This document shows, one piece after another, positions 1-35,477 of a stretch of 35,477 nucleotides of DNA. The notes under the pieces were generated by a model. That model did no database searches and was not told where the DNA came from. It saw only the letters and a list, made by a program, of their open reading frames with translations. Both the position numbers and the translations under genes were made by a program. The DNA is taken from the IMG/VR virus record IMGVR_UViG_3300031867_000276, positions 1-35,477 of that record; one strand, written 5' to 3'. Numbering within the stretch: position 1 is the stretch's first letter; the number at the start of each line of letters is the position of its first letter. Origin of the DNA: a virus.

Positions 1-127
1 AATAAAGTATTTATTGGTTACTGCCGACCACAGGGAACTATATTTCGACCATTGGTTGGATATGATTTCGGCAATGGCAACAATGATTGATAAAGGCGAG
101 ACGGTCTGTGTCAAAAAACTGGATGAA
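1..127. repeat. Terminal direct repeat, copy 1 (identical to 35351..35477)
   Basis: Read directly: 127/127 identical to the last 127 bases of the window. Confidence 0.95.
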
Positions 128-137
128 CGGATTACGA

Positions 138-320
138 ATGATGAAAAGTGTTGCTGATGAAATCCGGTTAATCCATAAAGAACTCGGATGGGTAATGAAG
201 CACCTCGCCAACATCTATCAGGCTGTGAAGTCAGACGACGACACAGCCGTTGTTGATGAAACCGACCCACGCCAAATGTCGCTATTCCCCGACAATGGAG
301 AAACTGACGATAATTTATAG
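138..320 (+). CDS. Hypothetical acidic small protein
   Basis: ORF track 87..320 begins at a TTG. In-frame ATGs lie at 123, 138 and 141, and the start choice is uncertain. Co-directional with neighbours. Confidence 0.4.
   Translation: MMKSVADEIRLIHKELGWVMKHLANIYQAVKSDDDTAVVDETDPRQMSLFPDNGETDDNL
308..316 (+). promoter_or_regulatory. CGATAATTT motif copy (candidate late-type promoter element) upstream of the sigma-like gene
   Basis: Exact 9-mer, 12 nt upstream of ATG 328. One of 7 + strand copies. Confidence 0.4.
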
Positions 321-327
321 GTATGAA

Positions 328-675
328 ATGAAGTCGAAACAACAGATTATAATGGAACTGTACGAAACAAACTTTGTTGAGAAGTACGCCCGGAAGATTG
401 CCAACGATGCCGACAGGATGTTTCTCGATGATATTGTTGCGGAGTTGTATTTATACATCTGTGAAATGCCGACAGACCTGATTACAGGCATATACAACCG
501 TTGCGGTATTAATTGTTTCAGACGGTACATTTCGGGTGTTGTGTTCAAACAGATGAGGTCGCAGAATAGTAAGATATTTTGGAAGTACAAACGACACGCA
601 CAGCGGTATATACCTGCATCACAGGTCGAGAACTTTGATAGGTTATGGGAAGAAAGCGGAAACAACTCACTATAG
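328..675 (+). CDS. Sigma-70/ECF-like protein, region-2-like half
   Basis: ORF 250..675 with the likely start MKSKQQ at 328. The DDIVAELYLYI ... FRRYISGVVFKQMRSQNSK pattern resembles sigma region 2. Recognised by eye only. Confidence 0.5.
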   Translation: MKSKQQIIMELYETNFVEKYARKIANDADRMFLDDIVAELYLYICEMPTDLITGIYNRCGINCFRRYISGVVFKQMRSQNSKIFWKYKRHAQRYIPASQVENFDRLWEESGNNSL

Positions 676-941
676 ACACATCGGCAAAGGTATTCCACGA
701 CCTCGATGTCGAGTACACAGCCAACGACTATAACAATGCAATGGTTGATGCGCTCAATAGTCTGCCGCCAGATGAACGCTCGATGATGATTCTGTATATC
801 GCTACAGGATGCAACAAAAGCAAACTGGCAAAGATGCTCGGCTGTAGTCGCACGCACATACACCCTCGTATCGTTGCACTCCAAACAAAACTGAAAGAAA
901 TAATCAAAACAAAAAAAAACGCTGACGATGATTTATATTAA
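645..941 (+). CDS. Sigma-70 region-4-like HTH protein (second half of a split sigma-like pair)
   Basis: LNSLPPDERSMMILYIATGCNKSKLAKMLGCSRTHIHPRIVALQTKLKE matches the region 4.2 HTH pattern. It overlaps the preceding ORF by 31 nt in another frame, and stop codons lie directly upstream of its ATG. Confidence 0.6.
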   Translation: MGRKRKQLTIDTSAKVFHDLDVEYTANDYNNAMVDALNSLPPDERSMMILYIATGCNKSKLAKMLGCSRTHIHPRIVALQTKLKEIIKTKKNADDDLY

Positions 942-1263
942 CATTCTACTGATTGCCGCTATATGGGTGTTCCTGCTCGATTTGAGCGGAGCGTGGCAGT
1001 CAATGACAACCCATATTTCGGAATGGCTCACAAACGGCAAAATCCGAAAACCGATAGAGTTGAAGCCTTTTTCCTGCTCGTTGTGTATGACCTTTTGGAC
1101 AGGCTTGTTGTACATCCTGATTGCAGGACGATTCACAGTGCCGACAGTGGCGTATGTCTGTCTGATTGCATACCTGACACCGAGAATCAAAGACACGCTG
1201 ATTGTTGCTGATGCAATGTTGGCGAGATTGTTCAACCTTTTAATAAGTCGCAAAGATGGATAA
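928..1263 (+). CDS. Small integral membrane protein
   Basis: 111-aa ORF with about 3 hydrophobic segments (ILLIAAIWVFLL, FWTGLLYILIAG, VAYVCLIAYL). Confidence 0.6.
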   Translation: MIYINILLIAAIWVFLLDLSGAWQSMTTHISEWLTNGKIRKPIELKPFSCSLCMTFWTGLLYILIAGRFTVPTVAYVCLIAYLTPRIKDTLIVADAMLARLFNLLISRKDG

Positions 1264-1510
1264 CAAACCAACTATGACGAATGAACAGCGGAAAACCCTG
1301 CAGCGGTATGAAAAGCACCTCCACAGCGCTTTTTATGCCGACTACGTTGTAGGACTACCAGCAAATGACGTTCGTGTCTTATTCGGCGTTTTCAACAAAA
1401 TTTACTCCACCACCGAAACAAACTACAGTTGCAATTTCTGTGTGTTGAGAGTGTTGAAAGGCTTGGCGAGACTGTATTACAAATCTGACAGCAATAAAAA
1501 GACGAAATGA
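1256..1510 (+). CDS. Hypothetical protein
   Basis: 84-aa ORF, overlapping and coupled with both neighbours. Confidence 0.55.
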   Translation: MDNKPTMTNEQRKTLQRYEKHLHSAFYADYVVGLPANDVRVLFGVFNKIYSTTETNYSCNFCVLRVLKGLARLYYKSDSNKKTK

Positions 1511-2304
1511 AAGAAAAGAAATCAATCATACAACAGGCTGTTATATTGCCAATTTCCGCACTGGAAACCAACACCGGACAGATTGAGGGATTGCCAAAGA
1601 ACCCACGACTGATAAAGGGCGAGAAGTTCAAGAAACTCAAAAAGAGTATCGAGGACAATCCCGAAATGCTTGCGTTGCGAGAACTGCTCGTTTATCCTAT
1701 AGGGGGGGGCAAATATATTATTATAGGGGGCAATATGCGATACACGGCAATGTCTGAATTAGGATATAAAGATGCGCCGTGTAAAGTCATTGACGAGAGT
1801 GCCACCGTTGAACAACTACAGGCATACACCATCAAAGACAACAGCGGATTTGGCGAGTGGGATATGGACTTACTCGCCAATGAATGGGATGTCGTTTTGC
1901 TTTCCGAGTGGGGTGTTGATTTGCCAACGGTCAGTGAAACCGAGAAACTATCACTACTCGATTATACAGGTGTGTACTATGAACCGCTGAAAGTACCTGA
2001 CATTAAACTGATGGACTGCGTAAACCTCGACAAATTCAATGCCAAACTACAGGCGTTGAAAGAGTACAATTTGACTGATGAACAACGAGAAACGCTGAAA
2101 TGGTTTGCATACCGATTCATAAAGATAGATTTTGAGAGTGTTGCGAATTACTATGCTTTCAATGCCACTGACGAGGAAAAGAAAGCCATTGAACGGCTGC
2201 GGTTGGTATTGACTGACAATGGCGTAAATGGTTTTATTCAGGACGATTTGTTGAGGGTTGCAGAGCGGGTTATGTTTGACGATGATAAGGAGAGCGAAGA
2301 ATGA
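1507..2304 (+). CDS. ParB-like nuclease domain protein
   Basis: The N-terminal pattern NPRLIKGEKFKKLKKSIEDNPEMLALRELLVYP...IIIGGNMRYTA resembles the ParB/Srx N-terminal domain (GxxR box). Contains a G8 tract at 1702-1709. Confidence 0.6.
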   Translation: MKEKKSIIQQAVILPISALETNTGQIEGLPKNPRLIKGEKFKKLKKSIEDNPEMLALRELLVYPIGGGKYIIIGGNMRYTAMSELGYKDAPCKVIDESATVEQLQAYTIKDNSGFGEWDMDLLANEWDVVLLSEWGVDLPTVSETEKLSLLDYTGVYYEPLKVPDIKLMDCVNLDKFNAKLQALKEYNLTDEQRETLKWFAYRFIKIDFESVANYYAFNATDEEKKAIERLRLVLTDNGVNGFIQDDLLRVAERVMFDDDKESEE

Positions 2305-3236
2305 AAGACGACATACACATACTAATCCCATCGTACCACAGACCGAAAAACAACAAGACGGTCAAATACTTTGTCAAAATGGGATGGCAACCCGACAAAC
2401 TGCACGTATTCATTGACAGCGAAGCAGACGACAAAGCGGACTATGACTTTGAATGTGCGAAGCAGGGTGTACAACTCCACGTCTTTGATATGAATGAAGC
2501 ACGCAAGCGGTATGACTATATCCACCGACCTACACCTGCAAGACGTGCCGCAGGTCAAGCACGCAATATGTTTCAGGACTGGGCAAAAGAGAACGGCATT
2601 GATTTTTACTGTGTCATTGACGATGATACGCAAGGCTATGGAATCAAGTTCCCAAAGCACAGTGAAACGAGAGCGACCATTGACGACATCCGGGATGTGT
2701 TCTTTTACATCGAGGAATTTATGAGACGACAACACATTGGTTTGTTCGGACTGATGCAAAGTGGAGATGCGATTGGTGGAGCGAAACCACGATTGTACAT
2801 TCCCAAAGTAATGAATACAACATTTTACCTGCTACCGTATGTGTACAGGGGCGAAAGAGGTGTGCAGGATGATGATACGAGTATGTTCGTGGGCGTGATG
2901 AACGAGGGGTATTTTACAGGCAGTACAGGTTGCGGTCTTATGCTGCATCAAACACCGAGTGCAAAGGCAACAGGCGGACTTACTGACTTATACAACGAAT
3001 GCAAGTTGCTGAATAAATCACTCGTGACACCAATACAGTTTCCATCCGCTATCTTTGCCGAAAAGCAGGTCAAGAATGGCGGACGGTTACACCATCACAT
3101 TTGCAACAAATACTTATTCCCACGAGTGTTGAAAGTCAAAGCAACAGACCGCAGCAATATGGCGTGGGATTCATTCCCTGAAGATATACCATTCACAAAC
3201 GAACCGAATAGATTATGGCAACGAGAAAATCAATAA
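2301..3236 (+). CDS. Putative GT-A-type glycosyltransferase-like protein
   Basis: HILIPSYHRP at the N-terminus and the DxD-like CVIDDDT. The call is by motif only. Confidence 0.4.
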   Translation: MKDDIHILIPSYHRPKNNKTVKYFVKMGWQPDKLHVFIDSEADDKADYDFECAKQGVQLHVFDMNEARKRYDYIHRPTPARRAAGQARNMFQDWAKENGIDFYCVIDDDTQGYGIKFPKHSETRATIDDIRDVFFYIEEFMRRQHIGLFGLMQSGDAIGGAKPRLYIPKVMNTTFYLLPYVYRGERGVQDDDTSMFVGVMNEGYFTGSTGCGLMLHQTPSAKATGGLTDLYNECKLLNKSLVTPIQFPSAIFAEKQVKNGGRLHHHICNKYLFPRVLKVKATDRSNMAWDSFPEDIPFTNEPNRLWQRENQ

Positions 3237-3559
3237 CAAAGCAGAAAAAGGAAGCGATGATTGATGCACTGCGCCGTAGTGCAGGAAACATCACTGTCGC
3301 CTGTAAGAATGTAGGTGTGTCACGTGATACACATTACAGATGGTTGCACGATGACGACTGGTACAATGACGAGTGTTCAAAGGTTGATGAGGAAACAGGC
3401 GATATGGTTGAGGGCGAATTGATGAAACACATTCGCAATGGCAACCTTACGGCAATCATATTCTACTGCAAAACCAAACTGAAAGACAGGGGATATGTTG
3501 AAAAGAACGAAATGGATTTGGGCGGAGATATGACAATTAATGTGACCGACTTTGAATGA
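3215..3559 (+). CDS. terS: Terminase small subunit (HTH type)
   Basis: ITVACKNVGVSRDTHYRWL HTH and a C-terminal AIIFYCKTKLKDRGY pattern. Lies directly upstream of TerL. Confidence 0.7.
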   Translation: MATRKSITKQKKEAMIDALRRSAGNITVACKNVGVSRDTHYRWLHDDDWYNDECSKVDEETGDMVEGELMKHIRNGNLTAIIFYCKTKLKDRGYVEKNEMDLGGDMTINVTDFE

Positions 3560-4815
3560 GACGACAGCGGACTATAACTGTAAACCTGTATAAACCCAAA
3601 GACTATCAGTTGGCGGTGCATCGTGGACTGTCCGAACACTGGGCGGATTCATTCCACTTTGTAAAGGCTGTGCGCCAGTGCGGAAAGTCGATGATGGCTG
3701 AAAACATCCTGATTAAAGCGTCACTGACACACCCGAACCAAACATCCGTACTGATTGCACCGACATTCAAACAGGCACGCAAGATTCTCAAATCTATTGT
3801 CCGCAAGTTCAGACGTACACCCCTGTATGCGGGAAGTAACAGCAGCGACCTCGAATTTACATTCTCCAATGGCAGTATCATTGTGTTTCTGTCTGCCGAA
3901 CAGGGCGACAATATACGTGGTCAGACGGTGTCGCAATATGGTGTGTTGGTAATTGATGAAGCAGCGTATATCAGCGATGAAGTCTTTTACACCGCAACAC
4001 CTTTCGTCAATGCAAACCACGCACCCATTGTCGCAGTCAGTACACCGAGATTCAAACAGGGTTTCTTCTATGATTTCTACGCTGATGGGTTGCAGGGCAA
4101 AGCAAACATCTACGCATACGATTTCACGGACTACGACAATCCATTTCTGACACCTGAAAAGTTGGAAATGTACCGCAACAAAATGCCGTTGAATCTATTC
4201 CGAGCAGACTACCTCGGACAATGGATGGAAACAACGTCTGATGTGTTCGGAGATTTCAAAAAGGTACTGTCAAACACTGTGTCAATGACCGGGCAATATA
4301 CAGCCGGTATCGACTGGGGTGTTGGTAAGAACGCAAAGAGTAACGACAGCGACAGCACCTCTTTGTCGATATTCAACAATCTACATCAACAGGTCGGTAT
4401 ATTCCATTGGAACGATCTCGATGAAACAACGACCATTGCACGAATAGTTGAGACGCTGAAACAGTTTAATGTCCGCAAGGTTGTAGTGGAAACAAACAGC
4501 ATCGGCAGTGTGTATCTGGGATTGTTGCGAAGGGCAATCCAACAGGCAGGGTTGCTTTGTCAGGTTGTTGAATTTGCGACCACCAACGACAGCAAACGTG
4601 AAGCAATAGAATACTTTATCGTACAGGTGCAAAACCGCACAATTCAACTGCTTGACGACAACGAGCAGTCAATACAGATGTCCGCTTTCAGGATGGAGAA
4701 AACACCTACAGGCAAAGTAACCTACAACGGCACACCCGGCTATCACGACGACTGTATAATGGCAACCGCTATGGCACTACACGGATTGAAAATTGGAACG
4801 TATAACATACTTTAA
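3556..4815 (+). CDS. terL: Terminase large subunit
   Basis: Walker A-like VRQCGKS, Walker B VLVIDEAAY, and a C-terminal nuclease-type HDDCIMA. Confidence 0.9.
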   Translation: MRRQRTITVNLYKPKDYQLAVHRGLSEHWADSFHFVKAVRQCGKSMMAENILIKASLTHPNQTSVLIAPTFKQARKILKSIVRKFRRTPLYAGSNSSDLEFTFSNGSIIVFLSAEQGDNIRGQTVSQYGVLVIDEAAYISDEVFYTATPFVNANHAPIVAVSTPRFKQGFFYDFYADGLQGKANIYAYDFTDYDNPFLTPEKLEMYRNKMPLNLFRADYLGQWMETTSDVFGDFKKVLSNTVSMTGQYTAGIDWGVGKNAKSNDSDSTSLSIFNNLHQQVGIFHWNDLDETTTIARIVETLKQFNVRKVVVETNSIGSVYLGLLRRAIQQAGLLCQVVEFATTNDSKREAIEYFIVQVQNRTIQLLDDNEQSIQMSAFRMEKTPTGKVTYNGTPGYHDDCIMATAMALHGLKIGTYNIL

Positions 4816-4819
4816 AACA

Positions 4820-5434
4820 ATGAAGATAATAAACAGTTGGCGACAGGTTACATTGTCGCAATTCACGGAAATTCTGAAACTGCAATCCGAGAATCAGGAT
4901 GCAGCGAAATTCACTCAAAAGGTAATTGAACACCTGTACGGCATCGACCCTCTGACGATACCTTATACCGAGTATCTGTCAATGATAAGAGGTTTGAACG
5001 AATTCTTTGACAAACCCATTGCCGAACAAAAGATTACGTCAAATGGTTGCTACACCATCAATGGCACAACGTACAGGTTGGATATTAATCCGCAGTCATT
5101 CACTACGGCACAGTATATCGACTTTACAAACTTTGCAAAAGAGCCGAGCAGATATGCTGATATGCTTTCCGTTGTGTTGATTCCTGACGGTCATTTGTAC
5201 AACGATGGGTACGATATGGAAAAGACCAAAGCGGACATTGGGGCAATGCCTGTTGATAATGTCCTCGGCATTGTCAGTTTTTTTCAGGAATGGTCAAAAG
5301 CATCCATCAAAACCATCCTGCGCTTTTTGACCAAGCAGATGAAGTCGAAGAAAACGAGCAGGAAAACAATGCGGAAGTTGAAACAGGAAATCAATCGCCT
5401 CTCGCAATGTATGGAATTATCCCATTCGTGCTGA
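4820..5434 (+). CDS. Tail assembly chaperone-like protein (0-frame product, gpG-like)
   Basis: ORF 4793..5434 with the likely ATG at 4820, just after the TerL stop. Lies immediately upstream of the tape-measure-like gene. Contains a T7 slippery run at 5278-5284. Confidence 0.5.
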   Translation: MKIINSWRQVTLSQFTEILKLQSENQDAAKFTQKVIEHLYGIDPLTIPYTEYLSMIRGLNEFFDKPIAEQKITSNGCYTINGTTYRLDINPQSFTTAQYIDFTNFAKEPSRYADMLSVVLIPDGHLYNDGYDMEKTKADIGAMPVDNVLGIVSFFQEWSKASIKTILRFLTKQMKSKKTSRKTMRKLKQEINRLSQCMELSHSC

Positions 5435-5589
5435 CGTACTGCCAATTGACAAACGAAACACTAACTACAGCAATGCGTGAAAGCGTGTTGCAGGTGCTAT
5501 TCATATACAACTACGAACACACACGAAGACTGCTTGACGAAGAGAACCGCCGCAGGTATGCTGTTGGCGGTTTCAATGGCATACGATAA
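5278..5589 (+). CDS. -1 frame extension ORF (gpT-like part of a G/GT frameshift pair, or a homopolymer-length artefact)
   Basis: The -1 frame is open from T TTT TTT (5278-5284) to the TAA at 5587-5589, 23 nt before the next gene. Confidence 0.45.
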   Translation, partial: FFSGMVKSIHQNHPALFDQADEVEENEQENNAEVETGNQSPLAMYGIIPFVLTYCQLTNETLTTAMRESVLQVLFIYNYEHTRRLLDEENRRRYAVGGFNGIR

Positions 5590-5592
5590 TTT
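5584..5592 (+). promoter_or_regulatory. CGATAATTT motif copy
   Basis: Exact 9-mer, 21 nt upstream of ATG 5613. Confidence 0.45.
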
Positions 5593-5612
5593 ATTGTCAA
5601 AATATCTTTACA

Positions 5613-7685
5613 ATGGCACAAACCGAAGTCGAAATACTTAATATAGACACCTCGCAAAGCGTTCGCTCAATTGCAGACCTGAAAGCAGAGATCAAAGCAC
5701 TGAAAGACCAACTCGTTACACTGGAAGCAGGAACGGAAGAGTACAACGAAGTACTGGTTAAGGTTGCAAACAAGCAGCACGAATTGGTTGAAATTACCGA
5801 ACAGGTCAAACAATCCAGTCAGGATTTTGGCGACCGTATGGCAAATGTTGCAGGTGCGATTGGCGGTGTGAGTGGTGCAGTGCAGACAGTGACAGGTGCA
5901 TTGTCTTTGATGGGCGTGGAAATTGGCGATGATGCCAAACTGATGAAAACGCTTGTATCTGCAATGTCAATCACATCGGGCATTACTGCCATTGATAAAG
6001 GTATGAAAGCGGTTAAGGCTCTGACTGTATCGTTAAAAGCATCTACCGCAGCGGCAGGCGGACTCGGAAAGGCTCTGAAAGCACTTGCAATGTCAAATCC
6101 ATTTACAGCGATACTGGCAGGTGTTGTCGCTGTTACCGCTGCGGTTGTCGCTTTAACCAAAGCCATAGGAAACGCACGTGAAGCACAAGCGAGGTTGCAA
6201 CAGGCTTCCGACAACAAACAGATGTTGGATGCGTACAACGAGTTGGAAACAAAACTCAATACGCAGGTCGAAATGATGAAGATTGACGGGCAAACCGATT
6301 ATCAAGTGTTTCTACAAAAGAAAGCCAATGCAAAAGCACTGCGTGACCAAGCGGAACAGAACCTCAATCATTATCTTAAAATTATTCAAACAGGCTCACG
6401 TGCAGAGAGAAAAGCAGCCGAAGAATTTTATCAGATATGGAGTGAAGCATACGACAAAAGGGCAGCGGACTATCAGGCATTGATAGACCAAACAGCCATC
6501 GAAGAACACCGAGAAGAAAAGCGCAGGGAAGCAGAACAGGAAGCAGCAAGACGAGCCCGACAGCAAAGGGCGCAAGCAGCGGCATCGGCAGCAGCGGCAC
6601 AAAAGAAAGCGGAACTCGCACAGATAGCAAAGATTGAGCGTGATGCGCAAATTGCTTTGATGGATGCAGAGGACGCAGAACTGGCGAAACTCAAAGACAC
6701 CTACGATGAGCAGGTCAGATTGTACCAAAAGCGAGGACAGGATATTTCCACACTTACAGCAAAGTATGAAAAGGAACGTCAGGCGATAATCGACAAGTAT
6801 ATTGCTGAACGTGTGCAGAAAGACATTGAAGCAGCCGAGAAAGAAGAAGAAAGAGCAGCGAATAAGTCTGCGGCATTGGTCAGACTATTGGAAAAACAGA
6901 TGGCAGACGAACAAGCCATTTATGACCGGATGCAGATTGAAACCGACAACCTACTGGCAAAGGATTACACCGAAGAAAAGGTCGAGGAAGCGGAAGCAAT
7001 GATGGAATCCGCTTATATGGCATTGCTACAACATAGAATTGAACTCGAACAGCAACTGTTACAGAGTGAAGCACTGACAGACGAGGACAGAGAAGAGTTG
7101 CAGGATTCCTTACTACAGCATCAAAAGGAACGTGCCGAATTGAGTGTGCAGATTGAACAGAAAGCATTGGAAAAACGCAAAGCACTGTATCAGAATTACG
7201 CAAAGGCAGTCAATTCGATTACGTCTTCTATAACATCAATCCTCGGCACTATTGGCGGCACACTCGAAGAGGGTAGCAAACAATGGAAAGCGGTAAAGAT
7301 TGCGGAAGCAACCATTTCAACCATTCAGGGCGGTGTCGCTGCATATATGGGTATGGTTGAAAGCATACCGGGTCCGGCAGGTTTGATTGCAGGTGCGGTT
7401 GCAGCAGCGGCAACGGTGGCGGCAGGTATGGCGGAAGTGGCAAAGATACGCAACACTGAAATATCTACTGGCGGTAGCAGTGGAACAGCATCCACTACAA
7501 CGGCACTCGGAAGCGTCAAACCTACAGCGGTACGGGTTGCAGCAACACAGGTCACAAACACCCGACAAACATCTACAACATCCGACATCGAGGAATTGCC
7601 CGATACAAAGGTGTACGTGTTGGAATCCGATATTACCAACGCACAAAGGAATGTAAAAACAACTGTCGAACAGGCAACATTTTAA
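5613..7685 (+). CDS. Tape-measure-like protein (long coiled coil with Gly/Ala-rich hydrophobic segments)
   Basis: 690 aa with extended heptad-like E/K/A/Q-rich regions and GAIGGVSGAVQTVTGAL / IAGAVAAAATVAAGMAEV segments. Preceded by the chaperone-like pair. An internal ejection protein is an alternative. Confidence 0.55.
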   Translation: MAQTEVEILNIDTSQSVRSIADLKAEIKALKDQLVTLEAGTEEYNEVLVKVANKQHELVEITEQVKQSSQDFGDRMANVAGAIGGVSGAVQTVTGALSLMGVEIGDDAKLMKTLVSAMSITSGITAIDKGMKAVKALTVSLKASTAAAGGLGKALKALAMSNPFTAILAGVVAVTAAVVALTKAIGNAREAQARLQQASDNKQMLDAYNELETKLNTQVEMMKIDGQTDYQVFLQKKANAKALRDQAEQNLNHYLKIIQTGSRAERKAAEEFYQIWSEAYDKRAADYQALIDQTAIEEHREEKRREAEQEAARRARQQRAQAAASAAAAQKKAELAQIAKIERDAQIALMDAEDAELAKLKDTYDEQVRLYQKRGQDISTLTAKYEKERQAIIDKYIAERVQKDIEAAEKEEERAANKSAALVRLLEKQMADEQAIYDRMQIETDNLLAKDYTEEKVEEAEAMMESAYMALLQHRIELEQQLLQSEALTDEDREELQDSLLQHQKERAELSVQIEQKALEKRKALYQNYAKAVNSITSSITSILGTIGGTLEEGSKQWKAVKIAEATISTIQGGVAAYMGMVESIPGPAGLIAGAVAAAATVAAGMAEVAKIRNTEISTGGSSGTASTTTALGSVKPTAVRVAATQVTNTRQTSTTSDIEELPDTKVYVLESDITNAQRNVKTTVEQATF

Positions 7686-7688
7686 ACT

Positions 7689-8990
7689 ATGAATATTTAC
7701 AAGATTACCATTGATGATTTGACCGACCCCGAACTGGGGTTGATGGCAATATCCCTCGTGGATTTTCCTGCGGTCGAAAAGAACTTTATCCGCTTTAAGG
7801 ATGAGAAGCAGCCACAGCGAATAATGCTGAAAACAGACAACGACCAACGTGTTATAACTGGCGTTGCACTACTGGCAGACACACCCATATATCGTTACGA
7901 CCCTGCTATGGGTGGGGATTATTACATTGTATTTGAGCGTGAAACAATCAAAACACTCGTTGAGAAATATAGCCGTGACGGTCTGTTGAATGTCATTAAC
8001 CTGCAACACAACGCCAATACATACAGCATCAACGCCTGTACGATGATTGAAAGTTACTTTGTCAATGCCGAGCGTGGAATATGCCCGATTGAGTTTAGCG
8101 GCATTCCTGATGGCTCGTGGATTGTGTCTTTCAAAGTGACCGATGAAAACCTGTGGCAAGCGATAAAGGCGAGCAACGGCGAAGAGGGTGGTTTAAATGG
8201 ATTCAGCGTTGAAATCACAACTGGCATTGCACCGATGAAACGCCAAAAACCTGTCGAGGAACTTTCGATTGACGAGTTTGTTGATATGCTGACCGAGAAA
8301 CAACCGTCAGAGTTGGACGAATTCTTTTCAGTCACAAAGGGCGATATTCGCAGTGCCATTGATAAACAGAAGCAGTTGGAAATAACCATCGAGAAAGGCG
8401 GCAAGGAATCAACCATCATTGCACAAATAAAGGAACTTGGAAAACTGGACGGAAAGGTTGTAGTAAATGCGTATCTGCCCGAAAGGGGTTTGTGGCAAAC
8501 TATCAACATTGAAAACATCAAAGCAATCGAGGTTACGGAAGTTGGATTGGCTCCGTGGAACTACGACCTGCCGAGTTACAAAGATACTGTCGAAAATGAC
8601 GATATTGTTGTAACAGATAGCATCATTGCAGACCGCAGCACGATAGAAGCGTGTATGGACGGACAATTCTTTGCAATGATTACTTACGATGATGAGAGCA
8701 AAGAACATACGCCTGCGACTGGTATGCGTCAGGTGCAGGTGTGCGCCTACGGTACAACCCTGCGTGGCAATGAGTGTTTCAGGGCGTATGAATACTTTGG
8801 CGACACATCGGGAAGTTTGCCCGGTGGGGTTGGTAACTGGCGACTATTCCTGACAAAGCGTTGCAAGTCATTTCATATTATGTCAGAAGCGCAACGCTGG
8901 TCGTCACTGCCGCCTGGGTATCACTTGAACGATGTTGATATGACGACCATATACAAACAAATCAACCCATCGGCAATTAAAAGGATATGA
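7689..8990 (+). CDS. Virion-associated protein of unknown function
   Basis: 433-aa ORF. The N-terminal ISLVDFPAVEKNF is faintly reminiscent of XkdF/prohead-protease-like families. This is weak. Confidence 0.5.
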   Translation: MNIYKITIDDLTDPELGLMAISLVDFPAVEKNFIRFKDEKQPQRIMLKTDNDQRVITGVALLADTPIYRYDPAMGGDYYIVFERETIKTLVEKYSRDGLLNVINLQHNANTYSINACTMIESYFVNAERGICPIEFSGIPDGSWIVSFKVTDENLWQAIKASNGEEGGLNGFSVEITTGIAPMKRQKPVEELSIDEFVDMLTEKQPSELDEFFSVTKGDIRSAIDKQKQLEITIEKGGKESTIIAQIKELGKLDGKVVVNAYLPERGLWQTINIENIKAIEVTEVGLAPWNYDLPSYKDTVENDDIVVTDSIIADRSTIEACMDGQFFAMITYDDESKEHTPATGMRQVQVCAYGTTLRGNECFRAYEYFGDTSGSLPGGVGNWRLFLTKRCKSFHIMSEAQRWSSLPPGYHLNDVDMTTIYKQINPSAIKRI

Positions 8991-9541
8991 CAGACCGTTC
9001 AATTGACTATGGCGAGGTATCTGACAGCACGAAACTATACCAGTTAATCAAAGACCTGTTAGACGCTTACAGAGCCAATATTGAAAAAGCACAAGCAGTT
9101 GCAAGTGGCGAACTGATTAATGCAGCGACTTATAGTGCGAACAAATGGGAATTGCGTTGGAAAGGTCAAACCCTGCAACTGGTTTTGTTGCTGCCCGAAC
9201 AATGGCAATACATTGAAGAAGGACGATCGCCAACGCAACGTAGCGAGGGCGGTGTTCTTTATCCTGCAATATTGGAATGGGTAAAGGTCAAAAGGATTGT
9301 GCCACGACCCGACCCAAAGACACACAAAGTGCCAAAGATTGAATCGGTGGCGTGGGCGATAACAAAGAAAATCCACAAGCGAGGATATTTCGACCCTGAC
9401 CATCACGGAAAGCACCCATTAAGGACTGCGATTGAAGAAACGGACATTGTAGCGGCTTTCGCAACCGCACTGGCAGACCAGTTCAACCGCATTATAAAAG
9501 TCGAACTGGCGGAGAATTTGACCAAAATAACTCGCCATTAA
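8987..9541 (+). CDS. Hypothetical structural-module protein
   Basis: 184-aa ORF, ATGA-coupled to the upstream gene. Confidence 0.6.
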   Translation: MTDRSIDYGEVSDSTKLYQLIKDLLDAYRANIEKAQAVASGELINAATYSANKWELRWKGQTLQLVLLLPEQWQYIEEGRSPTQRSEGGVLYPAILEWVKVKRIVPRPDPKTHKVPKIESVAWAITKKIHKRGYFDPDHHGKHPLRTAIEETDIVAAFATALADQFNRIIKVELAENLTKITRH

Positions 9542-9561
9542 TGTACACAAACCACAAATCA

Positions 9562-9570
9562 CGATAATTT
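9562..9570 (+). promoter_or_regulatory. CGATAATTT motif copy
   Basis: Exact 9-mer in an intergenic gap, 21 nt upstream of ATG 9591. Confidence 0.5.
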
Positions 9571-9590
9571 AATATCAAAAATCACGAAAA

Positions 9591-10412
9591 ATGCCGAATT
9601 ACTACCATATAAAGGTTCGCAGAGATACCGCAGCAAATTGGGCGGCTAACAATCCGACCCCTGCTTATGGCGAAATCTGTCAGGAAACAGACACCAAACG
9701 TAAAAAGATTGGCGATGGTGCTACTGCGTACAACTCATTACCATACGACCAACCGGGCAACGCTACCACATCCTCGGCAGGTCTTATGTCTGCAGCGGAC
9801 AAACAAAAGTTGGACGGTATTGATATGTCGCAATATGCGAAACTCAACTCTCCGCTTTTCACAGGCACACCAACAGCACCGACCAAAAGCGGTTACGATG
9901 TCAGTAAACAACTTGCGACAGATGCCTACGTGCTGCATCAAATAGCAGCGGCATCGGCATCGGTAATGGTGCGTTGCATCTTTTCATTGTCTGCGAATAC
10001 TGTTCAGAATATCATTAACAACATTTCCGAATGTGTCTTTATGGCTGTCAATGGGAAAGCGGTTGCAATAGAGAAGTCACAAAAACTCGTTGCAGGAATC
10101 AACTATGTTGATTTTGTTTTCAATACTGGTTCGCAGATTGCCTGTAGCAAGATTCCCGACGATGCCTTTGGCGGCATTTCCAATCTGACCGCTGCGGTAT
10201 TGCCTGAAAGAATAATCGAGGTTGGCATTAAAGCCTTTAGTGGCTGTCCGGAAATGAATATGGTGTATTCGCTGTCGCCATTCGCAAAGATAGATGGCAC
10301 AACGTTTCAGGGGACAAACTTACTAAAAGCATACGTACACAAAGCATTTGCCACGTACTATCAGGCGGATGCGGAATGGACTGCTTTAAATTGTCAATTT
10401 ATAACATTCTAA
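9591..10412 (+). CDS. Tail fibre protein with C-terminal leucine-rich-repeat-like domain
   Basis: The N-terminal VRRDTAANWAANNPTPAYGEICQETDTKRKKIGDGATAYNSLPY resembles the Mtd/HylP-type N-terminal fibre domain. GLMSAADKQKLDGI and SPLFTGTPTAPT are fibre motifs. The C-terminus shows a BspA-like LRR pattern. Confidence 0.7.
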   Translation: MPNYYHIKVRRDTAANWAANNPTPAYGEICQETDTKRKKIGDGATAYNSLPYDQPGNATTSSAGLMSAADKQKLDGIDMSQYAKLNSPLFTGTPTAPTKSGYDVSKQLATDAYVLHQIAAASASVMVRCIFSLSANTVQNIINNISECVFMAVNGKAVAIEKSQKLVAGINYVDFVFNTGSQIACSKIPDDAFGGISNLTAAVLPERIIEVGIKAFSGCPEMNMVYSLSPFAKIDGTTFQGTNLLKAYVHKAFATYYQADAEWTALNCQFITF

Positions 10413-10416
10413 TACA

Positions 10417-10716
10417 ATGATTAATACATTTGAATCCGTCAAAGTTTTAAAGGTCGACAAGGTCACAGACCTATCGACCAATTTTGCACCTGCATCCGGG
10501 AAACCGTTTCACATCTTTATCAATCCAAAGAGTGAATCCAGTTACGACATTGGCGATGTAGTGGTTATCACTGCGAAACCTGCCAAAAACAACACCGCAA
10601 CGGCTGTTCCTGTCGTGATTGGCGACTGGAATCCTGTTTTGTTTGAAAACATTACGGCAGGGGCAATCGACATCACAACCAACGACATCTATTATTCCGA
10701 AGTTGATACCTACTAA
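10417..10716 (+). CDS. Hypothetical protein
   Basis: 99-aa co-directional ORF. Confidence 0.55.
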   Translation: MINTFESVKVLKVDKVTDLSTNFAPASGKPFHIFINPKSESSYDIGDVVVITAKPAKNNTATAVPVVIGDWNPVLFENITAGAIDITTNDIYYSEVDTY

Positions 10717-10719
10717 ACT

Positions 10720-10956
10720 ATGAGTTTGATTGTTGGAATACTCAATGCGATAGGACGCAAACGCAACAGTGGAGGCAGTGGCGGTGGTTTTGTGCCTGAC
10801 GATGACAACTACCTGACCACTGAAAGCAGCCGACCAATATTGACAGAGGGCGGCGACTATCTGTTGTGGGAAGCGGCAACAATCCTACTGTCTGAAGATG
10901 GTTTTGGACTACTGACTGAAAATTATAATCAATTAATTTGCGAACAATATGAGTAA
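10720..10956 (+). CDS. Hypothetical protein
   Basis: 78-aa co-directional ORF. Confidence 0.5.
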   Translation: MSLIVGILNAIGRKRNSGGSGGGFVPDDDNYLTTESSRPILTEGGDYLLWEAATILLSEDGFGLLTENYNQLICEQYE

Positions 10957-12550
10957 AAAGAAAATTTCCGAACTCCCTGTGTTTAATGGCAATGCAGCGG
11001 AGTATGTCATTGTCGGTTACGATACTACCGATATGACAACAAAGAAATGTAATTTTGCCACGCTGATTGCCAACAGTGGCGACCCACGTATCAAACCATT
11101 GACAGCCGAGAATCTTGAAGTTGGCGATATGCTGTTCTTTGACCGTGCCGAAGAAAAATACTGCATTGTTAAGAAAGCAGCCATCGCAGCAGTTTTGGCA
11201 GACTACAACCAAACTCGCTACGAAACCAACTACGACACCTACATTGGCACATTCAATGGTGTTGCACACTTTGTCGCTTTGGACGATGCAGTTGCAAGCA
11301 ACGCACTCTACAGCGATGATGTTGCTGCGACATCCTGTTTCTATCGTATCGAGATAGACAACACGCAGGCTGGCAGTATTACCCTGTCGGCAACAAGTGG
11401 CAATGCCAGTGTCGCAGAAACGACCATCACTTGGGGTGCAGGCGACACGATGTCAAGCATTGTCGCACAGTTCACGGCACTCAATACCACGTACATAACC
11501 TTTGCTGCACTTGACGACCAAAGCGGTGTAGGACTGGAGATTGGCGGTTATGGCAATAACACCCTCACGACATCGGGATTGTCAAACTGCACCGTCATTG
11601 ACTGTTCAGGACTGGCAATGCTGTCGAGCCATAACAGTACCGCTGTTGTGGGCGGCACTTATGTACCCGGCAACGCCTATACCTTTATCGGTCAAGGTGT
11701 ACACCATAATTTCAGAGGTGCTTCCGCAAACTCCATCCTCGGTGCAACCGTCAAGGCTCCGAATACAGTCTGTATTGCCAATGATGGTTTCAACTACAGT
11801 TACCGAGTCGGAATCAACTTTGCCAAATTCAAATCGTGGGCATCCGTCAGTGGCGATGATACATACTATGATGATGGCGAGGGCGGTCAGGATGATTCTG
11901 TAGGTCACGTGATGCGTGAATCGAGATTTAACACCGAGGTACGTGACTACACAGGCAGCGATGCACACCACCTCGGAATGAAAGACTACTATACACACCT
12001 GTTGAATGACCAGTCGGGCGAATATGCCGAACTGCGTGAAGAGTTTATTTCTCGCTATGGCAATATGACCTCGATGTATGACGGTTATTTGATGGCACAC
12101 TGTATGGATGTGGCTGCCGCCAGTGGCACAACCAATGACCTGCGCAATTATGGTATGACGCAGACAGCAGCGAAAGCAGACTGCCTGAACGTCAATTACA
12201 ATTACAAGTTCATTCCTGCATATCCGCCTGAATACAACGCACAGCATTATGGCGTGACTTCCGAGGGATTTGTGCCGGGTAAATACTACCATCCCGAACC
12301 GGGTGACATTGGTTTGATGTTCCGTGACGACATTATGCCTGTCATTAATGACAATATAACAGAAGTCAGAGCGGCATTGCTACAGAACGTTGGCACACCT
12401 CTTACAAACTCACTGTACAGAGGTTCGTGCGCTGACTGCGGCGGCGGCAGCTCGTGGTTCTTCGACGGCAGCGGCGGCTGTTTCAGCAGCGACGGCCGCT
12501 ACGGCGGTTACTTCCGCTGTCGTCCTGTCCTCGCTTTAAGCCTTTCATAA
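10949..12550 (+). CDS. DGR target protein 1: tail-fibre / receptor-binding-like protein with C-terminal variable (C-type-lectin/DUF1566-like) region
   Basis: The last ~40 aa (CADCGGGSSWFFDGSGGCFSSDGRYGGYFRCRPVL) are encoded by VR1. Lies in the tail-fibre neighbourhood, directly upstream of avd-TR-RT. Confidence 0.85.
   Translation: MSKKKISELPVFNGNAAEYVIVGYDTTDMTTKKCNFATLIANSGDPRIKPLTAENLEVGDMLFFDRAEEKYCIVKKAAIAAVLADYNQTRYETNYDTYIGTFNGVAHFVALDDAVASNALYSDDVAATSCFYRIEIDNTQAGSITLSATSGNASVAETTITWGAGDTMSSIVAQFTALNTTYITFAALDDQSGVGLEIGGYGNNTLTTSGLSNCTVIDCSGLAMLSSHNSTAVVGGTYVPGNAYTFIGQGVHHNFRGASANSILGATVKAPNTVCIANDGFNYSYRVGINFAKFKSWASVSGDDTYYDDGEGGQDDSVGHVMRESRFNTEVRDYTGSDAHHLGMKDYYTHLLNDQSGEYAELREEFISRYGNMTSMYDGYLMAHCMDVAAASGTTNDLRNYGMTQTAAKADCLNVNYNYKFIPAYPPEYNAQHYGVTSEGFVPGKYYHPEPGDIGLMFRDDIMPVINDNITEVRAALLQNVGTPLTNSLYRGSCADCGGGSSWFFDGSGGCFSSDGRYGGYFRCRPVLALSLS
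12417..12534 (+). repeat. DGR variable repeat VR1
   Basis: Gap-free 118-nt alignment to TR. There are 19 internal mismatches (17 A>G, 2 A>T), all at TR adenines. The terminal 23 nt are identical. Confidence 0.9.
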
Positions 12551-12569
12551 GTTTGAATGTTTAATCTTT

Positions 12570-12597
12570 GCCGCTCCATCCCGTAGGGTGGGGCGGC
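12570..12597 (+). other. GC-rich hairpin downstream of VR1 (candidate DGR target-recognition structure or terminator)
   Basis: gccgctccatccc / gggtggggcggc forms a 12-bp stem with one bulge and one G-U pair and a 3-nt loop. It lies about 35 nt after the VR1 end. Confidence 0.55.
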
Positions 12598-12620
12598 ATT
12601 GAAACAAACAATGAATCATT

Positions 12621-13064
12621 ATGCCGAGAAAACGTCCGAAATCACTCGATGCACCTGTGGTTATGATTGCCCGAAGACTTGAAGCGTGGGCGTATCTGCG
12701 TTGCGACCAGTGGAAAAAGCAATACAGATATACCCTCGTGAATGATTTTCGCAGTCATATCACAGCGGCAAAGAATGAAATCATACGTGGTTTTGAATTG
12801 CACAACAGATTCAAAGACGAAAAACTATACCATTACAACCTCGCACAAACCGAATTGGCATTGACCGAGAGTTGTATGGATATAATGATAATGGACGAAT
12901 TCTGCATAATGAGTGAAAAGGAATGGGCGCAGGCTGCAATGCAGATTGATGAAATAAGAATGGGATTGTCGAGGCTCGCTAACTCGCTAACTAAAGGCGT
13001 TGGTGGGTCGGAATCTTCGAACTGCGGAACGGAGAGCGTGTCTGCCAATTATAAGGATGTCTAA
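12621..13064 (+). CDS. avd: DGR accessory variability determinant (Avd-like)
   Basis: 147-aa basic, predicted helical protein in the canonical position between the target gene and TR. The pattern resembles four-helix-bundle Avd proteins. Confidence 0.7.
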   Translation: MPRKRPKSLDAPVVMIARRLEAWAYLRCDQWKKQYRYTLVNDFRSHITAAKNEIIRGFELHNRFKDEKLYHYNLAQTELALTESCMDIMIMDEFCIMSEKEWAQAAMQIDEIRMGLSRLANSLTKGVGGSESSNCGTESVSANYKDV

Positions 13065-13078
13065 CTATTCAGGTAAAT

Positions 13079-14485
13079 ATGGATAGTCAAATCAACATAG
13101 ACAAGCAAAGAGGTTCGTGCGCTGACTACAACGGCAACAACTCGTGGTACTTCAACGGCAACAACGGCTGTTTCAACAACAACAACCGCTACAACGGTAA
13201 CTTCCGCTGTCGTCCTGTCCTCGACTATGGCTGGTATGACAATGCGAAACTCGACACATATCCCATCACACTTGCAGACTGGTACATTATCAGTCGTGAA
13301 ACTGCAAAGGGCAAAGCGAACAAACCCTGCTACGTGTTCTTTATCCTGAATCGGATAAACGAGTTGGTACAACTTGCACACGAGGTTGGAAATTTTGAGG
13401 TTATGCCGACCGAAAGCACTGCACATATTATCTTTGAACCGAGAGTGCGAGAGATTGTATGTGCTGTTGCATCGAAACGAGTGTTGCAAACTTACTACAT
13501 CCGCAGTCTGCAACCATACCTCGAAAGCGTTCTGTACCATCCTGACAGTTACAGTTGCAGACGTGGCAAAGGCGGTCTGCGTGCCGTGATGCAGTTGCAG
13601 GATTATATCTTTGAGCAGTCAAACGGCTATACTTCCGATTTGTGGCTTGCGAAAGTGGATATACAGGCGTTCTTTATGTCGCTCAACTGCTTTCAGGTGT
13701 GCGAGGTCGTAACAAACTTCATCAACCGCAGAATGTCAGACCATCCACAGCGAGAGTTGCTTGTCTATCTGACACGCATAATCTATCTTGCAGCAACAAA
13801 AGACCATTTGAGGGATATGGCGCACCCTGCGGAACGAGTGTTGCTCGACCCTACCAAATCGCTTTACAACCGTCCGCACTATACAGGTGTACCCATTGGC
13901 GATTGGACGAGCCAAACGGCAGGATTAATCATTACTACGTTTCCGCTGCGGTATCTTGAATCTTTGGGATATAAGTTTATCCATTACACGGACGATACTG
14001 TTGTACTGGTCAGGGATAAGCGGCAATGGCTCGAAGATGTTGAACGACTTGCGAGATACTACAAAGAAAATTTTGGTTTGACACTGCACCCGAAGAAACG
14101 CTATCTGCAACACTACAGCAAGGGCGTTGAATGTTTGGGGTACAAAGTCAGATTTAACCGCATACTTCCGAGCAACAGAATCTATCATAATTTGACGTGG
14201 TATTTGGAGCGTACTATCCGCAAGGCTGAATCCCAACCGAGTTTTGCCATCAGTCACGCCGAGCAGATACAATCAACATTGAACAGTTACCTCGGTTTCC
14301 TGCGTTGGTGCAACGGTTACAGGCTCCGTGAAAAGGTCTGTAAAATGGTTTCTGATTCAGTACTCGGAACGGTGTTGAAACCATCCGAGGACTGTAAGAA
14401 AATAACCATCCGCAGGGAATACACAAAGAAAACATACTATCGAAACGAATATAAAACACTGAAACAACAATTAAAAGCAGCATAA
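13079..14485 (+). CDS. DGR reverse transcriptase (annotated ORF includes TR at its 5' end)
   Basis: PIGDWTSQ (the I/LGxxxSQ DGR-RT signature), YTDD catalytic motif and VDIQAFFMSL. The true start is uncertain because no in-frame ATG lies between TR and the conserved N-terminal RT region. Confidence 0.9.
   Translation: MDSQINIDKQRGSCADYNGNNSWYFNGNNGCFNNNNRYNGNFRCRPVLDYGWYDNAKLDTYPITLADWYIISRETAKGKANKPCYVFFILNRINELVQLAHEVGNFEVMPTESTAHIIFEPRVREIVCAVASKRVLQTYYIRSLQPYLESVLYHPDSYSCRRGKGGLRAVMQLQDYIFEQSNGYTSDLWLAKVDIQAFFMSLNCFQVCEVVTNFINRRMSDHPQRELLVYLTRIIYLAATKDHLRDMAHPAERVLLDPTKSLYNRPHYTGVPIGDWTSQTAGLIITTFPLRYLESLGYKFIHYTDDTVVLVRDKRQWLEDVERLARYYKENFGLTLHPKKRYLQHYSKGVECLGYKVRFNRILPSNRIYHNLTWYLERTIRKAESQPSFAISHAEQIQSTLNSYLGFLRWCNGYRLREKVCKMVSDSVLGTVLKPSEDCKKITIRREYTKKTYYRNEYKTLKQQLKAA
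13107..13224 (+). repeat. DGR template repeat (TR)
   Basis: Adenine-rich master copy with 12 AAC and 3 TAC codons and 28 adenines between 13121 and 13200. It matches VR1, VR2 and VR3 at all non-adenine positions. Confidence 0.9.
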
Positions 14486-14486
14486 A

Positions 14487-14798
14487 ATGAAAAAGTACGG
14501 AAAATTTGTTTGTGGCGCATTGAGAGTGCCGCAGAACTATCCCAGTTACATAGAACTGGACGGACAAAAGGTTTACAACCCTACAGACGAGCAGTATGCC
14601 GCAGCCGGGTATCTGCCAATCGAAGAAACCGAACCTGAAACCCCTGCCGAGGGGAAAATGCCTGTGGCGCACTATGCCATCAGCGAGGACGGAACAAAGA
14701 TTGTGCAGTCGTGGACTTACGAGGATATTCCTGTAATGGAAACCGAGCAGGAAACCGAAGCACCGAAGAAAACCACCAAAAAGAAATCCACGAAGTAA
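14487..14798 (+). CDS. Hypothetical protein (acidic/Lys-rich tail)
   Basis: 103-aa ORF starting 2 nt after the RT stop. Confidence 0.55.
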   Translation: MKKYGKFVCGALRVPQNYPSYIELDGQKVYNPTDEQYAAAGYLPIEETEPETPAEGKMPVAHYAISEDGTKIVQSWTYEDIPVMETEQETEAPKKTTKKKSTK

Positions 14799-14799
14799 G

Positions 14800-15201
14800 A
14801 TGCTATTTCTTGACGACACATTACCCATTATCCTGACCGAGAACGGTGACGATATTACCACAGAGCGTAAAAATGACCTCTGCGGCGATAACGTCACCGA
14901 CTTGGTGGAAATGGTCATACCAACAAAAAGAACGGCACAGGCGGAAAATTTGACAATTTTAACTGTCAATGACACCACCGGAGCGCAGTTTGAATTTGTG
15001 TCGCAGTCTGCATCCATCAAACCGTATAAAGTGACTGCGATTTTCAACTTTAACGTTGATATGCCGTGCGGACAATACCATTTCATCCTGTCAGACATTG
15101 ACGGGGAACTGCAGCGAGGATTGATGCAGGTTGGTATGAGAACGGCAGACGTGCAGCAATACAAACCCGAAATCAAAACGGTAAGTTATGAACGAAGATA
15201 A
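14800..15201 (+). CDS. Hypothetical protein
   Basis: 133-aa co-directional ORF. Confidence 0.55.
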   Translation: MLFLDDTLPIILTENGDDITTERKNDLCGDNVTDLVEMVIPTKRTAQAENLTILTVNDTTGAQFEFVSQSASIKPYKVTAIFNFNVDMPCGQYHFILSDIDGELQRGLMQVGMRTADVQQYKPEIKTVSYERR

Positions 15202-16258
15202 TATCAAAGTACTGACATTGCAGATGAGGGAAGCGAATATCCCTATTCCAAAGGAAACCGAGGACAAATCCAAAGGGTTTGTCACGTTTGGAGAGGGCAA
15301 CAATTATCCTGCTTTTCTCTACGACTGCTACAGCGAGTGTAGCATCCTGCAATCCATCATAAACGGTCTGATAGACTATGTTTGCGGCAATGGATTCACT
15401 GACGAGAATTTGTCGCAGAAGCAAATCAACAAAAAGGGCGAAACCTTTATTGATTTGGTAAAAAAGGCAGTTGCGGACTACGCCATATTCGGTGCTTTCG
15501 CATTGCAGATTATCCGAAACAAGAACGGCAAGATACTTGAATTGTATTGGATTGATGCAAGGCGTGTAAGACTGAATGAGGACGAAACATTAGTCTATTA
15601 CCGCAAGGATTGGACAAAGAACAGGGAAACGAAAAAATATGACCGCTGGCAGCGTGATTATAAGTTTGACAACTGCATATACTACTACAAACGCCCTGCG
15701 TCACGTGGGGTGTATGGTCTGCCGATGTGGTCAAGTGTGGTTAAGGATGTGACAACGGCGATCGAGATTTCAAAATTTCACTTGTCGTCAATCCTGAATA
15801 ATTTTGCAGCATCCGCCATTATCAACTTCAATAATGGTGTGCCAACAAAAGAGGAACAGAAAGATATCGAACGGAGAATCAACGAAAAGTTTTCAGGCTC
15901 TACAAATGCCGCCCGAATGATGCTTGTTTTCAACAACAACAAAGAACAGGCGGTAACCGCTGAAAGACTGTCAGAAGATAACTTCGACCAAAAATATCAG
16001 GCGTTGTCAAAGAGTGTGAAAGAAAACATCTTTGTCGCTTTCAGAGCGCAACCGCAACTGTTTGGCACCGACCCCGACCGCACTGGTTTCAACTCGCAGG
16101 AATATCAGGAAAGTTTCAAACTGTTCAAAAAGACAGTCATCGCACCCATACAAAGCGAGATTGAATCTGCTTTTGCACGAATCGACCCTGCATTTTCATT
16201 CAAACTGAAAGAGTTTGAAATTGATTTCGACCCGATACAAACACATCCGACAATATGA
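15188..16258 (+). CDS. Portal protein
   Basis: 356 aa. The YGLPMWSSV ... FSGSTNAARMMLVF ... FRAQPQLFG pattern is typical of PBSX-type portal proteins. Confidence 0.75.
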   Translation: MNEDNIKVLTLQMREANIPIPKETEDKSKGFVTFGEGNNYPAFLYDCYSECSILQSIINGLIDYVCGNGFTDENLSQKQINKKGETFIDLVKKAVADYAIFGAFALQIIRNKNGKILELYWIDARRVRLNEDETLVYYRKDWTKNRETKKYDRWQRDYKFDNCIYYYKRPASRGVYGLPMWSSVVKDVTTAIEISKFHLSSILNNFAASAIINFNNGVPTKEEQKDIERRINEKFSGSTNAARMMLVFNNNKEQAVTAERLSEDNFDQKYQALSKSVKENIFVAFRAQPQLFGTDPDRTGFNSQEYQESFKLFKKTVIAPIQSEIESAFARIDPAFSFKLKEFEIDFDPIQTHPTI

Positions 16259-16767
16259 GAATACAACTGATTTCCGAAACAACACTCAAAGAACTCACAT
16301 TGATTAACGACAATGTGGATGCAGCCTTTATTACACCTGCAATCCAAAAGGCGCAGGATATGGGATTACAGCCATTAATCGGCAGCAATCTACTTAATAA
16401 GGTTTGTACACTGGTAAAGGACAAAACCATTGACGAACCCGAAAACGAAGCATACAAAACACTGCTCGATGATTTTATCATTCCGTATCTTTGTAACAAA
16501 GTAATGGCGGATATTCAGATACCGCTGTTTGCAAAGTTGAGAAATGCCGGTATCGTGCAGTCGCAAGACCTACAGACGCAGCAATTGAGCCGTGAGGATG
16601 TGGACTACATCAAAAAGGATTTCGAGTATTCTGCGGACTTTTACGGCACGAGAATGACGGACTATTTGTGTGCGAATGCCAGTCAATACCCTGAATGGCG
16701 CAGTCGTAGAAACATTGCTGATATGCCTGCCGACCCTGAAACCTTTAATACGCAAATTGTATTATGA
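16255..16767 (+). CDS. Hypothetical head-module protein (possible connector/adaptor)
   Basis: 170 aa, ATGA-coupled after the portal gene. Function inferred from position only. Confidence 0.5.
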   Translation: MRIQLISETTLKELTLINDNVDAAFITPAIQKAQDMGLQPLIGSNLLNKVCTLVKDKTIDEPENEAYKTLLDDFIIPYLCNKVMADIQIPLFAKLRNAGIVQSQDLQTQQLSREDVDYIKKDFEYSADFYGTRMTDYLCANASQYPEWRSRRNIADMPADPETFNTQIVL

Positions 16768-17186
16768 ATCTGTCAGAAATAGCAACAGCCATCGAGCAGG
16801 GTTTTTCCCGTGTTGGATATGTCGAAAGCATCTACAATGATGATGTTTACGACATTTGGAACAATAGCGAAATCCGTTATCTGTCCGCCTGTTGGGAACT
16901 CGAAAGCATAGAAACGCAGAACGATGTTAAAGCATATAATCTGATTGTCTATGCTGCCGACAGACTGATGGAGAATGAGACGAACAAAGTGCAATGTTGG
17001 GATGCTGCCGAGCAAGCAATTGAAACGATGTTCAATTATATTACAGAAAACGGACAGTCCGATAATTTATATATAGAAGAAACCCGACAATATACACCAT
17101 TCACGCAGAAATTTGCTGATTTTCTCGCAGGTGTGTATTGTAGGGTAAAGTTAAAAACATCAAACGAAATTAATCTTTGCACGTGA
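16764..17186 (+). CDS. Hypothetical head-module protein
   Basis: 140-aa coupled ORF. Confidence 0.55.
   Translation: MNLSEIATAIEQGFSRVGYVESIYNDDVYDIWNNSEIRYLSACWELESIETQNDVKAYNLIVYAADRLMENETNKVQCWDAAEQAIETMFNYITENGQSDNLYIEETRQYTPFTQKFADFLAGVYCRVKLKTSNEINLCT
17060..17068 (+). promoter_or_regulatory. CGATAATTT motif copy inside a coding region
   Basis: Exact 9-mer, but 120 nt upstream of the next start (17189). It may be fortuitous or an internal promoter. Confidence 0.2.
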
Positions 17187-17188
17187 CA

Positions 17189-17452
17189 ATGAAACTGACC
17201 ACAGAAAAGAAAATCGTTTGGCAATACATAGCATCAACGCTTGTATTGCTTTCAGGACTGGTGCTGATTTTCTTGAGTTTTTTCGCACCGCCCAAAGGGG
17301 CAATCGATGCAAGTGTTTTGACTGCATTTGGCGAGGCTCTTTCATTCGTTGGCGCAGTGTGGGGTATAGCAGCCACATCGACACGCAAAATCTATGAGAT
17401 AGACAGAAAATACAAGTCTATCGAGGAACTTGCGGAAGAAAAAAAAGATTGA
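17189..17452 (+). CDS. Small membrane protein
   Basis: ORF track 17177 starts at a TTG. The ATG at 17189 follows the upstream stop. Two hydrophobic segments. Confidence 0.55.
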   Translation: MKLTTEKKIVWQYIASTLVLLSGLVLIFLSFFAPPKGAIDASVLTAFGEALSFVGAVWGIAATSTRKIYEIDRKYKSIEELAEEKKD

Positions 17453-17476
17453 TTTTTTTACACATTCAAGGCAATC

Positions 17477-17485
17477 CGATAATTT
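17477..17485 (+). promoter_or_regulatory. CGATAATTT motif copy
   Basis: Exact 9-mer in an intergenic gap, 22 nt upstream of ATG 17507. Confidence 0.5.
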
Positions 17486-17506
17486 ACTCACAAATACGTT
17501 AAAACA

Positions 17507-18037
17507 ATGAATTTACCAAAAGCAAAAAGAATCCAGTTGGCAAAACTGATGAAACTGGTTAAAGAGATTCCGACCGAAGAGGGCGCAATCCTGTTTGTCG
17601 AGGGCGATGTCACTGTAGATGCAGAAGTCTTTGTCAGTGACACTGACGGCAATATGATTCCTGCGCCTGATGGTACGTACACAGCCGAGGGGAAAATCAT
17701 TACGGTCACTGCCGGAAAGATTTCCGAGATTAAGGATGTGGAAACCGACCCGGTTGATAACAATGAAAACCCCGAAACGATGGAGGACGACAACCCCGAC
17801 CCCACCGACACCGACAATCCCGATGAACTGAAAGCACGCATTGCGGAGTTGGAGACGGAAATTGCAGAAAAGGACAATAAAATTGCCGAGTTAGAGGCTA
17901 AAATTGCCGAGTACGAGCAGAACGAGGAAACCCCTGCCGCAGATTCCATCGAGGACGAGGAAAAGAAAAACAAATTCAACAAAGAGGAAAAACCGAAAGG
18001 TTTAACCCAAAGGATTCTTGACAGCATCCTGAATTAA
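17507..18037 (+). CDS. Scaffolding-like protein
   Basis: Acidic 176-aa protein with the coiled-coil ELKARIAELETEIAEKDNKIAELEAKIAEYE, immediately upstream of the capsid gene. Confidence 0.55.
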   Translation: MNLPKAKRIQLAKLMKLVKEIPTEEGAILFVEGDVTVDAEVFVSDTDGNMIPAPDGTYTAEGKIITVTAGKISEIKDVETDPVDNNENPETMEDDNPDPTDTDNPDELKARIAELETEIAEKDNKIAELEAKIAEYEQNEETPAADSIEDEEKKNKFNKEEKPKGLTQRILDSILN

Positions 18038-18066
18038 CCCGAATTATTAACTAAAAACATAAAAAA

Positions 18067-19005
18067 ATGGCTTTTGATGTAACAGCATTAACCCAGTATG
18101 TTAATGAACACCGCAGCGAGTTGATGTCCGCCGCTGTTATTGCCTTTAAGTCGCAGCGACTTTTTCAGGTAATGCCCGAAGTAAAAGGACCGACCACACT
18201 TAACCTGCTTTCCGCACCTGTCACTTTTCAGAGTGGCGAAAGTTGCGGTTTCAATGCCAGTGGCAATGTAGCGTTCACGCAACGTGTACTAACTCCCGGC
18301 ATTGTCAAGGTAAACGAGGAGTTTTGCCCAAAGACACTCCGCAAGTACTATATGCAGAACGAAGTTATGATTGGCGCAGGTCGTGAGACGATGCCTTTCG
18401 AGGAGAAAATTATGTCGCTCATTATCGCCAACATTGGTGCCGAGATGGAGAAAGCATTTTGGCAGGGCGATAAGACCAATGGCAGCGGCAATATGGCTTT
18501 CTTCGATGGTCTGCATACCATCCTGAAAGCAGATGCCACCGCAGGCACTCCCGTAATCCCCTCTGCAAACCAGTACACCGCTGGCAGCAGCGACACCATC
18601 TACGACCGTATGAAAACTTTGGTCGAAGTGGTTCCCGACAACCTCGGCAACAAAATGGAGTTCTATATGAGTACATCCAATTTCCGCAAACTGGCAATGC
18701 TCATTATGAACGCCAACCTGTATCACTACGAGCGCAACGTGAACAGCGAGGATATGGAAATGATTTTCCCCGGCACCGACATAAAGGTAAAGGGCGTAAC
18801 TGGTTTGGCTGGCGTGAACGCCATTTGGGGTTTGAATCCCGAAGAGGTTGTTTACGGCTTCGACAAGCAGGACGATGTGGATAACTTCGACCTGTGGTTC
18901 AGCAAAGACAACGACACATTCCGCTTCAAATGTCAGTGGGCGGCAGGTGTGCAGTACGCATTCCCGAACAATGTCATTGCCGGTATTCCTTACGGTGGTC
19001 TTTAA
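18067..19005 (+). CDS. Major capsid protein
   Basis: 312 aa. Positioned after portal and scaffold and followed by a hairpin. Composition is typical of HK97-fold capsid proteins. Not verified by search. Confidence 0.65.
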   Translation: MAFDVTALTQYVNEHRSELMSAAVIAFKSQRLFQVMPEVKGPTTLNLLSAPVTFQSGESCGFNASGNVAFTQRVLTPGIVKVNEEFCPKTLRKYYMQNEVMIGAGRETMPFEEKIMSLIIANIGAEMEKAFWQGDKTNGSGNMAFFDGLHTILKADATAGTPVIPSANQYTAGSSDTIYDRMKTLVEVVPDNLGNKMEFYMSTSNFRKLAMLIMNANLYHYERNVNSEDMEMIFPGTDIKVKGVTGLAGVNAIWGLNPEEVVYGFDKQDDVDNFDLWFSKDNDTFRFKCQWAAGVQYAFPNNVIAGIPYGGL

Positions 19006-19031
19006 TCAATAGGACTGCTTGACAAATCAAC

Positions 19032-19053
19032 GAGGGGGCGGCAACGTCCCCTC
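19032..19053 (+). terminator. Hairpin after the capsid gene (putative terminator/attenuator)
   Basis: gagggggc / gtcccctc forms an 8-bp stem (one G-U pair) with a 6-nt loop. The following U tract (tatt) is weak. Confidence 0.45.
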
Positions 19054-19083
19054 TATTAAAACAACAATTAAAACTTTAACAAT

Positions 19084-19617
19084 ATGTCTTGTACGCAAAC
19101 CCTTTCAGATATAAACGTGAACTGTGGCAGCAACAGGGGCGGAATCCGTGAGGTAATGGCACAAAACCGCTCGGCTATCACAGGCATTACGCTGACTGAT
19201 GGCGTAGTAACTGCGTTCACAATGGCGACAGGTGCGCCACAGGCTGCGAAGTTTATGTTTAAACCGCAGTCGTCAGTTTTAAATAGCACGTGGAATATAG
19301 ACGAGGCGGCAGGTTCAAAGGGTGTGTCGAGCGAACTACAGATGCGCTTTTCCAAAATGGAAACAGCAAAGCGTACATCCATTGTGGCAATGGCGAATGC
19401 AGAAATGTACGTCGTTGTTAAGGATGTGAACGGCAAATACTGGTTGCTCGGCTACGACGACCCTGTGACACTGACCGCTGGCGGTGGAACATCTGGAACG
19501 ACTTTCACTGATACCAACGAGTACACTGTTACGCTTGGCGACCAGTCAGAAGCGCTTCCTTACGAGGTTTCCGCATCCGCTGTCGAAACGTTTTTCAACG
19601 AAACCGTAACACCGTAA
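19084..19617 (+). CDS. Putative major tail/tube-like protein
   Basis: 177 aa, directly after the capsid gene, with a beta-rich pattern (VVVKDVNGKYWLLGYDDPVTLTAGGGTSG). Call by position and pattern. Confidence 0.45.
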   Translation: MSCTQTLSDINVNCGSNRGGIREVMAQNRSAITGITLTDGVVTAFTMATGAPQAAKFMFKPQSSVLNSTWNIDEAAGSKGVSSELQMRFSKMETAKRTSIVAMANAEMYVVVKDVNGKYWLLGYDDPVTLTAGGGTSGTTFTDTNEYTVTLGDQSEALPYEVSASAVETFFNETVTP

Positions 19618-19663
19618 ACTCCTTGTTTGATTTGCCCTTTGTGCGGTAGATTGGTTAAACGAA

Positions 19664-19691
19664 AGCGTCTTCCAAAAGAGGACGCTTTTTT
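19664..19691 (+). terminator. Rho-independent terminator
   Basis: agcgtcttc / gaggacgct forms a 9-bp stem with a 5-nt loop, followed by TTTTTT. Confidence 0.8.
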
Positions 19692-19707
19692 CATTTTTTG
19701 CCCGATA

Positions 19708-19716
19708 CGATAATTT
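19708..19716 (+). promoter_or_regulatory. CGATAATTT motif copy
   Basis: Exact 9-mer, 17 nt after the terminator and 20 nt upstream of ATG 19736. Confidence 0.55.
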
Positions 19717-19735
19717 GATATAAACTATATCCGAT

Positions 19736-21013
19736 ATGCTTTCGACTATCAGACCGATAATAATACCCCTTTCGGGGCTTGAGGATGCCGCAGGAACGTA
19801 TTTGATGTACGAGGTACGTATGTTGTACAACGACAACTCTACAGGCGGCACAGCGGCAAAAACAATCTATCACGGCAAATCCTTTGTGGATGCCTACGGC
19901 AACACTGACATACAAATTGAAAAAGTGTTGCGTGATTATCTTTTCAGGTGGCGTTGTAAGTTTCATCCTGATTCGCAGCAATACCGCCCGGAGTGTTTGA
20001 TAGGTTCTTTGTCGCAACAGTTGTATGCCATCGAAGCAGCCAACGACCTGTTTTGGAATACAACAATCGAGATTGCATATATATACAACGCCACCGAGCA
20101 GGTTGAAACGATAGATGTGAGTGGTGCGTGGTGTCCGCCATTCCAGTCAATGGGTGCGATATGCAGTTCTTTAGAGGATGTTGCGATTACTGACTACGTG
20201 CAGAATTATGCTGTACTATCCACGCCAGTACCGCCACACATTCCACCGATAGCAACCTCAAAATTCTGGCTCGGACTTGTATTGAATATCAATAAAGGTG
20301 CAGAAGCGAATGTCGGCAGTATTGCCATAGGTGCAACCAGTGTCGATAATATTGCCATCAACTACAGGCACGGTGGCACATACGCATTTGCTGTCACGCT
20401 TGCACAGTTATTCGCTGACCTGTCAAGCAATGATATTGATGGCGGTACAGCGACAACGACAGACTACTATGATGATATTGATGGCGGCAACTCCGCATCG
20501 ACTTACAGCGGTTCTTATGATGGTGGAACGTCCGAGGATTCAGGATATACGAGCGACAGCGTGTTTGCAGGGTTGGGATTGTCGCTATTTTGGTATGTTG
20601 CAGGGAATCTTTACAGGCAAATTGCTGCGGTTGTGGATAACTGCGCAAAACCATTCTACGTGTCGTGGATAACCCCGACAGGTGGTTGGACTGCATACGG
20701 TTTCAGTGGCAATGTAACAAAGGGCATTACTGACGAGCAGACATCCATTGTCAATATTCTTGGCGATACTGATGTGTTGGCGAACAAAGAACAAAACACA
20801 TTCAATCTATATTCAGGACGTGTGAACAAAGAAACCTACGCCCATTTAATGACGATGTTGCAATCACGAATCCTGTATGTGTATGACACTGCCCGTGATA
20901 TGGGTTGGTACTGCACCGCAGCAACCAACAATGCGACAACCATTCCGAGCGTGACAGGTAAGTCGCAGACATTTCAAATACAACTTAAATCAATCAATGC
21001 CAACGAGCAATGA
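19736..21013 (+). CDS. Tail/baseplate-module structural protein (unknown function)
   Basis: 425-aa ORF, coupled to the downstream 958-aa gene. Confidence 0.6.
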   Translation: MLSTIRPIIIPLSGLEDAAGTYLMYEVRMLYNDNSTGGTAAKTIYHGKSFVDAYGNTDIQIEKVLRDYLFRWRCKFHPDSQQYRPECLIGSLSQQLYAIEAANDLFWNTTIEIAYIYNATEQVETIDVSGAWCPPFQSMGAICSSLEDVAITDYVQNYAVLSTPVPPHIPPIATSKFWLGLVLNINKGAEANVGSIAIGATSVDNIAINYRHGGTYAFAVTLAQLFADLSSNDIDGGTATTTDYYDDIDGGNSASTYSGSYDGGTSEDSGYTSDSVFAGLGLSLFWYVAGNLYRQIAAVVDNCAKPFYVSWITPTGGWTAYGFSGNVTKGITDEQTSIVNILGDTDVLANKEQNTFNLYSGRVNKETYAHLMTMLQSRILYVYDTARDMGWYCTAATNNATTIPSVTGKSQTFQIQLKSINANEQ

Positions 21014-23886
21014 AACTCTATCTGAAATTTGACAGCGGCTTTCGGTTGATGAAAATGGATGCCGGGAGCGATATTGCACTCAATTTCTCGCACGACAATC
21101 TTGACAATCCAACAAACTATGTCAGCGAGTATTCATACAGTCTGAAAGTGCCGTGTTGCGAGGAAAACAACAAACTTTTCACGAACTTTCTGCATTTGGA
21201 TTCGCTGATTGTGGCAGGTGGTTACACGCCTACGAAAAGTATGCAGTATGTTGTTACCGACAATGCAGGTTCTTTGATTTCCACAGGTACGGCATACGTA
21301 AAAAGTATTTCCAACGGTTATTACAATCTGTCGCTGACAGGTTCTTTGTCGAGGATATTCAACAGGCTCTTAAATTCAGGATGGAACGCTCGAAACAATG
21401 ACCTCGAATACACCGAACTTACAGACTGGTTGCAGATGTATAAAAGCGGCAGCGGCGAGTTTTCATCCGGTATTAACGCCATCGACAAAGATATTGTTTA
21501 CGCTTCGTGGATGATTCCAAAACCTGTATTCGACTGGGAAACCCTACAGACAACGAGATTGCTTTTGAAGTATGGTTTGGCACGTGGCAGGGTAACCGAG
21601 ACGCAATGTTGGATTGCAAGTATTATCGGTTTCGCACCTACGGCACAGGGTCGTTTGCCCGGATTCAGCAACGAAAAATGGGTTGAACTTGGAGAGATAT
21701 ATGACGAGGGTTCCGAACAGTACATTACTGCAGGCGGATTCTCCGTGCTGCCTGTTCTTTGCTCAAAAAGAAATTCTGACGATGAGCCGATACGCACTTA
21801 TGATGTTGGAGAGGGTGTTGTGGAGTGTCAAATCGGAGAATACCGCAGTTATTACCAACAGCCATTTATCTACGTATTCCGTTTGTGGCAGATGTATCAG
21901 GCGGAGTTTGCAAGGATTACAGGCGGCTATACCCTGAATTTGGACGACAGGTGGTTTAACGACAGCAATCCACAATTGGCAGGGTTGGTGTATATGCTGC
22001 CGAGGATGTGGGACGAGGGAAATACAGAAATACTCGGTGTGCAGGAACTTGGCAACGGAACAGCAACAAAGACACTGCCGACCGCAGCGACACAAACAAG
22101 CAGTTCGACATTTCTCGTAAATGGTCTGACTGCGGAAGCAGCCATTACACCATATCCGCAAGTCAGAAACAAGCGAGGTTGCAAAATCAGTTACGATTTC
22201 AATGTACATCTGACAGTACAACCAAACCAGTCTATACCGGGAAATGCGACACTGTACGGATCGCCATACAATTTTCTGCTGCTGAATGTGTCTGTAAGGG
22301 ACGATTACAATCTGTATAACGGCTATCCTGCGACCATTGCAAACCACCGCTACGCAGTTATATTCCTGCCGACAGATGAGAGTATTACGATGGAAACAAT
22401 AATGTCGGATGCACTGGCAAAAAGTTTCATACTGGCGGCAATGCAACAGGGGTATAAACTCGCTCAAGCGTCATACGAACCCGGCAGTACGCAATGGGAA
22501 TTTGATTTTACTGACACGCTGTCTGCAATCAACCATCGTTCATCTTTTCAGGCGGACACATACGAAAGCCAAACGAGGATTGATGCGAATATAAGGTATC
22601 AGGACAATAATACACCATTCCTGTATGTGCAGAACGGAGCAACGACATACACATATAACAGTGGCGGCATTGTGACAGTGGAATTGTCGAACATCAAAGC
22701 ACGAAGCACCTATGCAACCCGAACAGGCAAAGCACTGACACTCGGCAACCTTTTCAGGGATGAAAAGCCGTTTGGTGTACTGCTCAAATACTCAAAACTG
22801 ATGCACTTGGTTTGGGATGTGGACGACAACGCAAAGACTGTCACTGTTAAAAAGTCTGCTGATTACTTTGCAGACATTGTGAACGGCGGTGCAGGGGTTA
22901 CGGATATTAGTAAACTCGTTGATATTTCAAAGGGTGTTGAGGTTAATCCGATATCGTGGACTGATAACAAAGTGCAGTTAAATTATGCCGATAGTGATAT
23001 GGATTACATCAAAGAGTATTCCAAACGCTACGGTCTTACATACGGCTCAAAATCCATTATTACAGCCAACGAAATAAAACCATCCACAAAACAACTGCTC
23101 GGACACAATGACAACGACACAATAAATCCTGTTGCGTTACTGTCTGAAAGTGTTATCCCGATTGGTCAATTGCTGTCTGTATCGTCTGCCGAAGTGGGGT
23201 ATGTTGAGAATGATGCGATGATGTTGAACCAGTCAGGCGAAGAAAGCGACAATCATTATGGCTGTTTCCTATTCAGGACAAACAACGGTGTTTGGAATAC
23301 TCGTATTTGTGGCGGTTGGCGTAATGATGGTGCCGACTTTGTCTATATTACTGACGACCTCGATTTTGAATACGATGTCGATGAATGGGCGTGGCACGGT
23401 CCGGGTGCGCTGACATCATACCACGAAGCAAGTTGGATAAAATGTTATGTCAGACCACAGTTCGATACAACCTCTTTGGATGGCTCTGTGTCGATTCATT
23501 TTGCTGCCGTGAGGGAATTGTACAGCGACCAGCACAACGAGCCTGTGTCGTATCTATACGAAGCAGTATGGAAAGACTACATCGAAGAAGTGTACAACGT
23601 ACAGAACAAGACCGTACAACTGTATGCGCATATCAACAAATCAACACTCGACCTGCTACGTGCAAACCCTCTCGTCAAGATTGGAAACTGTCTGTATCTG
23701 CTTACTACAATCGAGGGATGGGGCGAACATTCCCCGTTGTCAAAACTGACATTGCGACAGATTTTTGACCTCGACAAACTGACTGGCGGTGCGAGATTAG
23801 AACCTCGTGACGCTTGGTTTATACTGACCGAGGACAACGAAGAAATCATTTGCGAGGATGGCGATAATTTACTACAGGAACATTAA
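21010..23886 (+). CDS. Large tail structural protein (958 aa)
   Basis: Longest ORF in the window. Position and size are consistent with a distal tail, tubular or spike protein. Confidence 0.6.
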   Translation: MKLYLKFDSGFRLMKMDAGSDIALNFSHDNLDNPTNYVSEYSYSLKVPCCEENNKLFTNFLHLDSLIVAGGYTPTKSMQYVVTDNAGSLISTGTAYVKSISNGYYNLSLTGSLSRIFNRLLNSGWNARNNDLEYTELTDWLQMYKSGSGEFSSGINAIDKDIVYASWMIPKPVFDWETLQTTRLLLKYGLARGRVTETQCWIASIIGFAPTAQGRLPGFSNEKWVELGEIYDEGSEQYITAGGFSVLPVLCSKRNSDDEPIRTYDVGEGVVECQIGEYRSYYQQPFIYVFRLWQMYQAEFARITGGYTLNLDDRWFNDSNPQLAGLVYMLPRMWDEGNTEILGVQELGNGTATKTLPTAATQTSSSTFLVNGLTAEAAITPYPQVRNKRGCKISYDFNVHLTVQPNQSIPGNATLYGSPYNFLLLNVSVRDDYNLYNGYPATIANHRYAVIFLPTDESITMETIMSDALAKSFILAAMQQGYKLAQASYEPGSTQWEFDFTDTLSAINHRSSFQADTYESQTRIDANIRYQDNNTPFLYVQNGATTYTYNSGGIVTVELSNIKARSTYATRTGKALTLGNLFRDEKPFGVLLKYSKLMHLVWDVDDNAKTVTVKKSADYFADIVNGGAGVTDISKLVDISKGVEVNPISWTDNKVQLNYADSDMDYIKEYSKRYGLTYGSKSIITANEIKPSTKQLLGHNDNDTINPVALLSESVIPIGQLLSVSSAEVGYVENDAMMLNQSGEESDNHYGCFLFRTNNGVWNTRICGGWRNDGADFVYITDDLDFEYDVDEWAWHGPGALTSYHEASWIKCYVRPQFDTTSLDGSVSIHFAAVRELYSDQHNEPVSYLYEAVWKDYIEEVYNVQNKTVQLYAHINKSTLDLLRANPLVKIGNCLYLLTTIEGWGEHSPLSKLTLRQIFDLDKLTGGARLEPRDAWFILTEDNEEIICEDGDNLLQEH
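23872..23880 (+). promoter_or_regulatory. CGATAATTT motif copy upstream of the lysis cassette
   Basis: Exact 9-mer, 19 nt upstream of ATG 23899. It lies in the last codons of the 958-aa gene. Confidence 0.45.
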
Positions 23887-23898
23887 AATACAATCATT

Positions 23899-24123
23899 AT
23901 GGGATGGATTAAAGAATCAAACCGTTGGAAACATCTTTTGGGCGGAATCGTACTTGGTACATTCCTGACATTCTTTTGCGCTCTCGGCTGCGGTGGGGGT
24001 ATGGAGTTTAAAGATAAGCAATGGGGCGGCAAATGGGATTGGCTCGACTTTCTCGCTACCTGTTTGGGCGGCATTATCGGGCAGGATATTCAGTTATTAA
24101 TCATTTATATTATTGTCAAATGA
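23899..24123 (+). CDS. Holin-like small membrane protein
   Basis: 74 aa with two hydrophobic segments. ATGA-coupled to the endolysin gene. Confidence 0.5.
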   Translation: MGWIKESNRWKHLLGGIVLGTFLTFFCALGCGGGMEFKDKQWGGKWDWLDFLATCLGGIIGQDIQLLIIYIIVK

Positions 24124-24554
24124 CACAAAAAGGAATCAATCTAATAAAGCAATTCGAGGGTTTGTGCCTGAAAGCGTACAAATGCCCGGCAGGTGTATGG
24201 ACTATCGGTTACGGACATACACAGGGAGTTAAAGAGGGCGACACAATAACCGAGAGGGAAGCGGAAAACCTGTTGCGAAAGGATGTCTGCAACTTTGAGT
24301 GCAATGTGCGTTGCTCCGTCATTGCCAATCTTAACGACTACCAGTATGATGCGCTGACCTCGTTGGCGTACAATATTGGTTTGGGTGCGTTCCGCAAATC
24401 TACATTGCTACGCATTATCAACAATGGCAATGCCACCGAAGAAGAAATCCGCAAGCAGTTCGACAGATGGGTTTATGGTGGCGGCAAGCAACTGCCCGGA
24501 TTGGTACGCAGACGACACGCAGAAGCAGACCTTTATTTCACTCCATATTGTTGA
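24120..24554 (+). CDS. Endolysin, GH24 (T4/lambda-type) lysozyme
   Basis: MTQKGINLIKQFEGLCLKAYKCPAGVWTIGYGHT, the classic FEG...AY...G..TIGYGH motif. The ORF track start 24021 is trimmed to ATG 24120. Confidence 0.85.
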   Translation: MTQKGINLIKQFEGLCLKAYKCPAGVWTIGYGHTQGVKEGDTITEREAENLLRKDVCNFECNVRCSVIANLNDYQYDALTSLAYNIGLGAFRKSTLLRIINNGNATEEEIRKQFDRWVYGGGKQLPGLVRRRHAEADLYFTPYC

Positions 24555-24558
24555 TGTG

Positions 24559-24990
24559 ATGAAGCATTATTTTCACTTTTGCTGTTTTCTTACAATAGCA
24601 GCATCCTTTATTTTACTTTCAGGATGCAGTCGTAAGATTGTGTCAGAGGTTGTGACCATACACGACACGGTGTACCAGTCTGCAACCAATGTCGAAAAGC
24701 AGTACCAACACGACAGTATCTATATTGACCGTTGGCACACGGAATGGTTACAGGGCGACACAGTACACCATCGGGATAGTATCTATTTTCACGTTGAAAA
24801 AACGGTACACGACACGGTGCAAAAGACTGACACGGTATATAGAGCCACAACCAACAATCAAACGACCAATACGACCGAACAGGCAAAGCAAAAGAAACAA
24901 CCCGTGGGGTGGATTTTCTTTGCCGGAATACTGACCGCTTCATTGTGTTTTTTGGGTGTCAAATTCCTACTGTCAAAATGGCAAAAATAG
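24559..24990 (+). CDS. Unimolecular-spanin-like lipoprotein
   Basis: The start MKHYFHFCCFLTIAASFILLSGC carries a lipobox (LSGC), and there is a C-terminal TM segment (WIFFAGILTASLCFLGVKFLL). Located after the endolysin gene. Confidence 0.5.
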   Translation: MKHYFHFCCFLTIAASFILLSGCSRKIVSEVVTIHDTVYQSATNVEKQYQHDSIYIDRWHTEWLQGDTVHHRDSIYFHVEKTVHDTVQKTDTVYRATTNNQTTNTTEQAKQKKQPVGWIFFAGILTASLCFLGVKFLLSKWQK

Positions 24991-25199
24991 GCGGTTTCGG
25001 TCACAAATCGGTCACATATTTCGCAATCGTCTGAATTACAATTCTAATTGTACCCCCTGGGGGAGTGTTTCGATTGTCACTTTTTGAGTACTTTTCGGCA
25101 CAAAACAAATCATTTCAGAGTGTTGTGCGCTGATGAACGGCTTATGGTTAGTTGTAGGCGATGCAAATTCTGTCATATTGATACAAATATTCGGTCACA
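24991..25199. other. Candidate attP region
   Basis: Only sizeable non-coding gap next to int. It has three TCGGTCACA direct repeats (24997, 25008, 25191), the inverted repeat tacaatt-ct-aattgta (25037-25052) and ccccc-t-ggggg (25053-25063). Confidence 0.4.
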
Positions 25200-26439
25200 T
25201 TTCGGACACACTGTCTGCAAAGGTGTCGAACATTGACATTTTCTTTTTCTTTACATCGTCAGCAATGGCGATGTATGGTTTTAGTGTCTTATGGTCTTTG
25301 TGACCAGTCCAACGCATAACGACCTCTGACGCTATATCCAGTGAAAGAGCCGTCACAACGAATGTCTTGCGTCCGCAATGGGATGTAAAAACCTGCCATT
25401 TCGGTACTGATTCCTCGTGGCGTTCAGAACGCACCCACCAAACACGGCGTACAGGCTCGTCAATCTTTGCCATCCTGCCGAGTTCTTTCAGATAGATGTT
25501 TGTTTTCTGATTGCTGACAACAGGCAATGCCGGGCAATCTGCATCATTGCCGCAGTTGTACTTTTCAAGTATGGCTGCGGTTACTTTGTTTAATTCAATG
25601 TTGATGGCGGCAGATGTCTTTTTCGTAACCACACGAAAATGTTCTTTGTGGATGTCCGACCGCCGCAGTTTGGCAACGTCAGAATACCGCAGACCGCTAA
25701 AGCAGCAAAACAGGAATATGTCACGCACCCTGTCAAGGTGTGGCAATGCCGACAAATCCAGTTCCATAATGCGATGCAGTTCGTCACGGGTAAGATAGAC
25801 AACCTCGTTTTCTGATTCAGACCGATAGCGAGTATAGAATCCTGTTGCGTCAGTCTGCTCGCACAACCCTCGTTCAATGGCTGTCCGCAAAGTCCATCGC
25901 AGTTGTTTCAGAAACTTTTGTACTGTGGCGTTGATAAGTCCACGTTCAAAGCAGAAATCCATAAATGCCTGTATATCGGCTTTCGTAAAGTCTGCGAGTG
26001 TCTGATATGGTCGCCAGTCTGATATGCGGTTACGCAGTGTAATATAATTGCGACGTGTGTTGTAACTCCAACCATCCCCGAGGGTGCTATCTTTCAAAAA
26101 CAAGTCCATTACGCCCACGAGCAGCAAAGATTCTTTTGCCTGTTCTTTGGTGTGGATGTCTCCGAGTGCAGATTTGACCTCGGCAGGGGTAACGATGCGA
26201 TGTTCAAGATGTGCAGCATCAAAGAGCCTGTCGATTGCTGCGGTCTTTTCCTGTATTTCTTTCATCGCCCTGCGATGGGTGCGGAGTGGCAACCCAGTAC
26301 GAGAATCCCACTCGCTATCTTTTGCCGAGGTGTCGAGATAGTGAGTGACACATTGACCGTTCCACGATACACGCATCCTGATTGCCTTTGTACCGTCCGT
26401 GTGTGGTCTGTTGAGGGTGTAACGGACGCTGTATTTCAT
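25195..26439 (-). CDS. int: Tyrosine recombinase / phage integrase
   Basis: 414 aa with LRYSDVAKLR, HCGRKTF and WTGHKDHKTLKPY (R..H.R..H..Y catalytic pattern) and an N-terminal SAM-like domain. Confidence 0.9.
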   Translation of the reverse strand: MKYSVRYTLNRPHTDGTKAIRMRVSWNGQCVTHYLDTSAKDSEWDSRTGLPLRTHRRAMKEIQEKTAAIDRLFDAAHLEHRIVTPAEVKSALGDIHTKEQAKESLLLVGVMDLFLKDSTLGDGWSYNTRRNYITLRNRISDWRPYQTLADFTKADIQAFMDFCFERGLINATVQKFLKQLRWTLRTAIERGLCEQTDATGFYTRYRSESENEVVYLTRDELHRIMELDLSALPHLDRVRDIFLFCCFSGLRYSDVAKLRRSDIHKEHFRVVTKKTSAAINIELNKVTAAILEKYNCGNDADCPALPVVSNQKTNIYLKELGRMAKIDEPVRRVWWVRSERHEESVPKWQVFTSHCGRKTFVVTALSLDIASEVVMRWTGHKDHKTLKPYIAIADDVKKKKMSMFDTFADSVSEM

Positions 26440-26831
26440 AGTCGGATAGTAACTCCATTTTGCTCTATGCGGACACGTTCAAGCAGTTTTCCTGCTTTGT
26501 GCATCGACCTGTTTTGAACAATCCACAGGATAACGGTTGCAATGCCTGTTGCACCCATTATAAGACCGCCTGCGAGTTGTGTGCTTTCTCCATTCTCACA
26601 GAGTAACAATCCGCCAGTTGTGCCGACTACCGCAACAGGTATCATTACGAGTTGCAGGTTTGCCGACCTCTGAATATAGAATGATGCTCGTTGATGGTCA
26701 CGCCAAATGGAATCCAAACGTTGCTGTTCGGCTTGCGACAGTTGCGGTGGTATTCCATAACTAACAGGTGCTTGCGCCATTGACACGGACGCAGTGAGAG
26801 CCATTAATAATAATATAAGAATACGTTTCAT
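26436..26831 (-). CDS. Secreted/membrane protein expressed with the lysogeny block (possible exclusion or moron function)
   Basis: Signal peptide MKRILILLLMALTASVSMAQA plus two hydrophobic segments. ATGA overlap with int. Confidence 0.6.
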   Translation of the reverse strand: MKRILILLLMALTASVSMAQAPVSYGIPPQLSQAEQQRLDSIWRDHQRASFYIQRSANLQLVMIPVAVVGTTGGLLLCENGESTQLAGGLIMGATGIATVILWIVQNRSMHKAGKLLERVRIEQNGVTIRL

Positions 26832-26847
26832 TATGGATATAATCTAA

Positions 26848-27216
26848 TTATCCGACATCTTTTTTCTCGACAGCCTGCGGCTGTTGGTAACTGTCAAGGA
26901 TGCGAACGAGCCTGTCAATCGTTGCATCCTTTTTCTTCGATTCCAACTCCAGTTCCGCAATCCGTTCTTTGAGTTGTGCGACCTCTGTATTGGAGTTTGC
27001 CGAAAGCATAGTACCCTCGCCAGTAACAAGCCACGAGCGACTGACTTCCGGGAATACAGACAGGATGGTTTCGATTACTGCTTTCCCTACATTTTCATTT
27101 CCACACAAACCACTCGTGTATGTGTGTGATTTTCCGAGCATATCTGCGAACTTTTTGTTGTTGTTTTCGCAAAAATACGCCCGAATTTCTGAAATTCTTT
27201 GGTTGATTTCTGCCAT
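26848..27216 (-). CDS. CI-like repressor (HTH)
   Basis: FADMLGKSHTYTSGLCG ... SRSWLVTGEGTM matches the phage CI repressor HTH pattern (WL.TGEG.M). It has a coiled-coil C-terminus and faces the early operon divergently. Confidence 0.75.
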   Translation of the reverse strand: MAEINQRISEIRAYFCENNNKKFADMLGKSHTYTSGLCGNENVGKAVIETILSVFPEVSRSWLVTGEGTMLSANSNTEVAQLKERIAELELESKKKDATIDRLVRILDSYQQPQAVEKKDVG

Positions 27217-27401
27217 TTTTCGAACTATTTAAGGATTATACTGAATTTATTTTAAAATTTATTTACCTATATTTCAGCAAAATACCGATTTTGTACGAAA
27301 ATTTTAAAAAAAAAGTTTGGTACATTCAGAAATTTGCTTACTTTTGTACTCGATTTTGAAACCAATGCAAAAATAAGTAAAAAATTTAAAACAGCAGAAT
27401 T
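27217..27401. promoter_or_regulatory. Divergent lysogeny/early control region
   Basis: AT-rich 185 nt between the repressor and the first early gene. Contains TTT(T)GTAC/TTTGGTAC repeats at 27289, 27316 and 27342, and a TACTTTTG match (27339-27346) to the Bacteroides -7 consensus TAnnTTTG. Confidence 0.6.
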
Positions 27402-27635
27402 ATGACAAATTTGAACTACACAACAAAGGAAATCAACAGCAACTTCAAGATTAAAGTTGCAGGTGTTGATGAGAATGGAAACCACATTAACACACTGGTT
27501 GGTGTTAGTGGTGCAATCTCCCTGATAGGTATTGATATATTCAACAGACTGCTCGACCGTGCTTTCTACAGCACCGGGGATTGCTGCTACTGCAAACTCC
27601 GCAGGGGTATCAAATTCAGTTTCTACGCTTATTAA
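27402..27635 (+). CDS. First early gene, hypothetical
   Basis: 77-aa ORF. Confidence 0.55.
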   Translation: MTNLNYTTKEINSNFKIKVAGVDENGNHINTLVGVSGAISLIGIDIFNRLLDRAFYSTGDCCYCKLRRGIKFSFYAY

Positions 27636-27658
27636 TTAATCCTTAAATATCCTGAACA

Positions 27659-27859
27659 ATGAAAACAACAATCAAAGTTTATGTTCCGAGTTGCAGTGAA
27701 TGGTTTACAGCCGCAACAATCAACTTTCTCCCAATGCCACAAATGCTTGACATCATAGTTGATAAGATTGTGGATGCTTACTGCGAAGATTCAATGGCTG
27801 GAGTATCAAAAGCCAAAGTTATTGTTGATGGGAAAGTCTATAAAACCATCGAGTATTAA
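27659..27859 (+). CDS. Hypothetical protein
   Basis: 66-aa ORF. Confidence 0.5.
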   Translation: MKTTIKVYVPSCSEWFTAATINFLPMPQMLDIIVDKIVDAYCEDSMAGVSKAKVIVDGKVYKTIEY

Positions 27860-27906
27860 CCCATAAACACTGCATCAATATGAAAACAAAGAGGATGCAA
27901 TACAAC

Positions 27907-27960
27907 AGGGGTGGCATAGCAGCACGGCAGACCGTTCAGGTGCGAATCCTGACACTCCAC
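27907..27960 (+). other. Degenerate tRNA-like remnant (T-arm plus acceptor-like stem only)
   Basis: T-arm tcagg-tgcgaat-cctga. The 3' cactcc pairs with the 5' ggggtg. Only 22 nt lie between them, so there is no D arm or anticodon arm. Confidence 0.3.
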
Positions 27961-27991
27961 AACTTTATTAACCAATCAAAAATCAAAGACA

Positions 27992-28435
27992 ATGAACGAA
28001 AATCAAATCAACAACGAGCCTGTAAGCGTCCACAGAGACGAGAACGGCAACCCTGATGGGGTATTGGTGCAGACACTTGACGAACGCTTTGTAATCGAGT
28101 TGCACGACATTGACGATGGTAAAGACGATTTCAGTTTTGACACCGCACAAGAGCGACTGAAAGAACTCGGTAAAACCACATTCAACAAAAAGCAGGGTTT
28201 GATACTGGCTGCATACATCGAGGAAATCAACACAGCGCTTGTCGAAGCAGGTGGCGAACCCTTTGCCAAAGACTTGTACACATCCGGGGAACTGTACAAA
28301 CCTGTTGGGTGCGCTGACTACTACGGCAACGCCTCGTGGTGCTTCCACGGCGCCGGCGGCTGTTTCGACTACGACGACCGCTACGACGGTGACTTCCGCT
28401 GTCGTCCTGTCCTCGCTTTGCCTTTACAAAGTTAA
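27992..28435 (+). CDS. DGR target protein 2: small (147 aa) variable protein, paralog of 31726..32166
   Basis: The C-terminal CADYYGNASWCFHGAGGCFDYDDRYDGDFRCRPVL is encoded by VR2. No signal peptide or TM segment is visible. Confidence 0.85.
   Translation: MNENQINNEPVSVHRDENGNPDGVLVQTLDERFVIELHDIDDGKDDFSFDTAQERLKELGKTTFNKKQGLILAAYIEEINTALVEAGGEPFAKDLYTSGELYKPVGCADYYGNASWCFHGAGGCFDYDDRYDGDFRCRPVLALPLQS
28309..28416 (+). repeat. DGR variable repeat VR2
   Basis: Gap-free 108-nt alignment to TR 13117-13224. There are 15 mismatches (10 A>G, 3 A>C, 2 A>T), all at TR adenines. Confidence 0.9.
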
Positions 28436-28448
28436 ATAGTTAAACGTT

Positions 28449-28472
28449 GCAGCCTGCTTTCGGGCAGGCTGC
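28449..28472 (+). other. GC-rich hairpin downstream of VR2
   Basis: gcagcctgc / gcaggctgc forms a perfect 9-bp stem with a 6-nt loop, about 32 nt after the VR2 end. Confidence 0.6.
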
Positions 28473-28489
28473 ATTAAAACAAATCAGCA

Positions 28490-28834
28490 ATGGACAACAG
28501 ATTACCACAAGCACGGGAACGCAGTTTTACAATCCCAAATCAATTAATTATGGAACATTCAGAATATGTAATCAGGATTGCCGAGATTGAGCAGCGGCAA
28601 GTCGCACGGAAGAGGGCAAAAGAGAACTTTCACAGGAACGCAAACAAAGTCTATCAAAACAGGCTGGCAGCAGCAAAAGCAGAGTACGACCACCAACTGG
28701 ACGATTACAACATTAGGTACAGAGCCGAGCAGGATGCAGACGAGCAACTGAAACTGCAAACCAAAATCGAATACCTGAAATCCAAAGAAGCAGCGGAAAA
28801 GGCTGTTGAAATGGGGGGGGGTATAAACCCATAG
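28490..28834 (+). CDS. Hypothetical coiled-coil protein
   Basis: 114-aa ORF with a G9 tract at 28813-28821, near its 3' end. Confidence 0.55.
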   Translation: MDNRLPQARERSFTIPNQLIMEHSEYVIRIAEIEQRQVARKRAKENFHRNANKVYQNRLAAAKAEYDHQLDDYNIRYRAEQDADEQLKLQTKIEYLKSKEAAEKAVEMGGGINP

Positions 28835-28855
28835 GCAAACACCTCGGATGGAACA

Positions 28856-28939
28856 ACCCCTGTAGCACGGTGGCAAGTGCGGCGTAGCAGTCCAACCAGT
28901 CAATACGCAAGTTCACAGGTTCGAATCCTGTCAGGGGTG
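28856..28939 (+). ncRNA. tRNA-like element with canonical acceptor, D and T arms but a 17-nt anticodon loop
   Basis: Acceptor acccctg/caggggt (7 bp). TA at positions 8-9. D arm gcac-ggtggcaa-gtgc. Stem gcgta/tacgc enclosing gcagtccaaccagtcaa. T arm acagg-ttcgaat-cctgt. No CCA is encoded. Confidence 0.45.
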
Positions 28940-28969
28940 CAAGTATTAACCAATTAAAACCATTCAACA

Positions 28970-29140
28970 ATGAGAACAATAGTATTTCTTTACAGCAACA
29001 AACAACAGATGGTGTTTACTGCCGAGGGCATCACGGAACTTGACACCGCCATTGGCATTGCCCGTGAGAATATGCCGCAGGGTGCAAACAGTTTCTGTAT
29101 TGTATGCGGAAAAGGCACAAGAAGCCACTGGATGCGCTAA
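28970..29140 (+). CDS. Hypothetical small protein (56 aa, MRTIVFLYSNKQQ...)
   Basis: Below the ORF-track size cutoff; translated by hand. Preceded by ATTAACCA at -18. Preferred over the antisense ORF 28964..29254. Confidence 0.4.
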   Translation: MRTIVFLYSNKQQMVFTAEGITELDTAIGIARENMPQGANSFCIVCGKGTRSHWMR

Positions 29141-29216
29141 CAGCAGGTGGCGTGGGTAAGTGTACCAAGTTTCAGAGAATGTCAAAATACGGCGAAATTC
29201 GACAAAAATAACTGAT

Positions 29217-29363
29217 ATGAACAACCGAGAATCAAAATGTAAATACTGCATCAATGCTTTTCAGGCAAAGCGTGGATACGTGGTCGAGCATTGCTGCAGC
29301 GCAATGGGGGGGGGCTTGCGTCCTTACCGAGTTGTGAAATGTAACAAATACAGAGTAAAATGA
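29217..29363 (+). CDS. Small Cys-rich protein
   Basis: ORF 29160..29363 trimmed to ATG 29217 (MNNRESKCKYC...). Contains a G9 tract at 29306-29314. Confidence 0.4.
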   Translation: MNNRESKCKYCINAFQAKRGYVVEHCCSAMGGGLRPYRVVKCNKYRVK

Positions 29364-29560
29364 ACGTAACGAAAACCAACAGACAGATTAAACGTGACGA
29401 GTTGGCGGCAAAGGCTTACAAACTCTATAAGAAAGCACTCGAAAAAGGATTGACCAATCAACAGGCAATAGACGAGGCACGATTCAATCCTGCTATCAGG
29501 GTAAGCGACCGCACAATGCGTACTTACATCCAATTAATGGAGAGCGAAAACAATGACTGA
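29360..29560 (+). CDS. Small basic putative DNA-binding protein
   Basis: 66-aa ORF, ATGA-coupled. Confidence 0.5.
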   Translation: MNVTKTNRQIKRDELAAKAYKLYKKALEKGLTNQQAIDEARFNPAIRVSDRTMRTYIQLMESENND

Positions 29561-29852
29561 ATCAACATTGATAGGTATAACGAAAGAGCAGTTGGCGCAA
29601 CTGGTCGAGGATGCAGCACGGAGAGGTTACGAAGCAGCAAGGCGTGATTTGGAACAGTCCGAATGGCTTACATCCCGAAAAGAAATATGCCGTTTCCTGT
29701 CGCCTGAAAAACCTATCAGCGAAGCAACATTCAACCGCAACAGGGCAAAAGGTATGTATGGCGAAGCCATCATTGGCATTGGCGCAAGGTGCAAAGCAAA
29801 GAAAGATGAACTGTTGCAAGCAATACAACGATACCAATTATTAACCATCTAA
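29553..29852 (+). CDS. HTH protein, excisionase-like (HTH_17-type pattern)
   Basis: WLTSRKEICRFLSPEKPISEATFNRNRAKG ... KDELLQAI resembles excisionase-family DNA-binding domains. Weak. Confidence 0.4.
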   Translation: MTESTLIGITKEQLAQLVEDAARRGYEAARRDLEQSEWLTSRKEICRFLSPEKPISEATFNRNRAKGMYGEAIIGIGARCKAKKDELLQAIQRYQLLTI

Positions 29853-29865
29853 TACAAATCACACA

Positions 29866-30741
29866 ATGAGTAATCAAACAAGTAACCTGCCAGCGTTGCA
29901 GGAAAGTAAGAACGAGTTCGCAATGGCTCTTACCGATGCCATCCAACTCGACATCGTAAACAATGTGGCAGGGGCGTTCGATGCCGCTATCATAGTGGCA
30001 CGGCTCGAAGCAGTACTGACCGATGAAGTTATGGAAGCGGTATTTATGCCGTTGATGAACAAAAAAATCGGTTTCCTGACTGACCACGACCCGAACCGCC
30101 CTCGCAATGGTGTAACCCCGAAACCGTACCCAGTCAGTGTTGTACGTACCTGTATCATTGACGCAGCGAGTATGGGTTTGCGTCCAACAGGCAACCAGTT
30201 CAACATCATTGCCGAAAGAATGTACCCAACGAAAGAGGGTTTTTCGGCACTGTTGAAAAACTACAGTGTGCAGCACGATTTGAAGTACATCTTTCAATTC
30301 GACAGTGGCGCACAACCTCAATCAACGCCCGAATGGGAATATATACCCTGCGTCATTAACTACCAGTTGAACGGAGAGACGCAGAAACCGTTCAAGTATG
30401 TTGCATCGGTCAATAAGAAAAACGGTGCCAATGTCGACCAAATGAGGGGCAAAGCAGAAAGAAAATGCAAAAGGGCGTTTTATGAGTATCTGACCGGGAA
30501 CGATCTCGGCGATGCAGATGCCGACACGGTGGATGTGACCTATGCCGAAGTGAAACCCACAGCGACCGCCAAGAGCGCAGCACAGAGGGCAAAGGAAGCA
30601 ATGGAAAAGGCGAGAGCCAAACGTGAAGCAGCCGAGGAAAAAACGACCGCAGCGGCAGGAATCCAACCCAACATCAACTTTGATGAAATGACGGACGAGG
30701 AAATTGAACGTCTGACCAACGGAGAGGGGGTTGAGCAATGA
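29866..30741 (+). CDS. recT: RecT-like single-strand annealing protein
   Basis: IIDAASMGLRPTGNQFNIIAERMYPTKEGF pattern. Paired with the downstream exonuclease. Confidence 0.6.
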   Translation: MSNQTSNLPALQESKNEFAMALTDAIQLDIVNNVAGAFDAAIIVARLEAVLTDEVMEAVFMPLMNKKIGFLTDHDPNRPRNGVTPKPYPVSVVRTCIIDAASMGLRPTGNQFNIIAERMYPTKEGFSALLKNYSVQHDLKYIFQFDSGAQPQSTPEWEYIPCVINYQLNGETQKPFKYVASVNKKNGANVDQMRGKAERKCKRAFYEYLTGNDLGDADADTVDVTYAEVKPTATAKSAAQRAKEAMEKARAKREAAEEKTTAAAGIQPNINFDEMTDEEIERLTNGEGVEQ

Positions 30742-31715
30742 AAGTCATACGGTACGATTGCAAGACCAATCAGGAGTGGCGAGCAGAACGCTCGCACTCC
30801 ATTGGTGCAAGTTCAATTGGAATCCTGATTGGTGCAAACCAGTACACAACCCCGATGGAACTGGCTGTAAAGATGCGTAAAGAACTGGAAGGCGATTTCG
30901 ACTACACGCAGACACTGGCAATGATGAGAGGACACGCCTACGAGCAGGGAGTTGCAGACCTGTTCAGTTGGAAAACAGGCAAAGAGGTAATCAAATCGAG
31001 CAGTCGTGAGTTTCTTTTGAGACGTGACGACATACCATTTATGCACGCCAGTCCGGACAGAACGTATTGGATTGATGCAGATGGCACAAAGCACGGAAAA
31101 AACGCTGCAGCGAACAAAGGTGTATTGGAGTGCAAAACCACTCGCAGACTTATCGACCCTGACGATTTGCCGCTATCGTGGCAGTTTCAGTTACAGGTGC
31201 AGATGGGTATTGGCGGATTCAGTGAGGGTTTTATTGCGTGGGATGTACTGACCTCGACAGATGGTTTCGGTTACAAGTATTTCCAGTTTGACGAGGACTT
31301 GTTTAATACCGCTGTGGAGTTGTGCAGGGATTTTTGGGAAAACACCATTGTTGGCGGCAACGACCCCGAACCTGTCAATGCTGCCGACCTGCTACGAAAA
31401 TACCCTAATAGCATTGAGGGTAAGACCATCACGGCAGACGGGGAAACGAAACAACTTGTTTCCGAGATTAAAGAAATGCAATCCACAGCCAAAGAACTTG
31501 ACAACGAGATTGACGAGTTGAAAAAGAAACTCGTTATGAAGTTTACGGATGAGGAAGCGATAATCGATGATGAGACGGGCAAACCCATTGTGACCTACAA
31601 AACAAAGTCAGGTGCAATGCGTGTGGATTCCAAGAAACTCAAAGCAGACTATCCCGATGTATATGCTGCGGTCGCCAAGCAGGGAGAAAGCACACGGACA
31701 TTATTAATCAAATAA
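30738..31715 (+). CDS. YqaJ/lambda-exonuclease-like PD-(D/E)xK recombination exonuclease
   Basis: EWRAERSHSIGASSIG ... GHAYE ... ASPDR ... LECKT motifs. Confidence 0.8.
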   Translation: MKVIRYDCKTNQEWRAERSHSIGASSIGILIGANQYTTPMELAVKMRKELEGDFDYTQTLAMMRGHAYEQGVADLFSWKTGKEVIKSSSREFLLRRDDIPFMHASPDRTYWIDADGTKHGKNAAANKGVLECKTTRRLIDPDDLPLSWQFQLQVQMGIGGFSEGFIAWDVLTSTDGFGYKYFQFDEDLFNTAVELCRDFWENTIVGGNDPEPVNAADLLRKYPNSIEGKTITADGETKQLVSEIKEMQSTAKELDNEIDELKKKLVMKFTDEEAIIDDETGKPIVTYKTKSGAMRVDSKKLKADYPDVYAAVAKQGESTRTLLIK

Positions 31716-31725
31716 ATCAGGAATT

Positions 31726-32166
31726 ATGAACAACAATAATCAGGATGCAGTAATCAGCATCATAACAGATAACAACAACCATAAATGGGTTAGGGTTGAA
31801 GCATTGGGCGAAGACTTCTGCATTGCCACAGAGGACTTGAATAGCCGAGACGATATGACCTATGATGAAGCGATGAAAGAGTTGAAAGAAGTTGGATTGG
31901 ACACTTTCAACCGCAAGCAAGGATTCATCATTGCCATCTACATTGAGACAATCAATGCCAAATTAAAAGAAGCAGGCGGAAAGGAATTTGAGCGTGACTG
32001 GTATACAAGTAATGAATTGTGGAAGCCTGTCGGGTGCGCTGACTACAGCGACGGCTACTACTCGTGGTTCTTCTACGGCGGCAGCGGCTGTTTCAACTAC
32101 GACGCCCGCTGCGGCGGTTACTTCCGCTGTCGTCCTGTCCTCGCTTACGCCTCCTTAAAGTTTTAA
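31726..32166 (+). CDS. DGR target protein 3: small (146 aa) variable protein, paralog of 27992..28435
   Basis: Shares TFN(K/R)KQG.I.A.YIE.IN..L.EAGG..F....YTS.EL.KPVGCADY with target 2. The C-terminus is encoded by VR3. Confidence 0.85.
   Translation: MNNNNQDAVISIITDNNNHKWVRVEALGEDFCIATEDLNSRDDMTYDEAMKELKEVGLDTFNRKQGFIIAIYIETINAKLKEAGGKEFERDWYTSNELWKPVGCADYSDGYYSWFFYGGSGCFNYDARCGGYFRCRPVLAYASLKF
32034..32144 (+). repeat. DGR variable repeat VR3 (one codon longer than TR)
   Basis: 111 nt versus 108 nt of TR 13117-13224. There are 16 substitutions, all at TR adenines, plus a 3-nt in-frame insertion in the tac-aac-ggc-aac-aac segment. Confidence 0.85.
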
Positions 32167-32183
32167 TCTTTTTACCTTTTAAA

Positions 32184-32402
32184 ATGGCAACAGGTCAAAT
32201 CAGCAACAAACAAAAGGTGGTCCGGGTGTATTGCTCGGACTGCCGCTGGTTTGTCCGTGACACCGAGGGAAACAGTTTTAAGTCAGGCACAAATCCGAGA
32301 TACTATTTTATGGGCGAATGTTCAAAGGGGTTGCACCCTGATACTATCATAAAGCAGTTCGCCGACAAACCAAGAATCTGTCAAACCTATAGTGAGAAAT
32401 GA
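32184..32402 (+). CDS. Small Cys-containing protein
   Basis: ORF 32064..32402 trimmed to ATG 32184 (MATGQISNKQK...), because the upstream part overlaps VR3 out of frame. Confidence 0.5.
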   Translation: MATGQISNKQKVVRVYCSDCRWFVRDTEGNSFKSGTNPRYYFMGECSKGLHPDTIIKQFADKPRICQTYSEK

Positions 32403-33277
32403 GATTTTTCTTCGATACAAACGAGAGTGACCGACTGGGTTTGTCAGGGGTTGATGAAAAGATATACTTTTTCATCAAATCCTACGGCAACGAAGGTGTA
32501 AATATGGGTATAAAGAAAATGTCGGAAAAGTTTATTAAAGAGAGTATATCGACAGTCCAAAGAGGCTTAAACAGACTGATTAATCGTGGTTTGGTTATAT
32601 GCTCAAAATCCGACTACATAATCAATGGTGGAATGGTAAATCATTACTGCGTACCGCAGGTCAAAATGAACGAGGGGGATAGTTCAAAACGAACAAAGGG
32701 TACTATCAAAATGAACGAGGGGGATAGTTCAAAACGAACAAAGGGTACTATCAAAATGAACGAGGGGGATAGTTCAAAACGAACAAAGGGTACTATCAAA
32801 ATGAACGAGGGTACACCTTATAATAATACAAACAATATACAAACAAACTCTACAAACAATATACAAAGGGGTAACGCCACCGCAGAAATTATTTCGATTT
32901 CAGAATTGGTTTTGATTAAGTGGAACGAGCATTACACACAGCATTTCAATACTGGATATGTACCCGACTACCGCAGTCTGACCAACGACAAAGATTTGAT
33001 TTCCGATGCGGTCAAAAATAAGATGCAGGATTTCAAAAAAAATCCGGACAACGTAGATGAAGCAGCCGAATTCATTCAGGCAATGTTTGAAGCAATGTTT
33101 TCCGCTGCCGACAAATGGCAAAAGGAACACTGGACGCTGCACACTGTAGCAACACAATTCAATCAATTATACAACGCAATAATCAACAGAAAGAATGGAA
33201 ACAACAACAGCAATAACAACGGTGGAATCACGGACGATTACATTGCAAGAAAGATGCGAGAGGCTGGATTGCTATAA
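32399..33277 (+). CDS. Replication initiator-like protein (winged-helix N-terminus, internal iterons)
   Basis: ISTVQRGLNRLINRGLVI is an HTH-like segment. Three perfect 45-bp repeats encode (KMNEGDSSKRTKGTI)x3. Lies in the replication module. Confidence 0.55.
   Translation: MRFFFDTNESDRLGLSGVDEKIYFFIKSYGNEGVNMGIKKMSEKFIKESISTVQRGLNRLINRGLVICSKSDYIINGGMVNHYCVPQVKMNEGDSSKRTKGTIKMNEGDSSKRTKGTIKMNEGDSSKRTKGTIKMNEGTPYNNTNNIQTNSTNNIQRGNATAEIISISELVLIKWNEHYTQHFNTGYVPDYRSLTNDKDLISDAVKNKMQDFKKNPDNVDEAAEFIQAMFEAMFSAADKWQKEHWTLHTVATQFNQLYNAIINRKNGNNNSNNNGGITDDYIARKMREAGLL
32661..32811 (+). repeat. Tandem 45-bp direct repeats (3 perfect copies plus a 16-nt partial): candidate origin iterons
   Basis: The unit tcaaaatgaacgagggggatagttcaaaacgaacaaagggtacta occurs at 32661, 32706 and 32751, with a partial copy at 32796. 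Confidence 0.9.
32827..32867 (+). repeat. Two 17-bp direct repeats (tacaaacaatatacaaa) in an AT-rich stretch next to the iterons
   Basis: Copies at 32827-32843 and 32851-32867. Confidence 0.8.
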
Positions 33278-33305
33278 CCCTGCCGCCATCGGAAAGACCT
33301 TTGCA

Positions 33306-33926
33306 ATGGTCAAGACGATGAAAGATTGTTTGGCGATTCAGGATTCAGGCGAACCAGTATTGAGGGCAATAGCAAAGCAGGGAGAAACGGAGAGTGTGAA
33401 ACTGTCTGCAATGATAGCGTTGAACATTGCCGCAGTCGATAGGTTTCTCCATTTGAAAAACCCATTGAACGAAGATGAAATTGATTTCATCGCCGAGCAG
33501 ATTGTGAACGAGTTCGGGTGTGCAATGACAATGGCAGACATCTACATTGTGCTGCGCAATGCAAAAGCAGGGAAATATGGCAAATTCTACGAGAGATTGT
33601 CCGCACCTGATGTGTTGAACTGGTTCCGGGAATACTACGACAACAGACTGGATGCGGCATACGAATACAACCTGACTAAAGACAAACAGCAATATTCGGG
33701 CAATGGCAACGGCGATGATGTATTGAGGGGTTTGGGATATACATTAGATAAGGATGGGCGGAACGTGCGTGATGAGGACGGGCACAATGTAATCAACAAA
33801 GAACAGGTTGAAAAGAACGAAGCAGCACGGAAAGCACAGGAACAGAACGACCCTCGCAGGACCGATGAGGAATACAGGAAATTCAAAGCAGCGTACTATG
33901 GCAACAAAACAAACAAATATATCTAA
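33306..33926 (+). CDS. Replication-module protein of unknown function
   Basis: ORF 33195..33926 trimmed to the first ATG (33306) after the upstream stop. Confidence 0.5.
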   Translation: MVKTMKDCLAIQDSGEPVLRAIAKQGETESVKLSAMIALNIAAVDRFLHLKNPLNEDEIDFIAEQIVNEFGCAMTMADIYIVLRNAKAGKYGKFYERLSAPDVLNWFREYYDNRLDAAYEYNLTKDKQQYSGNGNGDDVLRGLGYTLDKDGRNVRDEDGHNVINKEQVEKNEAARKAQEQNDPRRTDEEYRKFKAAYYGNKTNKYI

Positions 33927-34119
33927 AAACTGGAAATATGAGTATTGGTTAAGCCAAAGCGATTGTCAATATTGTCAGGTTAAAAGGTGTGAACGAAGAA
34001 TGGCGCCAACTTATACGGTTGCTGGTGAAATTGGCGGAGTAACTATTGGATGCGCAAATTTTATCCCGTTCAAGCCTAAAGCAAAGAAAAAACAAGATAA
34101 TCAATTAAAACTATTCTGA
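33898..34119 (+). CDS. Small Cys-containing basic protein
   Basis: ORF 33808..34119 trimmed to ATG 33898 (MATKQTNISKN...). Confidence 0.45.
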   Translation: MATKQTNISKNWKYEYWLSQSDCQYCQVKRCERRMAPTYTVAGEIGGVTIGCANFIPFKPKAKKKQDNQLKLF

Positions 34120-34120
34120 T

Positions 34121-34366
34121 ATGTCCGCAGTATTTCAAAAAGACATTATCTACAATGGCGAAAAATACATCCCAGAAAGCGAAGCAGTCAAGGTGTACGA
34201 CAGAATCTACAAACTGTTGAAAGACCAAAAGGAATACTTTAAAACCAAATCACAGACGTTGTGCGCCAGTTGCAAAAAGCGTGAAGCAGGGTTTATTAAG
34301 TGGTACGAACAAAACTACTTGAACAAACCACAGCAACAGGACAACCAACAGGAAATGAACTTATAG
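34121..34366 (+). CDS. Hypothetical protein
   Basis: 81-aa ORF. Confidence 0.55.
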   Translation: MSAVFQKDIIYNGEKYIPESEAVKVYDRIYKLLKDQKEYFKTKSQTLCASCKKREAGFIKWYEQNYLNKPQQQDNQQEMNL

Positions 34367-34374
34367 GTTAATTG

Positions 34375-34541
34375 TCACGGAAACCCCTGTCGAGAAGCCG
34401 GACAGGATACAGGTAAAGAGGGAACGACATTTTTGCAAGTTTCATTATCAGGTTCAGGATTAATATTTTGTCATAATAGTACCTCCGAACAACCCTCTGC
34501 AAAGTATGAAAAGTGTTGGTGCGAGTCCAACTCCGTGACCA
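34375..34541 (+). ncRNA. Possible tRNA-like-domain RNA with a large (~110 nt) core insert
   Basis: The 5' tcacgga (34375-34381) is perfectly complementary to tccgtga (34532-34538), which directly follows a T-arm-like gttgg-tgcgagt-ccaac. The 3' tail is c-caa / a-CCA. Confidence 0.25.
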
Positions 34542-34552
34542 AAATACAACAA

Positions 34553-34663
34553 ATGACGGTCAAAATGGAACAGAACGACAACAACTGGGACGATACAATT
34601 GCAGGATTACTTGAAATCCTGTGCGCAGTGGCAATCTTTATTGCATTAATCATAATTCATTAA
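34553..34663 (+). CDS. Possible 36-aa membrane peptide
   Basis: In-frame ATG within ORF 34433..34663 (the ORF-track start is a TTG). C-terminal hydrophobic segment LLEILCAVAIFIALIII. Confidence 0.25.
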   Translation: MTVKMEQNDNNWDDTIAGLLEILCAVAIFIALIIIH

Positions 34664-34682
34664 CCAACAAAATTTTAAAGCA

Positions 34683-34955
34683 ATGACAAAGCAAGAATTA
34701 GCAAGCAGAATCGCCAAAAGACTTGGCATTGAAGCAACCGCAGTAAAAAGCATCCTCGATGAAGCAGCCGACCAAATCATTAAGGCAATGATGCAGGGCG
34801 AAAACTACTATCAGCGTGGATTTGGCACATTTGCCGTAATCACTCGCAAGGCAAAGACTGGTCGCAACATCACAAAGGGAACGTCCGTACACATCCCCGA
34901 GCACAGGTGTCCGAAATTCAAACCCTGCAAGGATTTCAAGGATGCAGTAAAATGA
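34683..34955 (+). CDS. HU/IHF-family DNA-binding protein
   Basis: MTKQELASRIAKRLGI ... FGTFAVITRKAKTGRNITKGTSVHIPEHRCPKFKP matches the HU fold signature. Confidence 0.9.
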   Translation: MTKQELASRIAKRLGIEATAVKSILDEAADQIIKAMMQGENYYQRGFGTFAVITRKAKTGRNITKGTSVHIPEHRCPKFKPCKDFKDAVK

Positions 34956-34962
34956 AAGCACT

Positions 34963-35346
34963 ATGAAAAGTAAAATCTACATTGCAGGTAAAATCACAGG
35001 CGACCCGGAATACAGGCACAAATTCAAGTGTGCCGCCTACGAGTTGAGGGAGTGCCGCCGTAGTTGCAGTGCAAACAAGCAGTGCAGCGGTTGTGTGTTC
35101 TACGATAGGGATTATCTAACATCCTGTAGAATCAGCAGCGTATTTCCTGACCAACTCGAAATTGTCAATCCTGCCGAGTTTGATGTAAAAGGTCGTTGCT
35201 ACTGGCGTATTATGCTGTACTGCATCCGTCAAGTAATTAAATGCGACTACGTTTTTATGCTGAAAGACTGGCAGGATAGCAAAGGCGCACGGAAAGAACA
35301 CAGGGTCGCCAAATGGTTTCACAAAAACATAATCTACCAACAATGA
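34963..35346 (+). CDS. DUF4406 / nucleoside 2-deoxyribosyltransferase-like protein with a Cys-rich insert
   Basis: KIYIAGKITGD ... VNPAEF ... CDYVFMLKDWQDSKGARKEHRVA matches the DUF4406 pattern. An extra ECRRSCSANKQCSGCVFYDRDYLTSC segment is present. Confidence 0.6.
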   Translation: MKSKIYIAGKITGDPEYRHKFKCAAYELRECRRSCSANKQCSGCVFYDRDYLTSCRISSVFPDQLEIVNPAEFDVKGRCYWRIMLYCIRQVIKCDYVFMLKDWQDSKGARKEHRVAKWFHKNIIYQQ

Positions 35347-35477
35347 AAACAATAAAGTATTTATTGGTTACTGCCGACCACAGGGAACTATATTTCGACC
35401 ATTGGTTGGATATGATTTCGGCAATGGCAACAATGATTGATAAAGGCGAGACGGTCTGTGTCAAAAAACTGGATGAA
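35343..35477 (+). CDS. Hypothetical small protein spanning the circular junction (3' end continues at 128..157; total about 53 aa, MKTIKYLLVTADHRELYF...)
   Basis: The ATG at 35343 overlaps the TGA of the preceding gene (ATGA). The frame stays open through the repeat and stops at TGA 155-157 of the duplicated start. It is absent from the ORF track because it is split by the window edge. Confidence 0.5.
   Translation, partial: MKTIKYLLVTADHRELYFDHWLDMISAMATMIDKGETVCVKKLDE
35351..35477. repeat. Terminal direct repeat, copy 2 (identical to 1..127)
   Basis: Read directly. Either an assembly overlap of a circular molecule or a short terminal redundancy. Confidence 0.95.

Follow-up and report, generated by a model that had tools for sequence, protein, structure and literature searches.

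A diversity-generating retroelement with three target genes and a template repeat within the reverse transcriptase reading frame of an uncultivated temperate phage

The window analysed here, the entire 35,477-nucleotide stretch of IMG/VR record IMGVR_UViG_3300031867_000276, has a 127-nt repeat at its ends and is the complete circular genome (35,350 bp) of an uncultivated temperate tailed phage. Genes for a terminase, a portal, a tail-fibre-like protein, an endolysin, an integrase, a repressor-like protein, a RecE-like exonuclease and a RepO-like protein were found in it. The target genes, template repeat (TR), variable repeats (VRs), reverse transcriptase (RT) and associated features of a diversity-generating retroelement (DGR) were located as follows.

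10949..12550, + strand: target gene T1, an ORF of 533 aa with VR1 at its 3' end; probable virion receptor-binding or adhesin protein
12417..12534 (core 12419-12533), + strand: variable repeat VR1
12570..12597, + strand: G+C-rich hairpin 35 nt downstream of VR1; candidate recognition element or terminator
12621..13064, + strand: avd-like accessory gene, 147 aa, assigned from sub-threshold profile matches and synteny
13079..14485, + strand: RT ORF, 468 aa
13107..13224 (core 13109-13223), + strand: TR, in frame within the RT ORF
13201..13223, + strand: IMH-like, A-free, G+C-rich 3' segment of 23 nt, CTTCCGCTGTCGTCCTGTCCTCG, common to the TR and all VRs
13892..13915, + strand: RT motif PIGDWTSQ (the I/LGxxxSQ signature of DGR RTs), aligning to IPIGSLTSQ of Brt
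13985..13996, + strand: RT catalytic motif YTDD, aligning to YMDD of Brt
27992..28435, + strand: target gene T2, 147 aa, pI 4.4, in the early region downstream of the repressor-like gene
28309..28415, + strand: variable repeat VR2
28448..28473, + strand: G+C-rich hairpin 32 nt downstream of VR2, comparable to the VR1 hairpin
31726..32166, + strand: target gene T3, 146 aa, pI 4.7, a T2 paralogue between the RecE/YqaJ-like exonuclease gene and the RepO-like gene
32034..32143, + strand: variable repeat VR3, with a 3-nt insertion

When the TR and VR1 were aligned pairwise, no gaps were needed over 118 nt, and the 21 mismatches comprised 19 internal ones (17 A>G and 2 A>T) and two A>C changes at the alignment edges (13108 and 13224). 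Changes were present at 21 of the 33 adenine positions of the TR and at none of the 85 other positions (P = 3.7e-15 if mismatches were placed at random). The core coordinates are those of the stretch, found mechanically, that is strictly identical at non-A positions. All of this agreed with a preliminary description of the locus, which had reported the gapless alignment, the numbers of internal and edge differences and their restriction to TR adenines, the identity of the A-free last 23 nt (found here in every copy) and the position of VR1 near the C-terminus of T1, where it ends 13 nt before the stop codon. Read in the VR frame, the TR contains 12 AAC and 3 TAC codons, and the earlier figure of 15^12 x 4^3 possible peptides is arithmetically correct for those codons (8.3e15).

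Of the variable repeats, the preliminary description had given coordinates for VR1. It is real, and VR2 and VR3 also exist, at distances of 15 and 19 kb from the TR, and the VR is C-terminal in all three targets. The mismatches between the TR and VR2 were all at TR adenines (16/16), with 0/78 non-A positions changed (chance P 2e-11). The same was found for VR3 (18/18 and 0/69, chance P 8e-13), counted over VR positions 32048-32144, that is, 3' of the insertion, which is placed after GACTACA. The four copies might be thought ordinary paralogous repeats of a shared C-terminal module, diverging by point mutation or gene conversion without any reverse transcription, and T1, T2 and T3 do share a homologous C-terminal module of approximately 70 residues that reaches approximately 30 residues upstream of the VR (hhalign 99.3%). 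The adenine-only pattern effectively refutes this explanation, as ordinary divergence cannot restrict 55/55 mismatches to the adenines of one copy. Nor can it hold one copy invariant while the other copies turn over, and it is on the invariant copy that a DGR-type RT sits.

The RT ORF matched RVT_1 (5.7e-14) and the phage RT family phrog_1423 (4.9e-40). Its best match among solved structures was 8ub7_A, a 328-aa reverse transcriptase (E=4.7e-7) that is Brt of Bordetella phage BPP-1, with residue 72 of the ORF aligned to residue 22 of Brt. Identity to the RTs of DGR-bearing Bacteroides and Bordetella phages was 24-32%. The downstream RT with PIGDWTSQ and YTDD that had been noted earlier was thus confirmed by profile and structure matches, and on sequence grounds (the RT domain, the I/LGxxxSQ motif 4 and YxDD) the protein groups with DGR RTs.

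The order target, avd, TR, RT was borne out. The TR had been supposed to stand on its own between avd and the RT gene; in fact it encodes residues 10-48 of the RT ORF, and the RT core starts at approximately residue 51. No in-frame ATG, GTG or TTG codon was found between 13079 and the RT core. Among 120 representatives of RT clusters, down to 35% identity, 115 had a TR in frame behind an ATG, at a nearly constant distance from the RT core, the Asn-rich TR-type N-terminus lying mostly about 123 residues (120-136) before DSYSCR. Five loci with RT identity of 39-58% likewise have the TR within the RT ORF, and in each the upstream gene carries at its 3' end a VR with mismatches at A only. Because no other in-frame start precedes the conserved RT N-terminus and because the layout is common to the RT clade, the TR is predicted to be translated as RT residues 10-48 from the ATG at 13079. 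It is unlikely that the TR is instead left untranslated, with the RT starting at an unconventional codon downstream of it and the long ORF being a by-product of a stop-free TR. In favour of it, an open VR frame is required of the TR in any case, and one junction in three would then be in frame by chance. Moreover, Bacteroides phage F2 has its TR in an 81-aa ORF that is annotated separately and read in a frame different from that of the RT, and in one relative (P0044) the junction is frame-shifted, with a start in the alternative frame. Against this stand the lack of an in-frame ATG, GTG or TTG from 13079 to the residues aligning with the Brt N-terminus, the arrangement kept by the 115 cluster representatives, and the five distant loci examined, every one of which shows the same arrangement.

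The preliminary description had placed a basic 147-aa ORF at the Avd position. The ORF and its position were verified; the protein, however, is not basic (K+R 21, D+E 20, pI 7.7). Avd was its top or near-top match in three libraries, each time below the curated cut-off: NF033474 DivGenRetAVD (E=0.001), phrog_3206 'Avd protein of DGR' (E=1.8e-4), PF05635 (E=0.007) and PF22296 bAvd (E=0.067). Six of 18 family members matched PF05635 and PF22296. The family aligned to bAvd of Bacteroides phage F2 over 116 columns (hhalign, 59.6% probability, E=8.9e-5), similarity to BPP-1-type Avd was negligible (1.7% probability), and Avd was not found when the ORF and the family profile were compared with solved structures in the PDB. 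In five distant relatives, too, the gene is found between target and RT. These sub-threshold matches, together with synteny, suggest an Avd that is weakly similar to known ones.

T1 had no match in Pfam, NCBIfam or PHROG. Its AF2 model (pLDDT 93.3) has the VR forming C-terminal beta strands. The best BFVD fold match of the model was a DUF1566-domain Siphoviridae protein (E=5e-4); DUF1566 was not detected in T1 by Pfam, and there was no C-type lectin entry among the PDB fold matches. The gene is in the structural module, downstream of the tail-fibre-like gene at 9591-10412, and T1 is probably a virion receptor-binding or adhesin protein. Of the earlier claim of a tail-fibre target, the diversified gene with VR1 stood, while the tail-fibre role was deduced from gene position, with no family match. 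T1 could tentatively be regarded as another exposed adhesin of the virion or cell surface, for example a decoration or tentaclin-like protein, although this appears somewhat unlikely. It matches no tail-fibre family, its local fold matches are to decoration domains of phage tail sheaths and flagellins, some homologues carry BspA-type LRR or CBM_5_12 modules, and Mtd_N (PF18454, 6e-13) is not in T1 but in the different, undiversified gene at 9591-10412. In favour of a tail role are the location of T1 directly after that fibre gene in the structural module and the fact that most phage DGR targets are tail proteins (PMC8144416).

T2 and T3 are acidic paralogues without signal peptides, encoded among early genes. 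Close homologues of T2 are nearly identical over the first ~107 residues, and the differences are concentrated at VR-encoded positions. The structure model of T2 was unreliable over the VR region and gave no significant fold match, and the T2/T3 family had no Pfam match, DUF1566 not being detected. Both would be small proteins that bind ligands inside the cell, with expression from the early region.

The bases immediately after CTTCCGCTGTCGTCCTGTCCTCG are AC in TRs, in contrast to CT in all 10 distinct VRs compared. The 90-nt segment downstream of VR1 that contains the hairpin folds at -33.3 kcal/mol. This hairpin could act in target recognition, in termination, or in both; because VR3, unlike VR1 and VR2, has no downstream hairpin, it may be a terminator rather than a DGR element. 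A search downstream of the TR gave no conserved RNA structure, and Rfam gave no match.

To assess turnover of the VRs, the genome was compared with relatives that are 97.6-99.3% identical. In the closest of these (L001, 99.3%), 13 of 68 differences fell in the 118-nt VR1, 12 of them at TR-A positions. VR1 differences at TR-A positions amounted to 12/12, 18/18 and 20/21 in L007, L008 and L010, respectively. For VR2, the corresponding numbers were 18/19 in L012, where the sole non-A change copies a C>T of that genome's own TR, and 18/18 in L013. In VR3 of L013, 18/19 differences were at TR-A positions and the 19th was the indel. In contrast to the 12-21 differences in the VRs, the TR of these relatives had 0-1. 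Substitutions were 6-19 times as dense in the VRs as elsewhere in the same alignment (p 1e-6 to 4e-14). Over the 10 distinct VRs, all 27 core adenines varied (A 112, G 85, T 53, C 20), and 4/700 non-A cells differed. In JAZOQL010000035.1, the TR has a C>T at the window equivalent of 13168 that recurs in VR1 (12478) and VR2 (28360) of that genome: a non-adenine marker of the TR was copied into two different VRs. As judged from these sequences, transfer is one-way, with the TR conserved, the VRs varying and a change in the TR passed to the VRs. An absence of VR heterogeneity had been named beforehand as grounds for rejecting the element, and the outcome favours the element, since near-identical genomes differ in their VRs almost only at TR-A positions while the TR is (nearly) invariant.

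It is very improbable that the cassette is a fossil, its TR/VR pattern recording past activity of an element that no longer diversifies. Clade members do decay, as is shown by a few relatives (P0032, P0036 and P0054) whose TRs are eroded, with Asn codons substituted inside the RT ORF. In this lineage, however, the RT ORF is intact with its catalytic motifs present, and the TR still has 32 adenines over 13107-13223. Moreover, 12-21 VR differences at TR adenines have arisen between genomes that are merely 0.7-2.4% divergent overall, and the copied TR point mutation in two VRs of one relative also speaks against loss of activity.

These findings are best explained by a complete and recently active DGR, one element with three targets (probability approximately 0.93). 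The three VRs, the RT matches and the VR turnover in relatives support the earlier proposal of a complete DGR with adenine-specific mutagenic homing. In the proposed mechanism, the template RNA would be a transcript spanning the 3' end of avd, the TR and the 5' part of the RT gene. The RT and the Avd-like protein would copy the TR into cDNA with misincorporation opposite template adenines, and the cDNA would take the place of the homologous 3'-terminal segment in T1, T2 or T3. The 3' junction would be marked by the A-free, G+C-rich CTTCCGCTGTCGTCCTGTCCTCG, beyond which the sequence would be that of the VR (CT... as opposed to AC... in the TR). The 12 AAC and 3 TAC codons would be recoded in each target, allowing ~8e15 peptides per target, and the TR would remain unchanged. 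Analogy with BPP-1 is the basis for postulating an RNA template, a role for Avd, self-priming and recognition of the target through the 3' junction and hairpin.

DGRs as such are a well-known kind of system. Less usual here are the TR within the RT gene and the fact that two of the targets are small proteins encoded in the early region. The DGR of Bordetella phage BPP-1 has the same one-strand order of target, avd, TR and RT, a VR at the extreme 3' end of the target ORF, adenine-only mismatches, an A-free G+C-rich 3' junction in TR and VR, and the RT motifs IGxxxSQ and YxDD, its Brt being the best solved-structure match. In contrast, RT identity is ~24%, Avd similarity is negligible, T1 is not homologous to Mtd (Mtd_N being in the undiversified neighbour gene), and the hairpin follows the VR at a distance of 32-35 nt, with none at VR3. 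In the BPP-1-type record the TR is ~145 nt upstream of the annotated RT start, whereas here it is in frame inside the RT ORF. Thus, of the BPP-1 architecture that had been attributed to the locus, gene order and the adenine-only pattern hold, whereas the TR within the RT reading frame and the number of targets, three instead of one, do not fit. With no Mtd match in T1 and the TR inside the RT ORF, membership in the Mtd-Avd-TR-Brt cassette type was rejected; the element works like that of BPP-1 but is not a close member of that type.

No nucleotide similarity, and no protein similarity of T1 or T2, to any GenBank phage was found. The closest RTs among isolated phages are those of Bacteroides uniformis phages F2, F4 and Bacuni_F1 (PMC8143477), with 28-30% identity over 77% of the protein. 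Their DGRs have the same cassette order with an annotated bAvd, and the Avd family described here aligns full-length to bAvd of F2. In F2, however, the TR (L019 3264-3371) lies in a small ORF of its own, in a different frame from the RT. In the accessible part of the DiGReF article (PMC3521204), 'group 3' is defined at the annotation level by a TR that overlaps the annotated RT ORF, and a TR at 13107-13224 within an ORF at 13079-14485 fits that definition. Compared with the group as worded there, the whole TR is here in frame at the 5' end of the RT ORF, a feature kept in 115/120 RT clusters.

Phage DGRs with non-adjacent or multiple targets have been described (Wu et al. 2018, PMC5758913), as have 'tentaclin' two-target gut phages (PMC10743442), and in these too a single TR serves several VRs in one phage genome. 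Among known DGR targets, the smallest comprise nothing but the variable domain (Wu et al. 2018, PMC5758913; PMC10743442). The additional targets of the present element differ from those of multi-target phage DGRs in being acidic proteins of ~147 aa, of a family without a Pfam match and without signal peptides, Ig domains or structural-module context, and in being encoded among genes for the lysogeny switch, recombination and replication.

Four copies of one repeat were found mechanically in the window, at 12419-12533, 13109-13223, 28301-28415 and 32029-32143. The preliminary description had read the region 10949-14485 as a complete diversity-generating retroelement (DGR) in which a target gene ending in a variable repeat (VR1) is followed by avd, the template repeat (TR) and a reverse transcriptase (RT), and the finding proved real and its interpretation right. 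The gap-free alignment of TR (13107-13224) to VR1 (12417-12534) was borne out with 21 mismatches, 17 A>G and 2 A>T internally and 2 A>C at the edges. All 21 were located on adenines of TR, and the 85 non-A positions were identical in both copies, as had been claimed (P = 3.7e-15 for 21 mismatches hitting only adenines if placed randomly). The A-free 23-nt 3' segment, the 12 AAC and 3 TAC codons of TR in the VR frame, the ORFs of 533, 147 and 468 aa and the RT motifs PIGDWTSQ and YTDD were also present as described. In addition, TR matched VR2 (28309-28415) and VR3 (32034-32143) with 16 and 18 mismatches, respectively, and these were again at TR adenines in every case (16/16 and 18/18). VR3 contained a 3-nt insertion compared to TR after GACTACA, at 32048-32050 (TAC AGC GAC GGC compared to TAC AAC GGC in TR), which was absent from the close relative L013. 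The extra codon may be an RT slippage product that became fixed in the window genome.

The preliminary description had made its reading depend on VR heterogeneity at TR-adenine positions, and this heterogeneity was seen when public near-identical genomes were compared.

Differences from the window VRs that fall at TR-adenine positions in near-identical genomes
L001 (IMG/VR), 99.3% identity to the window: VR1, 12 of 13
L007, about 98% identity: VR1, 12 of 12
L008, about 98% identity: VR1, 18 of 18
L010, 97.6% identity: VR1, 20 of 21
L012: VR2, 18 of 19
L013: VR2, 18 of 18
L013, 97.9% identity (VR3 segment only): VR3, 18 of 19

In L001, 13 of the 68 differences over 9,806 nt fell in the 118-nt VR1 while TR had one difference, and the TRs of L007 and L008 did not differ from that of the window. 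Substitutions were 6-19 times as dense in the VRs as elsewhere in each alignment (p 1e-6 to 4e-14). Each of the 27 core adenine positions varied across 10 distinct VRs (A 112, G 85, T 53, C 20), and the non-A cells differing amounted to 4 of 700. Two of these four cells belong to JAZOQL010000035.1, a genome with an RT protein 99% identical to that of the window and about 97.6% nucleotide identity, in which TR carries a C>T change at the equivalent of window position 13168 and both VR1 and VR2 carry the identical change. This is the most informative activity result, as it indicates that information passed from TR into two separate targets. Homologues of T2, the target gene bearing VR2, that were near-identical over residues 1-107 differed mainly at VR-encoded positions, and likewise one homologue of T3, which bears VR3. 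From these comparisons it was concluded that the element has very recently been active on all three targets. A search of IMG/VR for more relatives with an exact 22-nt pattern recovered only L001. The cassette is a complete, recently active DGR and an uncultivated member of a well-known kind.

The DGR is carried by a temperate, tailed phage. Positions 1-127 and 35351-35477 of the window were 100% identical over 127 nt, indicating a circularly closed genome of 35,350 bp, and the ENA contig ERZ27256863:k141_4588197 (L005) was found to be the same genome. No nucleotide match to the window and no protein match to T2 or to T1, the target bearing VR1, was found among GenBank phages. The gene map, with assignments from PHROG and Pfam, was as follows.

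3556-4815, large terminase
5613-7685, tape-measure-like protein
9591-10412, tail-fibre-like protein of 273 aa with an Mtd N-terminal domain (Mtd_N, PF18454, 6e-13) and BspA-type LRR
10949-14485, T1, avd and RT
15188-16258, portal
24021-24554, endolysin
25195-26439, minus strand, integrase
26848-27216, minus strand, repressor-like protein
27992-28435, T2
30738-31715, RecE/YqaJ-like exonuclease
31726-32166, T3
32399-33277, RepO-like protein with perfect 45-nt tandem repeats

T1 is located within the structural module, and T2 and T3 are located among lysogeny-switch, recombination and replication genes. The perfect 45-nt tandem repeat of the RepO-like gene (32399-33277), with 3.4 copies and 22/23-nt sub-repeats at 32661-32811, looks like origin iterons; the otherwise identical L005 had 90 nt (two 45-nt units) fewer there. 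Genes for a ParB-like nuclease, a TAGT-like glucosyltransferase (phrog_842, weak PF20691) and a nucleoside 2-deoxyribosyltransferase-like protein (DUF4406) are neighbours at 1507-3236 and 34963-35346, which hints at a DNA-modification module. No tRNA genes were found in the window, and promoter and terminator scans around the cassette gave nothing informative. As to the host, two whole-phage contigs binned in GTDB in Rikenellaceae and Eggerthellaceae MAGs were discarded as unreliable for assignment. One distant RT homologue is labelled Bacteroidales. Shine-Dalgarno-like motifs were not enriched upstream of genes (6/36 compared to a 12.5% background), which fits a Bacteroidota host but is no proof of it.

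The 468-aa ORF matched RVT_1 (5.7e-14) and the phage RT family phrog_1423 (4.9e-40). Its best match among solved structures was 8ub7_A, a 328-aa reverse transcriptase that we take to be Brt of BPP-1, the Bordetella phage with the Mtd/Avd/TR/Brt DGR; PIGDWTSQ aligned opposite IPIGSLTSQ and YTDD opposite YMDD. The 147-aa protein encoded at 12621-13064 had been described as basic and Avd-like. Its position and weak homology agreed with the latter, but its charge was near neutral (K+R 21, D+E 20). Avd-family matches were obtained in three libraries, all under the curated cut-offs (NF033474, E=0.001; phrog_3206, E=1.8e-4; PF05635, E=0.007; PF22296, E=0.067), and PF05635 and PF22296 were matched by 6 of 18 members of the protein family. 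A profile of this family aligned over its full length with the annotated bAvd of the Bacteroides uniformis phage F2 (59.6% probability, E=8.9e-5), and gave no convincing alignment to BPP-1-type Avd. Searches of solved structures with the single sequence and with the family profile found no match. On position and weak homology, the protein was accepted as a putative Avd-like accessory protein.

The RT ORF starts at ATG 13079, 28 nt 5' of TR. TR constitutes RT codons 10-48, and its frame there is the one used in the VRs (RGSCADYNGNNSWYFNGNNGCFNNNNRYNGNFRCRPVL). Residue 72 of this RT aligned with Brt residue 22, and no in-frame ATG, GTG or TTG occurs between ATG 13079 and the residues aligning with the Brt N-terminus. 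Of the 120 best-matching representatives of homologous RT clusters, with 35-99% identity, 115 had an Asn-rich TR-type segment, and the DSYSCR motif mostly followed it at a distance of about 123 residues (120-136). Moreover, in five loci with 39-58% RT identity, TR lay within the RT ORF, among its first ~60 codons, and a VR with A-only mismatches formed the end of the upstream target gene. These findings show that the layout is not peculiar to the window genome. It is likely that RTs of this clade carry an N-terminal extension encoded by TR and that the RT mRNA doubles as the template RNA. It is a matter of speculation that the fusion is functional, with the nascent RT acting preferentially in cis on the mRNA it is made from, or with translation and templating coupled; the layout could also be mere compaction.

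Some relatives depart from this arrangement. The RT cluster representatives P0032, P0036 and P0054 have a TR-like N-terminus in which many Asn (AAC) codons are already substituted in a VR-like manner, and at L020:4031-4161 the VR mismatches such a TR-like segment at non-A positions. These changes look like template erosion or self-homing into TR. The junction in P0044 (431 aa) is frame-shifted: over the 3' part of TR (MATSGAVLPSTMAD...) the reading frame differs from that of the RT, which it joins afterwards. This implies that 1 nt was gained or lost where TR meets the RT, and that an alternative start lies within TR. The phage-like region of a distant relative with a DGR includes, on the opposite strand, an IS605 OrfB/TnpB (Cas12f-like) gene (L017:1405-2568).

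The preliminary description had called T1 a tail-fibre target. That it is the DGR target with VR1 stood, and 'tail fibre' was an inference from position. T1 had no Pfam, PHROG or NCBIfam family match. Its model, built from a 76-sequence alignment, had a pLDDT of 93.3 and placed the VR in the last beta strands. Against the PDB it gave local matches only, spanning about 100 residues with E about 0.01, and these were to decoration domains found in flagellins and in phage tail sheaths; the best BFVD match was a DUF1566-domain siphovirus protein (E=5e-4), with a second DUF1566 phage protein lower in the list. Some T1 homologues carry BspA-type LRR or CBM_5_12 modules. T1 is likely to be a virion receptor-binding protein or adhesin. 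The Mtd_N-bearing gene at 9591-10412 is not a DGR target, the diversified T1 being a separate gene three ORFs downstream. A link between the two through 724-aa homologues was dropped, as it consisted of a shared LRR_5 family match without sequence similarity.

T2 (147 aa, pI 4.4) and T3 (146 aa, pI 4.7) are paralogous, and their genes have VR2 and VR3, respectively, at the 3' end. Neither has an N-terminal hydrophobic segment or a PHROG or NCBIfam match, and a T2-family profile matched nothing among PDB sequences or in Pfam. A C-terminal module of about 70 residues is common to T1, T2 and T3 (hhalign 99.3%). The T2 model had a pLDDT of 68 overall and <50 across the VR, where it is unreliable, and its fold search gave nothing significant. 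Homologues of T2 and T3 were 130-234 aa long and most were without a signal peptide, one having a transmembrane N-terminus. JAZOQL010000035.1 has no T3 and instead has a 72-aa ORF after the YqaJ-like exonuclease gene (L012:9852-10070), showing that the number of small DGR targets varies between very close genomes. Multiple or non-adjacent targets in one prophage, as well as targets consisting of a variable domain only, are documented (PMC5758913; PMC10743442). T2 and T3 may be hypervariable binders made from the early region that would, for example, neutralise variable host defence or superinfection factors. The two linked readings, T2 and T3 as intracellular diversified binders and the TR-RT fusion as functional, are tentative, and we put their probability at roughly 0.25.

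An A-free segment (13201-13223) is common to TR and all VRs, and directly 3' of it CT was found in every VR and AC in every TR. G+C-rich hairpins were present at 12570-12597, 35 nt past VR1, and at 28448-28473, 32 nt past VR2, and none was present past VR3. Target recognition in BPP-1 follows an IMH/IMH* and hairpin logic, which the A-free segment, the CT/AC switch and the VR1 and VR2 hairpins appear to resemble. In L001, TR shows C>T within the A-free segment (L001:2049, window 13219), and this change is not found in its VR1; by contrast, the marker at 13168, in the interior of TR, was copied to VRs in JAZOQL010000035.1. The uncopied change fits a cDNA junction inside the A-free segment, or simply a recent mutation. 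At gathering thresholds, no part of the window matched Rfam, so the RT-10-type motif reportedly described for BPP-1 is not recognisable here; at relaxed thresholds around TR there were only chance snoRNA matches. RNAalifold predicted zero pairs in the 200 nt downstream of TR at six loci, because these sequences are too divergent and coding.

DGRs are common in gut phages, and the cassette alone leaves the picture of these elements unchanged, although it is a clean natural example. Its particulars are one TR for three targets, two small early-region targets without signal peptides and an in-frame TR-RT fusion. The DGR itself would not surprise a specialist; the small target family and the fusion are the parts worth following. 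Activity can be read in public assemblies, from one TR and three targets with a non-adenine TR marker copied into two VRs. If T2 and T3 do act inside the cell, this would be a new phage use of targeted hypermutation, taking phage DGRs beyond host adsorption into conflicts within the cell, and the proteins would supply compact binding scaffolds that can be diversified. The clade-wide fusion offers a defined system for asking whether DGR RTs prefer the mRNA that encodes them.

The DiGReF survey already lists, as its 'group 3', DGRs whose TR overlaps the annotated RT ORF (PMC3521204). By this annotation-level definition the layout is not new. Among isolated phages, the RTs nearest to that of the window were those of the Bacteroides uniformis phages F2, F4 and Bacuni_F1 (28-30% identity), and the BPP-1-type Bordetella phage RT was 24% identical. 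In F2 (L019:3163-3408, MT806186.1), an 81-aa 'hypothetical protein' between bAvd and RT contains TR (3264-3371); the annotation of this ORF is probably artefactual, TR having no stops in that frame. TR of F2 is in a small ORF of its own and in a different frame from the RT, whereas in the window it is in frame inside the RT ORF.

Follow-up and report, generated by a model that had tools for sequence, protein, structure and literature searches.

The window analysed here is the whole of a viral sequence of 35,477 nt (IMG/VR record IMGVR_UViG_3300031867_000276), which represents a circular assembly (positions 1-127 correspond to 35351-35477). It harbors a single DGR cassette on the plus strand, consisting of a gene for an Avd-like accessory protein (12621-13064), a template repeat (TR; 13117-13223), and a gene for a reverse transcriptase (RT; 13079-14485). 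The RT is intact, with motifs of the IGxxxSQ type (IGDWTSQ) and the YxDD type (YTDD) being present, matches RVT_1 at 5.7e-14, and has 427 homologs. The match of the Avd-like protein to phrog_3206, 'Avd protein of DGR', is weak (1.8e-4), and the protein shows a weak match to 23S_rRNA_IVP as well. The TR contains 28 adenines and lies in frame within the 5' end of the RT ORF. Adjacent to the cassette, in the virion-gene region, is the first target, T1 (10949-12550, plus strand; 533 aa), with a tail-fibre-like gene upstream. Its variable repeat, VR1 (12419-12533, plus strand), has 19-20 mismatches to the TR, all at A, and a hairpin follows T1 at 12569-12598.

The gene under study, T2 (27992-28435, plus strand), encodes a protein of 147 aa, for which homology to the C-terminal half of T1 was found over residues 76-146, with 48% identity. 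It is located outside the tail/virion module and is not adjacent to the cassette, but 15-20 kb away from the TR. Because the window is circular, its variable repeat VR2 is separated from the TR by 15.2 kb in one direction and by 20.2 kb in the other. Upstream lies a divergent control region (26848-27635), for which a match to phrog_32997 was recorded. On the minus strand it contains a repressor-like gene (26848-27216) and on the plus strand, beyond an intergenic region, the first gene of the rightward direction (27402-27635). In the rightward early operon, T2 occupies the third or fourth place, between the gene at the Cro position and the recombination genes. Its location in such an operon, near the divergent control region and off the virion genes, is as originally predicted; an integrase gene is also close by, and this placement is conserved in all relatives with readable context; the layout integrase gene, small gene, repressor-like gene, and rightward operon recurs in L001, L011, and L012. 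The description of this region as 'CI-divergent' holds for the presence of a divergent repressor-like gene, while the name CI is tentative, being based on weak PHROG repressor matches (E ~1e-3).

Within the intergenic region, a Bacteroides-type TAnnTTTG motif is found at 27339-27346 (plus strand). With 35 matches genome-wide versus 28 expected, this motif is not enriched, and no plus-strand promoter motif was detected between 27346 and 27992. A scan for sigma-70 promoters and terminators was uninformative for this Bacteroidales phage. Gene order, together with the non-significant promoter motif, suggests the assignment of T2 to an early operon. The segment 27905-27960 upstream of T2 has a tRNA-like look, but ARAGORN and Rfam found nothing there; it represents what is left, at the 3' end, of a 153-aa gene of which the related phage L001 has an intact copy.

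A third, paralogous target, which the original prediction does not mention, was detected further downstream. T3 (31726-32166, plus strand) specifies a protein of 146 aa with 52% identity to T2 and is situated between a YqaJ/RecE-like exonuclease gene and an O-like replication gene. It contains VR3 (32034-32143, plus strand), which has a private 3-nt insertion.

Relation of VR2 to the template repeat

VR2 (28309-28415, plus strand) is a variable repeat of 107 nt at the 3' end of the T2 ORF, coding for residues 107-141. It can be aligned without gaps to TR 13117-13223. Fifteen differences were found (10 A>G, 3 A>C, and 2 A>T), all of them at TR adenines, while the 79 positions other than A are unchanged; the probability that all 15 mismatches land by chance on 28 A among 107 positions is about 5e-11. 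The gap-free alignment and the 15 differences, all at A, had been described before, but with end coordinates (13224/28416) that are one base too long. This base is the first past the repeat block and is also changed from A to C, which gives 16 differences in those coordinates. The length of the A-free 3' end, 23 nt (13201-13223, corresponding to 28393-28415), had been given correctly. In frame with the T2 ORF, the TR contains 13 AAC, two TAC, and one GAC codons, and with the AAC codons in this frame stop codons do not arise. With the mismatches confined to TR adenines and the AAC codons in frame, VR2 is a genuine second DGR target, as had been proposed.

Sequences at the 3' end of VR2

The A-free, GC-rich 3' end of VR2 (28393-28415, plus strand) is identical over 23 nt in TR, VR1, VR2, and VR3. 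By analogy, this invariant block appears to sit where BPP-1 has the (GC)14 element, the site of cDNA 3'-end integration (Guo et al. 2011). It is followed by a flank (28416-28447, plus strand) comprising the last six T2 codons, the stop codon, and a spacer. A four-way comparison revealed that the flanks of the three variable repeats resemble each other, whereas the sequence after the TR is different. Because the flank of VR2 is similar to those of VR1 and VR3, and not to that of the TR, it is a candidate for a direction determinant of the IMH type and may act in this way.

A GC-rich inverted repeat (28448-28473) begins 32 nt past VR2. It could form 10 Watson-Crick pairs and a TTCG loop closed by T.G (dG -20 kcal/mol). 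Hairpins of this type are also present downstream of homologs in L005, L006, L011 (both copies), L012, and L019, and among these the stems covary, while the loop is near-constant. DGR target hairpins were described as GC-rich stems of 7-10 bp with a 4-nt GRNA loop, located 4-34 bp downstream (Guo et al. 2011). Of the elements defined in that study, the 23-nt block, the flank, and a stem of 10 bp are found at VR2, but neither its TTCG loop nor the CGTA loop after VR1 fits the 5'-GRNA consensus, and the structure could be a terminator. No T-run was found after the hairpin. The inverted repeat is thus a candidate for a DGR target hairpin or cruciform, a transcription terminator, or both.

Predicted structure of T2

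The homologs of T2 begin at the same Met. Its C-terminus reads CADYYGNASWCFHGAGGCFDYDDRYDGDFRCRPVL followed by ALPLQS and the stop codon, and the protein is acidic (28 D/E versus 13 K/R). Neither an N-terminal nor an internal hydrophobic segment was found, the top Kyte-Doolittle window of 19 residues reaching 1.03; hydropathy thus agrees with the earlier description of a very small protein devoid of a signal peptide or TM segment.

Direct scans of T2 and T3 with Pfam, PHROG, and PADLOC yielded no matches, the curated threshold of PF07603 included in the case of T2. In contrast, scans at the family level reached Lcl_C and the unannotated phrog_4245. Lcl_C was matched by 26 out of 91 family members at E<=0.01 (best value 6.2e-7), and the copy in L020 scored 21.6 bits against PF07603, for which the cutoff is 34.9. 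When PDB sequences were searched, a profile of the T2 family detected the C-terminal domain of Lcl (8q4e) at 3.4e-5 over the VR-equivalent strands, and a profile of close T2 homologs only gave no meaningful match.

An AlphaFold (AF2) model built with 91 diverse sequences has a pLDDT of 92 and a pTM of 0.85. It supersedes a first run based on 34 close homologs, in which the VR region had a pLDDT of 66 and lectin matches were weak. In a Foldseek comparison with the PDB, every top match was a CLec fold, with modest E-values of 3e-3 to 3e-2. For 8q4e, a probability of 1.0, TM values of 0.51/0.56, an rmsd of 3.2 A, and 122 aligned columns were obtained; further matches were the FGE-like domain of EgtB, the Bd2740 C-terminal domain, snake-venom lectins, CD23, and the mannose-receptor CRD. 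DUF1566 phage proteins were matched in BFVD. The C-type-lectin/DUF1566 type of fold, for which the original prediction had suggested a comparison, was therefore borne out by the AF2 model, Foldseek, BFVD, and the family profile. According to the model, in which 120-140 residues align to lectin domains, T2 is a single CLec domain throughout, and no N-terminal domain for virion attachment was detected with the model and Foldseek. T2 is thus predicted to be a stand-alone DGR variable protein consisting of one complete C-type-lectin domain (Lcl_C/DUF1566-like). About 15 positions derived from AAC codons would constitute its variable surface, corresponding to roughly 1e17 possible sequences.

Distribution of T2-type genes

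The T2 family comprises at least 252 clusters at 50% identity, mostly proteins of 100-280 aa. Among GenBank phages (INPHARED, August 2025), no match was obtained by megablast with 20 kb of the window or by tblastn with T2. In every relative with readable context, the gene is part of an early, recombination, replication, or DNA-modification region; it was never encountered among virion genes in the contexts read, and T2-type genes keep two fixed early-region positions. The distant members P0074 and P0096 are on contigs of less than 1 kb, too short for a context to be read, and L018, whose frame-extended translation has no VR-like tail, was used for gene neighbourhood only. Of 200 proteins scanned, four had a hydrophobic segment, which in one of the four is located mid-protein; about 98% have no export signal. 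Among rare relatives, P0054 possesses TM segments and P0096 a lipoprotein signal, and the domain can thus function outside the cytoplasm.

Loci with 10-kb flanks never held the small gene and the TR together. The two were linked via the RT locus of the same contig and via a scan for the exact pattern. A second phage lineage, with an RT of 66% identity, has the same architecture of one structural and two early targets: contig ERZ28653899 scaffold_1218 carries one cassette-adjacent VR and two early-region VRs, which are identical to each other. The layout of VR1, TR, and remote VR is also found in IMGVR_UViG_3300037400_000851. P0323 combines the scaffold of T2 with the C-terminal tail of T3, and this chimera, together with the identical VRs of ERZ28653899 scaffold_1218, indicates exchange between copies.

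Variation and selection

In the lineage of T2 itself, all 11 natural variants have distinct VRs on a near-identical scaffold. Invariance of VR2 across relatives, which would have spoken against the original prediction, is thus not observed. Among close homologs, 15 of 16 A-bearing codons vary, compared to 13 of 131 other positions (Fisher p = 4.6e-12). Between T2 and its counterpart in phage L001, with flanks that are 96-98% identical, 18 of 19 differences in the VR are at TR-A positions. Judged from these comparisons, VR2 is in use in nature, and its diversification is ongoing at the population level. Two related lineages (clusters 2 and 3) showed a nearly static VR, and in one relative the TR itself is stripped of many adenines.

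The VRs of T2 and T3 differ by 13 non-synonymous and no synonymous changes, while dS of the scaffold is saturated. From this it follows that both VRs were re-copied from one TR. The L011 paralogs show the same pattern of VR and scaffold. For the T2 scaffold, dN/dS is about 0.3 versus L001, and scaffold values overall are about 0.2-0.3, pointing to purifying selection and hence to a functional protein.

Discussion

In the temperate gut Bacteroidales phage analysed here, one DGR diversifies a tail-region protein and two tiny, signal-less lectin-fold proteins of the early region. By analogy to BPP-1, the RT would make errors at adenines when copying TR RNA, and the resulting cDNA would replace VR2. 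The 3' junction would be set in the common A-free segment of 23 nt, probably aided by the flank that is specific to the VRs and by the downstream inverted repeat, and the 5' junction by TR/VR homology. Since there is no export signal and the gene has an early-operon position just before recombination and replication genes, T2 is most likely produced early, after infection or induction, in the cytoplasm. There, as a soluble protein of hypervariable sequence, it would bind some intracellular partner that itself varies, for example a protein of host defence or a competing mobile element, and would thus not have the role of a tail receptor-binding protein. Taken as a whole, with VR2 as a working trans target of the only DGR of the phage (Avd, TR, and RT) and T2 as an early cytoplasmic binder, this explanation appears rather probable to us; the homing details, the early expression, the cytoplasmic location, and the class of ligand are proposed as parts of it.

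Small lectin proteins without a signal, encoded among early replication and recombination genes, suggest that targeted hypermutation reaches beyond receptor binding. A role of T2 in counter-defence may be considered; the features bearing on it are the early-operon position, small size, and acidity, as well as nearby DNA-modification genes. A PADLOC search (defence library) with T2 and its neighbours gave no match, and as T2 matches no Pfam, PHROG, or PADLOC model, nothing ties it to a known anti-defence family. In a 2026 survey, no DGR was found to target a known anti-defence protein. More tentatively, the DGR might operate as an antibody-like intracellular system in temperate Bacteroidales phages, retuning a tail-region protein and hypermutating one or two bare lectin-fold binders, which would be made immediate-early and would neutralize or sense host defence or rival elements. 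We regard this extension as possible, but on balance doubtful. If true, it would be the first programmed-hypermutation counter-defence in a virus.

An early-region gene can still encode a packaged protein, and packaging of T2 or its release at lysis is compatible with the results. T2 might accordingly act outside the cell, either as a soluble adhesin or adaptor docking on the virion (tail fibre or capsid) or as a lysis-released binder of host-surface or gut glycans, that is, as an accessory to receptor recognition. Annotated phage DGR targets are mostly tail proteins with the CLec fold as their ligand-binding module, and such a function would be in line with the homology of T2 to cassette-adjacent T1 and with the membrane anchor or lipoprotein signal of two relatives. 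However, the whole protein is one CLec domain without an N-terminal attachment domain, export signals are missing in nearly all proteins scanned, and the genes occupy their two early-region positions and never the structural module in the contexts read. An extracellular role is therefore considered unlikely. Less probable still is a function as a prophage sensor in superinfection exclusion or defence, its lectin domain recognizing incoming phages or mobile elements for the lysogen. The proximity to the lysogeny module would suit a sensor, and in bacterial conflict systems, CLec domains diversified by DGRs serve as putative sensors of antigens (PMC10907252). Yet the operon of T2 has the lytic direction and leads away from the repressor-like gene; T2 has no plus-strand promoter motif of its own in the interval from 27346 to 27992 and lacks an effector domain, with no PADLOC match for T2 or its neighbours.

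The remaining two explanations assign little importance to the proteins or to their variation. T2 and T3 could mainly be VR cassettes, stores of variable sequence recombining with each other and with T1. The common 3' block and similar flanks of the three VRs, the P0323 chimera, and the identical early VRs of ERZ28653899 scaffold_1218 would be expected of such stores, but not a scaffold that folds confidently in AF2, is under purifying selection outside the VR, and is conserved across the clusters of the family; in addition, the DGR supplies the diversity of T1 directly, which makes a store unnecessary. The probability of this explanation is accordingly small. Finally, VR2 might be a bystander, diversified without an adaptive role in a duplicated lectin module that kept the recognition sequences. 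The almost static VRs of clusters 2 and 3 and the TR short of adenines in one relative point in this direction. In view of intact ORFs, in-frame AAC codons, a downstream hairpin conserved with compensatory changes, and an architecture of one structural and two early targets that persists between phages with RTs of only 66% identity, this is hardly to be expected.

Phage DGRs are understood almost entirely as changers of host receptor specificity. With the T2 locus, a class of phage DGR targets outside the structural proteins becomes concrete and open to testing. This class is widespread and is characterized by a minimal lectin domain, no export signal, fixed early, recombination, or replication positions, hypervariation at DGR-programmed positions, and often two copies per genome. 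With an intracellular ligand, as in the explanation preferred here, the reach of targeted hypermutation would go beyond adsorption and include the arms race that follows entry, and T2-type scaffolds of 130-150 aa would be attractive as natural, compact, cytoplasm-compatible binder libraries. Should the ligand prove to be extracellular, the family would still demonstrate that early genes can include functions related to receptors and determine their timing.

Comparison with known systems

The DGR of BPP-1 and its target Mtd share with the system described here the adenine-specific transfer from TR to VR, the AAC-rich TR, the partners Avd and RT, and a VR that lies at the 3' end of the gene and codes for the face of the C-type-lectin fold that varies. 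In both systems, moreover, the 3' block is invariant and rich in GC, and a GC-rich inverted repeat comes after it (Guo et al. 2011). In contrast, Mtd is a multi-domain protein of the tail-fibre tip encoded directly upstream of the cassette, whereas T2 is a single domain encoded 15-20 kb away in the early operon. The loop of the T2 hairpin is off the GRNA consensus, and the TR is inside the RT ORF, two further differences from BPP-1.

Among the PDB matches of T2, the best-superposing solved structure is 8q4e, the C-terminal domain of Legionella Lcl (PF07603, formerly DUF1566), although T2 itself stays under every Pfam threshold. Lcl is a secreted collagen-like adhesin and is not known to be diversified by a DGR. 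Cellular DGR targets such as TvpA of Treponema denticola and LdtA of Legionella, some of them remote and hit in trans by one DGR, also have the VR in a CLec fold. They carry export signals, being either lipoproteins or secreted proteins of the cell surface, and are encoded on bacterial chromosomes, while T2 is signal-less and a phage gene. The sensors of conflict systems are bacterial proteins of large size that combine several domains, NTPase or effector modules among them, whereas T2 consists of a binding domain only and is encoded in the lytic operon of a phage. In multicellular bacteria, putative antigen sensors belonging to such systems are diversified by DGRs (PMC10907252); the likeness consists in the idea that proteins of conflict systems, and not surface adhesins alone, can be diversified by a DGR. 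Tentaclins from two-target phage DGRs (PMC10743442) likewise show one phage DGR serving two CLec targets of different architecture. There, an N-terminal CLec domain is followed by Ig-like domains, and binding to receptors or mucosa was proposed; T2 has no added domain and belongs to the early region.

Remote or distal targets have been noted before. The approach of a large DGR survey (Roux et al. 2021) did not make remote targets visible, and another large survey in 2026 left most DGR targets unannotated. Remote targets were, however, reported for the Treponema DGR and, inside prophages, as non-adjacent targets (Wu et al. 2018; PMC5758913), and a study of gut temperate phages (Nature 2025; PMC12629997) mentions in one sentence that prophages of gut Bacteroidota can have a second, distal VR "near counter-defence genes". 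To regard a non-tail phage DGR target as unprecedented was thus overstated. A second VR that shares its prophage with the RT but lies tens of kb away from it is common to these reports and the present case, and the contexts match those seen here. Neither report gives the target protein, its fold, its export-signal status, a family, or conserved positions; what the present case adds is a pair of distal targets per genome and the definition of a family with at least 252 clusters.

The DGR cassette and its repeat copies

The first 127 nt of the window are exactly duplicated at its end (1-127 and 35351-35477); the assembly is thus circular and represents a complete genome, about 35,350 bp in size. 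One DGR cassette is present, with an Avd-like gene (12621-13064; phrog_3206 "Avd protein of DGR", 1.8e-4), the template repeat (TR, 13117-13223) and the reverse transcriptase (RT) gene (13079-14485; RVT_1, 5.7e-14; motifs IGDWTSQ and YTDD). A repeat search and self-BLAST agreed on four repeat copies, TR and three variable repeats: VR1 (12419-12533) at the end of the 533-aa ORF T1; VR2 (28309-28415) in the 147-aa ORF T2 (27992-28435), specifying residues 107-141 near the C-terminus as originally predicted; and VR3 (about 32034-32143) in a third target, T3, 146 aa long and 52% identical to T2. The RT ORF includes TR, in frame, at its 5' end (13079-13223 in the window; 3001-3145 in L023), and the RT would thus start with an invariant "proto-VR" peptide. 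Inspection by eye revealed no in-frame ATG within roughly 40 nt past TR. Homologs of the RT, about 468 aa long, match with ~100% query coverage down to ~40% identity, so this layout appears to be conserved.

VR2 and TR align over 107 nt without gaps. All 15 differences (10 A>G, 3 A>C, 2 A>T) are at TR adenines; by chance, all 15 would hit the 28 A among the 107 positions with a probability of ~5e-11. The final 23 nt of the repeat contain no A and are the same in all four copies. To this extent the original prediction held, but its repeat ends included one base past this block. In frame with T2, TR contains 13 AAC, 2 TAC and 1 GAC codons, by which stop codons are avoided and about 1.2e17 sequences can be reached through the adenine codons. 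Such framing against stops is the usual design of DGRs.

Past the 23-nt block, VR1, VR2 and VR3 are alike (GCTT..GCCT..AAGTT), while TR differs (GACTATGG...), which fits the VR-specific flank being a candidate IMH-type determinant of direction. GC-rich inverted repeats are found 32 nt past VR2 (28448-28473, dG -20) and about 35 nt past VR1 (12569-12598, dG -27). Equivalent hairpins are present at homologs in L005, L006, L011 (both copies), L012 and L019, with compensatory changes in the stems and a nearly constant loop (TTTCGG/TTTAGG). Homing in BPP-1 needs a hairpin with a GC-rich stem of 7-10 bp and a 4-nt GRNA loop, 4-34 bp from VR (Guo et al. 2011); stem and distance agree here, but the loop does not. 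The hairpin at 28448-28473 is not followed by a T-run; a function as transcription terminator is possible. VR3 carries a private 3-nt insertion (GAC) relative to TR, its remaining mismatches being all A-type, and no canonical hairpin was detected within about 35 nt 3' of it. In the T3 ortholog P0041 these 3 nt are absent, and a perfect hairpin accompanies the positional ortholog in L011. For the T3 copy of the window, homing may have ceased to span the full length.

Diversification of T2 and its relatives

A database search yielded 55 homologs of T2. Among the six closest sequences (85-100% identical), 15 of 16 adenine-bearing codons vary, compared to 13 of 131 other positions (Fisher p = 4.6e-12). 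An invariant VR2 among relatives, which the original prediction had named as counting against it, was not observed: all 11 proteins of the T2 lineage, cluster members included, have distinct VRs on a nearly constant scaffold. Compared with L001, a prophage of a Rikenellaceae MAG with flanks 96-98% identical to those of the window, there are 13 differences in 337 nt of non-VR sequence and 19 in the 107 nt of the VR, 18 of these 19 at TR-A positions. The dN/dS values of the scaffold, ~0.3 for T2 against L001 and 0.18 for the L011 paralogs, indicate purifying selection; for the VR, dN/dS exceeds 5. Between T2 and T3, as between the two L011 copies, the VRs lack any synonymous difference, against a saturated dS in the scaffold; both VRs are thus re-copied, time and again, from one TR. 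Judged from these sequences, VR2 is in use as a DGR target at the population level. In clusters 2 and 3 (P0013 and P0019 lineages), the VR is almost invariant over 8-12 independent contigs, with few or no variants; DGR activity on the small target therefore appears to be lineage-dependent and not universal.

The link to a DGR recurs in other phages. Contig ERZ28653899 scaffold_1218 (L012; 33,395 bp, RT 66% identical) likewise carries its TR within the RT ORF, at the 5' end. Its cassette-adjacent VR shows 15 A-type mismatches and one other, and its two early-region VRs, in the first rightward gene and in a 131-aa family member, show 18 A-type and 3 other mismatches each. The latter two (2855-2962 and 6630-6737) are identical in sequence, suggesting recent gene conversion or duplication between both small targets, or assembly collapse. 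P0323, a member of the T2 cluster, combines the T2 scaffold with a T3-type C-terminal tail (…PVLAYASLKF), pointing to recombination between the paralogs across the VR. This hybrid and the identical L012 repeats indicate that exchange between VR copies does occur. IMGVR_UViG_3300037400_000851 (L015) has a VR1/TR/remote-VR layout like that of the window, but the repeat in TR position (ending at ~5249, reverse complement) is VR-like and has lost many adenines (AAC to AGC, CGC, GGC or CTC), so that mismatches to its two VRs show no A-specificity. Either mutagenised cDNA made from this TR may have overwritten it, or the DGR may be in decay.

Family and predicted fold of T2

Scans of T2 against Pfam, PHROGs and PADLOC gave no matches. 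An exhaustive profile search defined a family of 252 cluster representatives at E<=1e-3 (132 at <=1e-10), nearly all 100-280 aa long and carrying the domain C-terminally. Among 91 diverse members, 26 matched Pfam Lcl_C (PF07603, formerly DUF1566) and 25 the unannotated phrog_4245; the family profile matched the C-terminal domain of Legionella Lcl (8q4e) at 3.4e-5. With a diverse alignment, AlphaFold modelled T2 at pLDDT 92 and pTM 0.85. All top Foldseek matches in PDB were C-type-lectin folds: Lcl 8q4e (prob 1.0, TM 0.51/0.56, rmsd 3.2 A, 122 columns), the EgtB FGE-like domain, the Bd2740 C-terminal domain, snake-venom lectins, CD23 and the mannose-receptor CRD. Matches in BFVD were small phage "DUF1566 domain-containing" proteins. 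The fold is thereby of the C-type-lectin/DUF1566 type with which the original prediction had proposed a comparison, and the entire T2 protein is predicted to be one lectin-fold domain. The likeness of T1 to T2 is limited to the C-terminal half of T2 (residues 76-146, 48% identity).

T2 is acidic (28 D/E versus 13 K/R), has four cysteines and contains no hydrophobic segment, in agreement with the claimed lack of an N-terminal signal peptide or TM segment. Hydrophobic segments were detected in four of 200 homologs scanned: N-terminal TM segments in P0054, a lipoprotein signal in P0096, and hydrophobic windows mid-protein in P0017 and near the C-terminus in P0117.

Genomic position

Gene order agrees with the proposed location of T2 in a rightward early region near a repressor-like gene; terminase, portal, tail-fibre-like and lysis genes lie elsewhere. 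On the minus strand, the integrase gene (25195-26439; Phage_integrase, Arm-DNA-bind_5) and a small gene precede the repressor-like gene (26848-27216; weak PHROG matches). The following intergenic region contains a Bacteroides-type TAnnTTTG motif, not significant genome-wide, and leads to two rightward genes (27402-27635 and 27659-27859). Directly 5' of T2, 27884-27981 is left over from the 3' end of a 153-aa gene that is intact in L001 (9508-9969); it appeared tRNA-like by eye, but ARAGORN and Rfam returned nothing. T2 is followed by several small ORFs, a 291-aa gene, a YqaJ/RecE-like exonuclease gene (30738-31715), T3 (31726-32166) and an O-like replication gene (32399-33277), within which five alternating 22-23-nt iterons with a 45-nt period (32661-32811) probably mark the origin of replication. 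HU, DUF4406, ParB_N and TET-associated glycosyltransferase (TAGT) genes come next. Taken together, the ParB_N-like, TAGT and DUF4406/nucleoside 2-deoxyribosyltransferase-like genes (1507-3236 and 34963-35346) hint that the early region is followed by a module for DNA modification (anti-restriction).

The early-type position is kept in all relatives with readable context, and in none of these is the family gene within the virion module. In L001 and L011 it is the third gene past the repressor-like one, and L011 has a second copy after DUF3127. In L012 it follows AAA_24 and DUF3127 and precedes DUF7833; in L002-L004 it lies between DUF3853 and RecT/MBL-fold genes; in L018 between C5-methylase plus YopX and VRR-NUC plus amidoligase/DAM-like genes; and in L020 directly 3' of the primase gene, with an N6-methylase nearby.

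Possible role and relation to known DGR targets

The data firmly support T2 as a true remote target of the DGR that is diversified in nature and encodes a minimal lectin-fold protein. Evidence for a non-structural, non-exported product of the early operon is consistent but indirect. Small, acidic proteins encoded early, beside genes for recombination and DNA modification, are typical of phage counter-defence, and on such general grounds T2 might have this role. Less likely, T2 could be an adaptor joined to the virion or released at lysis, or a defence sensor of the prophage. It could also, less likely still, serve as a store of VRs, a reading that the exchange between copies in P0323 and L012 would fit, or be a bystander target.

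Distal targets of phage DGRs are already known, since many non-adjacent targets inside prophages, <50 kb from the RT, have been reported (Wu et al. 2018, PMC5758913). In 2025, a study of gut temperate phages noted second VRs far from the RT in Bacteroidota prophages, close to genes of counter-defence (PMC12629997), in agreement with the contexts of the T2 family. Roux et al. 2021 stated that their own pipeline was unable to detect remote targets, and a 2026 preprint lists zero DGRs targeting a known anti-defence protein, with most targets left unannotated. The apparent novelty lies in defining a target class: a bare lectin domain without export signal, whose genes keep to two positions in the early region, are often present twice in a genome and make up a family of no fewer than 252 clusters. 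This class is distinct from the tentaclins (PMC10743442), another family of second targets.

Follow-up and report, generated by a model that had tools for sequence, protein, structure and literature searches.

We consider it very probable that VR3, the variable repeat (VR) at the 3' end of target gene 3, is a working target of the phage's single DGR, that the one codon by which it exceeds the template repeat (TR) was inherited from one slip, and that the events which later rewrote the repeat either replaced only the part 3' of this codon or were recombination. The window, as the term is used here, is the whole stretch of 35,477 nt that was analysed, and the coordinates of its relevant features are collected in Table 1.

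Table 1. Positions of the DGR components, the VR3 features and the neighbouring genes in the window, with the basis of each assignment.
Feature	Positions	Strand	Basis
Target gene 1, 533 aa	10949..12550	+	VR1 at 12427-12534, hairpin 12569-12598
Avd-like accessory gene	12621..13064	+	Weak matches and position between target 1 and TR
Reverse transcriptase (RT) gene	13079..14485	+	RVT_1, E = 5.7e-14; called ORF spans TR
TR, template repeat	13117..13224	+	Repeat scan and alignment
Target gene 2, 147 aa, paralogue of target 3	27992..28435	+	VR2 at 28309-28416, hairpin 28448-28473
YqaJ/RecE-like exonuclease gene, directly upstream of target 3	30738..31715	+	PF09588, E = 2e-16; phrog_434, E = 2.6e-64
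Target gene 3, 146 aa, single-domain	31726..32166	+	ORF list; predicted C-type-lectin-like fold, VR3 at 3' end
VR3, variable repeat, 111 nt (TR 108 nt)	32034..32144	+	Every substitution at a TR adenine
AGC GAC, two codons opposite a single TR AAC	32047..32052	+	Same six bases in L002, L003, L004 and L005
GC-rich 3' end, TTCCGCTGTCGTCCTGTCCTCG, common to TR and all VRs	32122..32143	+	IMH-like 3' boundary of information transfer
VR-specific 3' flank, CTTACGCCTCCTTAAAGTTTTAATC...	32144..32183	+	Last codons and stop of target 3, then 17-nt spacer
Next gene, 72-aa protein with four conserved cysteines	32184..32402	+	ORF list
Hairpin, 12-13 bp, 72 nt past VR3 end, inside the next ORF	32216..32244	+	Wider fold; overlooked in the initial annotation

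The phage contig is complete and circularly permuted, with a genome of approximately 35,350 bp (bases 1-127 recur exactly at 35351-35477), and since it contains an integrase gene (25195-26439), the phage is temperate. A scan that tolerated any change at TR adenines found exactly four repeat copies, all on the + strand, namely VR1, TR, VR2 and VR3. The RT gene adjoins the TR, as is characteristic of DGRs, and the RTs closest to it in the phage collection are those of the B. uniformis phages F1, F2 and F4, which are distant matches sharing about 28-30% of residues across about 77% of the RT. Both profile matches of the Avd-like gene are sub-threshold (NF033474 DivGenRetAVD, E = 0.001, 19.3 bits with a cut-off of 80; PF05635, E = 0.007, 17 bits with a cut-off of 33.8), while its size and its place between target 1 and the TR fit Avd. 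Some homologues of target 3 come from Bacteroidales metagenome-assembled genomes, and the host group is therefore likely Bacteroidales. The Bacteroides phage DGRs (B. uniformis F1, F2 and F4; Hankyphage), which hold the nearest RT relatives and likely share this host group, nevertheless differ from the present element, as neither the DGR cassette (megablast) nor target 3 (tblastn) had a match in 50,697 deposited phage records; by these searches the phage appears to be an uncultivated lineage that is new to deposited collections. Exact-pattern scans of viral contigs for the common VR 3' end and of JGI metagenome contigs for the VR3 flank each returned a single locus, and single-protein locus searches of viral contigs returned no relatives.

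Alignment of VR3 with the TR bears out the initial annotation in its count of 16 substitutions, all at TR adenines; the sixteenth, after 15 others, is the common boundary base 13224 (A to C). The TR has 29 adenines in its 108 nt, no difference was found at the 79 non-adenine positions, and we estimate the chance of such an adenine-only pattern to be <1e-8. Counted in the same way, with the boundary base included, VR1 differs from the TR at 20 positions and VR2 at 16, again all at TR adenines. The alignment of VR3 requires one 3-nt gap in the TR and the reading frame is kept: opposite tac aac ggc aac aac tcg in the TR, VR3 has tac agc gac ggc tac tac tcg, precisely the in-frame insertion that had been read before. 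Non-adenine mismatches stay at zero wherever it is placed from 32045 to 32051 (a span of 32045-32053 in all), the best placement being GCG at 32048-32050. Downstream of TTCCGCTGTCGTCCTGTCCTCG, all three VRs continue with CTT... and the TR with ACTATGG, a difference of the IMH/IMH* kind. A C-to-T change in the TR, at the position equivalent to 13219, is present in L017/L019 and absent from their VRs. The VR-specific 3' flank is conserved in all relatives and resembles the flanks of VR1 and VR2 up to the start of their hairpins. The annotated consensus (CTCG|CTT...) is indeed kept at VR3.

Target 3 shares 53% sequence identity with target 2, in agreement with the paralogy proposed for them, and a protein search found 110 homologues of it. 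None of targets 1-3 belongs to a family in Pfam, PHROGs or NCBIfam, and a profile of the target-3 alignment had no match among PDB sequences. The AlphaFold model of target 3, built on 51 homologues (pLDDT 86.8, pTM 0.83), had as its best Foldseek PDB matches only C-type-lectin-like structures, with weak E-values of 0.05-0.2: the top one was the C-terminal domain of Legionella Lcl (probability 1.00, TM 0.53/0.59), and the others included the C-terminal domain of Bdellovibrio Bd2740, EgtB, the mannose-receptor CRD and snake-venom lectins. The protein is thus predicted to have a C-type-lectin-like fold, the scaffold that DGR variable proteins usually have, with VR3 covering residues ~104-139 of 146 and the extra codon (residues 108-109) lying in the loop that was modelled with the least confidence (mean pLDDT 64 for residues 101-110). 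Targets 2 and 3, both of about 146 aa, have no recognisable signal peptide or virion domain and are encoded amid early genes, in which they are unlike the additional targets of known multi-target DGRs. As for the RecT/exonuclease pair that had been named upstream of target 3, the exonuclease is supported by its family matches (Table 1), but the RecT label is not, since the supposed RecT (29866-30741) had no match in Pfam, PHROGs, NCBIfam or PDB sequences.

As close orthologues of VR3 we took 34 alleles with the same C-terminal tail, gathered by the protein search and from the cluster members, of which 29 are of equal length. Among these 29, between 7 and 11 residues occur at every one of the 13 AAC codons, variation at the TAC and GAC codons is limited to what adenine changes permit (except for two single odd residues), and the adenine-free codons are invariant or differ only in a lineage-specific way, in lineages that have a different constant VR sequence there. 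Tyr codons are strongly over-represented in VR3 alleles. At the DNA level, eight alleles from genomes with the window's TR showed 124 substitutions at adenine sites versus two distinct non-adenine events. The comparison of adenine-site variation across related genomes, which had been suggested as a check on ordinary divergence, therefore places the variability at TR-adenine codons. Contig L006 has 0 differences from L007-L009 in 3680 flanking nt and a very different VR3 allele, so the rewriting of VR3 must be recent. The adenine-only divergence together with the hypervariability in the population supports the view that target 3, annotated as a remote DGR target, is a genuine, active and non-adjacent one, as far as can be judged from sequences.

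The more divergent lineages L011-L015 and L036-L039 have a VR3 whose constant positions are not those of the window, and in L012 and L015, whose loci also include VR2, the changes at these positions are mostly common to VR3 and VR2, a pattern that fits what would be expected of template-driven concerted evolution. In L007-L010 VR3 is constant and VR2 changed once, in L006 VR3 is freshly rewritten, and related contigs break at VR1 and VR2 and never at VR3, the numbers being small for a comparison of VR2 and VR3 activity.

The extra codon is not peculiar to the window. The identical tac agc gac ggc is present in L002/L003 (P0001), L004 (P0113) and L005 (P0114), so the length polymorphism for which a search among related genomes had been proposed does exist, with the insertion in four other contigs. 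These carriers were drawn from JGI, ENA and Logan sources, and some of the assemblies may stem from one project or from one data set assembled more than once. By flanking DNA the carriers, the window included, group as a single clade, with 0.1-1.6% divergence within it and 3.5-6% from non-carriers. It could be argued that the three bases are an artefact of mis-assembly or sequencing in a hypervariable repeat, as some related contigs (L005, L006, L020-L022) do break at VR1/VR2 and P0168 looks like a chimera of VR2 and VR3. However, the same insertion occurs in four contigs with different downstream VR content, the carriers group together by their flanking DNA, and the reading frame is kept. An assembly error is effectively refuted by this occurrence in contigs from several sources that form a single clade, and we give an artefact of any kind next to no chance.

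In alleles without the insertion, nine residues are found at the first AAC codon, and the TAC before it varies too, whereas in all carriers TAC AGC GAC is frozen and the adenine codons downstream differ. The best explanation appears to be that the extra codon arose once, in the ancestor of the sub-lineage, and was then inherited. The TR is of constant length (108 nt) and adenine content in nine related contigs (L016-L024); one of these, L017, whose TR is without the extra codon, is the same contig (k141_3199144) as L002 with its inserted VR3, and L019/L001, also with a 108-nt TR, come from the JGI sample of L003. A past TR variant with one more AAC was among the explanations offered initially: an older TR would have read TAC AAC AAC GGC, been copied to VR3 and later lost the codon. 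The inserted codon has the NNC form that a templated AAC would give, and the TRs of distant lineages do differ (the L011-L014 lineage reads gcg ggt here), but this history is very improbable in view of the nine TRs of 108 nt, those of the carrier genomes included, of VR1 and VR2 of the same genomes, which are without the codon, of about 29 other VR3 alleles without it, some on the same protein scaffold haplotype, and of the shallowness of the carrier clade.

The initial annotation had assumed that a VR and its TR should be equal in length. This premise is too strict, as TR/VR length differences are found in 25/372 DGRs (~7%), of which 14 are in-frame and 74% adjoin AAC, and RT slippage has been proposed as the cause of such indels (Wu et al. 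2018, Nucleic Acids Res 46:11, PMC5758913). A 2026 reconstitution study also invokes slippage (PMC12875486).

Length variants are recurrent in this phage group. In VR3, one-codon indels make 5/34 alleles differ in length. In the window, the +3 nt stand at TAC|AAC|GGC, with an inserted codon of NNC form that adjoins the TR AAC. In L006, VR3 has a one-codon deletion at the second CTACAACGG, which accompanied a full rewrite of VR3 in an otherwise identical genome. L002/L005 have a second VR3 insertion (cgc CGT tac) with a neighbouring G-to-T change, and this one is not of NNC form. VR1 has one additional codon in 3/14 full-length cluster members (P0156, P0159 and P0160): in P0159 and P0160 the (AAC)4 run corresponds to five codons, and P0156/L040 has tgg tgc ATC ttc versus tgg tac ttc in its own TR. 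No VR indel was found in VR2 among 12 orthologues. The sites of the sister indels are the second CTACAACGG, the (AAC)4 run and TAC TTC AAC. We also considered whether indels are special to VR3, which has no hairpin, and rejected this, since VR1 with its strong hairpin has also gained a codon in 3/14 members.

These indels bear on whether the insertion in the window could be an ordinary DNA-level indel (replication slippage or a repair error) without any part of the retroelement, kept as neutral or useful in a surface loop. The low confidence of the loop in the model would suit such an origin, and the second insertion of L002/L005 (CGC CGT) and the nearby G-to-T do look like ordinary mutations. 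For the codon in the window we nevertheless regard this origin as improbable. Read from 32042-32058, the triplet is no tandem copy of its neighbours in any register, so simple replication slippage within VR3 is not parsimonious; VR3 and VR1 have both repeatedly acquired one-codon indels of xAC/NNC form; the 104-residue scaffold upstream of the variable part shows no length change in the 21 closest VR3 proteins, and only two further cluster members are short of one Asn in the N-terminal poly-Asn run; and the L006 deletion came with a complete rewrite while the flanks remained identical. The later DGR-independent indel that the initial annotation listed as its third explanation is unlikely for the same reasons, namely the lack of a tandem duplication and the same form of the sister indels.

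Of the explanations offered, we favour slippage, which may have occurred during TR-templated cDNA synthesis or during integration, because the TR is constant and the triplet has no tandem copy. The suggestion that the extra codon looks like a diversified AAC agrees with its NNC form and with the same NNC/xAC form of the sister indels. The site itself is only a weak slip site (tAC aAC) and not the (AAC)4 run.

In a mechanism proposed by analogy with BPP-1, the TR RNA would be reverse-transcribed with random misincorporation opposite adenines, and the cDNA would replace VR3 from the GC-rich 3' boundary (...CCTGTCCTCG|CTT) 5'-wards to a variable, homology-dependent junction. A register slip of 3 nt on the xAC-periodic TAC AAC, either in cDNA synthesis or in the formation of the 5' junction, would give TAC-AAC-AAC-GGC, and adenine mutation of both AAC copies, with one A-to-G change in each, would then yield AGC and GAC, which would account for the sequence exactly. 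The insertion would afterwards be inherited next to a TR without the codon, and later events would swap only the portion 3' of it, through internal 5' cDNA junctions, patchy heteroduplex repair or recombination between alleles. The slippage and partial-conversion steps are both ones that we infer from assembled consensus sequences, and metagenome assemblers can yield a chimeric consensus in hypervariable regions.

Full-length conversion from a 108-nt TR would delete the insertion. As it has been kept despite the rewriting downstream, later events must have replaced only the part 3' of it, or else recombination did so. L002 and L004 have ggc gcc tac tcg tgg in common and then differ at nearly every adenine codon, and the window departs from both already at the codon just 3' of GGC. 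In some allele pairs (the window and L002; L006 and L007), shared and different positions are interleaved, for which one simple 5' crossover is insufficient; the interleaving needs patchy heteroduplex repair, recombination between alleles, or convergent selection.

The persistence and mosaicism, as distinct from the origin of the codon, could thus be due to homologous recombination between co-circulating phages and not to partial retrohoming. Besides allele pairs that agree and differ at interleaved positions, this has on its side the RecE/YqaJ-like exonuclease gene that adjoins target 3, the structure of P0168 (a target-2 scaffold joined to a target-3 tail), and the two downstream-gene haplotypes, which are distributed independently of the VR3 scaffold lineage, e.g., in L037. 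On the other hand, the exchanged blocks would measure only tens of nucleotides, the downstream parts of the carriers match no other allele in this sample, and BPP-1 experiments already show variable internal 5' junctions: in that phage, integration at the 3' end is confined to the GC-rich IMH, whereas at the 5' end it is homology-dependent and cryptic internal sites are possible (Guo et al. 2011, PMC3240598). For this step alone, recombination is a rather unlikely account, with perhaps a chance in four of being correct. Returning to partial retrohoming, we would only tentatively, and with well under even confidence, take the insertion as a natural marker which would indicate that retrohoming in the wild into a target without a proximal hairpin is often partial or patchy, with cDNA used only 3' of the heterology and mosaic alleles sometimes left behind. 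If true, this would fit integration by annealing and subsequent heteroduplex repair better than a clean end-to-end replacement.

The hairpins downstream of VR1 (13 bp, -12.8 kcal/mol as DNA) and VR2 (10-11 bp, -13.3 kcal/mol as DNA) are two of only three loci in the whole window that reach -12 kcal/mol. Folding found no comparable hairpin, and no GC inverted repeat, within 60 nt downstream of VR3, where the initial annotation had also seen none: the 86 nt after VR3 (32145-32230) fold no better than shuffles (z = +1.2 as DNA), and the first 66 nt gave z = +0.3 as RNA. With only 17 nt between the stop of target 3 (32166) and the next start (32184), there is no room between the genes for a hairpin at the usual place. 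The lack of a hairpin is not unusual, as GC inverted repeats occur in only 34% of DGRs (PMC5758913), and hairpin-independent homing exists, with lower efficiency (Guo et al. 2011, PMC3240598). Relatives are nearly uniform over the 40 nt that follow VR3, and since VR3 is active, the absence of the hairpin is a stable feature and not decay; VR3 is rewritten although no GC hairpin stands at +32 to +35 nt, the usual position. The distant small-target homologues L027-L029, L033 and L034 have GC hairpins 25-45 nt downstream, and the VR3 lineage has probably lost its own. In the VR2 hairpin of the window, the loop is inverted (TTTCGG versus CCGAAA in relatives); we dropped the idea that this marks a defective target, as the distant relative L029 has a TTTCG loop naturally.

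A wider fold detected a further hairpin 72 nt past VR3 (Table 1), which occurs as two haplotypes, GGTGGTCCGGGT-GTATT-GCTCGGACTGCC in the window and GACACTCCGAGT-AAAAT-GCTCGGAGTGTC. From one haplotype to the other, both bases were exchanged in two pairs and one base in five, and every pair is kept, so that the structure seems to be under selection, to judge by this pattern of changes. The second haplotype (-13.5 kcal/mol) equals the VR1 and VR2 hairpins in stability, which, like the compensatory changes, would speak for a DGR cruciform; the window's version contains four G·T pairs and 25 window loci fold at least as well. We consider it unlikely that this hairpin is a displaced DGR cruciform, because of the G·T pairs, because its distance is twice that at VR1 and VR2, and because the hairpin is also present in L041, within a homologue of the 72-aa gene that no VR gene precedes. 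The hairpin seems to belong to the 72-aa gene, and VR3 is without a canonical DGR hairpin; that the +72 hairpin might substitute for the missing proximal cruciform is a weaker addition to the tentative reading of the insertion as a marker of partial retrohoming.

Compared with known systems, the element is most readily set beside that of Bordetella phage BPP-1 (mtd, avd, brt), with which it has in common the adenine-specific transfer from TR to VR, a VR at the end of a gene for a C-type-lectin fold (a predicted one here), a GC-rich TR/VR segment followed by VR-specific sequence, GC hairpins (after VR1 and VR2), and seemingly a variable, homology-dependent 5' extent of conversion. Unlike BPP-1, it has three targets, two of which are small lectin-like proteins that stand alone and are encoded in the early/recombination region at 15-19 kb from the TR; moreover, VR3 is 3 nt longer than the TR and has no hairpin at the canonical position. 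The hairpins that are present lie 32-35 nt past the TR/VR homology, while that of BPP-1 lies 4 nt past a VR that includes a 21-bp imperfect IMH. One TR serving several paralogous VRs is also the arrangement of the Treponema denticola TvpA family and of multi-target phage DGRs. Non-adjacent targets were described in 45/372 DGRs and, for phage-borne elements, lie within the prophage at <50 kb from the RT (PMC5758913); the present targets likewise lie in the same phage genome within that distance.

Each element of the finding has a precedent in Wu et al. 2018 (PMC5758913), where in-frame 3-nt indels at or near AAC were found in one of several targets, as here. Those in-frame indels were mostly in the non-phage Lineage 4 (PMC5758913), whereas this element is phage-borne. 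Beyond those cases, the indel appears to have been inherited through later rewriting, the TR is constant, and further indels occur in VR1 and VR3. What is new is therefore the population evidence, i.e., a heritable indel that survives rewriting, indels at two targets, and an active target without a hairpin.

Current DGR models are not overturned by these results. For the search for DGRs, they mean that tools which demand an ungapped TR/VR alignment or a downstream hairpin would miss or truncate target 3. For the biology of these elements, one uncultivated temperate phage of Bacteroidales type combines three DGR behaviours that are known and rarely documented, namely one template with three targets, indels at xAC-periodic sequence, and diversification without a proximal GC hairpin. 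The survival of the extra codon points to partial conversion of the VR, and thereby bears on the joining of the cDNA 5' end, a step of retrohoming that is poorly understood.

In two related metagenome loci, L017 and L019, the template repeat (TR) carries a C-to-T change (within 3582–3603 and 2032–2053, respectively) at the base equivalent to position 13219 of the window, within the GC-rich 3' segment that TR and the VRs have in common (CCTGTTCTCG). Despite this change, the C is retained in their VR1, and also in VR3 (L002) on the contig that holds L017; therefore, the 3' limit of information transfer from TR lies upstream of the base equivalent to 13219.

Alleles of VR1 that are one codon longer than usual (534 aa) were found in three related proteins, P0156, P0159 and P0160. 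In the locus of P0156 (L040, 3990–4030 compared with 4670–4720), VR1 has an additional ATC after tgc and before ttc, and the TR of that locus is without this ATC; in P0159 and P0160, the (AAC)4 run of VR1 has five codons.

The conserved 3' end of VR1 or of VR2 is the exact starting point of five related metagenome loci (L005, L006, L020, L021 and L022), and therefore their assembly broke in the variable part of these repeats. These contigs pass uninterrupted through VR3, so that, judging from contig breaks in small numbers, the within-sample diversity of VR3 may be lower than that of VR1 and VR2. P0168, encoded on a 1291-nt ENA contig, has the scaffold of target 2 and, at its C-terminus, the target-3 tail (LAYASLKF); it is either a recombinant that has lost the 3.7 kb separating VR2 from VR3, or a chimera that arose when the assembly crossed the VR that both targets share.

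The VR2 hairpin has a perfect stem that is identical in the window and in its equivalents in the close relatives L006–L010, while the loop sequence is TTTCGG in the window versus the reverse complement, CCGAAA, in these relatives; the centre of the palindrome is thus flipped between them. A TTTCG loop is also present in a distant relative, L029. A second hairpin, which is conserved and has 12–13 bp, lies within the coding ORF of a 72-aa four-cysteine protein. Between two haplotypes of it, both bases differ in two of the pairs, and only one of the two bases differs in five others. Since L041, a related locus, keeps this hairpin without any VR upstream, the structure is probably an element of the mRNA for the 72-aa protein.

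The 45-nt unit of a 3.5-copy array is made of 22/23-nt half-repeats in alternation, and the array codes for repeated KMNEGDSSKRTKGTI. As the product of the ORF in which it lies weakly matches replication initiator O, these repeats are probably iterons or an origin. The ends of many related contigs lie approx. 500 nt past the VR3 gene, near the array. The direct terminal repeat of the window is exact (127 bp), and its contig is circularly closed, with a phage genome of approx. 35,350 bp.

Coordinates of features in the window
Feature	Position
273-aa protein gene	9591–10412
RT ORF as called, start and passage through TR	13079–13232
Integrase gene	25195–26439
VR2 hairpin	28448–28473
291-aa protein gene	29866–30741
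72-aa protein ORF	32184–32402
Hairpin in 72-aa protein ORF	32216–32244
ORF containing 45-nt array	32399–33277
45-nt array	32661–32811
Direct terminal repeat	1–127 and 35351–35477

The 291-aa protein, which the initial annotation named RecT, had no match in Pfam, PHROGs, NCBIfam or PDB sequences; its place before the YqaJ/RecE-like exonuclease gene fits a putative annealing protein. The RT ORF as called has its start 5' of TR and continues through TR in the frame common to the VRs (…GSCADYNGNNSWYF…), and because its product resembles other DGR RTs only from approx. residue 94 onwards, the true RT start may be downstream of TR. Two genes upstream of target 1, the 273-aa protein matches tail-fibre PHROGs and, as listed in the L016 and L017 gene tables, contains an Mtd_N domain (PF18454); one protein appears to carry the Mtd-like N-terminal module and another the variable lectin domain.
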